Assembly: GCA_963699155.1 (NCBI GenBank) | Contig: OY969414.1 | Location: 555,757 to 619,756 of the forward strand | Reading direction: 5' to 3' | DNA from: an uncultured Chlamydiales bacterium | GTDB lineage: Bacteria > Chlamydiota > Chlamydiia > Chlamydiales > JAAKFR01 | Length of the DNA stretch: 64,000 nt | Shown: positions 1 to 64,000 of the stretch, piece after piece | Position numbering within the stretch: the stretch's first letter is position 1 | Layout of the letters: each line of letters begins with the position of its first letter | Position numbers and translations under genes: made by a program | Notes under the pieces: model-generated | What the model was told of the DNA's origin: nothing | What the model saw: the letters and a program-made list of their open reading frames with translations, nothing else | Databases searched by the model: none

Positions 1-1131
1 GCTTACCAGGTCGACGAATTCATCACGCACTATTTCAAATTTTTTCAGATCGTGCTGGTGGGGGTTAAATTTGTGTTCGAAAGCGTTGCACATCTTTACA
101 GTCAGCTCTGGATGGCGGCAGAGGGCTTCTTCGATGTTTTCAATATTGTAAAGATTGGGATCGTCATGAACCAGAACTTGATGGATAAAGTTGATGGCGG
201 TACGTAAAAAATTCCCCAAGTTTCCCCTTAAGATCCCTGTGTGGATAAAGGTGGCATCGATCTTATCGAATGAGCCAAAATATTTGAGGGTGACCATCTC
301 TTGGATGAAATCGACCGTGTCGGCCACCTCCCACGCGGCTTGTCCGTTAGCTCCATGAAGGCCAAAAGAGAGCATGAAAATGCTATTCACTTGATAGGGA
401 TTGATATAGGTGGCTGTCACCTTGCGCATCACTAAACGGTGACGATGGACAACTCTGGCAAGGCGGTAGAGAAAATTGTGTTTGGGCACATTTTTCCATG
501 CCATGAGGATATGCATGGAGGGGGTATTATTCTCTTCCCATTTTTCATCAAACTGGACCCGGTATTGGCAGTGATCATCATTTTTTGCCTTTTCAAAGAT
601 CTCGAGAGCCATGACCTTTCTTTCAAGGGGCATTAGGCGCAAGAAACGTCCATCCATCTGATCGATCAGGCAGCTGATCTTCTCATCGCTCCATTCGGGC
701 TGACGGGATTTTAAGAATGAGGTGAGCTCTTCTTTGGTTTCGGGAGAGAGGGGTTCGACATTCTGTTCAAAAGCTTCGGTAAAGTGGAGTGTAGCTACCC
801 TCAAATAGCTCTGGGCGCTCGTGAAGGGGAGCACTTCCCGAGAAATATAGGTCGTGTAGTTCTTGATGCCGTAATAGGGAAAGTTGCTGAGAATTTTGAC
901 ATCGGCCTCCGGGCTATCGATGCACAACGAGATGGCGGCATTCTTTAAATGAATTTCTGCAGAGAAATCCTGTTCTTGGAACCCCATGAGGCTGTGAACG
1001 ATCAGTACGATCCACTCTTTGCTCACCTCCCTAAAAAAGACCCTCGGCATGCTCTTTTCGAGCCATAGATAGAACTTCTCAAACCGAGCCGTCTCTTCCT
1101 GGAGGGCTTCTCTGAGGGGTTCTGTGGACAT
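1..1131 (-). CDS. N-terminal part of a large protein, probably NAD-specific glutamate dehydrogenase (runs off the left edge; absent from the ORF track)
   Basis: Manual translation from ATG 1131 (MSTEPLREALQEETARFEKFYLWLEKSMP...AWKNVPKHNFLYRLARVVHRH...ATYINPY...) stays open to base 1. The product call is from recalled similarity to large chlamydial GDHs; the catalytic domain is outside the window. Confidence 0.55.
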   Translation of the reverse strand, partial: MSTEPLREALQEETARFEKFYLWLEKSMPRVFFREVSKEWIVLIVHSLMGFQEQDFSAEIHLKNAAISLCIDSPEADVKILSNFPYYGIKNYTTYISREVLPFTSAQSYLRVATLHFTEAFEQNVEPLSPETKEELTSFLKSRQPEWSDEKISCLIDQMDGRFLRLMPLERKVMALEIFEKAKNDDHCQYRVQFDEKWEENNTPSMHILMAWKNVPKHNFLYRLARVVHRHRLVMRKVTATYINPYQVNSIFMLSFGLHGANGQAAWEVADTVDFIQEMVTLKYFGSFDKIDATFIHTGILRGNLGNFLRTAINFIHQVLVHDDPNLYNIENIEEALCRHPELTVKMCNAFEHKFNPHQHDLKKFEIVRDEFVDLVS

Positions 1132-3106
1132 GGTCGCCTCGTTTTAGTAGTCGTAAGGCATTTAAACCTACAATTACGGTACCCCCTTCATGCAAAACGA
1201 CTGCCAACCAGAGAGGGATCCAGCCTAAAAGTGCAGGCATTGTTGCGAAAACAATTGCACCTAAGGCAATTGTAATATTTTGTTTGACGATTTTGACAAC
1301 CTGGCGCGACTTTTTTACCAGCCAGTCTAAGAGCTCGATGTTGTCTTGAAGAAGCACGATGTCGGAAGCGTCGACAGCCGTTGTGCTCCCTACTTTTCCC
1401 ATCGAAATCCCAACTGTAGCCCGGGCGAGCGCGGGGGCATCGTTGATCCCATCACCCACCATCGCCAAGTGATCCGTTTTGGAGATAAAATCGAGCTTGT
1501 CCGCAGGACGCAGCTCGGCATAAAACTCCTCAATCCCGAGCTGCTCCGCAATGGCTCGCGCGCTTTGCATATGGTCCCCTGTCAGCATCAAAACCTTGAG
1601 GCCGGAATCCTCTCTCAAACGATCTAAGGTCTCTTTCATTCCTGCGCGCATCATATCTTTGAATCGGAAGAGGGTGAGGCTTTCGCCATAAAGGAGGAGG
1701 GTATAGATTTCGCCTTGGGTACGAATTTGCTCCAATTTCCCCTCAATCCATTCCCGAGCTGCTGGGGAAACTTGGGGGAGAATCCATTCGCCACGGCCAA
1801 TCAGCGCCTCTTGGGCCTGAAAACGGCCTCTCAGCCCAAAGCCAGGTACCTGAGTGAACTGCTCGATAGGCAAGAGCTTGCTTTTCTGCTTTTTGGCATA
1901 GTTGACAATGGCATTCGCGATCGGATGGACGGCCGAACGCTCCAATGTATAGGCTATCTCTAAAGCATCCGGATTGTGGCCATAGCTTTCGCTTCCTAAG
2001 TACTCTAGCTCCCCTCGAGTTAAAGTCCCCGTTTTATCAAAAGCGATCGTCCGGCATTTGGCAAGGGCATCGAGGATGATTCCCCCTTTGAGAAGAATTC
2101 CCTTTTTAGCGCAGGCGCTCACCGCACTCAAGTAGGCGATCGGGATGGCGATAATCAGGGCGCATGGGGAGGCGGCAATGAGAAATGCCAGCGCCCGGTA
2201 GATAGAACCCTCTCTTCCTAGGTAGGAGAGATGGAAAAGTAAGGGAAGAGCGATTGCAAAGAAGGCCGAGAGAGAGATGATGGTGATCGCGTAAATATGG
2301 CTCGCTCTATCGAACCATTGCTGAAGACGTGGTTTCGCCTCTTGAGCCTGGGTGATCAATTGGATGATCCGCGCTAAGGTCGAATCGCTGCTGATCCTGC
2401 TGACAGAGAGGGTTAGGGCCCCTTCCAGATTTCGCGCTCCTGCAGGCACCTCATCGCCAGGTTTGCAGGTAACGGGCAGATTTTCTCCTGTCAGATGGAC
2501 CATGTTGATGGAGGAGGTGCCTAGAACCACTTTGCCATCCAATGGAACCACCTCGCCCGCCTTCACATGGATGGGAGTGTGCAGAGGGATATCTCGAATC
2601 GATCTTTCGATCAGAGTGCCATCAGGTTCTACGACAAAAGCCTTTTGGGGAGAGAGCTTCTTCAATGAGGCGAGAGCCCCTTTAGCTTTGGTGCGAACGG
2701 CCTCTTCCATGGCGCCTGAAAATGAGAAAAGGACCAGTAGAAGCGCCCCCTCTTTTCCGCTGCCAATCAAGACTGAGAGAAAGGCGGCGAGGGTCATCAA
2801 GACATCGATATTGATTTCCAAGTTGGAAATGTCTTCCAGAGAGGAGATCAGTGCAGGAATCCCCGCAAAAAAAAAGCAGAGCAGCAGGAAGAGATTGGAG
2901 AGAGATTCTTTACCGGGAACGAAGGAAAAAATGAAGGCCATCACCAGCAAGAAAGCGGCGATCAGAGAGGCCTTTAAGGGAAGATTGATCCCCCACGTCC
3001 TCGATTTGGGTTTGAGAAAGGGGCTGACGCTCTCTTCTAGACCAGAATCGAAAAATTCGTCAAAAAGTTCAACACCACCTGCGGCAGAGGGGAATAATTG
3101 CTTCAT
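1079..3106 (-). CDS. zntA: Heavy-metal P1B-type ATPase (P1B-4-like)
   Basis: LTGE, SPC, DKTGTLT, HP, GDGIND and HEGGT motifs. Confidence 0.92.
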   Translation of the reverse strand: MKQLFPSAAGGVELFDEFFDSGLEESVSPFLKPKSRTWGINLPLKASLIAAFLLVMAFIFSFVPGKESLSNLFLLLCFFFAGIPALISSLEDISNLEINIDVLMTLAAFLSVLIGSGKEGALLLVLFSFSGAMEEAVRTKAKGALASLKKLSPQKAFVVEPDGTLIERSIRDIPLHTPIHVKAGEVVPLDGKVVLGTSSINMVHLTGENLPVTCKPGDEVPAGARNLEGALTLSVSRISSDSTLARIIQLITQAQEAKPRLQQWFDRASHIYAITIISLSAFFAIALPLLFHLSYLGREGSIYRALAFLIAASPCALIIAIPIAYLSAVSACAKKGILLKGGIILDALAKCRTIAFDKTGTLTRGELEYLGSESYGHNPDALEIAYTLERSAVHPIANAIVNYAKKQKSKLLPIEQFTQVPGFGLRGRFQAQEALIGRGEWILPQVSPAAREWIEGKLEQIRTQGEIYTLLLYGESLTLFRFKDMMRAGMKETLDRLREDSGLKVLMLTGDHMQSARAIAEQLGIEEFYAELRPADKLDFISKTDHLAMVGDGINDAPALARATVGISMGKVGSTTAVDASDIVLLQDNIELLDWLVKKSRQVVKIVKQNITIALGAIVFATMPALLGWIPLWLAVVLHEGGTVIVGLNALRLLKRGDHVHRTPQRSPPGRDGSV

Positions 3107-3843
3107 AAAAATATCTGGAAGGCAAAGTAAGCAACTCCGAAAGCGAGAGCTCCGATACTCAAATTCCAGACAACTGCTGAGATCACCTTGTTCCTCTCAT
3201 ATGCAGCTGAAAGAGCAGCGCCCAAAGCGAGCAAGAGGGCAGCTGCGATGATAAGACCATTGGTGGTGAGTAGAAAATAGAGAAAGGCGCTCACCGCCAA
3301 AGCGATGAATGTCCCTAAGGCAGCTCCCAAAGTCTGCTGTAGGGGATGTTCGTAGGCTTGTAGGGTCAACCCCATCTCCTCTTCAAGCATCACCTTCAGC
3401 AAGCGATCCTGATCGGCCATGAGGACATCGACGACATCGCTCAATAATTTCCCCTCAAATCCTTTGGCGGCATAGAGAGCCTCAAGCTCTTCCCTCTCTT
3501 GAGGACGGTGGTGTTCTATCTCATACTTTTCCTGCTCAATCAATCGGTGAAGTCTTTCCAGGCGAGCCCAGCCGAGCCATCCGCTCCTCCCTGTTTTCCA
3601 GCAAAACCAGCCGAGACCAAAGGCGACAAGGCTAATAAAAGCAGTTTCAAAGGGGATATTGACCATTTTCAGAAAAAGACCAAAGAGAAGAAGAACCAGA
3701 GCCGTTTCCTTCCCCGCGTCTGCCGCGGCTGAGAGGTGACCCGGCATCTCAGTGCCATGGGCCGCCTCAGCCACTGTGACAATCCCTTCAGCCCGCTTTT
3801 CTAGGATATGGGTGAGAGCATCTTTGTTTTCAAAATGGGACAT
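3103..3843 (-). CDS. VIT1/CCC1-family metal transporter-like membrane protein
   Basis: Glu-rich EREELEALYAAKGFEG..MLEEEMG segment plus TM helices; 4-bp overlap with zntA. Confidence 0.75.
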   Translation of the reverse strand: MSHFENKDALTHILEKRAEGIVTVAEAAHGTEMPGHLSAAADAGKETALVLLLFGLFLKMVNIPFETAFISLVAFGLGWFCWKTGRSGWLGWARLERLHRLIEQEKYEIEHHRPQEREELEALYAAKGFEGKLLSDVVDVLMADQDRLLKVMLEEEMGLTLQAYEHPLQQTLGAALGTFIALAVSAFLYFLLTTNGLIIAAALLLALGAALSAAYERNKVISAVVWNLSIGALAFGVAYFAFQIFL

Positions 3844-3950
3844 AGTGAGGAAATAGTACCCCTTTTACCCCCTTTTTGCAACCACCCACAAAGCTTTATT
3901 AAATTTTAATAATATGCTGTTAAACTCTTATTTGTTAACGAAGTGATCCT

Positions 3951-4991
3951 ATGTCAGTTGAAGCAACAAGCTATCGATACTCAACGCCCTATCAGCTCAC
4001 TAAGTCGGACCTGATTCCGACCACTTTTGTCACCCTATTAGCTTTATCGTTTATCACATTGGGCACTTTAGCTCTTCTTGGTAGTCATCAAGATCTATCG
4101 ATCTTCCACTCACTTTCCAGCCTTGGAGATCCCGTGAGCGGCGCTTTAATTGCTTCAGGTGGGGTCATACTGGCAGGGCTCACTTTTTACATAATAGCCA
4201 CCTGTCGAGCTCACCGCCAAGAGGTGGAGAGTGTGTCAGAGAATGACAAAATAAATTTCTGCCCTATTTTTAAATGTTTAGAAGAAGATCGGAAGCGTGT
4301 TCGTGGCGATAAGTGTACCTTGTGGCAGGGAGAGGAAGATAGGGCCTATCTTTTTAGCTTAAGGGGGGAGAAGAGAGAGATCACTATATTCCGCTCGGAT
4401 TCGCAGGATGTCGTGGATGATTATTTAATGAAACAAGTGGATGCCATGGATCATGAAGGTGTGGGATTCACAATGGTGCCAAAGTTCCACCGAGGAATCG
4501 ATTTCGAACAAATATTAAGAAAATTTACTTTTAACACTACAGATGAATACCCGAAGCTGTTTGAAAAGTACCAGTCCTTCATGACCGATCAATTTGTGAG
4601 ATGGCGAGAGAAAGGTGCGACCCAAATGCAATTTATCTTCCAGATCCAGGAAGGTTACTTTTTCGTCCTTGAAGTGAAAGGAGAGGAGAGAAAAATCACA
4701 ATGCATATAGCAGAAAGATTTCATGATCTTCTTCCAGAGTATCGAGATCACTTGAATGCAAAATTTAAAGAGATGAGAGAGAATCACTATACAAAGAGGG
4801 TGAGTGCCGAGGAGCCCTATCGATACTCACTCAGCACTGTTGCAGGTAAAATTCTCATCATGAAACTGGAAATGGGGACTCATTTAAGAACAATTTGGAT
4901 CTATGAAGAAGAGCAGGAGGAGGGGTGGAATAGTTGCCTTTCAGATCTTTTCGCTCACGGAGGCCTCATGTACCCATCCACAGAACGCTAG
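3951..4991 (+). CDS. Hypothetical protein with N-terminal bilobed hydrophobic domain (Inc-like candidate)
   Basis: Two close hydrophobic segments in roughly aa 21-84, then a soluble region. Confidence 0.55.
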   Translation: MSVEATSYRYSTPYQLTKSDLIPTTFVTLLALSFITLGTLALLGSHQDLSIFHSLSSLGDPVSGALIASGGVILAGLTFYIIATCRAHRQEVESVSENDKINFCPIFKCLEEDRKRVRGDKCTLWQGEEDRAYLFSLRGEKREITIFRSDSQDVVDDYLMKQVDAMDHEGVGFTMVPKFHRGIDFEQILRKFTFNTTDEYPKLFEKYQSFMTDQFVRWREKGATQMQFIFQIQEGYFFVLEVKGEERKITMHIAERFHDLLPEYRDHLNAKFKEMRENHYTKRVSAEEPYRYSLSTVAGKILIMKLEMGTHLRTIWIYEEEQEEGWNSCLSDLFAHGGLMYPSTER

Positions 4992-5075
4992 TGCCAAAGA
5001 TTTTTGTGGTCAGCGCTAGCTTTTTTTGCTCATTTCTGTTAAACTAACTCGATCATTTTTAAATAATTCACTTTT

Positions 5076-6878
5076 ATGACAGCCTTTTTTCGTAACCTTG
5101 CCATTATCGCCCACATTGACCATGGGAAAACCACCCTTTTAGATGCTCTCCTGAAGAAATCCAATCTCTTTAGGGACAACGAAGAGATCCCTGAGCGGAT
5201 GATGGATAGCTATGACCAAGAGAAGGAGCGGGGAATCACTATCTTCGCGAAACATACCAGCATCCCTTACGGTGACTACACGATCAACTTCATCGACACA
5301 CCAGGCCACTCCGACTTTTCCGGTGAGGTGGAGCGGGTTTTGGGGATGGTCAGCTCAGTGCTCTTGCTGATCGATGCTCAAGATGGCCCGATGCCCCAAA
5401 CACGCTTTGTCCTTTCTAAGGCTCTCAAAATGGGGATTTGCCCGATCGTAGTCATCAATAAGATCGATCGCCCCCATGCCAACCCTGATGCGGCCCTCAA
5501 CGCCACTTTCGACCTCTTTGTCGAACTGGGCGCGACCGATCAGCAGCTCGATTTTAAACATTGCTACACGAGTGCGCTTTCAGGCTATGCCTTGATGCAT
5601 ATCGGCGATCAGCCCAAAGATATGGCCCCTCTCTTCGATCTGATTATTTCGTCAGTCAAACCGCCTGAAAATGATATGGAAGCCCCTTTTTTAATGCAGG
5701 CAATGACGATCGGCTACGATCAATATGTAGGCAGACAGGCCACAGGACGTATTTTAGGGGGCAAAGTCGCCAAAGGCCAGAAAGTGATGTGGATCAATGC
5801 CAAGGGAGATCAGCTGCCGATGGCGATCACACGGATCGAGGGTTATCGCGGCATCAGGAAAATCGAGATACCAGAGGCGATTGCAGGAGATATCGTCAGC
5901 CTCTCAGGTGTGCCCGAGATCATGCTGGGAGATACTCTTTGCGACCTCAATCATGTCCAGCCACTGCCCCCCATTCAGATCGACGAGCCGACGATGTCGG
6001 TCAATATCATGATCAATTCGGGTCCGTTTGCAGGTCGAGATGGCAAAAATGTGACCTTCAACAAGATCAAAGAGCGTTTACTCAAGGAAAAGAAGTCAAA
6101 TATTTCGCTCCGGATCGAAGAGTCGCGCACCTCTCAAGAGGCGATAACTGTTTATGGCCGCGGCGAGCTGCAGCTTTCAGTCCTTATCGAAGCGATGCGT
6201 CGTGAGGGGATCGAGATGACCGTTTCCAAGCCACAAGTGATCCTGAAAGAGATTGATGGCGAAGTTAACGAGCCATTTGAAAAGGTCTACATCGAGACCC
6301 CGGAAGAGTTCTCAGGCAATATTATCGAAGAGCTTTCCAAAAGAAAGGGGGAGATGCAGCATCTTGAAGTCGATTCCCATGGCATCACCCATATGGAATT
6401 TCTGATTCCCACTAGGGGCATTATGGGCTATCGCAATGACTTCCTCACAGTCACTAGAGGACTCGGTATCCTCACCGCTCTCTTTGACTCCTTCCAACCC
6501 ACTAAGGGAGAAATTCCTAAACGGTCCAAGGGTGTTCTCGTTTCCATGAGCCAAGGAAAGTCGACAGCTTATGCGATCGGCACTCTCCAAAAACGAGGAG
6601 AGCTCTTTGTCTCTCCGGGTGACGAGGTCTATGAAGGGATGGTTGTCGGCGAAAACAGCCGGGATAACGACCTTGTCGTCAATGTCACGCGAGGCAAGCA
6701 ACTGACCAACGTCCGCGCCGCCGGCTCCGATGAAAATATTCTCATCATCCCTGCGAAAAAGTTGACACTGGAACAGGCAATCGTGTTTATTGAAGACGAT
6801 GAACTGATCGAGGTGACTCCCTCATTCATCCGGCTGCGCAAAAGGCAGCTGAAAGAAGTGGATCGCAAACGCGGGTAA
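5076..6878 (+). CDS. typA: Translational GTPase TypA/BipA
   Basis: [42 protein letters not shown]. Confidence 0.97.
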
Positions 6879-6921
6879 AATGCGCACCTTCTGACGGCTG
6901 GAGGCGTACCCTAGAGGGCAA

Positions 6922-7866
6922 ATGGCTGAAAAAATCATCCTTGCGGGAGGTTGCTTTTGGTGTACCGAAAGCGCCTTCATGGACGTAGAAGGAGTTATTG
7001 CGACACGTGTCGGCTATACCTGGGGGCATAGCGAAAATCCCACCTACGAAGAGGTCTGCGCGGGGAAGACTGGTCACTACGAAGCCATCGAGGTTATCTT
7101 TGATCCCGAAACCATCACTCTCTTTCAAATCTTAGAGATCTTTTGGCGCTCCATCGACCCTTGCGATGTCGGTGGCCAGTTTTACGATCGCGGCGCTCAA
7201 TACCAAACGGCAATCTTCTACTCTGACATGCGCCAAAAAGAGATCGCCGAAGAATCTAAAGAGCTGGTGCAATCTCTCTTTACGAAACCGGTGACCACCG
7301 AAATCCTTCCCGCCAAATCCTTCTATCCGGCAGAAACCTACCACCAAGCCTACTGCAAAAAGCGGCCTGAAGAGTATAAAGGCTATGCCAGAGCCCACTA
7401 CGAACGGCTTCACCGTCTCTGGCAAGAGAGACAAGCGCAATTTGCCACCCAAGAGCCAGAAGAGCGCTTAACGCCCCTACAATATAGTGTCACCCATCTC
7501 GAATGCACCGAGCCCCCCTTTAAAAATGCCTATTGGGATAACAAGGCAGAGGGCATCTATGTCGATATTCTCACAGGCGAGCCCCTCTTTTCCTCAAAAG
7601 ACAAATATGATTCTGGCTGCGGATGGCCCAGCTTCACCCGTCCCATCGATCCACACATCCTCGAAGAATTTGATGATTACAAACTAGGAACCCACCGCAC
7701 AGAGGTGCGCTCCAAAAAAAGCCGCGCCCACCTCGGCCACGTTTTCCCCGACGGCCCTCCCCCCACCGACCTCCGCTACTGCATCAACTCCGCAGCCATC
7801 CGCTTCATCCCCAAAGAGAAGATGGAAGCCGAAGGCTATGGCGATTGTCTCCCTGTTTTTCTGTAA
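6922..7866 (+). CDS. msrAB: Bifunctional methionine sulfoxide reductase MsrA-MsrB (last 7 residues supplied by a MITE)
   Basis: GGCFWC and AETYHQ (MsrA); [14 protein letters not shown] and RYCINS (MsrB). Confidence 0.95.
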
Positions 7867-8002
7867 TTTTGGGCTAGCTGCGGCGGGCATCTTGCGCGCT
7901 TTTTTCGTCACAAATAGCACAAGGCTATTTGCTTCCTCAAAAATCACGCAATCTGGCACCGCCTCGCTTACCCCAAAATTACAGAAAAACAGGGAGACAA
8001 TC
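7843..8002. mobile_element. 160-bp MITE / palindromic element
   Basis: Perfect 31-bp terminal inverted repeats (GATTGTCTCCCTGTTTTTCTGTAATTTTGGG) flanked by an 8-bp direct repeat GCTATGGC (7835-7842 and 8003-8010); internal hairpin CAAATAGC-N5-GCTATTTG. Confidence 0.85.
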
Positions 8003-8030
8003 GCTATGGCCCCTACATGCATCTGTTAGG

Positions 8031-9548
8031 TTACATCCATGGGGATAAATAGGGATGAGCAACTTGGTTAAATTCCGGGTCTTGCTCAAGCAGTTGAAGG
8101 TCTGCGCCAGAAATTTTCACCCACAAACGATCACTTTTAGCTTTCATCTTGTTTAGGGCTTCGATAGCTAGCGCCTTCTCTCCTGCCTGCCAGGCACTTT
8201 TGGCAATGGTCCAGTAGATGTTATGATCGCTGATGCTGTAAAGAAAGGCTAGTTCCAGAGGACGCCTGAATTCCCTGTTAATCAGGTGAAAAGCAATGTG
8301 ACGACCTATCAGGTACGCTTCTAAAGAATTTTTTCGATGGAGGGTGCCGCTCTTTTTCCACTCCTTTTCAGAAAGCTTTTGATCTGTGATGAGCCAGTCA
8401 AAAACAATGTCTGCAAAATGGAGTTGTTCCTGTGAACAGGGATTTGGTTCCGAAAGAGAGTCGTAGAGTACTCTAGCAACTTGGGTTCCATCCATACGCC
8501 AGCCCTGCATCCATTTAGAAAAATTAAGGGCTTTTTCATATTGGCCCTGTTGTGCAAGCGCATAACCGACTTCAACAAGAGGGTCCTCATATGATGATGT
8601 GTCCAGTTCGACAAAGTCATCATCGTCATCGTTGAGGTCTCTCTGAAGAGATGTTAGGCAGCTCTCAATTAGATCATAACATTTGTCCCATCCTTCATCA
8701 TTTTCAAGCTCAATCCATCGAAGACCAAGACCGATAAGCAATGGAAGCTTTTTTTCCTCGTTGCTCATGGCGTCGATAAACAGATATTCATCTGCTGGGT
8801 CATCAGCCTCTTTCACCTCTTGAGCTGCAGCTTCCAAGAGAGACTCGGTTTCCTCGAGGCTTAATCCTAGGGATTGAATCATTTCTAGAGTATACTCTGC
8901 AGTATGCCTGCGATAGACATACCTGATGAAAATAGAGAGCGGAAGATGACGGTTTGGTAGGCGAAACAAGACATCTACAAGCTCTTGATAACAGCCGGAG
9001 GTCATATAACCGACAATGTTTACTGCCTCACCTTCCGCGATCCTAGCACCAATGAGAGTCCGCTTTAACGCCAGATCCATACATGCGTCATCATCTAACA
9101 GGGCAAGCTGTTGATTGATTTCCTGATGTGTGCGAGTAGTTCCTTGTTGCATGCATCCTCTCGAAGCAGAATCAATGGCAAATTGGTGGGCAAAATAGCC
9201 ATTGAAAAACGCTCTAGTATGGAGGATCTCTTGGACTGTCTCACACTGCCTCATATAGAGGTCTGCGCTATCAATAGCAGCAAGATGGCGGCGGGCAACA
9301 CTTTCCTTTAAGGCAGAATGTAGACTCATAGAAAACCTCTGCCAGTCCTCTTGGAGATAGGTAAAAACGCGATCCGACAATGCCGGGTCTGCCTCACTGA
9401 ACGCTTCAAGTGATTCCCCTTTAAGCCGTGGGAGAAGCACTATTTTCATAATATCTTCTATAACTAGATCAAAATAGAGAGGCTTTGAGGCGGGCACTTC
9501 TGGTTGATCGCCTGACCATAATCTTGTTGCTTCTACTCTAGGTGCCAT
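8031..9548 (-). CDS. Hypothetical helical protein (possible degenerate F-box N-terminus, TPR-like C-terminus)
   Basis: 505-aa ORF with no recognised catalytic motif; acidic tract; weak TPR-like segment (VGYALAQQGQYEKAL). Confidence 0.5.
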   Translation of the reverse strand: MAPRVEATRLWSGDQPEVPASKPLYFDLVIEDIMKIVLLPRLKGESLEAFSEADPALSDRVFTYLQEDWQRFSMSLHSALKESVARRHLAAIDSADLYMRQCETVQEILHTRAFFNGYFAHQFAIDSASRGCMQQGTTRTHQEINQQLALLDDDACMDLALKRTLIGARIAEGEAVNIVGYMTSGCYQELVDVLFRLPNRHLPLSIFIRYVYRRHTAEYTLEMIQSLGLSLEETESLLEAAAQEVKEADDPADEYLFIDAMSNEEKKLPLLIGLGLRWIELENDEGWDKCYDLIESCLTSLQRDLNDDDDDFVELDTSSYEDPLVEVGYALAQQGQYEKALNFSKWMQGWRMDGTQVARVLYDSLSEPNPCSQEQLHFADIVFDWLITDQKLSEKEWKKSGTLHRKNSLEAYLIGRHIAFHLINREFRRPLELAFLYSISDHNIYWTIAKSAWQAGEKALAIEALNKMKAKSDRLWVKISGADLQLLEQDPEFNQVAHPYLSPWM

Positions 9549-9679
9549 GCCGCCTCCTCACAATTAGGAAATTCAAGACTACAAATCTACAGCACGCTCT
9601 CATTTTGCGCAAAAGTTCGCCTATTTTCGCGAGGCAACAGAGTTCAATAAGATCAGTAACTTTTTATTTTAAAAATGGT

Positions 9680-9700
9680 TATAATAAGTTAAAAGGGAGG
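9680..9700 (+). promoter_or_regulatory. Candidate -10 box and ribosome-binding site of the NHLP precursor
   Basis: TATAAT at 9680-9685; GGAGG at 9696-9700, 5 nt before ATG 9706; no clear -35. Confidence 0.45.
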
Positions 9701-9705
9701 TGTTT

Positions 9706-10068
9706 ATGGAAGAAAAGCAAGCAGTATTAACTTTTAAGCAAGTATTAATCTTGAAGGCTTTGAAGGATCCGGAGTTTAAGAAAAAACTATTAGAAGATCC
9801 TAAAAAAGCCATTCAAGAGGAGTTTCAAATCACTCTACCCGAAGATCTGAAGATCAACGTTTTTGAAAACCAGGAAAAAACAGTGAACCTCGTGATTCCT
9901 TATGCTTCTGGGGAACTTTCTGATGAAGAGCTCGAAAATTTGGCCGGTGCTGGTGCTTTGGACGACATAGGGAATTGGTTTAAAGCGCGGGGTAAGGATA
10001 TCTCTGACTGGGCCACAGATTGGTGGAAAAAGCAAGGGACAACTGTCAAGCCAACGTGGAAGCTTTAA
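9706..10068 (+). CDS. NHLP leader-peptide family RiPP/bacteriocin precursor
   Basis: KALKDPEFKKKLLEDPKKAI...LPEDLKINVFE...LVIP...ELSDEELENLAGA leader followed by a 38-aa core. Confidence 0.92.
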   Translation: MEEKQAVLTFKQVLILKALKDPEFKKKLLEDPKKAIQEEFQITLPEDLKINVFENQEKTVNLVIPYASGELSDEELENLAGAGALDDIGNWFKARGKDISDWATDWWKKQGTTVKPTWKL

Positions 10069-11339
10069 AGAGCTTTCAAAAGGTGGGTGCCGACTCGCTC
10101 GGCGAGAACGGTGGGGAGTGTGATCGATCCGTCACCATTCTGGTTGTTTTCGAGGAGGGCGACCATGAGACGGGAGGTGGCGAGACCAGAGCCATTGAGG
10201 GTGTGGACCAGCTCTGGTTTGCCCCCTTTTTCACGGTAGCGAATTTGGGAGCGACGTGACTGGTAGTCGGTGCAGTTGGAGATGGAGGAGACCTCGTAGT
10301 AGCGGTTTTGGCCAGGCAGCCAGACCTCGACATCGACAGTTTTGGCTGCGGTGAAAGACATGTCTCCAGTGACGAGCTTGGCGAGGCGGTAGTGGAGGCC
10401 AAGCCCTTTGAGGATCTCCTCGGCCACATGGATCATCTCTTCGAAGATCTGTGCGCTCTGGTCAGGTTTGGTAAAGCAGAACATCTCGACTTTGTTGAAT
10501 TGATGGACGCGGATGAGACCCCGTTCTTGAGTACCTGCTGCGCCCGCCTCTTTACGGAAACAGGGTGTATAGGCGGCATACTTGATGGGAAGCTGCTCCG
10601 CCTCGAGGATTTCATCGTAGTGAAGGCCATTGAGAACCACTTCTGCGGTTGGAATGAGGTAGAGTGGCTGCTCACGATCGAGGACTTCATAATATTGGCC
10701 ATCGAATTTGGGGATCTGTCCCGAGCCGAACATGACAGGCGGGCGGACCAAGATGGGAGGCAGCCAAAATTCGAAGCCATTGAGTTGCTGAATCTCAATC
10801 AGGTAGTTGAGAAGGGCCCATTCGAGCTTAGCGCCCATCCCGCGATAGGCGGGCCAGCCGCTGCCTGAGGTTTTTGCCGTGCGCTGGAATTCGAAGAGAT
10901 GGTGGATTTCATTCAATTCCACATGATTTTTGAAAGGGAAATTGAAGGTAGGTTTTTCACCCACAGTTTTGATGATGACATTATCGGCGGGAGACTGCGA
11001 CTCTTTCACATCCTCCATCGGGATGTTGGGAATGCGCGAAAGAGCATCGGTGAGGGCAGTTTCGCTGGTGGTGAGCTCCTGGTCGAGCTGAGTGATGCGA
11101 TCGCCGATAGTGCGCACCTGTTCCATCAACTGGTCGGCCGGCTTCCCCGCCCGCTTTAAATCGCCTACCTGCTTTGAGGAGTCGTTCCGCTCCGATTTCA
11201 GCCGCTCCACCTCTGTCTTGATATGACGGACCTTTTCATCAAGTTCCAGCACGGCAGAGAGATCGATCTCGGGCTCTTTTGCACGCAATTTAGCTTCAAT
11301 CCGTTCCCTATCTTTGCGAATTAACTTGATATCGAGCAT
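10065..11339 (-). CDS. serS: Serine--tRNA ligase
   Basis: MLDIKLIR, LIPTAE, CFRKEAG, RVHQFNKVE, HTLNGSGLA. Confidence 0.98.
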   Translation of the reverse strand: MLDIKLIRKDRERIEAKLRAKEPEIDLSAVLELDEKVRHIKTEVERLKSERNDSSKQVGDLKRAGKPADQLMEQVRTIGDRITQLDQELTTSETALTDALSRIPNIPMEDVKESQSPADNVIIKTVGEKPTFNFPFKNHVELNEIHHLFEFQRTAKTSGSGWPAYRGMGAKLEWALLNYLIEIQQLNGFEFWLPPILVRPPVMFGSGQIPKFDGQYYEVLDREQPLYLIPTAEVVLNGLHYDEILEAEQLPIKYAAYTPCFRKEAGAAGTQERGLIRVHQFNKVEMFCFTKPDQSAQIFEEMIHVAEEILKGLGLHYRLAKLVTGDMSFTAAKTVDVEVWLPGQNRYYEVSSISNCTDYQSRRSQIRYREKGGKPELVHTLNGSGLATSRLMVALLENNQNGDGSITLPTVLAERVGTHLLKAL

Positions 11340-11367
11340 CTTAGTCCTCTATTTTATTTGGAATTAT

Positions 11368-12462
11368 ATGAGAGAGACAAAAGAGCAACAACTCTTTTTT
11401 ATGCAGTGGGCCATCCGTTTAGGGGAAAAAGGGCGCACGTCGGCGCCGCCTAATCCCTGGGTTGGCTGCGTGATTGTTAAAGAGGGAGAGATTGTGGGCG
11501 AGGGCTACCATGAGGCTCCTGGTAAGCCTCACGCTGAAAAAATAGCCCTCCAGAAGTCGGGACCCTTGGCAAAAGGGGCCACGGCCTATGTCAGTTTAGA
11601 ACCTTGTCCCCATCAGGGGAGAACCCCTCCATGTACAGACGCTCTTATTGCCGCCGGGATTAAACGTGTTTGCGTGCCGCTGCTCGATCCCGATCCCCAC
11701 GTCTCGGGTAAAGGAATCAAACAGTTAAAAGAGGCGGGCGTCGAAGTGGTGGTCGGCCTAGGCAAGGAGGAGGCTGAGAGGTCACTCCGCCCCTATCTGC
11801 ACCAAAGGCGTTTGCTCCGTCCTTTCTGTGTGATGAAGACAGCGATGAGTATCGATGGCAGAACAGCGGCGCAGGATGGCTCTTCTCAGTGGATCACTGG
11901 TGTTGCTGCAAGGAAAAATGGGCACCAGCTCCGCGCAGAATCGCAGGCCATCATGGTCGGCTCTGCGACAGCTCTCCATGACCTTCCACGATTAGACGTC
12001 AGGGGCATCGAAGTTGCGGTACAGCCCAAACGTGTGTTGATCGATTGGCAAGGAAAAGTGAGCCCCACAGGCCCTTTAGCCGATCTCACGATCGCCAAAA
12101 CAGTTCTCTTTACTCTATCGAAGAGCCATAAAGAGAGTTGGGAAGGGGCCGGAGCAGAGGCCCATCTTTTGGAAAAAAGAGAGCTCAAAACAGTGTTAGA
12201 GATCCTTGGGAAGGAAGGGATTCTTCAGCTGCTTGTAGAAGGGGGGAGTCGCTTGCATAGCGCACTGATGGCAGAGCAGCTCATCGATCAGATGGTCGTC
12301 TATATGGGAAACTGCCTCCTAGGTGATTCTGGGAAGCCCTTGCTGTCTAACTTTGTCGTTCCTTCGATCGTTAAAGCCCCACGCTGGTTCTTGGAGGGGG
12401 TCTATCGCTTCGATAATGATGTCCGATTAGATTTTTTGCCGGCGCGCCATCTCAGCAAATAG
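11368..12462 (+). CDS. ribD: Riboflavin biosynthesis deaminase/reductase
   Basis: PNPWVG, HAE, EPCPHQGRTPPC, SQWIT, VEGG; start moved to ATG 11368. Confidence 0.95.
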   Translation: MRETKEQQLFFMQWAIRLGEKGRTSAPPNPWVGCVIVKEGEIVGEGYHEAPGKPHAEKIALQKSGPLAKGATAYVSLEPCPHQGRTPPCTDALIAAGIKRVCVPLLDPDPHVSGKGIKQLKEAGVEVVVGLGKEEAERSLRPYLHQRRLLRPFCVMKTAMSIDGRTAAQDGSSQWITGVAARKNGHQLRAESQAIMVGSATALHDLPRLDVRGIEVAVQPKRVLIDWQGKVSPTGPLADLTIAKTVLFTLSKSHKESWEGAGAEAHLLEKRELKTVLEILGKEGILQLLVEGGSRLHSALMAEQLIDQMVVYMGNCLLGDSGKPLLSNFVVPSIVKAPRWFLEGVYRFDNDVRLDFLPARHLSK

Positions 12463-14637
12463 ACCGGACCGCTTGAGAAGCTCATCAAAGGTTCCCTCCT
12501 CGGTGATGACGCCTCGGTTCAGCAGATAGATGCGAGTGCACAGTTTCACTGTGTTGAGGCGGTGAGCGATCACCACGCGGCTGACGTGAAGCTCCTCAAT
12601 ATTTCTGCTGATCTGTTTCTGCGTGCGATTATCGAGTGCGCTCATCGCTTCATCGAAAAGCAAGATCTTCGGATTTGAGATCAGCGCTCTAGCGATCAAG
12701 AGGCGCTGCTTTTGTCCCCCAGATAGAGTCTCTCCACCGCTTGAGAGAAGCGTATGGAGCCCCATCGGAAACTTTTTTAGGTCATTGTCAAATGCTGCCA
12801 GATGAATGGCCTTTTCGACCTGCTCCTGGCTGTAGATCCCCCCACAGACCAGATTTTCATAAATAGTCCCTGCGAGGAGAGAGCCATTTTGCAGGACCAC
12901 GCCCAGTTGACGTCTGACTGAACGGAGATCGAGATGAGCCAGATCGGTGCCATCATAAGAGATAGTTCCCGTTTCAGGCTGCTCAAAGCCGAGAAGGAGG
13001 CGAATCAGGGTCGATTTTCCACTTCCCGAAGGGCCGACGATCCCGACAAATTCTCCCGCCTTCACAGAGAATGAGACATTGTGGAGAACATAGGGAGATT
13101 TGGTATCGTAGCGGAAAACGATCTGTTCTACTGCTAGATTTCCTTCTAGTGGGCCAGCCTCCCGCTTGCGAGGATCCACCTCGGGAGGTTCTTCAAAAAT
13201 GACGGCACCACGGATCCAAACGGGCTTGAGGACTTTGTAGAGATAGGAAACGGCAGGAATCGAGGTGATGATGGCGGCACTAAAGAAGCTGAAGGCGGTG
13301 ACAAATCCAAAAAAATCGCCTGCAGACAAAATTTTGTGAAAGGTGGGCATGCTTCCTTTGGACTGGTCCACAAAATTGATTACAACACTGAAAATGACGA
13401 AGGTAGACAAAATCGGAATCATCGAGAAAGTTGTTTCTATGGCGCTGTTGTAATATTGATTCTTGAGGTCATTTTTTTTGGCCTCCGCATAGAGTTGTGC
13501 CCAATGGGAAAAGGCTCTCTTCTCTGCACCAGAGACCCGAATTTTGGCGATGCCTGCGATCAGTTGCACGATGAAACCGTTGATTTTGCCTTTGATCTCA
13601 TAGGAGGCTCTCTGAAAGCCGACAATCCGATTTTGGCAAAAGAAATAGATGACTAGGCTCAAAGCGATGACCAAGATAGCAGCCATTGAGAGCGCAGGAC
13701 TAAACAGCACCATCACGATGAGGTAAAAAATTGAAAAACAGAGATTGAGTAAAAGAGAGACATAGTAGTTATTAAAGGCACGACGTGCGGTCACAAAGCC
13801 GTTAACGCGAGAGAAAAGATCGCCCACTGTAAAGCGTTTAAAGAAGCGGATAGGTAGTTTCAGCAGACGATCCCAGACGGCCGCCTCTAAGCGGTTTCCT
13901 GCAAGAGAGGTGATGCGGAAAACAAGAAATCCCTGGGTGAGTTGGTAGATCGCGGTGCTGAGAGCTGCTATCAAAAGAGCGATGCCCAATTGCACTAGAG
14001 CTTTTTCATTGAGGTCGGGGATCACCTTGCCGAAGATAAACTTACTACTGAATGGTAAAACAATGTTGAGAAGTGCGACGAGAGCGCCGATGAAAAAGAC
14101 AAAGGCGACCTTTTTGCCTTTTCCGAAGAAGGAAAATTTCATCGCATCTTTCCTCGTCAGCTTTTCGCTGGGAAATGAGCCATAAAATTCAAAACCTACC
14201 GGGGATATTTGTGCTGCGAGAGTAGCATCGACTTTTTGCTCTTTGCGATTGACTGGGTCAACGAGTGCATATCCTCCTCGATCGGTCCAAAGAAGAGCGA
14301 CTGGCTGGTGACGGGGACCTAAAAAGCCGATACAGTGTCCTCCATCTTCGAGATACCATTCTTCTTCCAAAGCAATCTGTCGATAACGGACCCCGGATGA
14401 CTCACAGATCGCGCGAATGCGGTCGGTAATATTGACGGAGCAGCTCTCCTCTTTAGGCTCTGTGAAAGGAATTTTGAGCGCCTGTCCTACAACAGTGCAG
14501 GCGAGAAAAAGAGGATCTTGTAAGAGTGATTCGGCACTGCCTTCTTCTTGAAGAAGCGAAGCGAGGGCCGCAAAGGACTCTGAGAGTGCTTTTTCTTCGA
14601 GGCGCTCTTTTTGAGTGATCTGATCTTTCTCAGCCAT
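12427..14637 (-). CDS. NHLP bacteriocin-system ABC transporter, permease/ATP-binding subunit
   Basis: DPLFLAC..VG.AL and SGVRYRQIAL..W..ED.G...PVALL N-terminal domain; TMD; GPSGSGKST, LSGGQKQR, LLFDEA; TGATG coupling to the upstream gene. Confidence 0.9.
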   Translation of the reverse strand: MAEKDQITQKERLEEKALSESFAALASLLQEEGSAESLLQDPLFLACTVVGQALKIPFTEPKEESCSVNITDRIRAICESSGVRYRQIALEEEWYLEDGGHCIGFLGPRHQPVALLWTDRGGYALVDPVNRKEQKVDATLAAQISPVGFEFYGSFPSEKLTRKDAMKFSFFGKGKKVAFVFFIGALVALLNIVLPFSSKFIFGKVIPDLNEKALVQLGIALLIAALSTAIYQLTQGFLVFRITSLAGNRLEAAVWDRLLKLPIRFFKRFTVGDLFSRVNGFVTARRAFNNYYVSLLLNLCFSIFYLIVMVLFSPALSMAAILVIALSLVIYFFCQNRIVGFQRASYEIKGKINGFIVQLIAGIAKIRVSGAEKRAFSHWAQLYAEAKKNDLKNQYYNSAIETTFSMIPILSTFVIFSVVINFVDQSKGSMPTFHKILSAGDFFGFVTAFSFFSAAIITSIPAVSYLYKVLKPVWIRGAVIFEEPPEVDPRKREAGPLEGNLAVEQIVFRYDTKSPYVLHNVSFSVKAGEFVGIVGPSGSGKSTLIRLLLGFEQPETGTISYDGTDLAHLDLRSVRRQLGVVLQNGSLLAGTIYENLVCGGIYSQEQVEKAIHLAAFDNDLKKFPMGLHTLLSSGGETLSGGQKQRLLIARALISNPKILLFDEAMSALDNRTQKQISRNIEELHVSRVVIAHRLNTVKLCTRIYLLNRGVITEEGTFDELLKRSGLFAEMARRQKI

Positions 14638-16790
14638 CAGGTGAGAGCCTCCTCGCTTTTCATCAGCTCTTGGTAGAGAGGGCATCTCTCTTTAAGCTCT
14701 GCATGTTTGCCACGATCGATCACTTTTCCCTCATCGAGAACAATGATCTCTTCGCAATCACGAATGGTGCTGAGACGATGGGAAATGATCAGGCTCGAGC
14801 ACCCTCGGAGCTTAATTTTTTGCAAAATTCTCTCTTCGGTATCGCTATCGAGAGAGCTTGTCGCTTCATCTAGGATAATGATGGAGGGATTCATGGCGAG
14901 AACGCGCGCGATTTCTAAAAGCTGACGCTGGCCACCACTAAAATTGGGTCCTCCCTCTAAAACGGGGCCGTCGTAGGCTTGTTCTCGACGGATGATTTCC
15001 TGATGGATCGTGGCATCGACGGCGCCCTGGATAATCTGCTCCTCAGGTAGAGAGCCATCCCAGAGTGTCAGATTATCGCGGATAGAGCCTTCAAAGAGAA
15101 AAATTTGCTGGTCCACCGAAGCCAGCGAGCCATTGATGATCCGCCGATCGATCTGCTCTGCCGGCCTCTCGTCGAATAGAATCTCTCCCTTCCAGGGATG
15201 GTAGAGACCCGTGATTAGCCGTCCAATAGTCGTTTTGCCGCAGCCTGAGGGGCCGACAAGAGCGATCGATTCTCCCGGTTTGAGATGGAGGTAGAGATTC
15301 TCGATCAGGGGAGCCGCCAATCGGCTATATCCGAAAGTTACAGCCTTCAGCTCAACTTCTCCTTTCAGTTTATCGATTGACCTTGATACCGTTTGTTGGT
15401 CGGTCAGCATCTGATCTACTGGGTAAGAAAGCACATCGTCGATGCGGTAGAGGCCCCCTTTGACATTTTGAATTTTTTGACCGAGATAGACAAAGCGCGA
15501 GATGGGGCGCAAAAAAATGTACATCAGAGTGAGGAGGCCCAGAAGCATCCCTAGACTCATTTTCCCTTCGATCACACGCGTGCCGCCTACTGTCAATACC
15601 ACTGCCGCTGCAACATATTGAGTGAAGGGTGGAAGGACGGTTAACCAGATATCCAATTTGCCGATCTGCTGCATGGAGTGAACTGTCTTGGAGAGGTAGC
15701 CAGCCCAACGGGCAAAGAAATCAGATTCGGCAGCGACCGCTTTGAGACTTTCGATATTTTGCAATCCTCCGATCGACATGCCCACCCTCTTCCCCATATC
15801 TTGCTGGAGCCGAATATTGGCATCGGTGCGCACGCGCCAGAGCCAAAACATCACCACGAGGTTGATGATTGCGGCAGCGATCCCAATGAAAGCGATGAGA
15901 GGATCATAGAAAAAGATAAGAGCGCCATAGGCGACGATGAGCAGAAGGTTGATCCAGGCCACTGCTAGATCTTGTGTCAGGGTAGTAATGACATTATCGT
16001 TGATTTGCAAGCGATAGCCGATCTCTCCACCATAGCGCTGGGCGTAGAACTCGATAGGTAAACGGAGAATATGCCAGAGGAAGCGGCTTGAGAGGCGAAT
16101 GCTCAACTTGCCATTGAGTCTAGCTAGATAATAGCCTTGGAGCGCCGTCAAAATCGCTGTCAGCGCCATAATAAAAAGAAGCCCCAGAAGAAATGCAGGG
16201 GCGGTGGAGGTGAGTCTTTTGACTAAGATCTCGTCGACAAAAAATTGGGTGAATGTGGGAAGGGCAATGCCAGGAACAAGGAGGAAGAGGCTGGCGAGAA
16301 AGAGGTAGCTTAAGGGGGCTCCACATCCTTCAAACCTTTTAAAAATCATTTGGAGGAAATGTTCTCCTGCGCCCCCTTGATGAAACTCAGGGCCCGGCTT
16401 GGCAACAATCAATGTGCCACTAAAATGGCTTGAAGCATCGCTCCAGCTGATTTTACGTGGACCTTGCGCCGGATCATTCACATAGAGATATTTATCTGAA
16501 AACCCTTCGACCACAAGGTATTGATGGAGATCCCAACTGATGAGGAAGGGAGCCTGGAATTTTTGGAGCTCTTCCAATGGCACTTTCTTCAAACTGGCTT
16601 CTAGACCATATCTTGTCGCTGCTTCGACAATATTCTCTGCACGGCTTCCATCTCTTGAGATACTGCAGGCGAGGCGCAACTCTTCTAGAGTTACATAACG
16701 ACCAAAATAGCCCAGAATCATGCCGAGCGCCGCTGCTCCCGATTCGATCGATTCCATCTGGATCATCGTTGGAGTGCGCGCCCGCTTCAT
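14637..16790 (-). CDS. NHLP bacteriocin-system ABC transporter, C39(-like) peptidase/permease/ATP-binding subunit with degenerate catalytic residues
   Basis: RTPTMIQMESIESGAAAL...RLACSISRDGS...NDPAQGPR C39 fold; TMD; GPSGCGKT, FSGGQRQ, ILDEATS. Confidence 0.92.
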   Translation of the reverse strand: MKRARTPTMIQMESIESGAAALGMILGYFGRYVTLEELRLACSISRDGSRAENIVEAATRYGLEASLKKVPLEELQKFQAPFLISWDLHQYLVVEGFSDKYLYVNDPAQGPRKISWSDASSHFSGTLIVAKPGPEFHQGGAGEHFLQMIFKRFEGCGAPLSYLFLASLFLLVPGIALPTFTQFFVDEILVKRLTSTAPAFLLGLLFIMALTAILTALQGYYLARLNGKLSIRLSSRFLWHILRLPIEFYAQRYGGEIGYRLQINDNVITTLTQDLAVAWINLLLIVAYGALIFFYDPLIAFIGIAAAIINLVVMFWLWRVRTDANIRLQQDMGKRVGMSIGGLQNIESLKAVAAESDFFARWAGYLSKTVHSMQQIGKLDIWLTVLPPFTQYVAAAVVLTVGGTRVIEGKMSLGMLLGLLTLMYIFLRPISRFVYLGQKIQNVKGGLYRIDDVLSYPVDQMLTDQQTVSRSIDKLKGEVELKAVTFGYSRLAAPLIENLYLHLKPGESIALVGPSGCGKTTIGRLITGLYHPWKGEILFDERPAEQIDRRIINGSLASVDQQIFLFEGSIRDNLTLWDGSLPEEQIIQGAVDATIHQEIIRREQAYDGPVLEGGPNFSGGQRQLLEIARVLAMNPSIIILDEATSSLDSDTEERILQKIKLRGCSSLIISHRLSTIRDCEEIIVLDEGKVIDRGKHAELKERCPLYQELMKSEEALT

Positions 16791-17602
16791 CAGGGATTCA
16801 TTCTCCAGATGGGGGTCACATAGGAGATCGGGGCCCGTGCATTCAAAACGAAAAGGGCTGTTCCTACATTTTGAGGGGGAATCGGCTCAGGTGGCCCCAA
16901 ACCAGACGTCCATTTCAACCCGCTTGCCGTATGGGCATCTTTCAACGGTTCTATCGCCACGATCATGGTGGGCTGATTTTCTGTAAAATAGTCGATGAGC
17001 GCCGGGTTACCCAGCAAATTGAGCAACTCATTTCTGGAGGCCACATAGGGAGAAACAGACTTAACAATGGCCTCGACGGAGCCATATTTTTGTGCATTCA
17101 CCCCTTCCGGTTTGATATAGACCTTCGTTCCACTCTTGATGTCGCTGCCCCTTTCAATCGGGATAAAGGCAAAGAAGAGAAAATTCCCTTCGCCTCTCTG
17201 GATTAACAATAAAGGATCGCCCGCATCGATGTGTGAACCAACCGTCGCATAGAAATCGACGACTTTACCCTTATGACTCGCCTTAGCTACCCACTTTTTT
17301 TCCTCTTGAGCAGTTACGGTGAGCAGTTCTTGCCCAGGCTCAACAGTGCTATTAACCGCTACACGCGCTTCCGTCACACTCCCCGCAATTTGACTCCGTA
17401 CGATTTCAAACCCTTGCTCATTCAAGAAGATCGTCTTTGTCTCATAAGTATTCGGAATCACCCCAAAGAAGGCCCAAATGACCAACCCCAAAACCAGCAT
17501 CCCTGTCAGCGCAAGCGCGATCCATCCCTTCGACCCCACCACAATCAGCCGCTTATCCAGCTCCTCAGGCGAGGTGACTTTTTCGAAAGCCTTCGTCTCC
17601 AT
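16790..17602 (-). CDS. NHLP-system secretion (HlyD-like membrane fusion) protein, short form
   Basis: KAFEKVTSPEELD, single TM, lipoyl halves, YGSVEAIVKSVSPY, SGLKWTSGLGPP; start set at ATG 17602 after a G-rich RBS. Confidence 0.88.
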   Translation of the reverse strand: METKAFEKVTSPEELDKRLIVVGSKGWIALALTGMLVLGLVIWAFFGVIPNTYETKTIFLNEQGFEIVRSQIAGSVTEARVAVNSTVEPGQELLTVTAQEEKKWVAKASHKGKVVDFYATVGSHIDAGDPLLLIQRGEGNFLFFAFIPIERGSDIKSGTKVYIKPEGVNAQKYGSVEAIVKSVSPYVASRNELLNLLGNPALIDYFTENQPTMIVAIEPLKDAHTASGLKWTSGLGPPEPIPPQNVGTALFVLNARAPISYVTPIWRMNP

Positions 17603-17694
17603 CCCCCTTTCTATAATCGGAATCTTAAATGGAGGCAATGGCTCCTCGTTTTCTTCTCTTGATCAAAACTTAATATGCTCGTAAGATGGTGCTT

Positions 17695-19077
17695 ATGGCT
17701 TTTGAAAAGGCTAGTTCTGTTATCCCTTCGCAAGAAGGGTTTCTACGAGTGATTCAGCCTGAAGTAGCACCTCAAGCAATTCCTGTGAGCCCGTCCGATC
17801 TCTTTCAGGGGCTTGAGCCTATGCTCAAAGCCCACCTATTTTCCTTTATACCTGTCGGTGCGTTGTTTAGGAGCATGCTCGTCTCGACTCATTGGAGGAC
17901 CCTTCTCATTTCTCTCCCAGATAGGCATAACAAATTTAAACTGCTTGTGGGGATTTTAAAAGAGGCGAAAGCCCTGTTGCAGAAAGTTTCTGACGCGAGT
18001 CATTACTATTTCCGCTTTTTAAGATTGGAAATGTTGGTGGACAAAGTACAAGCACAGCAAACAGTATGCACGAAAGTACCCATCTTGGATGCAGTGTCGA
18101 CTCCAGGTGGAGCGTTGGCATATCATCGCCAGCTTCTATCAATCGTTTTTGAACTAGATCCCGCACTGGTTCATTCTTCTGACCTAACTGATTTTAAGGA
18201 ACTGATTTGGGTACTTCAGCAAAAGGAGGCTCCAAAAAGAGATGCCATTTTGCAAAGAGAGGTTAGGCTTGCACTCTCCTTTTCCCATCCACATCAGCTT
18301 TTAGGGGTGTTAGAAGTTGCCAGGGAGCTGCTAGATCCTGAAGTTGTAAAAGAGCTTTTGCATCGAGCGAAAGAGGAAACTCTGCATATTTTTGATCCAT
18401 CTAGTAGAAAACATCATCTTTTACGAGCAGTTGAATTAAGCCTTGTGCTTGATTCCGATCAGGTGACTTTTGCAGAGACAAAAGCTTTTTTAGCCAGAGA
18501 GTCAGACCTTGAGTGGCAAGCCCTAGGGCGCTTGCGGGTGGCAAAAAGAGAGCTAAAACAAAATCTTCATCAACCAGAGCAATGTAAAAAAATTGTTCAG
18601 ATGACCCTCACTGAGATTTTGCCACATCTAAAAACGCACCAAGTTGAAATTATTGAAATGATGGCGAGCTTCGATTGGAAAATGGCGCTCGAATCAATGC
18701 CAATCGTTCACAATCCACTAGAAGCTCAAATTGCTTTGGAAGCTATTTTCCTAAAAGTGGCCAGAGAAGATTTCGCTGCGTTCACATCTGGAATCCCGGC
18801 AGCAAGTGCCAAGCGGATCACTCAATTCTTAGGCTGGCTAGCGATTGCTAAAAGAGAACTGGAGTTAGCTCTTCCAAGTGCGCAAGCCTCACTTCAAAAG
18901 GCGCTCTTATTACAAGAGGGAGCGCCTAAACAATCTCATGATTTCATGTTTCACAGAATCTCTGGCGTAGAGGCCTATTTTAGCATCGAAAGTTCTCTCG
19001 CCACTGCAAAAAAGATTGAAGACCAGCATCTGCGCTTAGATGCCCTCCTTAACCTCGCTCAGCTAATTGCTGAGTAA
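17695..19077 (+). CDS. F-box-like domain protein, paralog 1
   Basis: FQGLEPMLKAHLFSFIPVGALFRSMLVSTHWRTLL; shares GWLAIAKRE and LRLDALL..AQLIA with paralogs 2-5. Confidence 0.75.
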   Translation: MAFEKASSVIPSQEGFLRVIQPEVAPQAIPVSPSDLFQGLEPMLKAHLFSFIPVGALFRSMLVSTHWRTLLISLPDRHNKFKLLVGILKEAKALLQKVSDASHYYFRFLRLEMLVDKVQAQQTVCTKVPILDAVSTPGGALAYHRQLLSIVFELDPALVHSSDLTDFKELIWVLQQKEAPKRDAILQREVRLALSFSHPHQLLGVLEVARELLDPEVVKELLHRAKEETLHIFDPSSRKHHLLRAVELSLVLDSDQVTFAETKAFLARESDLEWQALGRLRVAKRELKQNLHQPEQCKKIVQMTLTEILPHLKTHQVEIIEMMASFDWKMALESMPIVHNPLEAQIALEAIFLKVAREDFAAFTSGIPAASAKRITQFLGWLAIAKRELELALPSAQASLQKALLLQEGAPKQSHDFMFHRISGVEAYFSIESSLATAKKIEDQHLRLDALLNLAQLIAE

Positions 19078-19088
19078 AATTTTAGATA

Positions 19089-20324
19089 TCAATTGGAGGC
19101 AATGTAGCTTTTGGCATCGATCAGTTTTGCAGGAAAGCCAAGCTCGTTTTTGGCCTGTCGCAGAGCTCGCTCTGCATCTTCCTCACCTTCCCACGTGACC
19201 TGAATGATTTCGTGGTTGCCAAAAAGATCTTGGGTGATGAAGTCGATCTCATAGCCATCAGCAGTTTGATAGTAAAAGACCCTCTTTTCTTGACGGCGCA
19301 AGTCGAGATAAACCTGATTTTCCAACAATTTTCCAAAATTGGATGAGAGGTTGAAGGTATTGGCCACTAAGAGACCGTTATCGATGGCATAGATCTTTTT
19401 GGGTGCTGTCTGTAATCGTCTCAAAGATTCCGTAAAGAGGGGAACCGCAAAAATTAGAAAAGCATCCTCCAGATAGTCAAGGTAGGAATAAAGCGTGTCC
19501 TTTCCCACCTTATAACCCTGACTCTTGATGTCATTGAAGAATTTATTGATGGAAAAAGGCGCTCCCACACTCTTGAGTAGGAATTGGATGAAGTACTTCA
19601 GTAGGGCCACATTGCCGATTTGATGCCTTTCAATGATATCTCTGAAAATCACTGTTTCTACATAATTTTGGAGGGTCTCGGTCAGTTCATGCGGAGACAT
19701 CGTTTGCACGCCGGGGAAACCGCCAAAGCGAATAAATTCCAGTAAATAGGCCCTATAGTGATCATACGTTTTTTTCCCGAAAGGCTTACGAGGAAGCTCA
19801 TGGCCGTGAGCGAGTAGGAATTCGGAATAGTCGTAGGGTAAAATTTCGATCGCAAGAGATCGCCCCCTGAGCGAGGTGGCAATCTCCTTACTCAGAAGTT
19901 TGGCAGAGGAGCCCGTCACATAGATTTGGATGTTTTTGGAATCAATTAGCCTCCTTAATACTAAAGGCCAACCCTCCACATTCTGTATCTCGTCCAAAAA
20001 CAGGTAGCAGCATTGATTGTGGAGTTGAGGATGAAGCGTGTACCAGCCATCGATCATCTCTCCTAGCATTTTTTGATTGATAGGTAACAGCCTGTCATCT
20101 TCAAAGTTGATATAGAAAATGGTCTCTTGGCTTTGGCCTGAAGCGATCAGCTCCCTGATGGTTTGAAACAAGAAATAGGTTTTTCCCGACCTTCTCATCC
20201 CAATGGCAACCTTGATGACATTCTTTGCCTCTGGAAAATGGTAACGCCTCGGTACACTTTGAGCTGTCAGCTTGAGAGCTGCCCAAAACTCTTCCTGGAG
20301 CGTAAGTAAGATCTCCTTATTCAT
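19089..20324 (-). CDS. AAA ATPase (AAA_14 + DUF4143-type)
   Basis: GMRRSGKT, INFEDDRL, FLDEIQ, TGSSAKLL, GGFP, KKIYAIDNG, EIDF. Confidence 0.85.
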   Translation of the reverse strand: MNKEILLTLQEEFWAALKLTAQSVPRRYHFPEAKNVIKVAIGMRRSGKTYFLFQTIRELIASGQSQETIFYINFEDDRLLPINQKMLGEMIDGWYTLHPQLHNQCCYLFLDEIQNVEGWPLVLRRLIDSKNIQIYVTGSSAKLLSKEIATSLRGRSLAIEILPYDYSEFLLAHGHELPRKPFGKKTYDHYRAYLLEFIRFGGFPGVQTMSPHELTETLQNYVETVIFRDIIERHQIGNVALLKYFIQFLLKSVGAPFSINKFFNDIKSQGYKVGKDTLYSYLDYLEDAFLIFAVPLFTESLRRLQTAPKKIYAIDNGLLVANTFNLSSNFGKLLENQVYLDLRRQEKRVFYYQTADGYEIDFITQDLFGNHEIIQVTWEGEEDAERALRQAKNELGFPAKLIDAKSYIASN

Positions 20325-20327
20325 AGT

Positions 20328-20379
20328 TATCCTTCCTAATAAGGAAAGAATAGCCTGTCTCTATCCTTCCTTGCAAGGA
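20328..20379 (-). promoter_or_regulatory. Promoter of the AAA ATPase with two operator-like repeats
   Basis: Minus strand TTGCAA-N18-TATTCT; repeats TATCCTTCCTAATAAGGA (20328-20345) and TATCCTTCCTTGCAAGGA (20362-20379). Confidence 0.55.
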
Positions 20380-20428
20380 CAGCTTTTCTTAATCAGACCT
20401 TTATATTATTAATATATAGTGCTCTCTT

Positions 20429-21793
20429 ATGGCCGTTCAAAGACCCTCTTCGAGTCCTTCACTTAATAGCCTGGCTGAGGCTGCGGAGCCTTCGGCAAGT
20501 CTCTCTGTTCAGCCGCCCTCGTTTCAGGCTCTTCCCACGGAGCTTCAAATCCACGTGTTTACCTGTTTGCCTATCGGTGAATACTTTTGGTGCATGCTTG
20601 TGTCGACTCAATGGCAAAGGCTGGTCATTGCTCTTCCTGGGAAGCGGCATGACAAATTTAAACTCCTTGTGGGGATTCTAAAAGAAGCGAAAGCCCTTCT
20701 GCAGCAAGTCGATGATGCCAGGGCTTGGTTCATGCCATTTTTAAGATTGGAAGCTTCTCTAGATAGGGAACAAGCTAAGCAGACCTTGGACCTAAATATA
20801 CGAATCTTCAGAACAGGGATCAATCTGGGACAAAAACTGACATTTTTCCGCCAGTTTATTCCTGCCGTTTTTACGATCGATCCGGGTAGGAAGAGTTTGG
20901 TTGTTAATTCAACGATTTTTGGGGAGCTCATTTGGGCAATTGCAGAAGGCGATCCTGCAAAAAGAGATGCCGTTTTGCAAAGAGAAGTTAATAGCGCAAA
21001 TGGTTCTGTAGATCCAGATCAGCTTTTAGGCTTGGCTGAAGTTGCCAAGAAGCAGATGGGCCCTACAGATCTTAAGAAGATCTTGGATCGAGCGAAAGAT
21101 GCAGTTCTGGCTCTTCCTATCGAAAAAAGAAAAGAGCCTCTTTTACGAGCGATAGAGCTCACTCTCGAGCTCGATTCCGATCAGGTAGCTTTTACGGAGA
21201 CAACAGCCTTCTTGGCCAGAGAAACTAGTTTCCTGCAGTACCAAGGCTTGTTTCTACTAAAAATGAAAATGCTACAACAAAATCGTCATGACGAGAGCCG
21301 AGTTCAAGAAATTGTCCAGAATGAAATCTGCCCCCTTGTCGATAAACCATCGTTTGAGATGACAGTAGAATGGATGGATGCTGTGGCGAGATTAGATTGG
21401 AAATTGGCGCTAGATCACTTAGCCCATTTTCAGGATCTAAAAAGCCTAAGTCTTGCTTTAGAAGCCATTTTTCTGAGAGCGGTCAATAAAGACCTTCTTG
21501 CGCTCCAAACCGAAGTTGAAGAGAGTGACGATCGGCTATTTCAGTTCTTTGGTTGGCTCGCCATTGCAAAAAGAGAGTGGGAACTAGGCTTATCGGGTGC
21601 AGGTGAAACGCTCAAGAAAGCGATATCAATCATTCCAGAGGGACAAGAAACAATGTTGCACAGAGTCTCTCTCCTAGAGGCTCATATGAACAACATCGAA
21701 AGTGCCCTCACAACGGCGCGTAAGATTCAAAATCGAGAACTGCGACTGGATGCCCTCCTTTACATCGCACAATTAATTGCTAATAGGTGTTAA
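20429..21793 (+). CDS. F-box-like domain protein, paralog 2
   Basis: Ser/Pro-rich N-terminus, then FQALPTELQIHVFTCLPIGEYFWCMLVSTQWQRLV. Confidence 0.8.
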   Translation: MAVQRPSSSPSLNSLAEAAEPSASLSVQPPSFQALPTELQIHVFTCLPIGEYFWCMLVSTQWQRLVIALPGKRHDKFKLLVGILKEAKALLQQVDDARAWFMPFLRLEASLDREQAKQTLDLNIRIFRTGINLGQKLTFFRQFIPAVFTIDPGRKSLVVNSTIFGELIWAIAEGDPAKRDAVLQREVNSANGSVDPDQLLGLAEVAKKQMGPTDLKKILDRAKDAVLALPIEKRKEPLLRAIELTLELDSDQVAFTETTAFLARETSFLQYQGLFLLKMKMLQQNRHDESRVQEIVQNEICPLVDKPSFEMTVEWMDAVARLDWKLALDHLAHFQDLKSLSLALEAIFLRAVNKDLLALQTEVEESDDRLFQFFGWLAIAKREWELGLSGAGETLKKAISIIPEGQETMLHRVSLLEAHMNNIESALTTARKIQNRELRLDALLYIAQLIANRC

Positions 21794-21796
21794 TTT

Positions 21797-22918
21797 ATGG
21801 CCATTGAAAAACTCTCTGCAACTCCTTCACTCGCTATCCCTGCAGCAGCAGGAGCTGCTCAGGCAAGTCTGACTGTTCAGCCAAGCCCGTTTCAGGCTCT
21901 TGCGCCTGAGCTTCAAGCCCACGTGTTTACCTGTTTACCTATCGGTGAATTCTTTAGGTGCATGCTCGTGTCGACTCAATGGCAAAGGCTGGTCATTGCT
22001 CTTCCTGGGAAGGGGCATGACAAATTTAAACTACTTGTGCAGATTCTAAAAGAAGCGAATGCGCTTCTGCCACAAGTTAAGGCTGAGATGACTCAAGGCA
22101 TACAGCTGACATTCACCCGCGTGTTTTTATCGCTTGCTTTTAGGCTTGATAGGGAATGGGTTGGTGCAGCTCAGTTAGTGGGGATCGACGAGCTCATTTG
22201 GGTATTCGCAGGAGGTGACTCTGCAAAAAGAGATGCTGTTTTGCGAAGAGAAGTGGAGAGCGCAACTTCTTCCGAAGATCTACATCAACTTTTAGGCTTG
22301 CTAGAGGTTGCTAGAGAAGAGATGGACCCCACAGATGTTAAGGAACTTTTGCGTCGAGCAAAAGAAGTAACCCTGGATCTGGTATATGATGTTACCGAAG
22401 AAGATTTCTTAAGAACTGTAGCGCTAAGCCTCGAGCTCGATTCCAATCAGGTGGATTTTACAGAGACAAATGAGTTCTTGGCCAAGGAAAAAAGCCATTC
22501 TCTAAAACAGTTAGGATGTGTTCCATTAAAAATGAGGTTGATACAAGTAGAGCTTGGTCAAAAACTGCAAGAATTTACTAATAAGGAGAGGAGTATCAAT
22601 TGGCCATTTGAGCACTATTTGATCGCAAGAAAGGGAGGCAACCTAAAAGAGCGTGCTCTTGCCCTAGTAGGCCTTTTCTTGAGAGCTGTCGATGCAGACC
22701 TCCCCACGGCCAAAGCCAAAGTGGAAGAAAGTGCCGATCAGATGTTTCAGTGCTTTGGCTGGCTCGCCATCGCAAAAAGAGAATGGGAGTTAGGCTTGCC
22801 AAGCGCAAGTGAAACTCTTAATAAGGCAATGCTATTACTGAGTCAAGATCTTCAAGTGCGCGAACTGCAATTAGAAGCCCTCCTCGACATCGCACAATTA
22901 ATTGCTAATAGGTGTTAA
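21797..22918 (+). CDS. F-box-like domain protein, paralog 3 (internally shortened)
   Basis: FQALAPELQAHVFTCLPIGEFFRCMLVSTQWQRLV. Confidence 0.8.
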   Translation: MAIEKLSATPSLAIPAAAGAAQASLTVQPSPFQALAPELQAHVFTCLPIGEFFRCMLVSTQWQRLVIALPGKGHDKFKLLVQILKEANALLPQVKAEMTQGIQLTFTRVFLSLAFRLDREWVGAAQLVGIDELIWVFAGGDSAKRDAVLRREVESATSSEDLHQLLGLLEVAREEMDPTDVKELLRRAKEVTLDLVYDVTEEDFLRTVALSLELDSNQVDFTETNEFLAKEKSHSLKQLGCVPLKMRLIQVELGQKLQEFTNKERSINWPFEHYLIARKGGNLKERALALVGLFLRAVDADLPTAKAKVEESADQMFQCFGWLAIAKREWELGLPSASETLNKAMLLLSQDLQVRELQLEALLDIAQLIANRC

Positions 22919-22922
22919 TTTT

Positions 22923-24272
22923 ATGGCCATTGAAAAACTCTCTACAACTCCTTCTCTCCCTATCTCTGCAGCAGCAGGAGCGCCTTTGGCAAGTCTGCCT
23001 GTTCAGCCAAGCCCGTTTCAGGCTCTTGCGCCTGAGCTTCAAACCCACGTGTTTACCTGTTTACCTATCGGTGAATACTTTAGATGCATGCTCGTATCGA
23101 CTCACTGGCAAAGGCTGGTCATTGCTCTTCCTGGGAAGCGGCATGACAAATTTAAAATGGTTGTGGAGATTTTAAAAGAAGCGAAAGCAGTTCTGCAGCA
23201 GGTCCCTGATGCCAGTAATTGTTTCGTGCCATTTTTAAGATTAGAAGCTTCTCTGGATAGAGAACAAGCTAAGAAAACATTGAGCCTGGATCCACCATTC
23301 ATCATGGCACGAACGAGGTCAAGTGCAACGTTTGCATTTTACCGCCAGCTTCTACCTCTCACTTTTATAATAGATCCAGCGCGGGGTCGCTCTTCGAACT
23401 TAACGGGTAGTATGGAGCTCATTTGGGTGCTCGAGGAAAACGACACTGCAAAAAGGGAAGCCGTTTTACAAAGAGAAGTGAGAGGTGCATTTTATTCTCA
23501 TGATCCAAATAAGCTTTTAGGCTTGCTAGAGGTTGCAAGGAAGCAGATAGATCCCGATGTTGTAAAGAAACTTTTGCATCATGCGAAAGAAGAAACTCTA
23601 AAGGAAGGCTATAATTTAACAAAGAAAGAGTTTCTTTTACGAGCGGTTGATCTGAGCCTCGAGATCGAGCCTCTTATAGAGACAAAAGCCTTCTTGGCCA
23701 GAGAATCAATCCCCCAACTTAAAACCCAGAGCATCTTTCAGGTGGCAAAAAGAGAGTTACAACAATTCAATACCCGCTATCAAACTAGTGGTATTATCCG
23801 TGAAGTTTTCCTTGCTTTTCAGCTTGATTTTGAGGGGGGAGTAGAATTTATTGAGATAATGATAAGCTACGATTTGCGAGCGGCGCTTCTTTACATGAAC
23901 CTTATTCAAGACCCAAAAGATCGTCTACTTGCTTTGGAAGCCATTTTTCGGAGAGCGGTCAACCAAGACCTTCCTGGATTCAAAGCCATGGTGGAAGAGA
24001 ATCCCAATCTCTTGTTTCAACTCTTAGGCTGGCTCGCCATCGCAAAAAGAGAGTGGGAATTAGGCTTACCAAGCGCACAAGAAACCCTCGAAAAGGTAGT
24101 TTTGGAGCAAGTGCCACCAGAATACCATGATCTTTTCCTTCAGAGGATCTCCAGAGTAAAGGCTATTATGAACATCGACAGCTCCCTCACCACCGTACGA
24201 TTGATTCAAAATGACGCAATGCGCTTGGATGCCCTCCTTTACCTCGCACAGCTGATTGCTAATGAGATGTAG
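22923..24272 (+). CDS. F-box-like domain protein, paralog 4
   Basis: Same N-terminal motif; start ATG 22923 (MAIEKLS) by analogy with paralog 3. Confidence 0.8.
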   Translation: MAIEKLSTTPSLPISAAAGAPLASLPVQPSPFQALAPELQTHVFTCLPIGEYFRCMLVSTHWQRLVIALPGKRHDKFKMVVEILKEAKAVLQQVPDASNCFVPFLRLEASLDREQAKKTLSLDPPFIMARTRSSATFAFYRQLLPLTFIIDPARGRSSNLTGSMELIWVLEENDTAKREAVLQREVRGAFYSHDPNKLLGLLEVARKQIDPDVVKKLLHHAKEETLKEGYNLTKKEFLLRAVDLSLEIEPLIETKAFLARESIPQLKTQSIFQVAKRELQQFNTRYQTSGIIREVFLAFQLDFEGGVEFIEIMISYDLRAALLYMNLIQDPKDRLLALEAIFRRAVNQDLPGFKAMVEENPNLLFQLLGWLAIAKREWELGLPSAQETLEKVVLEQVPPEYHDLFLQRISRVKAIMNIDSSLTTVRLIQNDAMRLDALLYLAQLIANEM

Positions 24273-25514
24273 TTGATGGCTATTGACAAACTCTCTTCAA
24301 CTCCTTCACTCATTATCCCTACAGCAGCAGGAGCGGCTCAAACAGATCTGCCTGTTCAGCCATCCTCGTTTCAGGCTCTTCCAGTTGAGCTTCAAACCCA
24401 CGTGTTTACCTGTTTACCTATCGGTGAATACTTTAGGTGCATGCTGGTGTCGACTCAATGGCAAAACTTGGTCATTGCTCTTCCTGGGAAGCGGCATGAC
24501 AAATTTAAAATGGTTGTGGGGATTTTAAAAGAAGCGAATGCGCTTCTTCCACAAGTTAAGGCAGAGATGGCTCAAGGCAGACAGCTGACATTCACCCGCG
24601 CGTTTTTACCTCTTGCTTTTAGGCTTGATATGGAATGGGTCGGTGCAGCTCAGTTAGTGGGGATCGACGAGCTCATTTGGGTATTCGCAGGAGGTGACTC
24701 TGCAAAAAGAGATGCAGTTTTGCGAAGAGAAGTGGTGAGCGCAACTTCTTCCGAAGATCTGCATCAGCATTTAGCCTTGCTAGAAGTTGCAAGGGAGCAC
24801 ATAGACCCCGCACTTGTAACAGACCTTTTGCATCGCGCAAAAGAGGAAACTCTGCTAATTAGCGATACAGCATCCAGAAAAGAGGCTCTTTTACGAACAG
24901 TAAAGCTTAGCCTCGAGCTGGAGCCTCTTACCGAGACTAGAGCTTTCTTACGTAGGGAATCAACCCCCCAACTTAAAACCCAGAGCATCTTTCAGGTGGC
25001 AAAAAGAGAGTTACAACAATTCAATACCCGCTATCAAACTAGTGGTATTATCCGTGAAGTTTTCCTTGCTTTTCAGCTTGATTTTGAGGGGGGAGTAGAA
25101 TTTATTGAGATAATGATAAGCTACGATTTGCGAGCGGCGCTTCTTTACATGAACCTTATCTTAGACCCAAAAGATCGTCTACTTGCTATGGAAGCCATTT
25201 TTCGGAGAGTGGTCAACCAAGATCTTCCTAAATGCAGAGCCATGGTGGAAGAGAATCCCAATCTCTTGTTTCAACTCTTAGGCTGGCTCGCCATCGCAAA
25301 AAGAGAGTGGGAATTAGGCTTACCAAGCGCACAAGAAACCCTCGAAAAGGTAGTTTTGGAGCAAGTGCCACCAGAATACCATGATCTTTTCCTTCAGAGG
25401 ATCTCCAGAGTAAAGGCTATTATGAACATCGACAGCTCCCTCACCACCGTACGATTGATTCAAAATGACGCAATGCGCTTGGATGCCCTCCTTTACCTCG
25501 CGCAGCTGATTGCT
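23711..25514 (+). repeat. ~550-bp near-identical direct repeat (23711-24260 / 24965-25514)
   Basis: Constant 1254-bp offset with few substitutions, by eye. Confidence 0.9.
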
Positions 25515-25520
25515 CAGTAA
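24276..25520 (+). CDS. F-box-like domain protein, paralog 5 (chimera of paralogs 3 and 4)
   Basis: Same N-terminal motif; middle matches paralog 3, C-terminal half nearly identical to paralog 4. Confidence 0.8.
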   Translation: MAIDKLSSTPSLIIPTAAGAAQTDLPVQPSSFQALPVELQTHVFTCLPIGEYFRCMLVSTQWQNLVIALPGKRHDKFKMVVGILKEANALLPQVKAEMAQGRQLTFTRAFLPLAFRLDMEWVGAAQLVGIDELIWVFAGGDSAKRDAVLRREVVSATSSEDLHQHLALLEVAREHIDPALVTDLLHRAKEETLLISDTASRKEALLRTVKLSLELEPLTETRAFLRRESTPQLKTQSIFQVAKRELQQFNTRYQTSGIIREVFLAFQLDFEGGVEFIEIMISYDLRAALLYMNLILDPKDRLLAMEAIFRRVVNQDLPKCRAMVEENPNLLFQLLGWLAIAKREWELGLPSAQETLEKVVLEQVPPEYHDLFLQRISRVKAIMNIDSSLTTVRLIQNDAMRLDALLYLAQLIAQ

Positions 25521-25571
25521 AAATTTTAGAGATGTTGAGATTTAGCTCGAATTCCTCTATGATGGCTCTCT

Positions 25572-26780
25572 ATGGGAGATATGCTAGCTGAGATCGATCG
25601 GGCTGTGGAGGCGATAGGGCGGGGTGAGTTTGTCATCGTCGTCGATGATCCTGATCGCGAGAATGAGGGAGATCTCATTATTGCTGCGGAAAAGATGACG
25701 GTGGAGAAGATGACCTTTCTTCTGCAGCATACGAGTGGGGTGGTCTGTACGCCTATGGAGGCGGATCGCTTGGATGCGTTGCATCTGCCGCAGATGGTGA
25801 GTCAAAATACAGAAAACCAGCGTACGGCGTTTACTGTTTCTGTCGATGCAAGGGTAGGGACAACGACGGGGATTTCGGTTGCCGATCGCACTAAGACAAT
25901 CTTGGCTCTGGCCAATCCTGAAAGTGGCGCTGATCAATTTCGCCGGCCTGGCCACATCTTTCCTTTGATGGCGAGAGCGGGAGGTGTTCTGAAACGGGCA
26001 GGCCATACAGAGGCGACGGTCGATCTTCTCTATTTGGCAGGTTTAGAGCCGGTCGGTGTCCTCTGCGAGATTGTCAAGCCCGACTATTCGATGGCAAGGC
26101 TTCCTGATCTCTTTGCTTTTTCAGAGAAATTTTCGATTCCGATCATCTCGATCGCCGATCTGGTTCGTTATCGGCGCAAGAGGGAGAAGCTGGTCAAATG
26201 CATCTCGCAGGCGCGCCTGCCGACCCCATTTGGTGAATTTACGGCTTATGCATACGAGTCGACAGTCGATGGTGTGGAGCATCTCGCTTTGGTGAAGGGC
26301 GAAGTGGCCGGTGAAAAAAATGTCCTCGTTAGGGTACATTCGGAGTGTCTGACGGGTGATATCTTTGGCTCAGCCAGGTGCGATTGTGGCAATCAGCTCC
26401 AGAGTGCTCTGGAAAAGATTGCCTTGGAAGGGAGTGGGGTTGTCGTCTATCTCAGAGGGCAGGAGGGAAGGGGAATAGGTCTTGGACATAAGCTGAGAGC
26501 CTATAACCTTCAAGATGATGGCCTCGATACGGTCGAAGCGAATGAAAAATTGGGTCTGCCTATCGATTCACGAGAGTATGGGATCGGCGCCCAAATTCTG
26601 GCTGACCTCGGCCTCTCGACGATCCGGCTGCTGACCAATAACCCATCCAAATATGGGGGTCTTGATGGCTATGGGCTGACGATCGTGGAACGCGTTCCTC
26701 TGCCTCCGTTGCAGACGAAAGAGAATCTCAACTATTTGAAGACAAAACAGAAAAAATTAGGGCATGAGTTCACGTTATGA
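25572..26780 (+). CDS. ribBA: DHBP synthase / GTP cyclohydrolase II
   Basis: [46 protein letters not shown]. Confidence 0.97.
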
Positions 26781-27241
26781 ACTATTTTGAAGGGCATTAT
26801 GATGCCAAAGGGCATCGCTACGGCATCGTTATCTCCCGCTTTAATCAGCCGATCACGCAGCTTCTTCTGGAAGGGGCGATCGACTGTTTGCTCCGCCATG
26901 GAGCTAAAGAAGAGGCGATCGATGTGGCATGGGTTCCAGGGGCGTTTGAGATCCCTGTCATGGCCCACCATATGGCTGAGAGTCACAAATATGATGCGAT
27001 CCTCTGTATGGGAGCTGTCATCAAAGGCGAAACAATGCATTTTGATTATGTGGCGGCTCAGACCACCTCGGGGATCATGCAAACGGGTCTCAGACATGGT
27101 ATCCCAGTTATTTTTTCTGTGTTGACGACAGAAACTAAAGAACAAGCTGAAGTGCGCGCCGGCACAAAAGGGACCAATATCGGCTTTAGCTATGCCCTGT
27201 CCGCCATTGAAATGGTCAATCTATTTAAATCGTTTTCATGA
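26777..27241 (+). CDS. ribH: Lumazine synthase
   Basis: [26 protein letters not shown]. Confidence 0.97.
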
Positions 27242-30200
27242 AGCTAAAGAAACTGACGATTACCGGCTTTAAGTCGTTTGCAGAACGGGTGACGATCGAT
27301 TTTGACTTTGAGATTATCGGGATCGTGGGCCCCAACGGCTGTGGAAAGTCCAACATCGTCGACGCCTTTCGCTGGGTCATGGGAGAACAATCGGCGAAGT
27401 CGCTGCGGGGCGATAAGATGCACGATGTCCTCTTTGCAGGAACCGATAAGCGTAAGCCCCTCAATTATGCAGAAGTATCGGTATGGCTCACCGACATCAA
27501 TGGCGAGCTTCCTCTTCCCTACGATGAGATCACGATCACCCGCCGCCTCAACCGCAGTGGCGAATCAGAATATTTGATCAATAAAGAGCCAGCCCGTCTG
27601 AAAGATATTCAGAGCCTTCTTTTAGGCTCTGGCATGGGTAAGAACGCCTTTTCTATTTTTGAACAGGGAAAACTCGATCAGATCATCCATCTATCGCCAT
27701 TAGAGCGGAGAGTTGTTTTTGATGAGGCAGCAGGGACCTCACGCTTTTTACAGCGCAAGAAAGAGAGTGTCAAAAAATTGGCTGCGGTGAGTGAAAATTA
27801 TCTCCGTGTGCGCGATATCCATGCGGAGATCGAACGGCAAGCAAGGCAGCTCAAAAAGCAGGCCAATCAAGCGCAGAGCTATCAGCAGAGCCGAAATCGG
27901 CTTGAGTTTCTCGAAAAAGAGGTGCTGCTCGTCCGGTGGAAAGAGCTGGCAAGCAAGTGTGGCGACTTAACAGGAAAATTGGCCCAGCTCAATGATTCCT
28001 TCCAGGAAAAAACAAAAGAGATTCAGGTTGAGGAGGCCTCTTCTGATGCTTCACGCCAGAGAGTGGAAGAGCAAGAGGTGTTGGCACGTGCCCATCAGCA
28101 GGAAAATAATCGATTAGAGACAAAAGCGCGTGTTTTGGAGGCCGAAATCAATCAGCAGAAACATCGTCTGCTCGAAGCCAAGAAGAGAGAAGAGAAGGTC
28201 CGGAACAATCTGAACGAATTAATTGAAGAGAGGGCCGCTCTAACGCAAGAGAAAGCGAGAAAGAGTGAAAGGTTGGTAGTCGAAAATCGGGCCAAGGATT
28301 TGAAGGAGAAGGAGCTGTTCCAGCAGCGCGGCGCTCATCAAGCGGTAGAAAAAGAGGTGCAGAAGAGCCAGGAGCTGATCAAAAAGCTGCAAGCTGACCG
28401 ATTAAAACTGCTACAAGAAGAGGGAAAAATTCAGGCCAAGATTCAGGAGAAGCAGTTCCGTTACGATGCTCGGGTGGCAAGGCTTCAAATCCTCCATGCG
28501 CTGGAAAAGACCCACGAAGGCACTGAAAAAGCGCTTGAGCAGCAGATTGTTCTCCAAAAGGGAAAGGTCGAAGCACTGACTTACCAAATTGATGGATTGA
28601 AGCGGGATCTTAAAAAGGGGGAATCTGAGCTACAGAGGCTGCGGAAAGAGCTTTCCGATGGTCAAAAAGAGGCTCAAACTTTAAGCCGACGCATCACTGA
28701 AGTGGAAAGCCAGCAGAAAGCTCTTCTGAGGCTTCAGGAAGATATGGAGGGCTTTTCTCCAGCTGCCAAAGGGTTGTTGAGAGAGGCTAAGCTTGAGAAA
28801 AGCGAACTCTATGGGAAGATCGAGCCTCTCTTTGCCCATTTAGTAGCGCACAAGGGCTTTGAGGAGCTGATGGCCTCTGCGATGAAACCTTATGCTGAGA
28901 CCTTGATCGTTGAGAGGGAGTCAGATTTAGAGCTGCTTCTTGGCTTTGCGAAGAGAAAAAAGATGTTTGGCTTCTCCGTTCTTGTCAGGGAGCGGGTCGA
29001 GACATCCAAGGGTGCGCTACAAAAAAACGCCCTTGCAGCGCATGTGGAAAAAAATGCGATCGCTCTCCACCTTACTAAGAATACAGTAGTTGCAGATGAT
29101 GGCCATTTTTACGATGCTTTGGGCGTCTTTTTCCATGGCGAATCGGGTAAACGGCTCAGTAACCCCTTTCAGAGACAGGCTGAATTAAAAAGCCTTTCTG
29201 AGGAGTTGGCTGGACTTGCTGCTGAGAGTGAAAAACAGCTCTCCCATCAAGAGAAGCTTGCTGAAGGGGTAAAAATCGCTGAAAAGCTGAGAGTCGATAG
29301 TAGCGAAGCGCATCGCAAGAAGGAGATGGATCTGATTCAAGAAAACTTTCGGCTCCAGCAAGCACTTGCCGACGCTGAGAAGTTGAGAAGGGAGATCGCC
29401 TCCGTCGCTAAAGAGAGAAGGGAATTAGAGCCACTTCAAGAAGAAGAAAATGAGATGGAAGAGCTGAAAGCGAGTGGCCAGTCGATGAAAGAGAAGATTC
29501 AGCAGATGGTCAACGCTATCCAAGAGCATGAAAGTGCTATTGATGGCGATCAGAAGAGAGTGAAGGAGCAGTGGCAGAGCGTTCAGAGCTGTGAGAGTAG
29601 CTTCTATGAAGTGCGCAATCAGTGGCAAAATTGCCGTCAAGAGGTGGAGATCTTAGCAGCAAAGATGGAACAAAACTTAGGCCTCGAAAAGAAGCTGGCA
29701 CAAGAAATTGAAGAACTGGGAAGCCACTCTGAATCGGTTTTTGAAGCTTTGAAACGGCATGAGAAAGAGATTGAGCAGGCCACTATAGGATTGAAGGGCT
29801 TCCAGAATGCGATGAAAGAGCAGGAGAAAACTCTTTTAGGGGCCAAAAAAATTGCTGAAGGGATTGAGCTTGAGTTGAGCAAAAAGAGAAAGGCTATCGG
29901 GGGATTGGAAAAGGAAACCCATGGGCTAGACATTATCTTGGCGCAACTCTCCTCAGAGAAAAGGGGGGTTGAGGCTGAGCTATTAGAGCGGCATGGCATC
30001 GGGGCGGAAAAAGCAGACCAGATGAAGGTGGAGCTCGAAACCTCATTAGAAGAGGCGATGCAGGAGATCCATCGTTTACGACTGAGCGTGGAATCAGCTG
30101 GCGCTGTCAACCTCACCGCTATTGAGGAGTTTCAGCAGGCTCAAGAGCGCTTTGATTTCCTCGATCAACAGCTCAAAGATCTGGATGAATCGAAAAAGGA

Positions 30201-30717
30201 TCTCGAAAAAATGATTCAGACACTCGATCAGGAGAGTCGGAAAATCTTTAAAAAGACCTTTGAGCAGATCAGGCAAAATTTTCAAAAGAATTTCTCGATC
30301 CTTTTTACGGGCGGTTTCGCCGATCTCACCTTTACGGAAAGTTCCGATATCTTAGAGGCAGGTATCGAAATTGTGGCGAAACCACCTGGCAAACAGATGC
30401 GCGCCATCTCCCTCCTCTCTGGAGGTGAAAAATGTTTGACTGCTCTCGCCCTCCTCTTCTCAATTTTTGAAGTGCGTCCAGCCCCCTTCTGTATCCTCGA
30501 TGAGGTCGATGCCCCCCTCGATGACACCAACATCGATCGCTTTACCAATGTCTTAAAGCAATTTATTGACAAAACTCAATTTATCATCGTGACCCATAAC
30601 AAAAAAACGATGTCTATAGCCGATCTTTTAATTGGAGTCTCGATGGAAGAAAAAGGGGTATCTAGGTTAATCTCTTTAGCCTTTGAACAGGCGAAGCGTC
30701 CAGTGGCTTTGTTGTAA
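27238..30717 (+). CDS. smc: Chromosome segregation protein SMC
   Basis: GFKSFA, GPNGCGKSN, long coiled coils, LSGGEK, LDEVDAPLD. Confidence 0.96.
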   Translation: MKLKKLTITGFKSFAERVTIDFDFEIIGIVGPNGCGKSNIVDAFRWVMGEQSAKSLRGDKMHDVLFAGTDKRKPLNYAEVSVWLTDINGELPLPYDEITITRRLNRSGESEYLINKEPARLKDIQSLLLGSGMGKNAFSIFEQGKLDQIIHLSPLERRVVFDEAAGTSRFLQRKKESVKKLAAVSENYLRVRDIHAEIERQARQLKKQANQAQSYQQSRNRLEFLEKEVLLVRWKELASKCGDLTGKLAQLNDSFQEKTKEIQVEEASSDASRQRVEEQEVLARAHQQENNRLETKARVLEAEINQQKHRLLEAKKREEKVRNNLNELIEERAALTQEKARKSERLVVENRAKDLKEKELFQQRGAHQAVEKEVQKSQELIKKLQADRLKLLQEEGKIQAKIQEKQFRYDARVARLQILHALEKTHEGTEKALEQQIVLQKGKVEALTYQIDGLKRDLKKGESELQRLRKELSDGQKEAQTLSRRITEVESQQKALLRLQEDMEGFSPAAKGLLREAKLEKSELYGKIEPLFAHLVAHKGFEELMASAMKPYAETLIVERESDLELLLGFAKRKKMFGFSVLVRERVETSKGALQKNALAAHVEKNAIALHLTKNTVVADDGHFYDALGVFFHGESGKRLSNPFQRQAELKSLSEELAGLAAESEKQLSHQEKLAEGVKIAEKLRVDSSEAHRKKEMDLIQENFRLQQALADAEKLRREIASVAKERRELEPLQEEENEMEELKASGQSMKEKIQQMVNAIQEHESAIDGDQKRVKEQWQSVQSCESSFYEVRNQWQNCRQEVEILAAKMEQNLGLEKKLAQEIEELGSHSESVFEALKRHEKEIEQATIGLKGFQNAMKEQEKTLLGAKKIAEGIELELSKKRKAIGGLEKETHGLDIILAQLSSEKRGVEAELLERHGIGAEKADQMKVELETSLEEAMQEIHRLRLSVESAGAVNLTAIEEFQQAQERFDFLDQQLKDLDESKKDLEKMIQTLDQESRKIFKKTFEQIRQNFQKNFSILFTGGFADLTFTESSDILEAGIEIVAKPPGKQMRAISLLSGGEKCLTALALLFSIFEVRPAPFCILDEVDAPLDDTNIDRFTNVLKQFIDKTQFIIVTHNKKTMSIADLLIGVSMEEKGVSRLISLAFEQAKRPVALL

Positions 30718-30756
30718 CATTTGAACAAGCGAAGAGTTCAGTAGCTTTGTTATAAC
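30682..30756 (+). repeat. Tandem 37-bp duplication of the smc 3' end
   Basis: 30682-30718 vs 30720-30756, 32/37 identical. Confidence 0.85.
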
Positions 30757-30768
30757 CTAGGAGTGATA

Positions 30769-31884
30769 ATGAAGATTGGTATCCCTAAAGAGATCAAAAA
30801 TCATGAATACCGCGTTGGAGCAACTCCTGGCCTTGTCAGCTTGCTCGTTCAAGCAGGCCACAAGGTCTATGTCCAAAAGTCAGCAGGTCAAAAAATTGGT
30901 TTTACCGATGAGATGTATGTGCATGCGGGAGCCACGATTTTAGAGACGGCTGAGAAGATCTATCATGAAGCCGAGATGATCGTCAAAGTGAAGGAGCCGC
31001 AAGCCAGTGAGTTTCCTTTATTAAAAAAAGAGCAGATTCTCTTCTGTTTTCTCCATTTAGCGCCCGATCCGGAACAGCTGAAACATCTGATTGAGCGGCA
31101 AACGGTTGCGATTGCCTTTGAAACGGTGACCGACCGTGAAGGGCGGCTGCCTCTGCTCACCCCCATGAGCGAGGTGGCTGGAAGAATTGCCATCCAAGCA
31201 GGAGCAACAGCCCTGCAAATGGCGCATGGAGGAAAGGGTCTCTTGCTGGGAGGTGTGCCTGGAGTACCTCCAGCAAAAGTTGTGATCCTGGGAGGAGGGG
31301 TAGTCGGCACACAAGTGGCCCGTATGGCGATGGGATTTGGAGCCGACGTGACCATTCTGGAAAGACGTCTCTCCCGCCTGCGCGAATTGGATGATCTCTA
31401 TGGACCCTTGTTGAAAACGATCTATTCGACACCCGTCTCTGTCGAAGAAGCGGTGATCCCCGCAGACCTGGTCGTGGGGGCTGTCCTCATTCCTGGGAAA
31501 AAGGCGCCTAAATTGGTTACCGATGCGATGGTAAAAACGATGCAACCTGGTAGCGTTTTTGTCGACGTGGCGATCGATCAGGGAGGCTGCTCGGAGACCT
31601 CGCACGCCACCACACACTCTGATCCAACCTATATCGTGCACGGTATCGTCCATTACTGTGTAGCCAATATGCCAGGCGCCTGCGCGAGAACCTCAACACA
31701 AGCTTTAACCAATGCGACTGCCCCCTACGTGCTTGAACTGGCTGACAAAGGCTATAAACGGGCGATGCGCGACGATCCTGGGTTAAAAAATGGCCTCAAT
31801 GTCTGCTTAGGCAAGGTGACAAATGAATTTGTTGCCCATGACTGCGGCTATGAGTACTTTGATCCCGATCAATTTATACGCTAG
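30769..31884 (+). CDS. ald: Alanine dehydrogenase
   Basis: MKIGIPKEIKNHEYRVG, KVKEP, PMSEVAGR, DVAIDQGG, HYCVANMPG. Confidence 0.97.
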   Translation: MKIGIPKEIKNHEYRVGATPGLVSLLVQAGHKVYVQKSAGQKIGFTDEMYVHAGATILETAEKIYHEAEMIVKVKEPQASEFPLLKKEQILFCFLHLAPDPEQLKHLIERQTVAIAFETVTDREGRLPLLTPMSEVAGRIAIQAGATALQMAHGGKGLLLGGVPGVPPAKVVILGGGVVGTQVARMAMGFGADVTILERRLSRLRELDDLYGPLLKTIYSTPVSVEEAVIPADLVVGAVLIPGKKAPKLVTDAMVKTMQPGSVFVDVAIDQGGCSETSHATTHSDPTYIVHGIVHYCVANMPGACARTSTQALTNATAPYVLELADKGYKRAMRDDPGLKNGLNVCLGKVTNEFVAHDCGYEYFDPDQFIR

Positions 31885-32071
31885 TCGGCAACTTAAGCGT
31901 ATCGCTAATCATCGACACAAATTTGTAATTCACTGCATAAATCTCATCCACACAGGAGTCTGGAAAAAGTGCCATCGCCTTCAGATTGGAGATATCTGCT
32001 GCATAATCGGGCTGAGTGTCAGGATCCTGGTCGATCAAAAAGGGGTGATAAAAGGCCCCCTTCACTTTCAC
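31874..32071 (-). pseudogene. Possible methyltransferase-like fragment
   Basis: IDQDPDTQPDYAADI...FPDSCVDEIY resembles a piece of a class I SAM-binding fold; truncated; one frameshift away from the upstream ORF. Confidence 0.3.
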
Positions 32072-32357
32072 GGGGCTGAGTCGATTCCACTGGCTGAGGC
32101 AACTCCACAGCAGGGGCAGTCGCTTTTTTGCAGCAGGGAATCAGACCAGCGATGAGCAAAAGAGCCACACCGCACCCTAAACAGGTCCATGCGCCCGTTT
32201 GGCTAATCTGGCTAAAGACGCCGACTTTCAAATAGGCTGCCAAACCGATCGAACAGAGGATCGCAGCTGCAATTGCCACAACTGTAATGATAGGGGTGGT
32301 TGTAGATGGGCTATTGCACCATCGGGGCGATTCTGGTTCTACTCGAGCAATCGTCAT
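32019..32357 (-). CDS. Small two-TM (Inc-like) membrane protein
   Basis: Bilobed hydrophobic region; ATGA overlap with the upstream ORF. Confidence 0.55.
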   Translation of the reverse strand: MTIARVEPESPRWCNSPSTTTPIITVVAIAAAILCSIGLAAYLKVGVFSQISQTGAWTCLGCGVALLLIAGLIPCCKKATAPAVELPQPVESTQPRESEGGLLSPLFDRPGS

Positions 32358-32686
32358 ATCGTGCGCTGGTACTCTCCGCAAGTGCAGCAGACGAGCATAT
32401 CTTCAGCGATCAGGCTTCCTCTGCAGGTCGCACCACACACCCCCTCACTGATGACGGAAAGAATGAGGCCAGGGATCCATAGAGCGGCTTGTCCAGAATA
32501 AATGCCGACGCTAAGCATCAAGGCCGAACCGAGGACAAAGGCTAAAGCTATAATGAGTTTGACCACTTCACAGATACGCCGCGTTTCTCGATCGGCAGGG
32601 CTACACGCACGCAACGCCTGATCTGCAGAAAGCCAAAAAGTATCACACAATCTTTCGGCGGTAGAAATCTGAGGTGTGCTCGACAT
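32354..32686 (-). CDS. Small two-TM (Inc-like), Cys-rich membrane protein
   Basis: MSSTPQIST N-terminus, bilobed hydrophobic region, AT-rich upstream DNA. Confidence 0.55.
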   Translation of the reverse strand: MSSTPQISTAERLCDTFWLSADQALRACSPADRETRRICEVVKLIIALAFVLGSALMLSVGIYSGQAALWIPGLILSVISEGVCGATCRGSLIAEDMLVCCTCGEYQRTI

Positions 32687-32820
32687 AAGCCATTAATTAT
32701 AAAAAGGATCTTAATAAGTATCAAATTAAAAAATATCTTTCACTAGTCGCGGGATTTCGATAATAAAGTTTTGGGTGAGCTCTCGGGCGCAGGCACAGGC
32801 AGGCAATTTTTAGCCAATAT

Positions 32821-33846
32821 TCAGGGTAGGTAGCGGGTGAGGGCGGTGTAGACCTCGTCGGTGGTGATGCGGGTCATGCAGCGGAAGTCGATGGGGCAGG
32901 TGCGTTTGTAGCAGGGGGAGCATTCGACATGTTTGTGGATGATTTCGCCATGGCCGTAGGGGCCGGTGGCGATTTCGTTGGTGGAGCCGAAGAGGGTGAC
33001 GAGGGGGGTTTTGAGAGCGGCGGCGATGTGCATAGGGCCGCTGTCATTGGTGAGAAAGACAGTACACTGCTCGATGAGGGCGATGAGTTCGCGAAGGTTG
33101 GTGGCGGCGGCGAGGTTGATGACATTGGGAGGCATCTCTTGGCAGATGGTGTGGACAAGATCAGCACCTATAGCATCGGCGAAGCAGATAATGAAGGTGT
33201 TGGGGCGGGCGGCAAGCCTTGAGATCACTTCTCGAAAGCGCTCAGGGAGCCAACATTTAGCTGAGCCATAGGCGGCGCCTGGGTTAATGCCTACGAGGGA
33301 GGCTCCTTCAGGAACATGGTATTGCCGCAAGATTTGTTGTGCGGCATGTTTTTCTTGTCCGGTCACAAAGAGGCGAGGGTGTGTGGAAGAGAGAGGAATG
33401 CCAAGAGGGGCTAAAAGCCGTTTGTAAGTGATCACCAGGTGCTCTTTTCCTCTTTCATGAGGAAAGGTAATAGCCTCGGTGAGGAGAAATCTGCGGCAGT
33501 CAGAGGCAAAGCCGATCCTGCTTCTCACCTCGCCCCTCCACAACAACCAGGCCGAGGAGAAGGAGTTGGGTAGAAGGATGCCGAGATCATACTTTCCCTG
33601 TCGAAGGCGGGCCACAAGATCGCGGTTCTTCTGCCTTGGAATGAAGGCATTAGATTTCGTAAATGTAAAAATCTCATCGACATAGGGATTTCCTTTCAAA
33701 AGGTTTCCCACACCTCCTTGACACATCGCTGTCAAATTGGCTTCAGGCCAACGCTCTTTGAGGTCAGCCAGGAGAGGTGTTGCCATAACTGCGTCACCGA
33801 GCCAATTGGGCATTCGGACAATGATATTTTGAAACTCTTGTGACAT
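32821..33846 (-). CDS. waaF: LPS heptosyltransferase II (GT9)
   Basis: RMPNWLGDAVM, LPNSFSSA, NPGAAYGSAKCW, TNDSGPMHIAAA, CSPCYKRTCP. Confidence 0.9.
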   Translation of the reverse strand: MSQEFQNIIVRMPNWLGDAVMATPLLADLKERWPEANLTAMCQGGVGNLLKGNPYVDEIFTFTKSNAFIPRQKNRDLVARLRQGKYDLGILLPNSFSSAWLLWRGEVRSRIGFASDCRRFLLTEAITFPHERGKEHLVITYKRLLAPLGIPLSSTHPRLFVTGQEKHAAQQILRQYHVPEGASLVGINPGAAYGSAKCWLPERFREVISRLAARPNTFIICFADAIGADLVHTICQEMPPNVINLAAATNLRELIALIEQCTVFLTNDSGPMHIAAALKTPLVTLFGSTNEIATGPYGHGEIIHKHVECSPCYKRTCPIDFRCMTRITTDEVYTALTRYLP

Positions 33847-33920
33847 GAGAGATATTGTACCAAGGATTTTCCTTTATTGGCATTTTACTTTATATCTTGT
33901 GGCAGAAGATGAGGTGATAC

Positions 33921-35204
33921 TTGGCAGCTGATAGTTATACCGAAGAGGAGTTCAAAAAAGTCCTTAAAAACCTTTTCTCTGAGAAGAAGAAGGTGAAGGA
34001 TTTGGAAAAGCAGCTCGAGGAGAGGGGGATTCAGAAGCGCTTTCAAGCTAAGCTGGCAGATATCCATAAATTTTCTTTAACCGAAGAGTATGCCAAGCTC
34101 AAAGCCTCCTATCTAGAAAAAGAGAATGAATGTGCCCAAATTAAAAGTCAGCTCGAACGGGTGCGGCCTATTCTCAAAAAATTGATGGTTGATCTGAAGA
34201 GCGCTACTGCAGAAGTAGAGAGTCTCAAAAGCCAGCCACAGCAGGAAGTCGAGGCCTTGAAGCGGGAATTGGCTTCTGTCGAGCAGGAGGTTCAAGAGGG
34301 GAAGCAGAGAGTTCACACTCTCGAGATCGAGCTTGTTAAAAAGAGTGCTGAAAAGAACTTGCTAGAAGAGCAGCACCAGCTCCTCCTAGGGGAGTTGAAA
34401 AGCTTGCGAGAGAGTTCAGAAAAAGAAGCTAAAGAAGCCGCCCAGAAGCTGATAGAACAGTCAAGAGACTCTGCTATGGCGCTAGATAAAGCTTGTGTTG
34501 GGCATGAGAGTGAAATCATCCAATTGAAAGAGGCGTTGGACAAAGCGCAGGCAGAATTTGAAAAGAGCGATTTTGTGGCCTTACGTAAAGAATATGAGCT
34601 CAAAGTAGATGCTGCTTTAGTCACTTTTTCCCAAAAGGAGAAGGCTCATGAAGAAGCTCTGGAGCATTGTTATGTCAAAATGCGAGAGATGTCCCAGAGA
34701 CATGGTGAGAGTGTTGAAGAGAGGGAACAGCTCTATAAAAAACTCGAAGATCACAAGAAAATCCTAGCGAAGAGAGAGAAGGAGCAGACACAGTTGCAAA
34801 GCTCTCTCAAAAATGCCCATCTCCAGGCGGAAGAGCAGGAGGCAGAGCTTAGGAAAGCGCAGCACCATTTGGCCAAAAAGATGAAGGAGACAACCCTCTT
34901 GGAAGATAGTGTGGAGAGTCTCAAAGGGCAGCTCAACGAAACACAAACTAAATTGAGTCTCCAGCAAGAGCATGAAGTAAAAATGACCGCAGCTCTCAAA
35001 GAGAGAGCCCTCTCTGCAGAGCAGTCGACGAAAGAGTGGCAAGAAAAGTATCACCTGCTTCAAAAAGAGTTCCATGGGGCTAAAGAAGAATTGGGAGAAT
35101 TACAGCAGCTCAGGAAAACGTATGAGCAGATGGCGATTACTTTTTCCAATTTAAAACATATCATCGGACATATTCCAACAGACCGTGAACCAACAACAGA
35201 CTAA
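33921..35204 (+). CDS. Coiled-coil hypothetical protein
   Basis: 427-aa E/K/Q/L-rich heptad sequence upstream of ruvC. Confidence 0.7.
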   Translation: MAADSYTEEEFKKVLKNLFSEKKKVKDLEKQLEERGIQKRFQAKLADIHKFSLTEEYAKLKASYLEKENECAQIKSQLERVRPILKKLMVDLKSATAEVESLKSQPQQEVEALKRELASVEQEVQEGKQRVHTLEIELVKKSAEKNLLEEQHQLLLGELKSLRESSEKEAKEAAQKLIEQSRDSAMALDKACVGHESEIIQLKEALDKAQAEFEKSDFVALRKEYELKVDAALVTFSQKEKAHEEALEHCYVKMREMSQRHGESVEEREQLYKKLEDHKKILAKREKEQTQLQSSLKNAHLQAEEQEAELRKAQHHLAKKMKETTLLEDSVESLKGQLNETQTKLSLQQEHEVKMTAALKERALSAEQSTKEWQEKYHLLQKEFHGAKEELGELQQLRKTYEQMAITFSNLKHIIGHIPTDREPTTD

Positions 35205-35694
35205 GCAAAAGATCCTAGGAATTGATCCTGGAACCATTCTCACAGGCTATGGCATTGTTGAGATCGATGAAAAAAGGCAGTTTCGAGCCGTCGATTATGG
35301 CTGTGTGAGACCGCCGCCCTCAAAGCCATTGACAGTGCGCTACAAAATCATCTTCCAAGCCATCGAGGAGCTATTGGATTGCCACCAACCTCATGCGATC
35401 GTGGTGGAGACACAATATATCCACAAAAATCCCCAAAGCGGTATCAAATTGGGGATGGCGCGAGGCGTCGCGATTTTAGCGGCTGCTTTGCGAGAAATTC
35501 CCGTTTTTGAATATGCTCCCACCCGTGCCAAACGGGCCGTTGTGGGAAAGGGAAATGCGAGTAAAAAACAGGTCCAGGCGATGGTGCAGCATCTCCTCGC
35601 GTTACCAACATTGCCCACGCCAGAAGATGCTGCAGACGCATTAGCTCTGGCCATCTGTCACGGACAGGCCTTTACACTAGGTGCAAGGATATAA
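35185..35694 (+). CDS. ruvC: Holliday junction resolvase
   Basis: ILGIDPG, GYG, ARGV, DAADALALAICH. Confidence 0.97.
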   Translation: MNQQQTKQKILGIDPGTILTGYGIVEIDEKRQFRAVDYGCVRPPPSKPLTVRYKIIFQAIEELLDCHQPHAIVVETQYIHKNPQSGIKLGMARGVAILAAALREIPVFEYAPTRAKRAVVGKGNASKKQVQAMVQHLLALPTLPTPEDAADALALAICHGQAFTLGARI

Positions 35695-35699
35695 ACCAA

Positions 35700-36275
35700 A
35701 TGTATGACTATTTTCGCGGGACACTTGTTGAGAAAAATGACCATTATGCCGTTGTAGATATCGGTGGGATTGGTTATAAACTGATCATTCCCAGCTCTCT
35801 TTGCGACAAGTTGCCTCATGTTGGGCAGAATGCCCACCTCTTCACCTCCTGGATTGTGCGTGAGATGTCCCAAACACTTTATGGTTTTTTCTCTAAAGAA
35901 GAGCGCGATCTTTTTGAACTTTTATTGACCGTTTCGGGAATTGGCCCTAAGACAGCTCTAGGCCTGATTGGCCATTTTGAACCAAGTGCATTGGAGGATG
36001 TGGTGAGAAAGGGCAATGCCGCTGCTTTAGCCAAAGCACCTGGTATTGGTAAAAAAACGGCAGAAAAGCTCCTACTTGAGTTAAAAAATCGTTTAAAAAT
36101 TAGCTCTATCTCCTCCTTCACTTCCCATTCACATGATGCTCTCAATGCCTTAATGCGGCTAGGTTACTCCCAAAACAGTGCCGAGCAAGCTGTTAAAAAA
36201 GCTTTGAAAGAGGGCTCTTCTGAGGAAGACCTGGCAACCTTGATCACCGCGGCACTCAAGTACCCTAGAAATTAA
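35700..36275 (+). CDS. ruvA: Holliday junction branch migration protein
   Basis: GGIGY, LYGF, VSGIGPK, PGIGKKTAE. Confidence 0.97.
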   Translation: MYDYFRGTLVEKNDHYAVVDIGGIGYKLIIPSSLCDKLPHVGQNAHLFTSWIVREMSQTLYGFFSKEERDLFELLLTVSGIGPKTALGLIGHFEPSALEDVVRKGNAAALAKAPGIGKKTAEKLLLELKNRLKISSISSFTSHSHDALNALMRLGYSQNSAEQAVKKALKEGSSEEDLATLITAALKYPRN

Positions 36276-36326
36276 ACCTTAAGTTTTGTAAAATTTAGGA
36301 TTTTCCAAAGTAAAAAAGGTTATTCC

Positions 36327-36755
36327 ATGTCAAAAGAACAGACACTTTCCATTTTAAAACCAGATTCTGTGAGAAAAAATTTGATCGGTCAAATTGTTGC
36401 CCGGTTTGAGAAAAATGGCTTGAAAGTAGTGGCTGCTAAGATGGTCCACATGTCGAAAGCTCAAGGTGAAGAATTTTACGCCATTCACAGGGCGCATCCT
36501 TTCTACGCTGATCTCGTCAAATTTATCAGCTCTGGTCCTGTTCTCGTGATGGTCCTTGAAGGGGAGAATGCGATTGCTAAGAACCGTGAGGTGATGGGCG
36601 CTACTAATCCTGCCAATGCCGCCCCTGGCACCATCCGCGCCGACTTCGCAGAATCGATCGATCAAAATGCTGTCCATGGCTCTGATGCCCCTGAAACGGC
36701 TAAAGGCGAAATCAACTTCTTCTTTAAGCCGAATGAAATTTTGATGAGACCATGA
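36327..36755 (+). CDS. ndk: Nucleoside diphosphate kinase
   Basis: [23 protein letters not shown]. Confidence 0.98.
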
Positions 36756-37915
36756 CTGAAAAAAGTCTCCTTTCCCGGTTCACGGCACGCTTTAGAAGTG
36801 GGGTGAAACGTTGCTGCGCCTATCTAGCTGGGAAAACTTTGGGAAAACAGAGCTTTCCCCTTTTGGGTGTCCCTTCAGGGCTTACTGAGGGCACTCGAGA
36901 AGGGAGCCTCCATTTTCTCTATCAGGCTGCCACTCTCCCACTTCAGCCCCCGAAAACCATTGATCCTGAAATCTTTTGGACCTATCTAGAAAGAGGGACT
37001 TATATTGCCCCACAGGGCATTCTCCGCCTTCCCAAAGCGATTGCTACCGAAAGTGGGGGTAATCTCAGCCATCAAGGAAAGTTGGTCACCACCTTTTTAT
37101 ATACTGTCGATGGGAAACTTCCCCAGCAGCACGATCTGCACCGTTTCAGCTCCAAGAATTTTTTCCCAACTCTCTTCAAATCAGATGAACCTGTGGCGAC
37201 GCTGACGGCTGGTTGGCAGCGGGCCTTCTACCACTGGGTCTACGAGATTTTGCCCCGTTTTCACCTGCTTGAGAAGGCAGGCGTCAAGCCTAAAAAATTC
37301 TACATCGACACAACATTGCCCTTTCAGAGAGAAAGCCTCGCCTTGATGGGAATTGACCCCTCTCAAATCATCAGCGCAGAAACCTATCGCGGGGTGAAAG
37401 CGGCTGAATTGATTGTCCCTTCCACACCGCTTCTTCCCACCGATTGGGGCTGTCGTTATTTGCGAGAGACCTTTCTTCCCCGGTTGTCTCCTAAAAAGCC
37501 CTTGCGCCTCTATGTCTCCCGTAGCGATGCCACTAGGCGTCGTATCCTCAACGAAGAAGAGGTCTTTGGCTTGTTGGAGAAGCGGTTCGGGTTTGTCAGA
37601 GCTCAACTTTCACCTCTCAATTTCAAAGAGCAGGCAGAATTATTTCAGGCCGCACAAGTGGTAGTAGGGCCACATGGCGCCGGCTTCTCTCACCTTGTCT
37701 TCTGTCAACCTGGCACCCCTTTTCTAGAAATCTTCTCTCCTGCCTATTTTAATCCTTGCTACTGGCAACTGAGCGAACGAGTAGGCCTCAGCTATCACTA
37801 TCTGTTTGGGGAAGGAGAGCGTTACCCACCAGGGGCTCGTTTCCATTTGGACCCTGACATCACTGTCGATCTGAAAAAGCTAGAAGCCTCCATTGCGTTA
37901 ATGGAAGTTCAATGA
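36752..37915 (+). CDS. Glycosyltransferase family 61 (DUF563-like)
   Basis: [32 protein letters not shown]. Confidence 0.85.
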
Positions 37916-38472
37916 TCATTCTGATCGATAACTTCGATTCTTTTACCTACAACATTGTACAGGCCTATCAGCAGCTGGGTGAAGAGGTCAAAGTCTTTCG
38001 CAATCAGGCGATCTCTCTAGAAGAGATTAAAATGCTCAACCCAAAGCTCCTTGTGATCGGTCCCGGCCCTGGCAATCCGAAAACAGCGGGGATTTCAACA
38101 ACCGCAGTCTCCCTAGCTGAAGCCGGCATTCCTCTCTTTGGCATCTGCCTCGGTCATCAAGCCATTGGAGACTATTTTGGGGCCGCCGTGGTGCGTGCAG
38201 GAAAAGCCATTCACGGCAAAGTCTATCCCATTTTCCACAACGGACAAGGGCTCTTTTCAGGTCTGCCACAGCCCCTTAAAGCCACACGCTACCACTCTTT
38301 AATCGTCACCTCTCTCCCCGAGCCTCTCGAAATCACCGCATGGTCAGAAACTGAAGAAATCATGGCCATCCGGCACAAAACCCTCCCCATCCAAGGTGTC
38401 CAATTTCACCCCGAGTCAGCCGCCTCAGAGCATGGCCTCCAGCTCCTCCAAAACTCACTCAATTTACGTTAA
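37912..38472 (+). CDS. Aminodeoxychorismate/anthranilate synthase component II (PabA/TrpG)
   Basis: IDNFDSFTYN, GPGPG, GICLGHQ, RYHSL, QFHPES. Confidence 0.93.
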   Translation: MIILIDNFDSFTYNIVQAYQQLGEEVKVFRNQAISLEEIKMLNPKLLVIGPGPGNPKTAGISTTAVSLAEAGIPLFGICLGHQAIGDYFGAAVVRAGKAIHGKVYPIFHNGQGLFSGLPQPLKATRYHSLIVTSLPEPLEITAWSETEEIMAIRHKTLPIQGVQFHPESAASEHGLQLLQNSLNLR

Positions 38473-38517
38473 TCTAAAGGTCCACTTATTTTACGCATGA
38501 AAGTATCTACCCGTCGT

Positions 38518-38540
38518 AAGAGCTCCGCCGGAGCTCTTTC
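38518..38540 (+). terminator. Hairpin downstream of the pabA/trpG gene, possible terminator
   Basis: AAGAGCTCC-GCC-GGAGCTCTT perfect 9-bp stem; weak U-tract. Confidence 0.35.
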
Positions 38541-38793
38541 GAGGTACCTTGTCGCCTTCGGCTATGAACTTCGCAAAAAAACCCCAAGCTCATCTCGAAA
38601 AACTCCTCTGATTGCGAGGGAAATCAACCCAAAACTCAGGTTACTACTGCAAGACTCGTGGCTATTGTATCTTGCCCTATGCGCGATTGAGAACACAGCC
38701 ACCACGCTATAAAGAAATTGTGATGGAGATCTTTCTTGAATAAATTATCTACGCATGATTTCATTCTCAATGAAAAATTGAAGATGGGTTGAG

Positions 38794-39141
38794 ATGTCAT
38801 TATTAAAAATCGTTTTATGTGGAATTTTTTGCTTTTGCTCCAACTTTTGTTATGCGGCTGAATCTGACATGCTTAGTGATTACAATGTTGTAGGAGATAG
38901 AATTTATATCCATCCGGAGCAATTATTAATTAATCATGATGGGATATTTATATTTATTGATGGCGATAAAGTTTTGGTAAGACAGTTAAATTGTGATGAG
39001 AACGGAATTTTTTGTTTTATCGAAGATGTCGACAAAATTACAGATAAGTGTCCTAATGGACACAAAATGTGGTGTGGAAGGTGTGGAGGTTGTGTCGTAA
39101 GATATTGTAAGTTTAGGTGTATATGTGTTGAATGGGAATAA
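38794..39141 (+). CDS. Small secreted protein with a Cys-rich C-terminus
   Basis: Signal-peptide-like N-terminus; tail CPNGHKMWCGRCGGCVVRYCKFRCIC. Confidence 0.75.
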   Translation: MSLLKIVLCGIFCFCSNFCYAAESDMLSDYNVVGDRIYIHPEQLLINHDGIFIFIDGDKVLVRQLNCDENGIFCFIEDVDKITDKCPNGHKMWCGRCGGCVVRYCKFRCICVEWE

Positions 39142-40849
39142 ACTTCTTATTTTAGTTTTGTTTTTTGTTTGTGCGGCTGGTTTTGCTGAGGAGCTTTCGA
39201 TAGAGGAAAGTGCTGTGTTGAACCGCTTTTTTCTGGTGTTGGTCCGTGATTCTGAAGCTGGATACGTTCTTCTAAATAAAAAACCGGTTTCGATTGTTGG
39301 TTTTTATAGAAAGGATCCTTTTTTAGTAGGCTCTGAATTGCATAAGCAATCGGTTGCTTTGAAAGAGGGAGCCCTGCTTTGGAACAAATTGGAGATAGAT
39401 AATCAGGATATCGTGATAAGAGTGTCTGGCAAGGAAGACCCACTAATCACTAATTGGATCCATGTCCTGACGATTAATCGTTCTCTTTTTCGCGAAGTTG
39501 TTAACAAGAGCCTGAGTCTATTTCAATATGTCTTAGGTCCAAGGGTGACTGCTGATACGCTTTTGGAAGCGCTCTGTTCGGGGCAGACTTATCATTCATT
39601 GCTAAAGGGCGATAAGGTGCTAATAGGAACGATTTTGGGCTTTGGCGAAAGGAATGCGCTTTATGTCAGCCGGATTGAAAATCTGGATGAAACCTCAGAA
39701 ACTCCCCCTTTTTTAAATGCCAAACGGGTGAAAAGAGAATACGAAAATGAATTTTTACCCTATGAAGCCAGCTTTGGCTTTGAGTCTGTTAAAGAGGAGG
39801 TTGAAGTATTAGTCGAAGAGGTCACCATGCCGTCGGGCAACTTGGTCGAACAAAGCCCTCAATTTGTCTTCGGATTTTTGAGTGAGGAAAGCAAAGGAAT
39901 TGTGGAAGAGTTAGAGGCGACTCAAATTGCTATCCAAGGTTCCTTGAAATCCCCTGGTTTTTTTAATGAGACATTGAAGAGGCTGACCGGTTTAGAATAT
40001 GTCGAAGCTTACCCCAAAGGGTTCTTATTTCAGCTAGAAAGAGAAAAAATTAATTTAGCAGTGGCAAAAGGGCTTTGGGAAGCCTTTCAAGAATATGATA
40101 GGGATTGCTTGATTGCTTTAATTGAAGGTGTGGAAGCGCCCGAGAAAGCTGTTCGTGTAATAGATCACAAGGCATTTTCTCCCTCCTATAGAAGTGAACT
40201 TGTGGTGGCAAAAAAGCATTTAAATTTAACGAATCAACTGTTTTCCTCCTTGAAAAATGAGGCAACTGTCAAATGTCTTATTCCAGGAATGCTTTTTTAC
40301 AGGGTCATTCAAGAGGGAAAAGGATCTGGATCTACTGGTCCTTTTGTTCAATTAACCTACAGTGTATTTACTCCTTTAGGGGAATGTTTAGCACACCAAT
40401 CTCAGCGTCCAATCAATCTGAAAAATACGATTCCTGGCTTTGCAATCGGCGTAAAGGGAATGAAGAATGGAGAAACAAGAGAGATCTATATTCATCCTAG
40501 TTTGGGATATGGTTTTGATGGTTCTTGTAGAGCATTGAAAGTCGTTGTTACAATGCATGAGGGCGATCAAACCGATTTTTCCATTGCAGCTCAACCTTTA
40601 GATTTATCGTTTGTTTTAGATGAAAAAAAGATTTCCGAACGGACCGAGAATTACAAGGCAGCGCTTGCCAAGAAGGGTTCTGAGATAGCCATCCATTTGA
40701 GAAAATGCCCTGAGATAGATTTAAATTTGATTTGTGGGCTGATGCGAAAATTCTACAGCGGTGAGAAAGTTTTTGAAGCGACAAATGAAGTCGAGCAAAA
40801 GTTAATTAATCAGGTGCACTGGAACATCTATTTTGGTGTTAAATTTTGA
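39125..40849 (+). CDS. Secreted protein containing a Mip/FKBP-type PPIase domain
   Basis: Signal peptide; LFYRVIQEGKG...TIPGFAIGVKGMKNGETREIYIHPSLGYG. Confidence 0.8.
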   Translation: MLNGNKLLILVLFFVCAAGFAEELSIEESAVLNRFFLVLVRDSEAGYVLLNKKPVSIVGFYRKDPFLVGSELHKQSVALKEGALLWNKLEIDNQDIVIRVSGKEDPLITNWIHVLTINRSLFREVVNKSLSLFQYVLGPRVTADTLLEALCSGQTYHSLLKGDKVLIGTILGFGERNALYVSRIENLDETSETPPFLNAKRVKREYENEFLPYEASFGFESVKEEVEVLVEEVTMPSGNLVEQSPQFVFGFLSEESKGIVEELEATQIAIQGSLKSPGFFNETLKRLTGLEYVEAYPKGFLFQLEREKINLAVAKGLWEAFQEYDRDCLIALIEGVEAPEKAVRVIDHKAFSPSYRSELVVAKKHLNLTNQLFSSLKNEATVKCLIPGMLFYRVIQEGKGSGSTGPFVQLTYSVFTPLGECLAHQSQRPINLKNTIPGFAIGVKGMKNGETREIYIHPSLGYGFDGSCRALKVVVTMHEGDQTDFSIAAQPLDLSFVLDEKKISERTENYKAALAKKGSEIAIHLRKCPEIDLNLICGLMRKFYSGEKVFEATNEVEQKLINQVHWNIYFGVKF

Positions 40850-41564
40850 AGTCGGAGCCGAGGTAGGTGGCGCGTGCTTCAGGGTGGGAGACAAGCTCTT
40901 CGACCGTGCCTGAAAGGAAGACCTTCCCGGCGCAGATCAGATAGCTGCGGTCGACGATAGAGAAAATTTCGCGCGCATTATGATCGGTGATCAAGACAGT
41001 GATTTTTTTTGCGGCCAGAAGCCTGATAATCTCCTTCACATCGCTGATTGCGATCGGGTCGATATTAGCAAAGGGTTCATCCAGGAGTAAGAAAGAGGGG
41101 TTGGTGACAAGAGCACGGGTGATCTCGAGGCGGCGCCTTTCTCCCCCGGATAGGGCTGAGGCCTTTTTTGTAGCAAGATGTTCGAGATGGAGCTCCTGCA
41201 AGAGAGTAGAAAGCCGATCTTCCCTTTCATATTTGTTGAGAGGCAGCGTTTCCAAAATGCAGAGAATATTCTCTTCGACGGTGAGGCTGCGGAATATGGA
41301 GGGCTCCTGTGCCAGATATCCCATCCCCATTCGGGCACGCTCATCGATCGGTTTCTGGGTAATATCAACCTCTTTAAAAAAGAGCTTTCCCTTATCTGGC
41401 CGGATGAGCCCCATGGTCATGTAGAAGGCGGTTGTTTTTCCAGCTCCGTTGGGACCCAAAAGGCCGACGATCTCACCTTCATGAATTTCAAAGGAGAGTC
41501 CATCGACCACTTTGCGGCCTCCGTAGGACTTTTCAAGATCGAGAACTTTTAGAATGGGCTTCAT
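40839..41564 (-). CDS. lptB: LPS export ABC ATPase
   Basis: GPNGAGKTT, YLAQEPSIF, LSGGERRRLEI, ITDHN. Confidence 0.96.
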   Translation of the reverse strand: MKPILKVLDLEKSYGGRKVVDGLSFEIHEGEIVGLLGPNGAGKTTAFYMTMGLIRPDKGKLFFKEVDITQKPIDERARMGMGYLAQEPSIFRSLTVEENILCILETLPLNKYEREDRLSTLLQELHLEHLATKKASALSGGERRRLEITRALVTNPSFLLLDEPFANIDPIAISDVKEIIRLLAAKKITVLITDHNAREIFSIVDRSYLICAGKVFLSGTVEELVSHPEARATYLGSDFKI

Positions 41565-42274
41565 TTCACCTGAAAACGGTTTTTGATTTTATCGAACTCT
41601 TCTGGACCAAAGACAAAACGGACATCACCGATCCCTTGTACGGTCTCTTTTTGTGTATGGGGATCGCGCTGAGCCCTCACCGATCTTGCAGAAAGCTGCA
41701 TATCGTGAGCCCTGTCATAAAAGAGAACGCGATTTGCTTTTCCTTCGAGGAGCATCACCTGCTCTTGAGGGAAATAATAGACCTCATCAGCGATAGCATA
41801 CTGTGAGGCAGGTTTTTCTGCGGATCCAAAATTGATCAACTTCACATTATCGTAAAGGGTCACTTTGGTGGCTTCTAGAGCCCCATTGATCTCTTGATAA
41901 TCGACACGGGCCCTGTCTGCATAGATCTCGCCCATTGTATCAATGTAGACTACCTGAGGAGTTCCATAAATGAGCCCTGACAGAGTGGTATAGTCGAGAA
42001 AAAGGGAATCGCAGTTCAGCATTCCCCCTTCAGCAAACGTCAGCTGCACATGATGTTTGAGTTCTATCCAGGGAAAGTCGATTTTGGAGCTATTGAGGGG
42101 GTCTTTTTTCAGCACAGCAAGTTCAGCTGTGAGATGGCCCATCGTATTTTCTACAGCGACATTGCCTGTGAGTGTGATCACTTCGCCATCATAGTGTGCT
42201 TCATCGGAGGCAACCATCGTCTCATAAGCAAAAAGCGGTGTGAAAAGGAGTAGCACTACAAGAAGAAACTTCAT
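41561..42274 (-). CDS. LptA/OstA-like periplasmic protein
   Basis: Signal peptide, LTGNV and beta-rich pattern, position upstream of lptB. Confidence 0.55.
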   Translation of the reverse strand: MKFLLVVLLLFTPLFAYETMVASDEAHYDGEVITLTGNVAVENTMGHLTAELAVLKKDPLNSSKIDFPWIELKHHVQLTFAEGGMLNCDSLFLDYTTLSGLIYGTPQVVYIDTMGEIYADRARVDYQEINGALEATKVTLYDNVKLINFGSAEKPASQYAIADEVYYFPQEQVMLLEGKANRVLFYDRAHDMQLSARSVRAQRDPHTQKETVQGIGDVRFVFGPEEFDKIKNRFQVK

Positions 42275-42864
42275 AGCTCCCGCTCCTTCGAATTAAGGAT
42301 AGCCCTCATCTTGTGAGCGAGAAAGTCGAGCTTTTTGCCTTTTAAAGAAAATTCGATGCTTTCGGCCGTTGCAGCCATTAAAGGAGTTCCGTTGTCAATG
42401 GTTTCTGGGGGCTGATGTCCCTCTAATAGATATTTCCAGAGTTTGACCTCTTCTGCCACGAAGAGATGGGTGTTGTAATGATAACAACCCCTGACAGCTT
42501 CTAGGTAGCGAACCTTTTGCATCGGCCTTCCATCTTTGTAAAAAAGCTCCTCCTGCATGATGCAGGTGACATTGGCTAGCTGCTCAATCATTTCGACCTT
42601 ATGATTTTGCCGGAAAAAAAAGAGCTCCGACTCGGGACTGTCGATCAAGATATGGAGGGGAGTATCATCTTGATACCAAATTCTTTTGCGTACCTCTCCC
42701 CTTTTATGTTGGGAGAAGGAAAGAAGCGCTTCGTTCTCAACGGGAGTGCTGCTTTTTACAAGCTCTTGATAGGCGGCTCTCTCCTTCTCACCTGAAGGGA
42801 AAATGGTCCAAGCGAGGCCTAAAGCGAGTGCTAGACCAATGAGGGTGAGATAAAGTCTGAGCAT
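42271..42864 (-). CDS. LptC-like membrane-anchored protein
   Basis: Single N-terminal TM; lies between kdsA and the lptA-like gene. Confidence 0.5.
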   Translation of the reverse strand: MLRLYLTLIGLALALGLAWTIFPSGEKERAAYQELVKSSTPVENEALLSFSQHKRGEVRKRIWYQDDTPLHILIDSPESELFFFRQNHKVEMIEQLANVTCIMQEELFYKDGRPMQKVRYLEAVRGCYHYNTHLFVAEEVKLWKYLLEGHQPPETIDNGTPLMAATAESIEFSLKGKKLDFLAHKMRAILNSKEREL

Positions 42865-43682
42865 GCTTGTGTAGCCTCAAAAATTTTGATCCAGTCATCT
42901 ATCAGACGAGGAAGATCCTCAAAAGCAATTTGGCAAGCCGCGTCACTTTTAGCGATTTGGGGCTCTGGATGCGCCTCCACATAGATCCCTTGGCAACCTG
43001 CAGCCAGGCTTGCTCTGGCAAGTACAGGGATAAATTCTCTCTGTCCTCCGGAACAGCTCCCCTGGCCAGCAGGGAGTTGTACAGAATGAGTGGCATCAAA
43101 AAAGACGGGGAATCCCAATTGCTGCATGATGGGAATCGCCCTCATATCGCTGACCAAATTATTGTAGCCAAAAGAGGTCCCTCTGTCGGTCAGAATGATC
43201 TTTTCATTTCCGGTTGAGAGAATTTTATCCACGGCATAGCGCATGTCCCAGGGGGCCATGAATTGCCCCTTTTTGACATTGATCACAGCCCCTGTTTTGC
43301 CAGCTGCCACGAGTAGGTCAGTTTGGCGGCACAAAAAAGCGGGGATCTGGATCACATCGCAGACTTCAGCTGCTTCACGAGCCTCTTCGGGCGAATGCAC
43401 ATCAGTAAAGACAGGGATGTCAAACTGGTTTTTGACCTTTTCTAAAATTTTGAGCCCCTCCTCTAAACCGGGGCCTCGGAAAGAGTGAACTGAGGTGCGA
43501 TTGGCTTTGTCATAGCTCGCTTTAAAGATGAACTGGACCGGCTTTTTGGAAAATAATTCGGCCAAAAATGCAGCACTGCGGAGGGCATGCTCTTCGCTTT
43601 CGATGACGCAAGGCCCACAGACAACGGTCAAGCGCGCTCCTTGACCTACAAAAAAATCGCTCACAGGCACTTTATGCATCAC
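42831..43682 (-). CDS. kdsA: KDO-8-phosphate synthase
   Basis: GPCVIES, KASYDKANRTS, QIPAFLCRQTDL, KKGQF, DATHSVQ. Confidence 0.97.
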   Translation of the reverse strand: MMHKVPVSDFFVGQGARLTVVCGPCVIESEEHALRSAAFLAELFSKKPVQFIFKASYDKANRTSVHSFRGPGLEEGLKILEKVKNQFDIPVFTDVHSPEEAREAAEVCDVIQIPAFLCRQTDLLVAAGKTGAVINVKKGQFMAPWDMRYAVDKILSTGNEKIILTDRGTSFGYNNLVSDMRAIPIMQQLGFPVFFDATHSVQLPAGQGSCSGGQREFIPVLARASLAAGCQGIYVEAHPEPQIAKSDAACQIAFEDLPRLIDDWIKIFEATQACSDFISPSLV

Positions 43683-44172
43683 ACCACTTCTCCTTGACGA
43701 TCACAACCTCCTCCTGGTGAGGATGGGTGAATTCGTCCATCAATTTTTTCATTTCTATCCCGCTAGGGAGTTTTTCTGCCACATCTCCTAAGGGAGCCAA
43801 AACAAAGAGACGCTCTTGCCAACGGGGATGAGGAACCCTTAAATCATCCGTTTCTACTGAAAGATCGCCAAAAAAAAGCAGATCGAGATCGATTGTCCGC
43901 GGCTCATTTTTAGCTTTCCTCTCTTTGCCCAATTCTCTTTCTAATCTCTGGAGCCATCCCCAGAGCTCTTGCAGAGGCCGATCGGTAAGGAATCTGCAGA
44001 CAGCATTTAGATAGTGGGGTTGAGGGATCGAGCTCACTGGAGAGCTTTTATAGAGCTTGGAGATCGCAAAATTCTGGATACCCTGCAAGCTTTTAAGCTG
44101 AGTCACAGCTTGCTTCATCGCCTCTAAAGTGCCGGCAAGATTTCCCCCTAAAGCCACAAAACAGTCAATCAT
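43672..44172 (-). CDS. folK: Hydroxymethyldihydropterin pyrophosphokinase
   Basis: ALGGNL, YLNAV, PRTIDLDLL, VPHPRWQERLFVLAPL. Confidence 0.94.
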   Translation of the reverse strand: MIDCFVALGGNLAGTLEAMKQAVTQLKSLQGIQNFAISKLYKSSPVSSIPQPHYLNAVCRFLTDRPLQELWGWLQRLERELGKERKAKNEPRTIDLDLLFFGDLSVETDDLRVPHPRWQERLFVLAPLGDVAEKLPSGIEMKKLMDEFTHPHQEEVVIVKEKWCDA

Positions 44173-44302
44173 AGGAGAATAGGATAAAGGATAGGGGTTA
44201 AAAAATAAAAACTTAAAAAAAGATTTTTGAGACGACCCAGAGCTGGTTTCGCCCTTTCCCTAATTTCGCGCTTTCATTATCCTTCAGTTTTGCACTTCCA
44301 GA

Positions 44303-44375
44303 GGACCGATAGCTCAGCGGATAGAGCACCCGCCTTCTAAGCGGGTGGTCGCAGGTTCGAGTCCTGCTCGGTCCG
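44303..44375 (+). tRNA. tRNA-Arg (anticodon TCT)
   Basis: GGACCGA/TCGGTCC acceptor stem, AGCTCAGCGGATAGAGC D arm, CCCGC-CT-TCT-AA-GCGGG anticodon arm, GTTCGAGTC T loop; no encoded CCA. Confidence 0.97.
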
Positions 44376-44389
44376 ACCTCTCTCTAGGA

Positions 44390-44641
44390 CTATGACTGTT
44401 GTTGTTCTTCTTCTTCAAGAATTTCGAGATTCACGCGCATGTTATTACGAGAAGCAACTGACATCAGCAGAGTTCGGATAGCATTGATCGTCTTCCCTCT
44501 CTTACCAATAATCTTACCGATATCAGATTTTTCAACGGAAAGTTCTAAGATGACGGTGTGGGTGCCACCAATTTCTGTGATTTTCACTTGATCTGGATGG
44601 TCAACTAGGTTTTTAACGATATAAGCTACAAAGTCTTTCAT
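44390..44641 (-). CDS. khpA: KH-domain RNA-binding protein
   Basis: IVKNLVDHPD, DIGKIIGKRGKTINAIRT. Confidence 0.93.
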   Translation of the reverse strand: MKDFVAYIVKNLVDHPDQVKITEIGGTHTVILELSVEKSDIGKIIGKRGKTINAIRTLLMSVASRNNMRVNLEILEEEEQQQS

Positions 44642-44717
44642 GGTGCTGTTCCTATATACAAAATCTCGTTTAAACCATATTACAAATATTTCTTTTAATA
44701 GGCTATAGAAAGATTTT

Positions 44718-45164
44718 TTACCCGTTTTTCTCTAAAAGAAAGGTGACTGGGCCATCGTTGACCAGTTCGACCTGCATGAGGGCGCCAAAGATGCCGGTTT
44801 GGACCGGCTTTCCGAAAGATTGGCTAAGCTCTTGGACAAATTTCTCATAGAGGAGAAAGGCTGGCTCCGGCAGAGCAGCCTCGGTGAATTCGGGCCGATT
44901 TCCATTGGTGCAGCTGCCATAGAGAGTAAACTGGCTGACGACGAGGATATCGCCTTGTGTTTGGCGGATATCGAGGTTCATCTTGTCTTGGGAGTCTGCA
45001 AAGATGCGCAGTGCGAGGAGCTTTTTTAGGAGCCAGCTGATCTGCGGAGGGGTGTCATCCTTGTGGATGCCAAGAAAGAGGAGCATTCCGGGGCCAATCT
45101 GACCGCAGATCTGTTCGTTGACAGTCACTTGAGCTTTTTTTACTCTCTGGATTAAAAGTCGCAT
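44718..45164 (-). CDS. dtd: D-aminoacyl-tRNA deacylase
   Basis: QRV, LRIF, VSQFTL, NDGPVT. Confidence 0.96.
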   Translation of the reverse strand: MRLLIQRVKKAQVTVNEQICGQIGPGMLLFLGIHKDDTPPQISWLLKKLLALRIFADSQDKMNLDIRQTQGDILVVSQFTLYGSCTNGNRPEFTEAALPEPAFLLYEKFVQELSQSFGKPVQTGIFGALMQVELVNDGPVTFLLEKNG

Positions 45165-46066
45165 TTGAGTAATTGGGTAAACCGTCTCATATCTTGAGGC
45201 AGTGGAGCTTTAAGCTCAACTTCTACCTGCATCTGGGGGTGAAAAAAGCGCACTTGGTAGGCATGGAGAAGCTGTCTTTGCACTTCCCATTTTTTATTGG
45301 CCTGAGGATTGCCGTAGAGGGGATCACCGAGAATAGGAAAACCGACATGGCGCATATGGACTCTCAGTTGATGCGTTCTTCCCGTGTAGGGGAGTAAACG
45401 GACATAGCTCAGCTGATGATCAAAAGCGAGGGTCTCACATTGGGTGAGCGCAGGCTTGCCTTGATCGACTAGAACTGTCATCTCTTTGCGCCTCAAGGGA
45501 TGGCGTCCGATATTCCCTTCAATCTTACGTGTGCCAGGATTTCCTAAACAGATCGCACGGTACTCTTTGTAGACTTTGCGCTCAGCAAAAGCTTCGACCA
45601 ACTTGCGTTGAGTCATTTCATCTTTCGCAGCGAGAAGCAAACCTGAGGTCTCTTTATCTAAACGATGAACGATTCCAGGTCGCATGTCATTTCCTGGAGC
45701 TTGTTTCCCACAGTGAAAGAGGAGCGCATTGACGAAAGTCCCTGTCCAGTTGCCTACAGCGGGGTGGACCACCATGCCAGCCGGTTTGTTGATGGCGAGT
45801 AGATAGGGATCTTCGTAAACAATATCGAGTGGGATCTCTTCAGGAAGCAGCTTTATCTCAGATGTCAGGGCAAATTCCACTTCGATTTCATCCCCAACCA
45901 CCAGACGGCTTGCCTTTTTGAGAATAGCGCCATTGACCAAGACTAGGTTTTTCTCGATAAGGCCTTGAAAATAGGTCCTGGAGTAGTCAGGAAAGCGGTT
46001 TGCGAGAAGTTTGTCAAGTCGCAGGTCGGCCTCCTCCTCGCCTACGAGGAGAAGATCAGGTTCCAT
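45152..46066 (-). CDS. rluD: RluA/RluD-family pseudouridine synthase
   Basis: S4 domain, NKPAGMVVHP, HRLDKETSG, TGRTHQLRVH. Confidence 0.92.
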   Translation of the reverse strand: MEPDLLLVGEEEADLRLDKLLANRFPDYSRTYFQGLIEKNLVLVNGAILKKASRLVVGDEIEVEFALTSEIKLLPEEIPLDIVYEDPYLLAINKPAGMVVHPAVGNWTGTFVNALLFHCGKQAPGNDMRPGIVHRLDKETSGLLLAAKDEMTQRKLVEAFAERKVYKEYRAICLGNPGTRKIEGNIGRHPLRRKEMTVLVDQGKPALTQCETLAFDHQLSYVRLLPYTGRTHQLRVHMRHVGFPILGDPLYGNPQANKKWEVQRQLLHAYQVRFFHPQMQVEVELKAPLPQDMRRFTQLLKCDF

Positions 46067-46086
46067 AGGTGGTCAAAGGCAGAAAA

Positions 46087-46371
46087 TCAAGTTCCATAAG
46101 TAATCAAAAGCGGAGGATTGTGGTCGAAAGGATAATGGGGAGTCAGCCTCTGAAGAAGGCTGAGGAGATGTTTTTCCAGATCAGAGATCTGATCGACGGA
46201 TGGACATCCATAGAGCGGTTTGCCCAAATATCTGCAGCCACCTTGCTCCAGAACTTGCAGATAGTCCTCTTTGCCAATGAAGAGTGAGATGAGATGGGGA
46301 TTGGCCTTTTTCAATTCACTTTCAAAAAGGTCATCGGGAGCAAATCCAAGAAAGAGTTTCAGATCAAACAT
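46087..46371 (-). CDS. Small hypothetical protein (conserved chlamydial position)
   Basis: 94-aa ORF co-oriented in the parC-rluD operon. Confidence 0.6.
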   Translation of the reverse strand: MFDLKLFLGFAPDDLFESELKKANPHLISLFIGKEDYLQVLEQGGCRYLGKPLYGCPSVDQISDLEKHLLSLLQRLTPHYPFDHNPPLLITYGT

Positions 46372-46377
46372 ATAAAC

Positions 46378-46671
46378 TTAGGGAGCATTCATGCGTATAT
46401 TTTCTGCTGCTTGCTGAGCCCTTCGCATCGAATCTTGCATCTGTTGGAGCATGATCATGCCGAAAGAGGTGATAAAGGTGTTGTAGAGCTTTGTGCCTGC
46501 CTTTTCCCCCAATTTTTGGACGAGCAAGGCTTTTAATTCGCCCAACGTTTTCACAGGTGTTTTGAGGGCCGCTTCCACATCTCCTGAAGAGACGCCTCCT
46601 AGGTCAGATGCACCGAGACCTGGAATGGAAGGCTGAGGCTGCACCCCTCCAGAACCGCTACTACTACTCAT
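46378..46671 (-). CDS. Small hypothetical protein with a Ser/Gly/Pro-rich N-terminus
   Basis: MSSSSGSGGVQPQP start overlapping the parC end; helical C-terminus. Confidence 0.6.
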   Translation of the reverse strand: MSSSSGSGGVQPQPSIPGLGASDLGGVSSGDVEAALKTPVKTLGELKALLVQKLGEKAGTKLYNTFITSFGMIMLQQMQDSMRRAQQAAENIRMNAP

Positions 46672-48577
46672 TGATTTTCCCCTTAACAAGTTTCACTTTT
46701 TTCAACACTTTGTTTGCGATGCGGATTCCTTTTGCGGCCACTCCCTTGATGGGTGTGGAATCCAACGCATATTGGAGATAGGAGATCTTTTGCCGCGCTT
46801 TAGGGACAAACTGGAGCTCCAAAACAATTCCCACATCACTTGATAGGTATTCTAACTTGTGGTCAGGATCTAAGAATAGATATTCTTTATCAAGAATAAA
46901 TTGCTTAATTATAAAGCGTTTAGCATGAGGAAATTGCTTCGAATCGGTGTAGATAACTGTGATCGGGGTGCTCTTATCAGCTCTGCCGATCCAGATTACC
47001 TTCGCTTCTCGGGTGTGAAGATAGTGCTTCTCGGGGATAGAGATGACTTTGTAGGCTCCGTCACTGTAGAGAATGAGAATTTTTTCTAAATTCGAACACT
47101 CAAAGGCAGTAGGGCTAACGACTTTTGTTCCGATAAACCCACTTTCAGGATCGTAACCTACTTTGACGACTTTTTCAGAAATGGCCCGTTTATCCAGCAC
47201 CTCGATCTCTTGGATCTGCGTGCGTCGAGGATAGAGATGTCCATACTTCTTCAAAAGGGCTTGCAGGTACTTGATGGTGAATTTGGTAATGCTTTTAAGG
47301 TTTTTCTCCACTTCCTCCAGCTTCTTACCAAGTAGGGCGATCTCCTCCTGGTTCTTTTCGATGTCAAATCTGGAAATACGGCGAATGGGGATAGCCAGGA
47401 GGCGTTCTCGATCTTCATAGGTGGGAACTCTTGCGAGTTGTGATTGGAAGGGTTTGAGACCTTTTTCAATGGTTTCGTGGATTTTTTCGTAAGTTGAAAC
47501 GTTCTCAATCTGTTTGTAGAGGCGATTTTCGATAAAAATCTGTTCAAGCGTCTTTTCAAAGATCTTTTCGAGAAGGCGATCTCTTTCGAAGATGAGCTCA
47601 GCTTTCAAGAAACTTTGAAGTTGCTCGGTGTTGAGTCTCAAAATCGCATCGACATCAGTTTCCCAGGGTCTTCCATCCTTGATGACGAGCATTTGCGGAT
47701 GGAGCGTCACTTCGCAATCGGTAAAGGCGTAGAGATGGTCAATCGTTTTCTGGGCATACTGTCCGCGTGGAAGTTTGATCTCAATTTCGATCTTTTCGGC
47801 GGTATAATCGTAAATCGCATCGATTTTGATCTTGCCCTTCTTCGCAGCTTCATCGATCGAGCGGATCAACGACTCTGTCGTTGTGCCTGCGCAAATTTCA
47901 CGAATCATGAGCGTCTTTTCGTCGACAGTCTGAATTTTGGCTCGAAGCTTCAGCTTTCCCCGTCCCTTATCATATTCAGAGGGGTCCATGAGTCCACCCG
48001 CCTGGAAGTCGGGGAGAATGTGGAAGGGCTTCTCCTCTAAGATAGCGATCTGTGCTTCCAGCAGTTCACAGAAGTTGTGGGGAAGAATTTTTGTAGCCAT
48101 ACCGACAGCGATTCCTTCTGCTCCTAGAAGCAGTAGAAGAGGGATTTTCGCAGGGAGGATAATGGGTTCTTGAGCTCTTCCATCGTAAGATGGAGAGAAA
48201 GGTGTCAATTGAGGATTAAAGAGGGTCTCTTTAGCCAGTGGGCCGAGCCGTGTTTCGATGTAGCGGGCAGCAGCGTGAGGGTCACCGGTAAAAGGGTTTC
48301 CAAAGTTCCCTTGCGTGTCGAGGAGATAGCTTTTGTTAGCCAAATTGACGAGCGCTTCCACAATAGGAGCGTCGCCATGCGGGTGTAGGGCCATCGTCTG
48401 ACCTGCCACGTTTGCCACCTTGTGTAGCTTCCCGTCATCCATCTGAAAGAGGGTCCACAAGATCCGTCTTTGGACAGGTTTGAGGCCATCTGCGACATCG
48501 GGAATAGCACGATCGAGGATGACGTAAGAGGCGTAACGGAGGTAATTATCTTTAAAAAAATGTTTGAGGTCTTCCAT
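46664..48577 (-). CDS. parC: Topoisomerase IV subunit A (chlamydial GyrA2)
   Basis: DRAIP..DGLKPVQRR, HPHGD, GNFG, AAARYIE. Confidence 0.95.
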   Translation of the reverse strand: MEDLKHFFKDNYLRYASYVILDRAIPDVADGLKPVQRRILWTLFQMDDGKLHKVANVAGQTMALHPHGDAPIVEALVNLANKSYLLDTQGNFGNPFTGDPHAAARYIETRLGPLAKETLFNPQLTPFSPSYDGRAQEPIILPAKIPLLLLLGAEGIAVGMATKILPHNFCELLEAQIAILEEKPFHILPDFQAGGLMDPSEYDKGRGKLKLRAKIQTVDEKTLMIREICAGTTTESLIRSIDEAAKKGKIKIDAIYDYTAEKIEIEIKLPRGQYAQKTIDHLYAFTDCEVTLHPQMLVIKDGRPWETDVDAILRLNTEQLQSFLKAELIFERDRLLEKIFEKTLEQIFIENRLYKQIENVSTYEKIHETIEKGLKPFQSQLARVPTYEDRERLLAIPIRRISRFDIEKNQEEIALLGKKLEEVEKNLKSITKFTIKYLQALLKKYGHLYPRRTQIQEIEVLDKRAISEKVVKVGYDPESGFIGTKVVSPTAFECSNLEKILILYSDGAYKVISIPEKHYLHTREAKVIWIGRADKSTPITVIYTDSKQFPHAKRFIIKQFILDKEYLFLDPDHKLEYLSSDVGIVLELQFVPKARQKISYLQYALDSTPIKGVAAKGIRIANKVLKKVKLVKGKINE

Positions 48578-48581
48578 TAGC

Positions 48582-50395
48582 TTAAACCTCTTCCAAAATG
48601 AGATTATTCATGACAAATTGCCGACGCTCAGGGGTATTTTTTCCCATATAAAACTCGAGCGACTGTTTGATATCAGAAAAGGCGTGGACCTCGACCGGCT
48701 TCAGTCGCATCTCTTTACCGATAAATTGTTTGAATTCATTCGGAGAAATTTCTCCCAGCCCTTTGAAGCGGGTCACTTCTGATTTTTGCCTAAGTTCTGT
48801 ATCGCTTTGACTTTTTCCTCTTCAGAATAGCAGTAGAGCGTCTTTTCTTTATTGCGCACCTTAAAGAGGGGCGTTTCAAGAATAAAGAGGTGACCTTGAA
48901 TCACGAGCGACTCAAAGTAGGTGAGGAAAAAGGTCATCAGCAAATTGCGGATGTGCATGCCATCGACATCGGCATCGGTTGCCAAAACAACTTTGTTGTA
49001 GCGTAGGCCTGAGAGATCTTCTTCGATGTTGAGAGCACTCATCAGGTTGAACATCTCTTCGTTCTTATAGAGCTGGTCGAGCTTCATTCCATGAACGTTG
49101 AGCGGCTTGCCCCTAAGTGAGTAAATCGCTTGAGTCAAAGGATCGCGCGAGGAGACGATAGAGGCGCTAGCCGATTCACCCTCTGTTAAGAAGATCATGG
49201 TCTCATTGCTGCAGAGCGATTCTTCGTTATAGTGGTACTTACAGTCGCGCAGTTTGGGGATCTTGAAGGAGATCTTCTTCTGCTTCTCCTTAGCCTCTTT
49301 TTTGACAGCAGCCAGCTCTTTGCGGAGCCGTTCGTTGAAGACGATCCGATCGATAATTTTTTGTGCCGCTTCAGGATGTTTGTGCAGTAGGTGGTGAACC
49401 GCTTCTTTCACTTCATGAACGAGAGGGCTTCTGATTTCGGTGTTGCTCAGTTTGTTCTTCGTTTGAGATTCAAAAACGGGTTCTTTCACCTTAACCAGGA
49501 TGCACCCGACCATCCCTTCGCGGACATCGACCCCTTGAAAGTTCTTTTTACTGTATTCGTTGACCCCTTTGAGAATGCCCTCACGAAAGGCTGAGAGGTG
49601 ACTTCCGCCATCTGCAGTATATTGTCCATTGACAAAGGAGTAGTAACTCTCTCCATAGCTCTGTGTGTGGAGAAAGGCAAACTCCAGTTTCTCACCCCTA
49701 TAGTGGAGAGGTTCATAGAGACGATCTTCAGTCACTTCACTATTGAGAAGATCGAGAAGTCCATGCTCTGACTGAATCGCTGTGCCATTGTAGAGGAGAG
49801 TCAAGCCAGTATTGAGGTAGGCGTAGTGCCACAGCCGCTTTTGGATATATTCTTCCTGATAACTGAACTTCTTGAAGATCTCAATGTCAGCGATAAATTC
49901 GACATAGGTGCCATTTTTCTCATCGCTCTTCTTTTCCTGTTTCGCAAGAAGAATGCCTCGGCTGAAACTGGCTTCGAAAGATCTGCCTTCCCGATAGCTG
50001 CGGACCATAAAATGGCTTGAGAGAGCATTGACGGCCTTTAAGCCGACCCCATTCAAGCCTACAGAAAATTGGAAGACATCATCATTATATTTGGCGCCTG
50101 TGTTGATTTGGCTGACACAGTCGATCACCTTTCCCAGAGGTATTCCTCTGCCATAATCGCGGATGGCGATGCGGCTTGTTTCTGGATCGAAAGAGACAAT
50201 GATTTTGTTGCCGTGCCGCATGATGAACTCATCGACGCTGTTATCGAGCACCTCTTTGAGGAGGATATAGATCCCATCATCGATATGCGATCCATCCCCC
50301 AATCGCCCAATGTACATCCCTGAACGCAAGCGGATGTGAGTCAGCGCGTCGACCGTTTGGACCGCGCTCTCATCATATTCTTTTTTCTTAGTCAT
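48582..50395 (-). CDS. parE: Topoisomerase IV subunit B (chlamydial GyrB2), split by a 1-bp frameshift near 48781
   Basis: GMYIG, NSVDE, DYGRGIP, TEGESA, LRGKPLN, TDADVDG; TRFKGLGEISP continues in another frame (48582-48776). Confidence 0.93.
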
Positions 50396-50470
50396 AGAGA
50401 ACTATTATACCTTCTCAAAAAAATCTAGTCTATAATCCTGATTCTCCTGTATATAGCTAAAATTGTAATT

Positions 50471-51472
50471 ATGCTTATCGGAATTCTCGGAATTAACCAT
50501 AAGTCGGCCGATCTCCCCCTCCGTGAAAAGCTTGCCTGCGCTTGCGACAGGCTTTTTGGCTCTCCCCGCTTTCTCCACCATCTCTTCTCCTATGTTCTTC
50601 TCTCGACATGTAACCGAACGGAGATCTATTTTCATTCCGATGATCTTGCAGAAACGCATACTTATCTTTTGAATTCGCTCCGCCACTATATCGAGGAGGA
50701 GTTCGAACACCGGATCTATTCCTATTTTGGTAGCGACTGCTTCTTTCATCTTGCGCGGGTGACGGCTGGGGTCGATAGCGCCCTGATCGGAGAGACCGAA
50801 ATTCAGGGACAGGTCAAAAGGGCTTACGAAGCCGCTTCTGTGCAAAGGCTTCTCGCTTCCCCCCTCCACTTCCTCTTTCAGAAATGTCTCAAAATCGGAA
50901 AGCAGATCCGCGCTACCATGCCCTCAGAACTCCTTTCCATCGAAGAGGCCGTTGTCAACTCCGCTCGTACCAGCTTTCAAGACTTTCGCCAAACTAAAGC
51001 ACTCCTGATCGGCCTTTCTGAGATTAACCACAAAATTCTCCATCGTCTCAAGAAACTTCAGCTAAAAGAGATCACTCTCTGCAACCGTACAGATGAGAAA
51101 GCTTCAGAGCTCGCCAATCGTGAGAATTTCAACTTTCTTCCTTGGGCCGCTCTCCAGGAATGGATCCATTACGATTGGGTCATTTGTGGCACCAAATCGC
51201 TCCACTTCCTCCTCTTCGAACCAACCCAAGCCATCACCGCCAAATTGGTCATCGATCTCAGCGTTCCCCGCAACGTCGACCCCAAAGTGGGCCGCCATCT
51301 CACTCTCCTGAACGTCGATCAGCTCAACCAAGTCCTCGACAACAAACGGCGCCTCCGCGCCCAAGAGCTCGCCCGTCTCGAGTCCCACCTCATCGCCCAA
51401 TCTGTCGCCCGCCAGCTCTCCCTCTTCAAACAGCGCGAACAGCGCCACTCCACCCACTCCATCGTCGCCTAG
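50471..51472 (+). CDS. hemA: Glutamyl-tRNA reductase (short chlamydial type)
   Basis: GINHK, LSTCNRTEIY, GETEIQGQVKRAY, DLSVPRNV. Confidence 0.94.
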   Translation: MLIGILGINHKSADLPLREKLACACDRLFGSPRFLHHLFSYVLLSTCNRTEIYFHSDDLAETHTYLLNSLRHYIEEEFEHRIYSYFGSDCFFHLARVTAGVDSALIGETEIQGQVKRAYEAASVQRLLASPLHFLFQKCLKIGKQIRATMPSELLSIEEAVVNSARTSFQDFRQTKALLIGLSEINHKILHRLKKLQLKEITLCNRTDEKASELANRENFNFLPWAALQEWIHYDWVICGTKSLHFLLFEPTQAITAKLVIDLSVPRNVDPKVGRHLTLLNVDQLNQVLDNKRRLRAQELARLESHLIAQSVARQLSLFKQREQRHSTHSIVA

Positions 51473-51493
51473 AAATTGCGCTGCTGACATTTG

Positions 51494-51824
51494 AAGGGGA
51501 GGGCCCCTCACATCGCTTCGCTTGTTCGCCCCCCTCCCCTTAAACCACTCTCCCGCCCATTTTTGGGAGAGATCTGTCGACTCCGCGAGGATATTTGCCA
51601 AGACACAACATGGATCCTAAATGGCTTCTCATTTATCTGTCGGGCGGTTGCGTCACTTCGTGTCAGCAACCCACCCGACATGTATATAAGCTGCTTTTTA
51701 AGATCGATTGTACTGTCTTGGTTGCTTAGACTCCATTCTGGAAAATCTCTCCCAAACATGGGCGGGAGAGGGGTTTAAGGGGAGGGGGGCGAGCGAACGT
51801 AGTGATGCGAGGGGCCCTCCCCTT
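51494..51824. repeat. ~330-bp element with ~80-bp imperfect terminal inverted repeats and a central hairpin (MITE/REPIN-like)
   Basis: 51494-51573 vs reverse complement of 51745-51824, about 8 mismatches; central GTCGGGCGGTTGC...GCAACCCACCCGAC. Confidence 0.85.
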
Positions 51825-52068
51825 ATAATAACTGCAGACTTCCTTAACTTGACGGCATTACCCTGCCACCCCCATTGAGCCACATCTTGCTTTGCCATAT
51901 CGCCTCCTCGCTGGGAGGGTGTGCACAGCACTACCCTCCACGCTTCGCTCAGCTCCGGAAGCGATCTGGCTTTGCAATCTGCGGCCGCGGACTACTCGCG
52001 CACTCATTCCCCACCGTGACTTGCGTCTCATGGTGGGACCCCTTTCGTGTCAGCTCGTAGACATACCT

Positions 52069-52234
52069 GGGGGAGGGCCCTTCGCATCGCTTCGCTTGCT
52101 CACCCCCCTCCCCCAGGCCCCCTCTCCCACCCATCCTTGAAGCTCATTTTGCGAAATTATTTCTAGTTACATCTTGCGAAAGTGATGCCTCGCAACTCTT
52201 GCTGCGAACGGGGGCCCTCCTCCCCTTAAACCCC
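52069..52234 (+). repeat. Further degenerate copies of the same arm
   Basis: 52069-52134 is a direct copy (GGGGAGGGCCCTTCGCATCGCTTCGCTTGCTCACCCCCCTCCCC...); partial copy at about 52210-52234. Confidence 0.75.
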
Positions 52235-52394
52235 AATGCTGTCAAATTATGAAAAACGGTTTTCAGCTCAGCCTTCTTCGCTTCAGCCTTGGCCTTGCCT
52301 CGGCTTACGCGATATCTGAGGGAGAGAGGCTTACGCCGCCTCTTCGCAATGGCGCCCTTTTATAGATAAAAAACCTGAGAGGGAAGGAATATGC

Positions 52395-52426
52395 TTGAAA
52401 ACATTATGTTTTTTGGCATAATGTTT
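52395..52426 (+). promoter_or_regulatory. Sigma70-type promoter with overlapping palindromic operator
   Basis: TTGAAA-N16-CATAAT (TG-extended); perfect inverted repeat AAACATTATG-N8-CATAATGTTT at 52399-52426. Confidence 0.65.
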
Positions 52427-52430
52427 AGAT

Positions 52431-53831
52431 ATGAAGTTTGTGAATCGACAAGAGGAGATGGCTCGCTTGGATCGGCTAATTGCCCTTAAAGAAGGGTCGT
52501 TTGCTGTGATTTGGGGGCGCAGGCGTGTTGGGAAGACGCGGCTTGTACTTGAGTGGGTAGATCGCCATAAGGGGATCTACTTTATGGCCGATGAGTCTGC
52601 TCCTACTATTCAGAGAAGGTATTTTTCGCTGGCTATTGAACAAGTTTTGCCAGGATTTGCCGATGTGGAATACCCCGATTGGGGGGTGTTATTGAGTCGA
52701 TTGGCTAAAGAAGCAAAGCAGATGGGTTGGAGGGGACCGATTGTCATTGATGAGCTTCCCTATTTGATCAGTGGCTCACCTGAATTACCTAGTGTATTGC
52801 AAACGTTTGTAGATCATGAGGCTAAAAAGGCGGGCTTGATCATTGCTCTGTGTGGGTCGAGTCAGCCGATGATGATGGGGGCTATCTTAGAAAGAACAGC
52901 TCCTCTCTATGGAAGAGCGGAGGAAATCATCAAATTGGGACCTATCGCAGCGAGAGGCATGGAAGAGGGATTGGGATTTAAGAGTCCTAGAGAGGTTATA
53001 GAGAACTATGCGATTTGGGGTGGGATTCCACGTTACTGGGAGCTCGTTGCTAATAGAGGAGGCCCACTGATTGACACTATCGATGCTTTAGTTCTAGATC
53101 CGCTGGGAGTTCTTCAGGACGAACCAAACCGATTACTTCATGAGGAACTGCCTTCCGCGCTTATTTTGCGCCCCATACTAGATTCTATTGGTTTAGGGGC
53201 TCGTCGCCTTTCTGAGATTGCAGCCAGCTTGGGCCAGCCTGCAACCTCTCTCTCTCGACCTTTGCAGCGCCTCAAAGATCTCGATTTTGTGGAGAAGGAG
53301 ATTCCATTTGGTGTGCTTGAGCATCATTCTAAGCGTGTTTTATATAAAATCGGTGACCCATTTATCCGTTTTTGGTTTGAAGTTGTGGCGCCGAGAAGAA
53401 GTTTTTTTGTTCAAGCCCGTGCTTCTTTACGCAAGAAAGTGTTGAAAGACGCTTTACCCTCTCTTTTCTCCCTGGGGTGGGAAGAGCAGTGCCGTCTTGC
53501 AGCGCCTTTGCTTGCTGGCGAGTGGCGGGACAAAATCTTTCTCCCTGCAAGACGGTTTTGGCATGGCCAAGGACCCGAATGGGATTGTGTGACAGCATCA
53601 GAAGATGGTCATGAACTTTTGCTAGGCGAAGCAAAATGGTCTGCTGATCCCCCTACAGAGGAATCTATTTTAAGGACCATTGCTGAGTTAAAGAGAAAGG
53701 GCGTTCCCCCCATCGATCGGCACCACAACATACACGTTATTTATGCTCTTTTCATTCCCGAAAAACCAAAAAAACTCAGGCTTCCTGAAGATACCCAAGT
53801 ATTTGATGCGGCCGATGTGTTAAACGCCTAG
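52431..53831 (+). CDS. Archaeal-type AAA ATPase with winged HTH and a C-terminal DUF234/PD-(D/E)xK-like domain
   Basis: [30 protein letters not shown], w[14 protein letters not shown]...GEAKW. Confidence 0.85.
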
Positions 53832-53839
53832 AGCTCTTG

Positions 53840-55210
53840 TCAGAAAGAGGCGTTGCCGGGGGTGCGGGGGAAGGGGATGACCTCGCGGATGTTTTCCATG
53901 CCGGTGACGAACTGGACGAGGCGCTCGAAGCCGGCACCGAAGCCAGCGTGAGGGACGGTACCATATTTGCGCAGCTCGAGATACCACCAGTAGGCTGATT
54001 TGTCCATTTCGAGATGGTTCATCTTGTCGATGAGGATGTCGTAGCGCTCTTCACGCTGGCTGCCGCCGATGATCTCACCGACACCGGGGACGAGGAGATC
54101 CATCGCTGCGACTGTTTTGTTATCGTGGTTTGCGCGCATGTAGAAGGCCTTGATAGTAGCAGGGTAGTCGCGAACGATCACAGGTCTTTTGAAATGCTCT
54201 TCGCAGAGGAAGCGCTCATGTTCTGATTGAAGGTCACAGCCCCATGTGATGGGGAACTCAAAACTTTTGCCACTTTTCTTCAAGATATCGACCGCTTCAG
54301 TGTAGGTGATGCGCTCGAAGGGTTTTTCGATGATCTCTTGAAGACGTGCGAGGATTCCTTTGCTGATGAATTGGTCGAAAAGCTCCATATCTTCGTGATT
54401 TTTTTCAAGAACGGCCTGAAAAACAGCTTTCAGATAGGCTTCAGCGAGGTCCATATCATCATTGAGATCGGCAAAGGCGATCTCGGGTTCGATCATCCAA
54501 AACTCGGCGAGGTGGCGAGAGGTGTGGGAGTTCTCTGCGCGGAAGGTAGGCCCGAAGGTGTAGATATCAGAAAGGGCGCAGGCATAGATCTCTGCATTGA
54601 GTTGCCCTGACACAGTGAGGTAGGCCTCTTTTCCGAAAAAATCTTGGGTGTGATCCACATCGCCGGCTTCATTGCGGGGAGGCTGCGCTTTGTCGAGTGT
54701 GGTGACCTGAAACATCTTTCCACCTCCCTCACAGTCGGAGGAGGTGATGATGGGCGTGTGCACATAGATAAAATCGCGCTCCTGGAAAAAGCGATGAGTA
54801 GCATAAGCGAGAGTGTTGCGGACGCGGGTGATCGCTCCGATTGTATTGGTGCGCGGTCTTAAATGGGCGATCTCTCTCAAAAATTCAAAACTGTGCCGTT
54901 TTTTCTGGAGCGGATAGCTTTCGGCATCACAGGAGCCAATCAGTTCGACAGAGGTAGCATGAAGTTCTACGGACTGCTTGGCTCCGGGGCTTTCAACAAG
55001 TTTGCCTTGTACGCTGACGGAACAGCCTGTAGTTAGCATGTGAGGGATTTTTTGATCGGCGATGATCTGCAAATTGGAGAGCGTCGAGCCATCATTGATT
55101 TCGATGAAGGTGAAATTTTTCTGTTCGCGGACCGTGCGGACCCAGCCTCGTACAGTGACCTCTTGGCCGATTTTCTTTTTGTCTTTAACATTGCGAATCT
55201 TCACTCTCAT
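53840..55210 (-). CDS. asnS: Asparagine--tRNA ligase
   Basis: [48 protein letters not shown]. Confidence 0.98.
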
Positions 55211-56073
55211 CTAGCAAACTCCCTGAGCATCCAAATTTCTTTATCCCACACTTCAGGGCCTTCCGGCGTTTCCAGATATTTAGGAATGATCCGCGTCGCT
55301 CGGTGGGTCATTAAAAACTTAAAACTTTCTAAGCCGATCTGACCCTGCCCGAGAGAAGCGTGACGATCCTTTCTAGAATTGAACTCTTTGACCGAGTCGT
55401 TGATATGAAAGGCGTATAGATAGGGAAGGCCGACAGTTTTATCAAAAGTTTCTAAAGTCTTCGTCCACGCTTCTGGGGTGCGGATATCGTAACCTGCCAC
55501 AAAGATATGGCAGGTGTCGATACAGACTCCGATGGGAAGCGCCCCACCGATTTTGGTGATAATATAGGCTAACTCTTCAAAAGTGCAGCCCACAGATGAT
55601 CCTTGACCTGCTGTCGTTTCTAGAAGCAGCTTGGTCTCGTCATCGACAAATAGATCTTGGAACTCAAAAAGGCTTTCGACAATACGGTTGAGGCACTCTT
55701 CACGGGGCGCATCGAGGGCGGCACCTGGGTGGAAGTTGATGAAGGAGAGGCCTAAGGCCAAACAGCGCTCCACCTCTTCCCGAAAGGCGTTGCGGCTCTT
55801 CTGCAGCGCCGCAGGATCGGGTGAGCCGAGATTGATGAGGTAGCTGGCGTGGCTCATGATCGCTTTCAGGCCGCTCTTCTCTTGCGTCACTTTGAAAAGG
55901 TCGATCTGCTCTTCGGTCAGTTCTCTCCCTTTCCACTGTCTCTGATTGGAGGTGAAGAGCTGAACGGTGGTTGCACCGATACTCTTTCCTTCAATCAGTG
56001 CATTGTGAACCCCTCCTGCTGTGGAGGTATGGGCTCCAATCAAAAGTTGATCTGCGGGTATCTTTTGTGGCAT
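55207..56073 (-). CDS. nfo: Endonuclease IV
   Basis: [40 protein letters not shown]. Confidence 0.96.
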
Positions 56074-56101
56074 AAGGTCAATAGATATATCACGAAAAGA
56101 G

Positions 56102-57706
56102 ATGACAATTCAAGACTCAACCCACTCCATCGTTAAGAACGCTAAACGTTTTTTTTCAGGAACGGCCATCAGCCGAGCGACAGGTCTCGGCAGGGAAGTG
56201 GTCATGGCGATTGCTTTCGGCACCCAGCCTCTCATCGCCGCTTTCTGGATGGCCTTTCGCTTTGCCCACCTCCTCCGTCGCCTCTTTGGTGAGGGTGCTC
56301 TAAACGCCGCCTTTATCCCCCACTTTGAGACTCTACGCAAAGAGAATGGCTTTCTTGGGGCCCGCTTTTTCTATGATCTTTCGACCGGCATCTCCCTCTT
56401 CTTGTTGCTGATCACCCTGCTCGCAGAAGCCATCCTAGGGGCCTTCCTACTCTTTATGCCGATGAGCCAGGGAAATTATGATGTGGTCAAGTTGACGATG
56501 CTGATGCTACCGGCGCTCGTCTTCATCTGTCTCTATGCTCTCAATAGCGCGCTTCTCAACTGTGAAAAAAACTATTTTTTACCGAGTGTCGCCCCCGCCC
56601 TACTCAATATCATCTGGATAGGCGCCATCCTGATTCTCTGGAAATTGCCCCTCGCAAAAGCGATCGATTATTTGGCGATGACCGTCGTCCTTGCCTTTGT
56701 CTTGCAATGGATTGTCACCGTTCCTCCTGTCTTCCGCTATCTGCGCCTCGAGCTCGGGGATAAGTGGAGGAGCCACTCCTTCTCAGGGCGCGAAATTTTG
56801 AAAATCCTCCGCCCCTTTCTTCTCGGCCTGGTCGGCGTTGCTGCCACACAGATCAATACCGCCTTAGATACCCTCTTCGCCCGTGCGGCTAATGAACAGG
56901 GTCCTGCCTATTTATGGTATGCCATCCGCATCCAGCAGTTGCCTCTCGGCCTACTTGGGGTGGGATTAACAGGTGCTCTTCTTCCCCCCATTTCACGTGC
57001 GGTTGAGAGGGGCGATCGCGAACAATCCCTCCACTTCCTCAACTTTGCCCTCTCGAGAACACTCCTCTTCATGATTCCGCTGACAGCAGCTATCTTTGTT
57101 CTCGGCTTTTCAGGGATCAATCTCGTCTATGGTCATGGAGAATTCTCTCAAGAGGCCACTTTCCAAACGACACTCTGCTTATGGGGTTATGGGCTGGCGC
57201 TTGCACCGATGACGCTCGTCCTCGTCTCTGCCTCAGCTTGCTATGCCCATAAGAACTACCGCACCCCGACCCTCTTTTCAGCGATCACCGTAGGCCTCAA
57301 CATCGCTCTCAACGCCCTCTTTGTCTACGGATTTCATCTCGGAGCGGTCAGCATCGCTCTCGCCACCACCCTCGGCGCTTGCGTGAATGGCGCTCTTCTC
57401 CTCTCTCTTCTGAAAAAGAACTATGGCTTAAAGTGGGAAAGACTCTTTTCTTCGACCATTAAAGTGAGCATCGCCTCACTTATTGCCATTGCCGCAACAG
57501 CAGCAGTTGGCTCCCTCTATCACGACCAAACCCTCGCCTGGCTTCTGGGGCATGACTGGAGCCCATTTTCAAGAAGCTTGATCACACAGCTGACCACCTT
57601 TGGAATGATGGCTCTCAGCTTTACGCTCTCTTTTCTCCTCTCAGCCCAGCTCCTGAGGATAGAACTCTTTTCTTGGTCCCGCTTGCGCTTTGCCAGAAGA
57701 GCCTAA
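56102..57706 (+). CDS. murJ: Lipid II flippase MurJ/MviN
   Basis: SRATGLGRE, RRLFGEGAL..AFIP, RIQQLPLG, many TM helices. Confidence 0.95.
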   Translation: MTIQDSTHSIVKNAKRFFSGTAISRATGLGREVVMAIAFGTQPLIAAFWMAFRFAHLLRRLFGEGALNAAFIPHFETLRKENGFLGARFFYDLSTGISLFLLLITLLAEAILGAFLLFMPMSQGNYDVVKLTMLMLPALVFICLYALNSALLNCEKNYFLPSVAPALLNIIWIGAILILWKLPLAKAIDYLAMTVVLAFVLQWIVTVPPVFRYLRLELGDKWRSHSFSGREILKILRPFLLGLVGVAATQINTALDTLFARAANEQGPAYLWYAIRIQQLPLGLLGVGLTGALLPPISRAVERGDREQSLHFLNFALSRTLLFMIPLTAAIFVLGFSGINLVYGHGEFSQEATFQTTLCLWGYGLALAPMTLVLVSASACYAHKNYRTPTLFSAITVGLNIALNALFVYGFHLGAVSIALATTLGACVNGALLLSLLKKNYGLKWERLFSSTIKVSIASLIAIAATAAVGSLYHDQTLAWLLGHDWSPFSRSLITQLTTFGMMALSFTLSFLLSAQLLRIELFSWSRLRFARRA

Positions 57707-58157
57707 TCGGCAGCGTCGAGAAGTCTGTGGCTCTCTTCCTGTACACTTGCCAACTCCACACTTCTTGCTTCATTTTGATTTTGGGTTCTACAAACGGTGA
57801 CTGTTCTATAAGCTACACAAGCCGTACAACCCACCCCTAAAAGATTCAAGATTCCCAATCCTATATACCAGATATCGATTAGATCACTTTGATAGCAGGC
57901 GCGAACATGCTCTTTTTGTGCAGTAGAGCATTCCGTAATATTTGTTACACAAGCCGAATATCTTCTTTGGGCTTCAGTACAAAGCCTCTCATTCTTACTG
58001 CCTACATAGGAGAAGTGAAAAGAAAGGATAGTGCCCACTGAACTTATCACAAATAAGGTGTTAATCGCCGCCGTCGCCAGAAGTTTTCGCTTCGACGCGT
58101 ATCCGATTGCCACCAAATAGAGAGCGCTCTTTGAGCTCCTGAAACAGCAGCTGCCAT
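57703..58157 (-). pseudogene. Frameshifted paralog of the 58173-58625 membrane protein
   Basis: ATG 58157 (MAAAVSGAQRALSIWW) is one base out of frame with the body (KLLATAA...YVGS..RLCTEA...VELASVQEES); one base missing near 58096. Confidence 0.7.
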
Positions 58158-58172
58158 AATCAACTCCTTATA

Positions 58173-58625
58173 TTAATCGGGGGGACTATCGAGGAGGGCT
58201 TGGCTCTCTTCCTGAACACTAGCCAACTCCACTCTTCTTGCTGCCTCTTGCCTTTGAGCTTTACAAATGGTGATTGTTTTAGAAGCAACGCGCACGATGT
58301 ACATACACGAAAGAAGAATCACTGCTCCTAGTCCGACATAATACATATCAACTAGATCAGATTCATGACAGGCTGCTAAGCGTTCTCTTTGAAGAGATTC
58401 ACATACTGTCATATTCCCAGCCGTATATCTTGCCGAGGCTTCTGTGCAGAGCCTATCATCCGTGCTGCCTACATAGCGCTTGTGTAAAACAACGATAGCA
58501 ACAGCTGAACCAACAGCTGCCAAAGCGGCAACACCTGCCGATACCAAATGTTTTGGTTCTAACCTCATTCCTTCTTTCCACCAAAAGGGGGTGGCTCTTT
58601 GAGCTCCTGAAGCACCACTAGCCAT
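58173..58625 (-). CDS. Two-TM membrane protein with a Cys-containing loop
   Basis: AAGGAG RBS before ATG 58625; two hydrophobic helices; clear paralogy with the adjacent copy. Confidence 0.75.
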   Translation of the reverse strand: MASGASGAQRATPFWWKEGMRLEPKHLVSAGVAALAAVGSAVAIVVLHKRYVGSTDDRLCTEASARYTAGNMTVCESLQRERLAACHESDLVDMYYVGLGAVILLSCMYIVRVASKTITICKAQRQEAARRVELASVQEESQALLDSPPD

Positions 58626-58740
58626 AATCAACTCCTTTAAAAGACCCCTTCTGCTGTTCGCAAGATGTTATGAAAGAGGTCTAATTTTGTTGAGCAGGAA
58701 TGATACGAGAAAAATTTTAATTGGCAAGAGCTTTTGGCAT

Positions 58741-58836
58741 GAGCAAGCTCCCTACAGTACGGCTTTTTACGCCGTCCTGTATTGGCCATTGAAGGGCGGT
58801 GCAGAGCACCGCACTCCAGGGAAGTCGCTGCGCTCG
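58741..58836. repeat. REP-like palindromes downstream of rpsD
   Basis: GCGGTGC-AGA-GCACCGC-ACTCCA hairpin; GAGCAAGCTCCCTAC; ACGGC-N7-GCCGT. Confidence 0.45.
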
Positions 58837-58846
58837 TTCTAAAAGA

Positions 58847-59473
58847 TTAGGTCTTATGCGACAGGAACTCGCAGACGACGGGGATGTTGATGGGGAGCGG
58901 GAGCTGCCCTTCGATCTGGTCGATCTCGGGGGCCATCAGCAGTTTGCCTGCGAAGTTGTCTTTGTTGAGCTCGAGGTAGGCAGGGGTTTGCTGAGCGGCG
59001 GTCTCGAGGGAGTCGACGATCGCTTTGCTTTTACGAGACCTCTCGCGGATGGAGATTTCCATGCCGGGCTTCACGAAGAAGGAGCGGCGATCGACCTTTT
59101 TTCCGTTGACGAGGATGTGGCCGTGAGAGACGAGCTGCTGAGCGCCAAAGATGGTGCGGGCAAAGCGGAGGCGGTAAACAACGGTGTCCAGGCGGCACTC
59201 AAGGCGCTGCATGAAGAGCTGAGAGGTGTTGCCTTCTTGAGCGACAGCCTCTTTGAACATCTTGACTATCTGCTTTTCCATCAGCATGCCATAACAGGCT
59301 TTGAGCTTCTGCTTCTCTTCGAGCTGAATGCCATAGTCCGACTTTTTACGACGACGTGCCCCATGTTGGCCGGGAGGGTTGGCCTTGCGCAAAAGAGGGT
59401 TGCGGGCGCGGCCGAAAATATTGGCTCCGAATTTGCGGGCGATGCGGTTTTTTGGACCTCGATAACGTGCCAT
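58847..59473 (-). CDS. rpsD: 30S ribosomal protein S4
   Basis: [44 protein letters not shown]. Confidence 0.98.
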
Positions 59474-59575
59474 TCCTTCTCCTAAAGAAATCGAAAATAA
59501 TAAGAGGAGAGATCATATCCAGGGGTGCGATTTTCTACAATAGATTTATTCCTCAGAGGCTTGTATACTACTCCT

Positions 59576-60631
59576 ATGGAAAATCAAGAGTCGACTCTAA
59601 ACGACACCCAGGGAAATCCGGGCTTATTGACTTCTCCTATAGAAAAGCACTATGTCGCCTTAGCTTATTACTTTTTTACTTCACTCAAAGAGCCCCATGA
59701 TGAAGTGGAAAAGCATAAAACTTTTTTTGAGGGAAGGGATTGTGCCGGCCGCATCTACATTTCTGAGGAGGGTATCAATGGGCAGATGAGTGGCGCCCTC
59801 GCCGACGCCGAAGCCTATATGGCTTGGCTGAAATCTGACTCCCGCTTTGCGGCCATCCGCTTTAAGGTTCACCCCACACAAGAGCAGGTCTTTCCTCGCG
59901 TAACCGTCAAATACCGAAAGCAGCTGGTGGCGCTGGGTGAAAAGGTCGATCCACAAGAGGGTGGGGAGCATGTTTCACCGGCACGCTGGAAAGAGATGCT
60001 GGAAAGCGGGGACTATCTCCTGCTCGATGTCCGCAACCAGTATGAGTGGGAGATTGGCCATTTTGAAGGGGCTCTTCTGCCACCTTTAGAAAGTTTTCGA
60101 GAGTTCCCTCACTATGCCGACCAGCTAAGCCAAGAGGTCGACCCTCAAACCACCAAAGTGATGATGTACTGCACGGGAGGGATTCGCTGTGAACTCTACT
60201 CTGTTTTGTTGAAAAAGCGGGGATTCAATGAGGTTTATCAACTCGATGGGGGTGTGATCGAGTATGGACTCCAAGAGGGCAGCGCTCACTGGAAAGGAAA
60301 GCTCTTTGTCTTTGATGATAGGTTGGCCGTCTCGATCGATGGGAAAGAGGCTTCTCCTATCGCCCACTGTCGCCATTGTAGGCTCGCATGCGATACCTAC
60401 TATAACTGTGCCAACATGGATTGCAATGAGCTATTTATCTGCTGTCCTTCATGCCTAGAGGCCTATAAGGGATCTTGTTGCCACGACTGTCTATCACAAC
60501 CGCGTCTGCGCCCCATCGACGCCCGTGCTGGCAATAAACCCTTCAGGAGGAAGCATGAAATCGCATGTTCTTTACAAGGGCGAGGAGCCTCTCCTGAGTC
60601 TCTGGAGTCGTCACCGTCAGACCTGGCTTGA
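59576..60631 (+). CDS. trhO: Rhodanese-domain tRNA uridine(34) hydroxylase (TrhO/YceA)
   Basis: GRIYISEEGING, DVRNQYE..IGHF, YCTGGIRCE, QLDGG, FVFDDR, Cys-rich tail. Confidence 0.92.
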   Translation: MENQESTLNDTQGNPGLLTSPIEKHYVALAYYFFTSLKEPHDEVEKHKTFFEGRDCAGRIYISEEGINGQMSGALADAEAYMAWLKSDSRFAAIRFKVHPTQEQVFPRVTVKYRKQLVALGEKVDPQEGGEHVSPARWKEMLESGDYLLLDVRNQYEWEIGHFEGALLPPLESFREFPHYADQLSQEVDPQTTKVMMYCTGGIRCELYSVLLKKRGFNEVYQLDGGVIEYGLQEGSAHWKGKLFVFDDRLAVSIDGKEASPIAHCRHCRLACDTYYNCANMDCNELFICCPSCLEAYKGSCCHDCLSQPRLRPIDARAGNKPFRRKHEIACSLQGRGASPESLESSPSDLA

Positions 60632-61355
60632 TCCCCTCTTCCGAGAGCTCAAAGGCGCGCATCGTGTTACAGATCCGCCCGTCGAGGCGAATGCCGATGC
60701 CGCGGATGGCCGCCATATTGCCCCAATCGCCAAACATTTCCAGCGTCATCTCGCACGCCGTAATCAGGAAGAGTACCTGTTTGTCGGGGTGTGCATGGAC
60801 CAATTGAAAGATCTGATCCCCGATATAGTGTACGGTTGGGATAATGAGGGGGAGTGTTCCCTTGGGCAGAGCCTGTAAGACCTTGCCGATATCACATTGC
60901 CTGCAGACAGGATGGTCAGGATTGTTGAGACACTGATCATTAAAACGCCCTGATGGGCATTCATGCGGCTTTTGGCAGTAGGAAAAGCCGACGACTAGGA
61001 GGCTCTCCTTTTTTTGCACCTCTCTTTCGAACTGCTCGAGGGAGTCAAGTCCATAGAAAAAGAAGTCGCGCTCTCTGAGATAGGATTTCTTACGGAAAAG
61101 GGAGCTTAAGTAGCGCCAGCCATAACGTAAAGGGTATCGGAGCACATGCTTGCGGATCTTGCCTCCCGCATCATGGCTCACCATATATTTGAGGCTTTTC
61201 CATTTGAGATGGTGGGCCGTCTCTTCGGTGATGCCTGGCATTTGAGGAAGCACCCTGAGTTTCTTCACAGGATTCTCTTGGGCCGCACTCGCAGCCCCTG
61301 CTTCCCAAGCCTCTTCAGCCTCTTCCCAGGTTTTGTAATGGTCCCAGAAGTTCAT
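60543..61355 (-). CDS. Cys-motif protein, DUF116-like
   Basis: SYCQKP..CP...C...CRQCDIG, ITACE, GIGIRL...C. Confidence 0.55.
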   Translation of the reverse strand: MNFWDHYKTWEEAEEAWEAGAASAAQENPVKKLRVLPQMPGITEETAHHLKWKSLKYMVSHDAGGKIRKHVLRYPLRYGWRYLSSLFRKKSYLRERDFFFYGLDSLEQFEREVQKKESLLVVGFSYCQKPHECPSGRFNDQCLNNPDHPVCRQCDIGKVLQALPKGTLPLIIPTVHYIGDQIFQLVHAHPDKQVLFLITACEMTLEMFGDWGNMAAIRGIGIRLDGRICNTMRAFELSEEGIKPGLTVTTPETQERLLALVKNMRFHASS

Positions 61356-61379
61356 GGGAGGAAGCTTATCAGAAAAGGA

Positions 61380-61565
61380 CTATTCTTCGGAGCCCTCTTC
61401 CTCGATCACCTCTTGAGCCGCACTCTTAATGGTTTCCAGCCCCTCTGGGAAGCCGATCAACCGCAAAAGCTGGTCGACATAGTGGATTTCACTCGATAAC
61501 TGGTCGTTCACAAATTCTAGATAGGCAATTTTTTTTTCTAGCGCGTTTGTAGGTTGCATCGTCAC
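61380..61565 (-). CDS. Small conserved chlamydial hypothetical protein
   Basis: LEFVNDQL..E..YVD.LLR.IGFPEGL; GGAGG RBS. Confidence 0.7.
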   Translation of the reverse strand: MTMQPTNALEKKIAYLEFVNDQLSSEIHYVDQLLRLIGFPEGLETIKSAAQEVIEEEGSEE

Positions 61566-61586
61566 CTCCTCGTTGGACAGTGAACT

Positions 61587-63125
61587 TTACGCAACTTCTG
61601 TGCCAAATTTGAGGCTTAGGTCGTGAACATAGGCCGTATAGCTTGCGAAATAGCCTGCCCAGGTCGCCGCTTCATGTTTGAATTGAGGAGCCTCGGTAAT
61701 AGCCTCTCCAAATATTCTCTTAGTCTTTTCATAGATAGGGCTACCCGTTCTACAAGTGGCGTCATAGAGAGGATTAGATAGCTCGGGTAAAAGGAGTTGA
61801 ATGATTTCAATGATCCGATCTTTGTATTTTTGACTGATGGGGGTCTTCTTTTGCTCCTCTCGAACAAAGTCAAACACTTTACTCCTTGCGAGCCAGCTCG
61901 TCGCAGCATAGATGAGCATCCAATATTTCGTAAAAACCCCAGTGGGTTGATGCCCCTTTAAGATCAGGGAGAGTTTTTCCGGTAAGAGCTGAGAAAAGAG
62001 GCGGAATTTAAAATATCCCAAAAATTCGGGAATCAGATGGCTAGACCAATTTTCCACCTCTTCATCCGTAACCTTAATCTTTTGTAAAAAGAGTCTGAAG
62101 AGAGCAAAGCGGGCTTTTTGGTATATTTTTTCTAATTCTGCAACTTTTTCGAGATCTTTTTTCTCCTCGGCAAGAGAGGCGTGATAGGCCTTACAAGCGT
62201 TTTCTGCTGTTCCGAGAAGGGATTTAAAATCAGAATGGTCACTGTGGCTATTTTTGGAAAGCTGATCAACCAGAGTTTTCATATGGTCAAAGCCTTGGAC
62301 ACATCCAGCAGAAGGGCTTTGGATCAACATCCTGGGCAAGGCCTTAAGGAACAATTCAGGTGTCAAGGTCCAGCGATCTTTTAATTGTTCTGGGTCAAAA
62401 ATCTGATCAAACGCATAAAAGATGCTGAGTCGAACGAGCTCTCTCTTATCATTGAGAATCTCGTCGATCAAAGCTCTTATCTTTGTAACGGCCTCAGAAA
62501 TGACTTTGAGATCTTTTTTCTCGCCGTAGTAAGTTTTAAAGAATGCAAGGAATAGCCTCTGAGCAGCATTCATCAGCGGAGGGGTCAGCTCTTTAAGCTG
62601 TGCGACATCGATTTTTTCTACAGCCACTGCCTCTGGCTCAGGGAGAAGAAGAGCAAACCCTTCTTCAACGGAAGCTTCTTCTTCTACGGAAGGTTCATCT
62701 TCTGAGCTGATGATGACTTCACCATTTGCAGAAAGGATGATGACTTCAGCCTCTACAGAAGGCTCATTCTCTTCACTGCTACTGATGATGACATCACTGA
62801 TGATTTCTGGAGAAGGGGCTGCCATCTTAGGCTCTGTCAGTAAGCTCGCCACTTTTGGTTCTGGACAACTTTTTGCGCGCGCAATGAAGCGGATCACTGT
62901 GCTGATCGCAAAGAGAACCAGAGCGCCCCCTGCAACCGCTCCAAGAGTGCCTAGCAGCGGATAGTTGGCAGCAATGAATAGACCGTCCGGATAGTTGACT
63001 CCATAGAGCACGGCAAAAGCGACCATACAGACAGCTACCAAGGTGGCTGATCCAGCCATCCCCACACGAGCCCCCTCATCATAGGCGGGCCAATTAGATT
63101 GATTACTTACTTTAGAAAGAGACAT
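61587..63125 (-). CDS. Inc-like protein with an acidic low-complexity repeat linker
   Basis: N-terminal bilobed hydrophobic domain; VIISS/EPSVE repeats; helical C-terminal domain. Confidence 0.6.
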   Translation of the reverse strand: MSLSKVSNQSNWPAYDEGARVGMAGSATLVAVCMVAFAVLYGVNYPDGLFIAANYPLLGTLGAVAGGALVLFAISTVIRFIARAKSCPEPKVASLLTEPKMAAPSPEIISDVIISSSEENEPSVEAEVIILSANGEVIISSEDEPSVEEEASVEEGFALLLPEPEAVAVEKIDVAQLKELTPPLMNAAQRLFLAFFKTYYGEKKDLKVISEAVTKIRALIDEILNDKRELVRLSIFYAFDQIFDPEQLKDRWTLTPELFLKALPRMLIQSPSAGCVQGFDHMKTLVDQLSKNSHSDHSDFKSLLGTAENACKAYHASLAEEKKDLEKVAELEKIYQKARFALFRLFLQKIKVTDEEVENWSSHLIPEFLGYFKFRLFSQLLPEKLSLILKGHQPTGVFTKYWMLIYAATSWLARSKVFDFVREEQKKTPISQKYKDRIIEIIQLLLPELSNPLYDATCRTGSPIYEKTKRIFGEAITEAPQFKHEAATWAGYFASYTAYVHDLSLKFGTEVA

Positions 63126-63181
63126 ATTCCCCTTTATTACCCATAAAGGATTATAATATAAAATTATTAAGCTTATATTAA

Positions 63182-63646
63182 TTATTTATTTTCGAAAGCG
63201 AGGAGTTCTTTTTTATAGGTGAGTCCGCAGGAAAAGCCTCCCATACCACCCAGGGAGATGACTCTATGACAGGGGACAAAGAAGACGAAGGGGTTTCTTC
63301 CACAGGCGCCGCCGATGGCACGGGCTCCTTTGGGAATGCCCATGAGATGAGCAATGTCCGAGTAGGAGCAGGTTTCGCCCGGGGCTAGCTGGGATACTCG
63401 TTGCAATACTGAGCGGGTGAATGGGGTCGTTTTTTTCCAATCGAGGGGCGGCAGCTGTGTGGGTTTGCCTTCAAGGTAGTTCTGGATGAAGTGGATGATC
63501 TGCTTCTTTAGCGCTTGATTGGGAGCGCCAAGAATTTCGCAGGCAAGCCCTTCAGGATGGGGTTTCAGCTCGACTGATTCCATCCGATCATTCGCTATGA
63601 CCGAAAGAAGGATGGGAAGGCGCTTTTCAAGAAAGAGTTGCTTCAT
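63182..63646 (-). CDS. ogt: Methylated-DNA--protein-cysteine methyltransferase
   Basis: GET.SY..IA, ARAIGGACGRNP, VPCHRV. Confidence 0.92.
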   Translation of the reverse strand: MKQLFLEKRLPILLSVIANDRMESVELKPHPEGLACEILGAPNQALKKQIIHFIQNYLEGKPTQLPPLDWKKTTPFTRSVLQRVSQLAPGETCSYSDIAHLMGIPKGARAIGGACGRNPFVFFVPCHRVISLGGMGGFSCGLTYKKELLAFENK

Positions 63647-63693
63647 GATAGCGACAAGAATAGAGTATGAGGGAATCATTGGCAACGAAATCG

Positions 63694-64000
63694 ATGCACC
63701 ATTACTACAAAGAGTATCGTTGGCAAAAGGGAAAGCCTTTAGGGATCACTCAGACAGAAAATTTGAGTGGCACCACCTACCGCATCGTTGCCGATCCCTA
63801 TCAGAAGTGGATCACACTCGAGGCCTATCTAGAAGGTCACTTTCAACGGCTCATTTATGACTCCCGCTTCTTGGATTTCCGCAAATTGACACCGACCGAT
63901 CAGGCAGCCTGGCGCAAAGAGAAGATCAGTGAAGAAGAGGCGTGGATCTTTAATGAGGATGATCGTCTCATTTTACATGAGCGCTGTTCAGATAAAGAGA
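63694..64000 (+). CDS. Hypothetical protein, partial (runs off the right edge; absent from the ORF track)
   Basis: Open from ATG 63694: MHHYYKEYRWQKGKPLG...YRIVADPYQKW...IYDSRFLDFRKL...QAAWRKE. Confidence 0.65.
   Translation, partial: MHHYYKEYRWQKGKPLGITQTENLSGTTYRIVADPYQKWITLEAYLEGHFQRLIYDSRFLDFRKLTPTDQAAWRKEKISEEEAWIFNEDDRLILHERCSDKE

Follow-up and report, generated by a model that had tools for sequence, protein, structure and literature searches.

The three exporter genes in this window (the whole 64,000-nucleotide stretch of chlamydial DNA that we analyzed) are an unusual variant of the known NHLP export system, not a stand-alone oddity. The C39 peptidase domain of the first ABC transporter has lost both catalytic residues, and Ser replaces the catalytic Cys in related exporters as well. 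Our preferred reading, to which we give about even odds (0.5), is that the triad is an NHLP exporter paralogue maintained by selection, in which the C39 domain has turned into a noncatalytic receptor that binds leaders and does not cleave them.

An NHLP export triad without a catalytic dyad

An earlier note, made from the sequence alone, had described a coupled MFP > C39-ABC > ABC triad with TGATG overlaps at 16790 and 14637. We read the open reading frames and both overlaps directly, and they are as described. All three genes are on the minus strand. The HlyD-type adaptor (MFP) lies at 16790-17602 and has 270 aa from the ATG at 17602, or alternatively 282 aa from a TTG at 17638. It is followed by ABC1 (14637-16790; 717 aa), which consists of a C39-like domain, a TMD, and an NBD, and by ABC2 (12427-14637; 736 aa from the ATG at 14637, with the longest ORF starting at 14685), which has a degenerate N-terminal domain before its TMD and NBD. 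The start of ABC1 overlaps the adaptor stop as TGATG at 16792-16788. The ATG of ABC2 overlaps the ABC1 stop in the same way at 14639-14635, and GAGGAGG is found upstream.

The comparison with curated models that the earlier note had called for succeeded for both transporters. ABC1 scored 903.6 bits against TIGR03796 (cut-off, 853.3) and ABC2 scored 770.8 bits against TIGR03797 (cut-off, 709.4). It fell just short for the adaptor, which matched TIGR03794 in two stretches with 143.2 bits (cut-off, 156.2) because it has lost the entire alpha-hairpin. In the alignment, ~135 to 140 aa have been removed cleanly, which explains the short MFP that had been noted and sets this protein apart from the full-length hairpin adaptors of TIGR03794. 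What is left is a TM helix at the N terminus and, after it, beta domains, and an AlphaFold model (pLDDT 85) contained no long helices or helical hairpin. The top PDB fold match of this model was BesA (E = 1.4e-11; TM, 0.51).

The earlier note had also taken the short adaptor as a sign of repurposing. We rejected this idea because many chlamydial NHLP exporters whose C39 domain is live also have a hairpin-less adaptor: a live C39 accompanies 14 of the 16 loci with a 253- to 294-aa adaptor, counted among the 27 loci in which an upstream ORF was found. One hairpin-less chlamydial adaptor belongs to a classic TOMM cluster, and another, at a metagenomic sister locus of the window triad (L118), passes TIGR03794 with 161.8 bits.

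ABC1 matched PF03412, PF00664, and PF00005, which together give the C39, TMD, and NBD architecture. Its translation shows the Walker A, signature, Walker B, and H-loop motifs, and neither ABC has lost any ATPase motif. ABC1 scored only 362.2 bits against the HlyB-type model TIGR01846 (cut-off, 725.55), and it branched within the chlamydial NHLP ABC1 clade of our tree. The C39-like domain (residues 1 to 135 of ABC1; 16386-16790, minus strand) matched Pfam Peptidase_C39 (PF03412) with 93.9 bits against a cut-off of 22, and its best structural-sequence match was LahT150 (6mpz; E = 8.8e-33). Although the fold-level match is kept, the Cys nucleophile and His general base of an active C39 peptidase are both gone, as the earlier note had stated. 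The catalytic Cys is replaced by Ser17 (codon TCG, 16742-16740), and the catalytic His is replaced by Gln90 (codon CAA, 16523-16521), with His89 one position earlier. The oxyanion Gln11 and Asp106 are retained. Among the 132 rows of our C39 alignment, 126 have the Cys and 127 have the His.

The triad is conserved and its genes are intact

The window triad is a diverged paralogue. A congener (G003) carries a syntenic orthologue, 62% identical, which also has Ser at the nucleophile position, and the L118 locus keeps both the C39 Cys and His and has its own NHLP-like precursor within the operon. The SerRS and RibD neighbors of the window triad are also present at the congener's locus (L055) and at L118 and serve as synteny anchors. 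Since L118 keeps both the Cys and an operon precursor, loss of the one accompanies loss of the other. The congener's ABC1 (G003a) retains the His and Asp beside its Ser, and its ABC2 keeps an N-terminal extension. This extension of ~230 aa is missing from the window ABC2 and present in all six other ABC2s compared. Pfam returned nothing above threshold for four ABC2 N-terminal pieces (three with the extension and the short N terminus of the window protein).

We compared substitution rates between the window genome (G000) and G003. Because dS is saturated between these two, only dN is comparable, and it is 0.31 for the syntenic orthologue. Within ABC1, dN was highest in the C39 domain (0.42), ahead of the TMD (0.30) and the NBD (0.27), whereas it was equal in the C39 domain and the TMD of two Cys-type pairs used for comparison. 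The window-type C39 domain evolves ~1.4 times faster than the remainder of ABC1, and constraint on it is, as judged from these rates, relaxed and not neutral.

These losses might mean that the triad is a functionless duplicate heading for removal that has successively lost its catalytic dyad, its His, the N-terminal extension of ABC2, and the operon precursor. The losses do run stepwise from L118 through G003 to G000, a third ABC copy in the genome is already broken up by in-frame stops, and another genome of the same genus (G002) is without the locus. The faster evolution of the C39 domain, together with the loss of the His and the ABC2 extension relative to G003, could mark progressive decay. 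However, two species with 38% of residues differing between them both keep the three ORFs whole and translationally coupled, dN comes to 0.31 to 0.51 while dS is saturated, and all ATPase motifs are preserved. Moreover, the nucleophile position holds a Ser rather than a random residue, reached through different codons, and the same pattern is kept across seven Reyranella genomes. The triad genes are not decaying, and the possibility of decay, which the earlier note had named as grounds for abandoning its own proposal, did not materialize. We therefore consider a relic decidedly unlikely.

Ser replaces Cys in separate lineages

G000 encodes the Ser with TCG and G003 with AGT, a difference consistent with independent Cys-to-Ser changes on two occasions within the chlamydial genus. 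Five distinct proteins of about 131 in the alignment are without Cys in the nucleophile column, and all five have Ser. Ser is likewise found in seven of seven Reyranella-type loci, in which the His position is occupied by R, Q, Q, Q, A, E, and E. The chlamydial, Reyranella, and P0035 Ser forms stand apart on the tree. NHLP matches in four Reyranella genomes were all below the cut-off and far from the exporter.

That Ser is strictly present wherever Cys has been lost could mean that it is a working nucleophile and that leader removal continues, with the domain acting as a Ser/His/Asp protease. This would suit G003a, in which His and Asp stand beside the Ser, and the window protein has a His only one position before the canonical site. 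However, the canonical His position holds Gln in the window and R, Q, A, or E in the Reyranella loci. Because this position varies, there is no conserved base to partner the Ser. A neighboring residue on a strand would be expected to point the opposite way, and Cys-to-Ser changes generally inactivate papain-fold peptidases; both points count against catalysis. We regard a functional Ser protease as very improbable.

A noncatalytic receptor, as in our preferred reading, may have a wider counterpart. We raise, tentatively and with considerable doubt, the idea that NHLP exporters with Ser in place of Cys form a class that has arisen repeatedly in nature, made up of noncleaving translocators that recognize leaders. 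After an exporter loses its own precursor, selection would repeatedly turn the protease into a Ser receptor (the tree would hold at least three such events), and the NHLP domain would then be an uncleaved secretion signal. The differing codons suggest two such conversions within this chlamydial genus alone.

The triad as a proposed part of a genome-wide leader peptide system

The earlier note had paired the triad with a full NHLP-leader precursor at 9706-10068 (plus strand; 120 aa from its ATG). The precursor itself is sound, and the possibility that it would fail the NHLP HMM was not borne out: it scored 69.1 bits against the NCBIfam model TIGR03793 (cut-off, 50.9). The leader spans about residues 10 to 81, and its C-terminal end is ...ELSDEELENLAGAG. 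It has a double-glycine-type site followed by a short core, and the ELSDEELENLAGAG leader end aligns with the GG sites of its paralogues, the closest of which in the genome is 59% identical. The core of ~37 to 38 aa is Trp/Lys rich and Cys free, with a pI of 9.3 and a GRAVY of -0.91. A TATAAT box and a GGGAGG Shine-Dalgarno sequence a few bases before the ATG (9672..9705, plus strand) are putative expression signals. A consensus promoter scan did not list this TATAAT box, and the promoter/terminator scan gave 7 promoters where 6.1 were expected from shuffles, that is, no excess.

The precursor and the triad are 2.4 kb apart. Two housekeeping ORFs outside the export system separate them (10065..12462), a seryl-tRNA-synthetase-like ORF (SerRS; 10065-11339, minus strand) and a RibD-like ORF (11314-12462, plus strand), both named from reading their translations only. 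No precursor of the window type adjoins the syntenic triad locus of G003 or that of L118, and the chance expectation of such nearness in this genome is about 6 to 7% (0.06 to 0.07). The adjacency is thus unconserved and weakly nonrandom.

We next considered the genome as a whole. The 2.4-Mb genome carries 17 NHLP-leader genes, including that of the window, and 13 of them have tandem leaders. A GG site is present in 15 of the 17. The cores that follow it are Cys poor and mostly cationic or hydrophobic, and many of them are hydrophobic, Gly rich, and membrane seeking. No Nif11 leader exceeded its cut-off in the genome (best score, 13.5 bits). We dropped the idea that tandem leaders are a novelty: a word-based search with one tandem-leader protein retrieved only itself, and an exhaustive profile search showed that the architecture is widespread. 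Across the phylum, 51 of the 400 genomes sampled have NHLP leaders, and none of the 29 small genomes of one family (f19) does.

At a second exporter locus, the C39 domain of ABC1 retains its Cys and His, the adaptor has the full hairpin, and a TolC-like protein is also encoded; the genome has ten OEP/TolC-family ORFs. The protease is therefore dead in the window but not in the genome, and the lack of TolC that the earlier note had observed is true only of the span from 9706 to 17602. There is no tailoring enzyme within that span either, and the whole genome yielded no YcaO, no LanC, and no other known RiPP maturase family, in a search that covers described families and that novel enzyme families could escape. 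None of the radical-SAM proteins is of the RiPP type. All 11 such ORFs match housekeeping families (MiaB, MtaB, RimO, MqnC, MqnE/CofH-like, HemN, HemW, LipA, two RlmN, and EpmB/KamA-like), although for three of these calls the curated cut-off was reached only by the model of a broader family or was missed by 0.4 bits. The genome is without the YcaO/SagBCD, LanM/LanC, or RiPP radical-SAM enzymes of a TOMM, lanthipeptide, or proteusin system. It has the features of a class II-like system, namely, GG leaders and a dedicated C39-ABC exporter with no modification enzymes. The ordinary split cluster against which the earlier note had wished to check, with a maturase and an active protease elsewhere, is found only in its second half. 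Indel errors in the assembly are possible because a polymerase gene looks split.

These data bear on the original proposal of a closed system serving only the neighboring precursor, which would be exported uncleaved by an organism without an active protease, TolC, or maturase. The 2.4-kb distance, the good predicted expression signals of the precursor, and the absence of any known maturase family from the genome would agree with it. However, it does not fit well with the active-type C39 exporter, the ten OEP-family ORFs, and the 16 other precursors, nor with the missing precursor beside the syntenic loci and a chance of adjacency of about 0.06 to 0.07. The search for further precursors, which the earlier note had itself suggested, has thus undone the picture of one precursor with one exporter. 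We find such a dedicated system improbable.

The membrane-seeking cores raise a different explanation: the Ser-type exporter could be an immunity or housekeeping pump. Rather than secreting a product, it would clear the producer's inner membrane of mature or misinserted peptides or of uncleaved precursors, and thereby guard the cell against its 15 putative membrane-active peptides. No immunity gene was recognizable within the span, as previously noted, or among 111 neighboring ORFs. In addition, the Ser type always stands alongside a Cys-type exporter in G000 and G003, and it does so in two of four Reyranella genomes. In the other two Reyranella genomes, however, Ser-type proteins are the only matches with a recognizable C39 motif; the other strong match in these genomes starts at model position 128. 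No observation connects the pump with mature peptides in preference to leaders, and immunity ABC pumps of the LanFEG type are a different ABC class, which also counts against this explanation. We consider it unlikely.

A model for export without cleavage

In our preferred reading, the Ser17/Gln90 domain would dock NHLP leaders and be unable to cut them, and ATP hydrolysis would move the leader-bearing cargo over the inner membrane. In docking without cutting, the domain may resemble, by analogy, the C39-like domain of HlyB-type exporters. The triad would operate within the genome-wide system, and we infer that its cargo is among the 17 NHLP-leader genes. Most of these encode a GG site and, after it, a short core that is poor in Cys and cationic or hydrophobic, and such cores would be exported without modification, in the manner of class II bacteriocins. 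The second, canonical exporter, with its TolC-like protein, full adaptor, and live C39 domain, could cleave and secrete them.

If the recurrent-class reading is true, full-length proteins with single or tandem leaders and membrane-seeking tails would be sent to the envelope or to a host-facing compartment. This would be a peptide or protein secretion route new for Chlamydiota. Co-infecting bacteria and host or inclusion membranes, which the earlier note had put forward, are candidate targets. NHLP exporters are viewed as cleave-and-export machines, and a selected, recurrent protease-dead form would show how a processing exporter becomes a receptor-type exporter. A similar transition may have given rise to the C39-like domain of RTX toxin exporters. 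With its 17 peptide genes that carry leaders, its two exporters, and its lack of known modifying enzymes, this genome offers a concrete candidate for the means by which chlamydiae associated with amoebae or soil engage competitors or hosts.

Comparison with known systems

The published mentions of such loci that we found, in the available portions of two papers, are only pipeline calls of "RiPP-like" or "proteusin" (PMC9666466, PMC13229535). A close known system is the NHLP/Nif11 export triad (TIGR03794, TIGR03796, and TIGR03797), which has the same three families in the same order and multicopy NHLP precursors; Haft, Basu & Mitchell 2010 (PMC2887384) report 1 to 12 copies per genome. Relative to this triad, the window differs in the replacement of the ABC1 Cys and His, in the hairpin-less adaptor that scores below the cut-off, and in having no precursor in the operon, and its genome differs in having no maturase found and 17 precursors, 13 of them with tandem leaders.

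BesA of Borrelia burgdorferi (4kkt, 4kku, and 4kks) is also without an alpha-hairpin, at a sequence identity to the window adaptor of 12 to 13%. BesA works with an RND pump and a TolC-like protein in a tripartite assembly. Therefore, the absence of the hairpin alone is no proof of a missing outer-membrane partner, and we did not adopt that interpretation.

The Ser-type ABC1 proteins of Reyranella and relatives (L070 to L076; P0107, P0035, and P0118) share with the window the Cys-to-Ser change, a non-His residue at the His position, and a passing score for TIGR03796, but they fall in separate clades. One of these loci (L075) has a full-hairpin adaptor of 433 aa and keeps the N-terminal extension of ABC2, both of which are missing in the window.

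Full-length window ABC1 aligns end to end with PCAT1 (4ry2, 6v9z, and 8vp9) and ComA (3k8u and 8hf4). Where LahT150 (6mpz) has ECG and NH, the window C39 domain has ESG and HQ. Some deposited PCAT1 chains have Ala (6v9z and 7n87) or Ser (8vp9) at the position aligned with the nucleophile, which we take to be an engineered change, whereas the Ser of the window is natural and conserved.

The C39-like domain of HlyB-type exporters (7sgr and 8dck), which acts as a substrate receptor and not as a protease, is like that of the window an N-terminal C39 fold without the catalytic Cys, and in both cases the ABC transporter is partnered with an HlyD-type adaptor. However, the nucleophile replacement in HlyB is not known to be Ser, and window ABC1 belongs by model score and tree position with the chlamydial NHLP exporters rather than with the HlyB clade. 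In contrast to the RTX exporters, the substrates of the window triad are predicted to be GG-leader peptides and not RTX proteins.

The exporter locus and its peptidase

All of the ORFs named in the earlier note are present in the window (G000:C1:555757-619756), which lies in a single-contig genome of 2,399,326 bp (GC 47.5%). Against the NCBIfam models, the NHLP-leader precursor (9706-10068, +; TIGR03793, 69.1 bits, cut-off 50.9), the C39-containing transporter ABC1 (TIGR03796, 903.6 bits, cut-off 853.3), and the second transporter ABC2 (TIGR03797, 770.8 bits, cut-off 709.4) scored above the cut-offs; the HlyD-type adaptor scored below (TIGR03794, 143.2 bits, cut-off 156.2). Pfam recognized Peptidase_C39 (93.9 bits), ABC_membrane, and ABC_tran in ABC1. 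Direct reading of the sequence confirmed both TGATG stop/start overlaps of the triad (16792-16788 and 14639-14635). There is a GAGGAGG upstream of the ABC2 ATG. Upstream of the precursor are a TATAAT box and a GGGAGG ribosome site; a SerRS-like and a RibD-like ORF separate this gene from the triad.

In the alignments, Ser17 (TCG) replaces the catalytic Cys of ABC1 and Gln90 the catalytic His, with a His one residue before; the oxyanion Gln11 and Asp106 are kept. The reported loss of the peptidase dyad was therefore correct. Neither ABC1 nor ABC2 has lost any of the Walker A, signature, Walker B, or H-loop motifs. From these residues, the peptidase appears to be disabled and the pump itself does not. 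A triad in this state could also be read as an immunity pump, which we consider unlikely.

The adaptor, which had been described as short, aligns with its ~135-140 aa alpha-hairpin wholly gone, a clean in-frame deletion. In its AlphaFold model (pLDDT 85, pTM 0.70), beta domains follow a TM helix, and the best PDB fold matches are chains of BesA (E 1.4e-11, TM 0.51), a Borrelia adaptor known to have no hairpin. ABC2 is without a ~230 aa N-terminal extension that is present in 6/6 other ABC2s compared and is unrecognized by Pfam. A long N-terminal extension of cyanobacterial transporters is described in Wang et al. 2011 (PMC3140520).

Next to the exporter, two paralogous ORFs of ~455-463 aa with similar N termini (17686-19077 and 20429-21793, both +) flank an AAA_14/DUF4143 ATPase gene (19089-20324, -). 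The first, the one of the two that was scanned, matched nothing in Pfam or NCBIfam. In a congener genome (G003) and in a metagenomic sister locus (L118), ribBA and ribH lie on this side of the exporter.

Precursors and a second exporter in the same genome

TIGR03793 matched the genome 31 times, 11 of them above the cut-off; 30 of the 31 matches merge into 17 ORFs, of which 13 carry a tandem pair of NHLP domains and 4 only one. The last leader ends in a conserved ...EL(S/T)(D/E)EEL...GG-type site in 15 ORFs (2 have no such site), and in tandem-leader precursors the GG site is at the end of the second leader only. The cores of these 15 are 22-55 aa long, Cys-free in 13, and mostly of pI 8.4-12; many are hydrophobic and Gly-rich. 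Many cores of the NHLP genes resemble a single transmembrane helix. We rejected tandem leaders as a novelty: a profile search yielded 1853 representatives with E <= 1e-10, and among the best 150 the majority cover both domains.

The 16 NHLP-leader genes besides that of the window are dispersed amid housekeeping genes (loci L011-L023; for example, L021:7041-7631, L013:7078-7605, and L020:6917-7495 and 9264-9854). An RND efflux operon of AcrB-type pump, adaptor, and OEP (L011:1270-6903; genome about 57269-62900) stops 50 bp short of an opposite-strand tandem-leader gene. A gene for an LRR + NEL (novel E3 ligase) protein, an architecture typical of injected effectors, lies at L014:4571-7033, immediately upstream of the NHLP gene L014:7190-7540. 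IS-type genes (rve/HTH_21 integrases, IstB/IS21) adjoin several NHLP genes at L016, L019, and L020, which hints at a route by which the family spread through the genome.

The short distance between the window precursor and the triad would arise by chance in 6-7% of random placements, and neither G003 nor L118 shares it. Therefore, we do not treat it as dedicated cargo.

A second C39 match (129.6 bits) led to a complete, canonical exporter (L024, G000:C1:2194000-2212000; genes at 2198513-2206495). Its ABC1 has ECG and NH (Cys and His), ABC2 is 1000 aa, the 434 aa adaptor has the hairpin (TIGR03794, 199 bits), and a TolC-like protein exceeds the PF02321 cut-off and scores just 52 bits with TIGR01844. 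Transposase genes flank the exporter genes downstream. The genome has 10 OEP-family ORFs. At 10 kb upstream of this locus, a third ABC1/ABC2-like copy survives as remnants (L057:4504-6482; genome 2187521-2189469): a piece with 42% identity to ABC1 residues 339-712 and two in-frame TAA stops, and an NBD-only ORF on the opposite strand. The RNA polymerase beta-prime gene (L015:2166-5681; genome about 1242165-1245680) appears split into at least four consecutive ORFs in differing frames, which may be due to assembly indel errors or real frameshifts and bears on the trust placed in "intact" and "broken" calls for this genome.

YcaO and LanC each had 0 matches in the genome, and no Nif11 leader was above the cut-off. 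Housekeeping families account for all 11 radical-SAM ORFs, although 3 of them reached the curated cut-off through broader family models only or missed it by 0.4 bits. Pfam, run on 111 ORFs that lie within ~5 kb of the remaining 16 precursor genes, found no RiPP enzyme and no dedicated C39-ABC peptide exporter; other transport genes there encode an RND pump, MFS carriers, an ABC-2 pair, an alanine symporter, and solute-binding proteins. Thus, the absence of a maturase, TolC, and active protease noted at the locus extends to the whole genome for known maturases and is only local for the other two, given the TolC-like protein and the Cys/His C39 of the second locus. With 17 precursor ORFs and a second complete exporter, this is also not the stand-alone precursor-plus-exporter system that was proposed.

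Two strong nucleotide-transporter (TLC) genes in this genome, versus 0/14 control genomes, and a CT021-family protein, CesT chaperone, and secretin from the Pfam scan of precursor neighborhoods are consistent with a chlamydial origin.

Conservation and selection

Of the 400 genomes sampled across the phylum, 51 had an NHLP-leader match (39 above the cut-off; 0/29 in family f19) and 62 a full-length ABC1 homologue (E <= 1e-120); identity to the window ABC1 exceeded 55% only in G003, a genome of the same genus. The G003 locus is syntenic (SerRS, RibD, ABC2 of 965 aa, ABC1, 253 aa adaptor, ribBA, ribH). Its ABC1 has Ser at the nucleophile position with the His kept, and there is no NHLP gene near the exporter or on the whole contig. 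L118 has the same synteny as the window, an ABC1 62% identical to that of the window with Cys (TGC) and His, and an adaptor of 274 aa, without a hairpin, that scores above the TIGR03794 cut-off (161.8 bits); a 108 aa ORF directly upstream overlaps the adaptor start, and its match covers the full length of the NHLP model at a score under the cut-off (32.1 bits, E 7.8e-8). In a tree of 46 sequences, the chlamydial ABC1s group in one clade (SH-aLRT 100), within which those of the window, G003, and L118 form a sub-clade (support 100) whose internal branching is not settled.

Cys and His are present in 26 of the 28 chlamydial ABC1 loci read, the exceptions being the window and G003. Adaptors of 253-294 aa occur in 16 of the 27 loci where the upstream ORF was found, 14 of the 16 with a live C39. 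In a same-family chlamydial genome (G013), a classic TOMM cluster (L058:6479-16663) combines a hairpin-less adaptor, live C39-ABC1, ABC2, two 93 aa NHLP precursors with Cys in their cores, a SagC/D fusion (TIGR03604 and TIGR03882), and SagB (TIGR03605).

In the literature searched, "NHLP" occurred together with "chlamydia" in Haft et al. 2010 (PMC2887384) alone, which places Victivallis under a "chlamydia group," and no publication paired "nitrile hydratase leader peptide" with "chlamydiae." Of two other papers, one lists "RiPP-like" clusters for several chlamydial families, with Chlamydiaceae lacking them (PMC9666466), and the other a single "proteusin" cluster predicted for a Hydra symbiont (PMC13229535).

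Between the window and G003 ABC1s, identity is 53.3% in C39, 62.8% in the TMD, and 66.3% in the NBD, and dN is 0.42, 0.30, and 0.27, respectively, with dS saturated. In four Cys-type pairs, C39 identity is at least as well conserved as that of the TMD, and in two such pairs dN for C39 versus TMD is 0.21 versus 0.22 and 0.316 versus 0.316. Judged by this comparison, constraint on the window C39 domain appears relaxed but real. The window copy has lost more parts than its G003 ortholog, which counts against a non-cleaving exporter. That the triad, which is conserved and under purifying selection, is a relic seems quite unlikely to us. The Ser codon is TCG in the window and AGT in G003. These come from two unconnected Ser codon sets, both of them a single step from TGY; independent Cys-to-Ser changes in the two lineages would take fewer nucleotide steps than one change plus a codon switch.

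Recurrence of Ser at the nucleophile position

We searched the database with the C39 region and aligned the best 120 matches with 12 chlamydial rows. The nucleophile column held Cys in 126 rows, Ser in 6, and no third residue. The Ser rows are five distinct proteins: the ABC1s of the window and G003, P0035, P0107, and P0118. P0107 is the protein of Reyranella and relatives, where Ser (TCC) is found in 7/7 loci (L070-L076, 80-100% identical) with R, Q, Q, Q, A, E, and E at the His position. That the window domain acts as a Ser protease is very unlikely in our view. The Reyranella-type loci, a conserved alphaproteobacterial clade of Ser-type NHLP ABC1, and P0035 are placed far from the chlamydial clade in the 46-sequence tree. 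At L075, the Ser-type ABC1 is accompanied by a full-hairpin adaptor. A Cys-type ABC1 is also present in 2/4 Reyranella genomes; in the other two, the Ser-type proteins are the only matches with a recognizable C39 motif. Because a freely decaying residue would not turn into Ser every time, we read Ser as a probable requirement, one that would preserve the leader pocket and abolish cleavage. No title or abstract in the literature searched concerned a Ser-type NHLP exporter.

A protease-dead exporter within a larger system

The observation in the earlier note was sound. Its interpretation stands as to a protease-dead exporter and gives way as to isolation: the locus is a natural, conserved, protease-dead NHLP exporter within a large unmodified-peptide system. 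The live exporter of the second locus would cleave at GG and secrete unmodified peptides. We infer that the window exporter may be a leader-binding, non-cleaving translocator, in which the C39-like domain would bind NHLP leaders and the cargo would be moved uncleaved.

Some deposited PCAT1 chains have Ala or Ser at the aligned nucleophile position, presumably engineered substitutions of the catalytic Cys. The closest solved relative of the window C39 domain is LahT150 (6mpz, E 8.8e-33), which has ECG and NH where the window domain has ESG and HQ.
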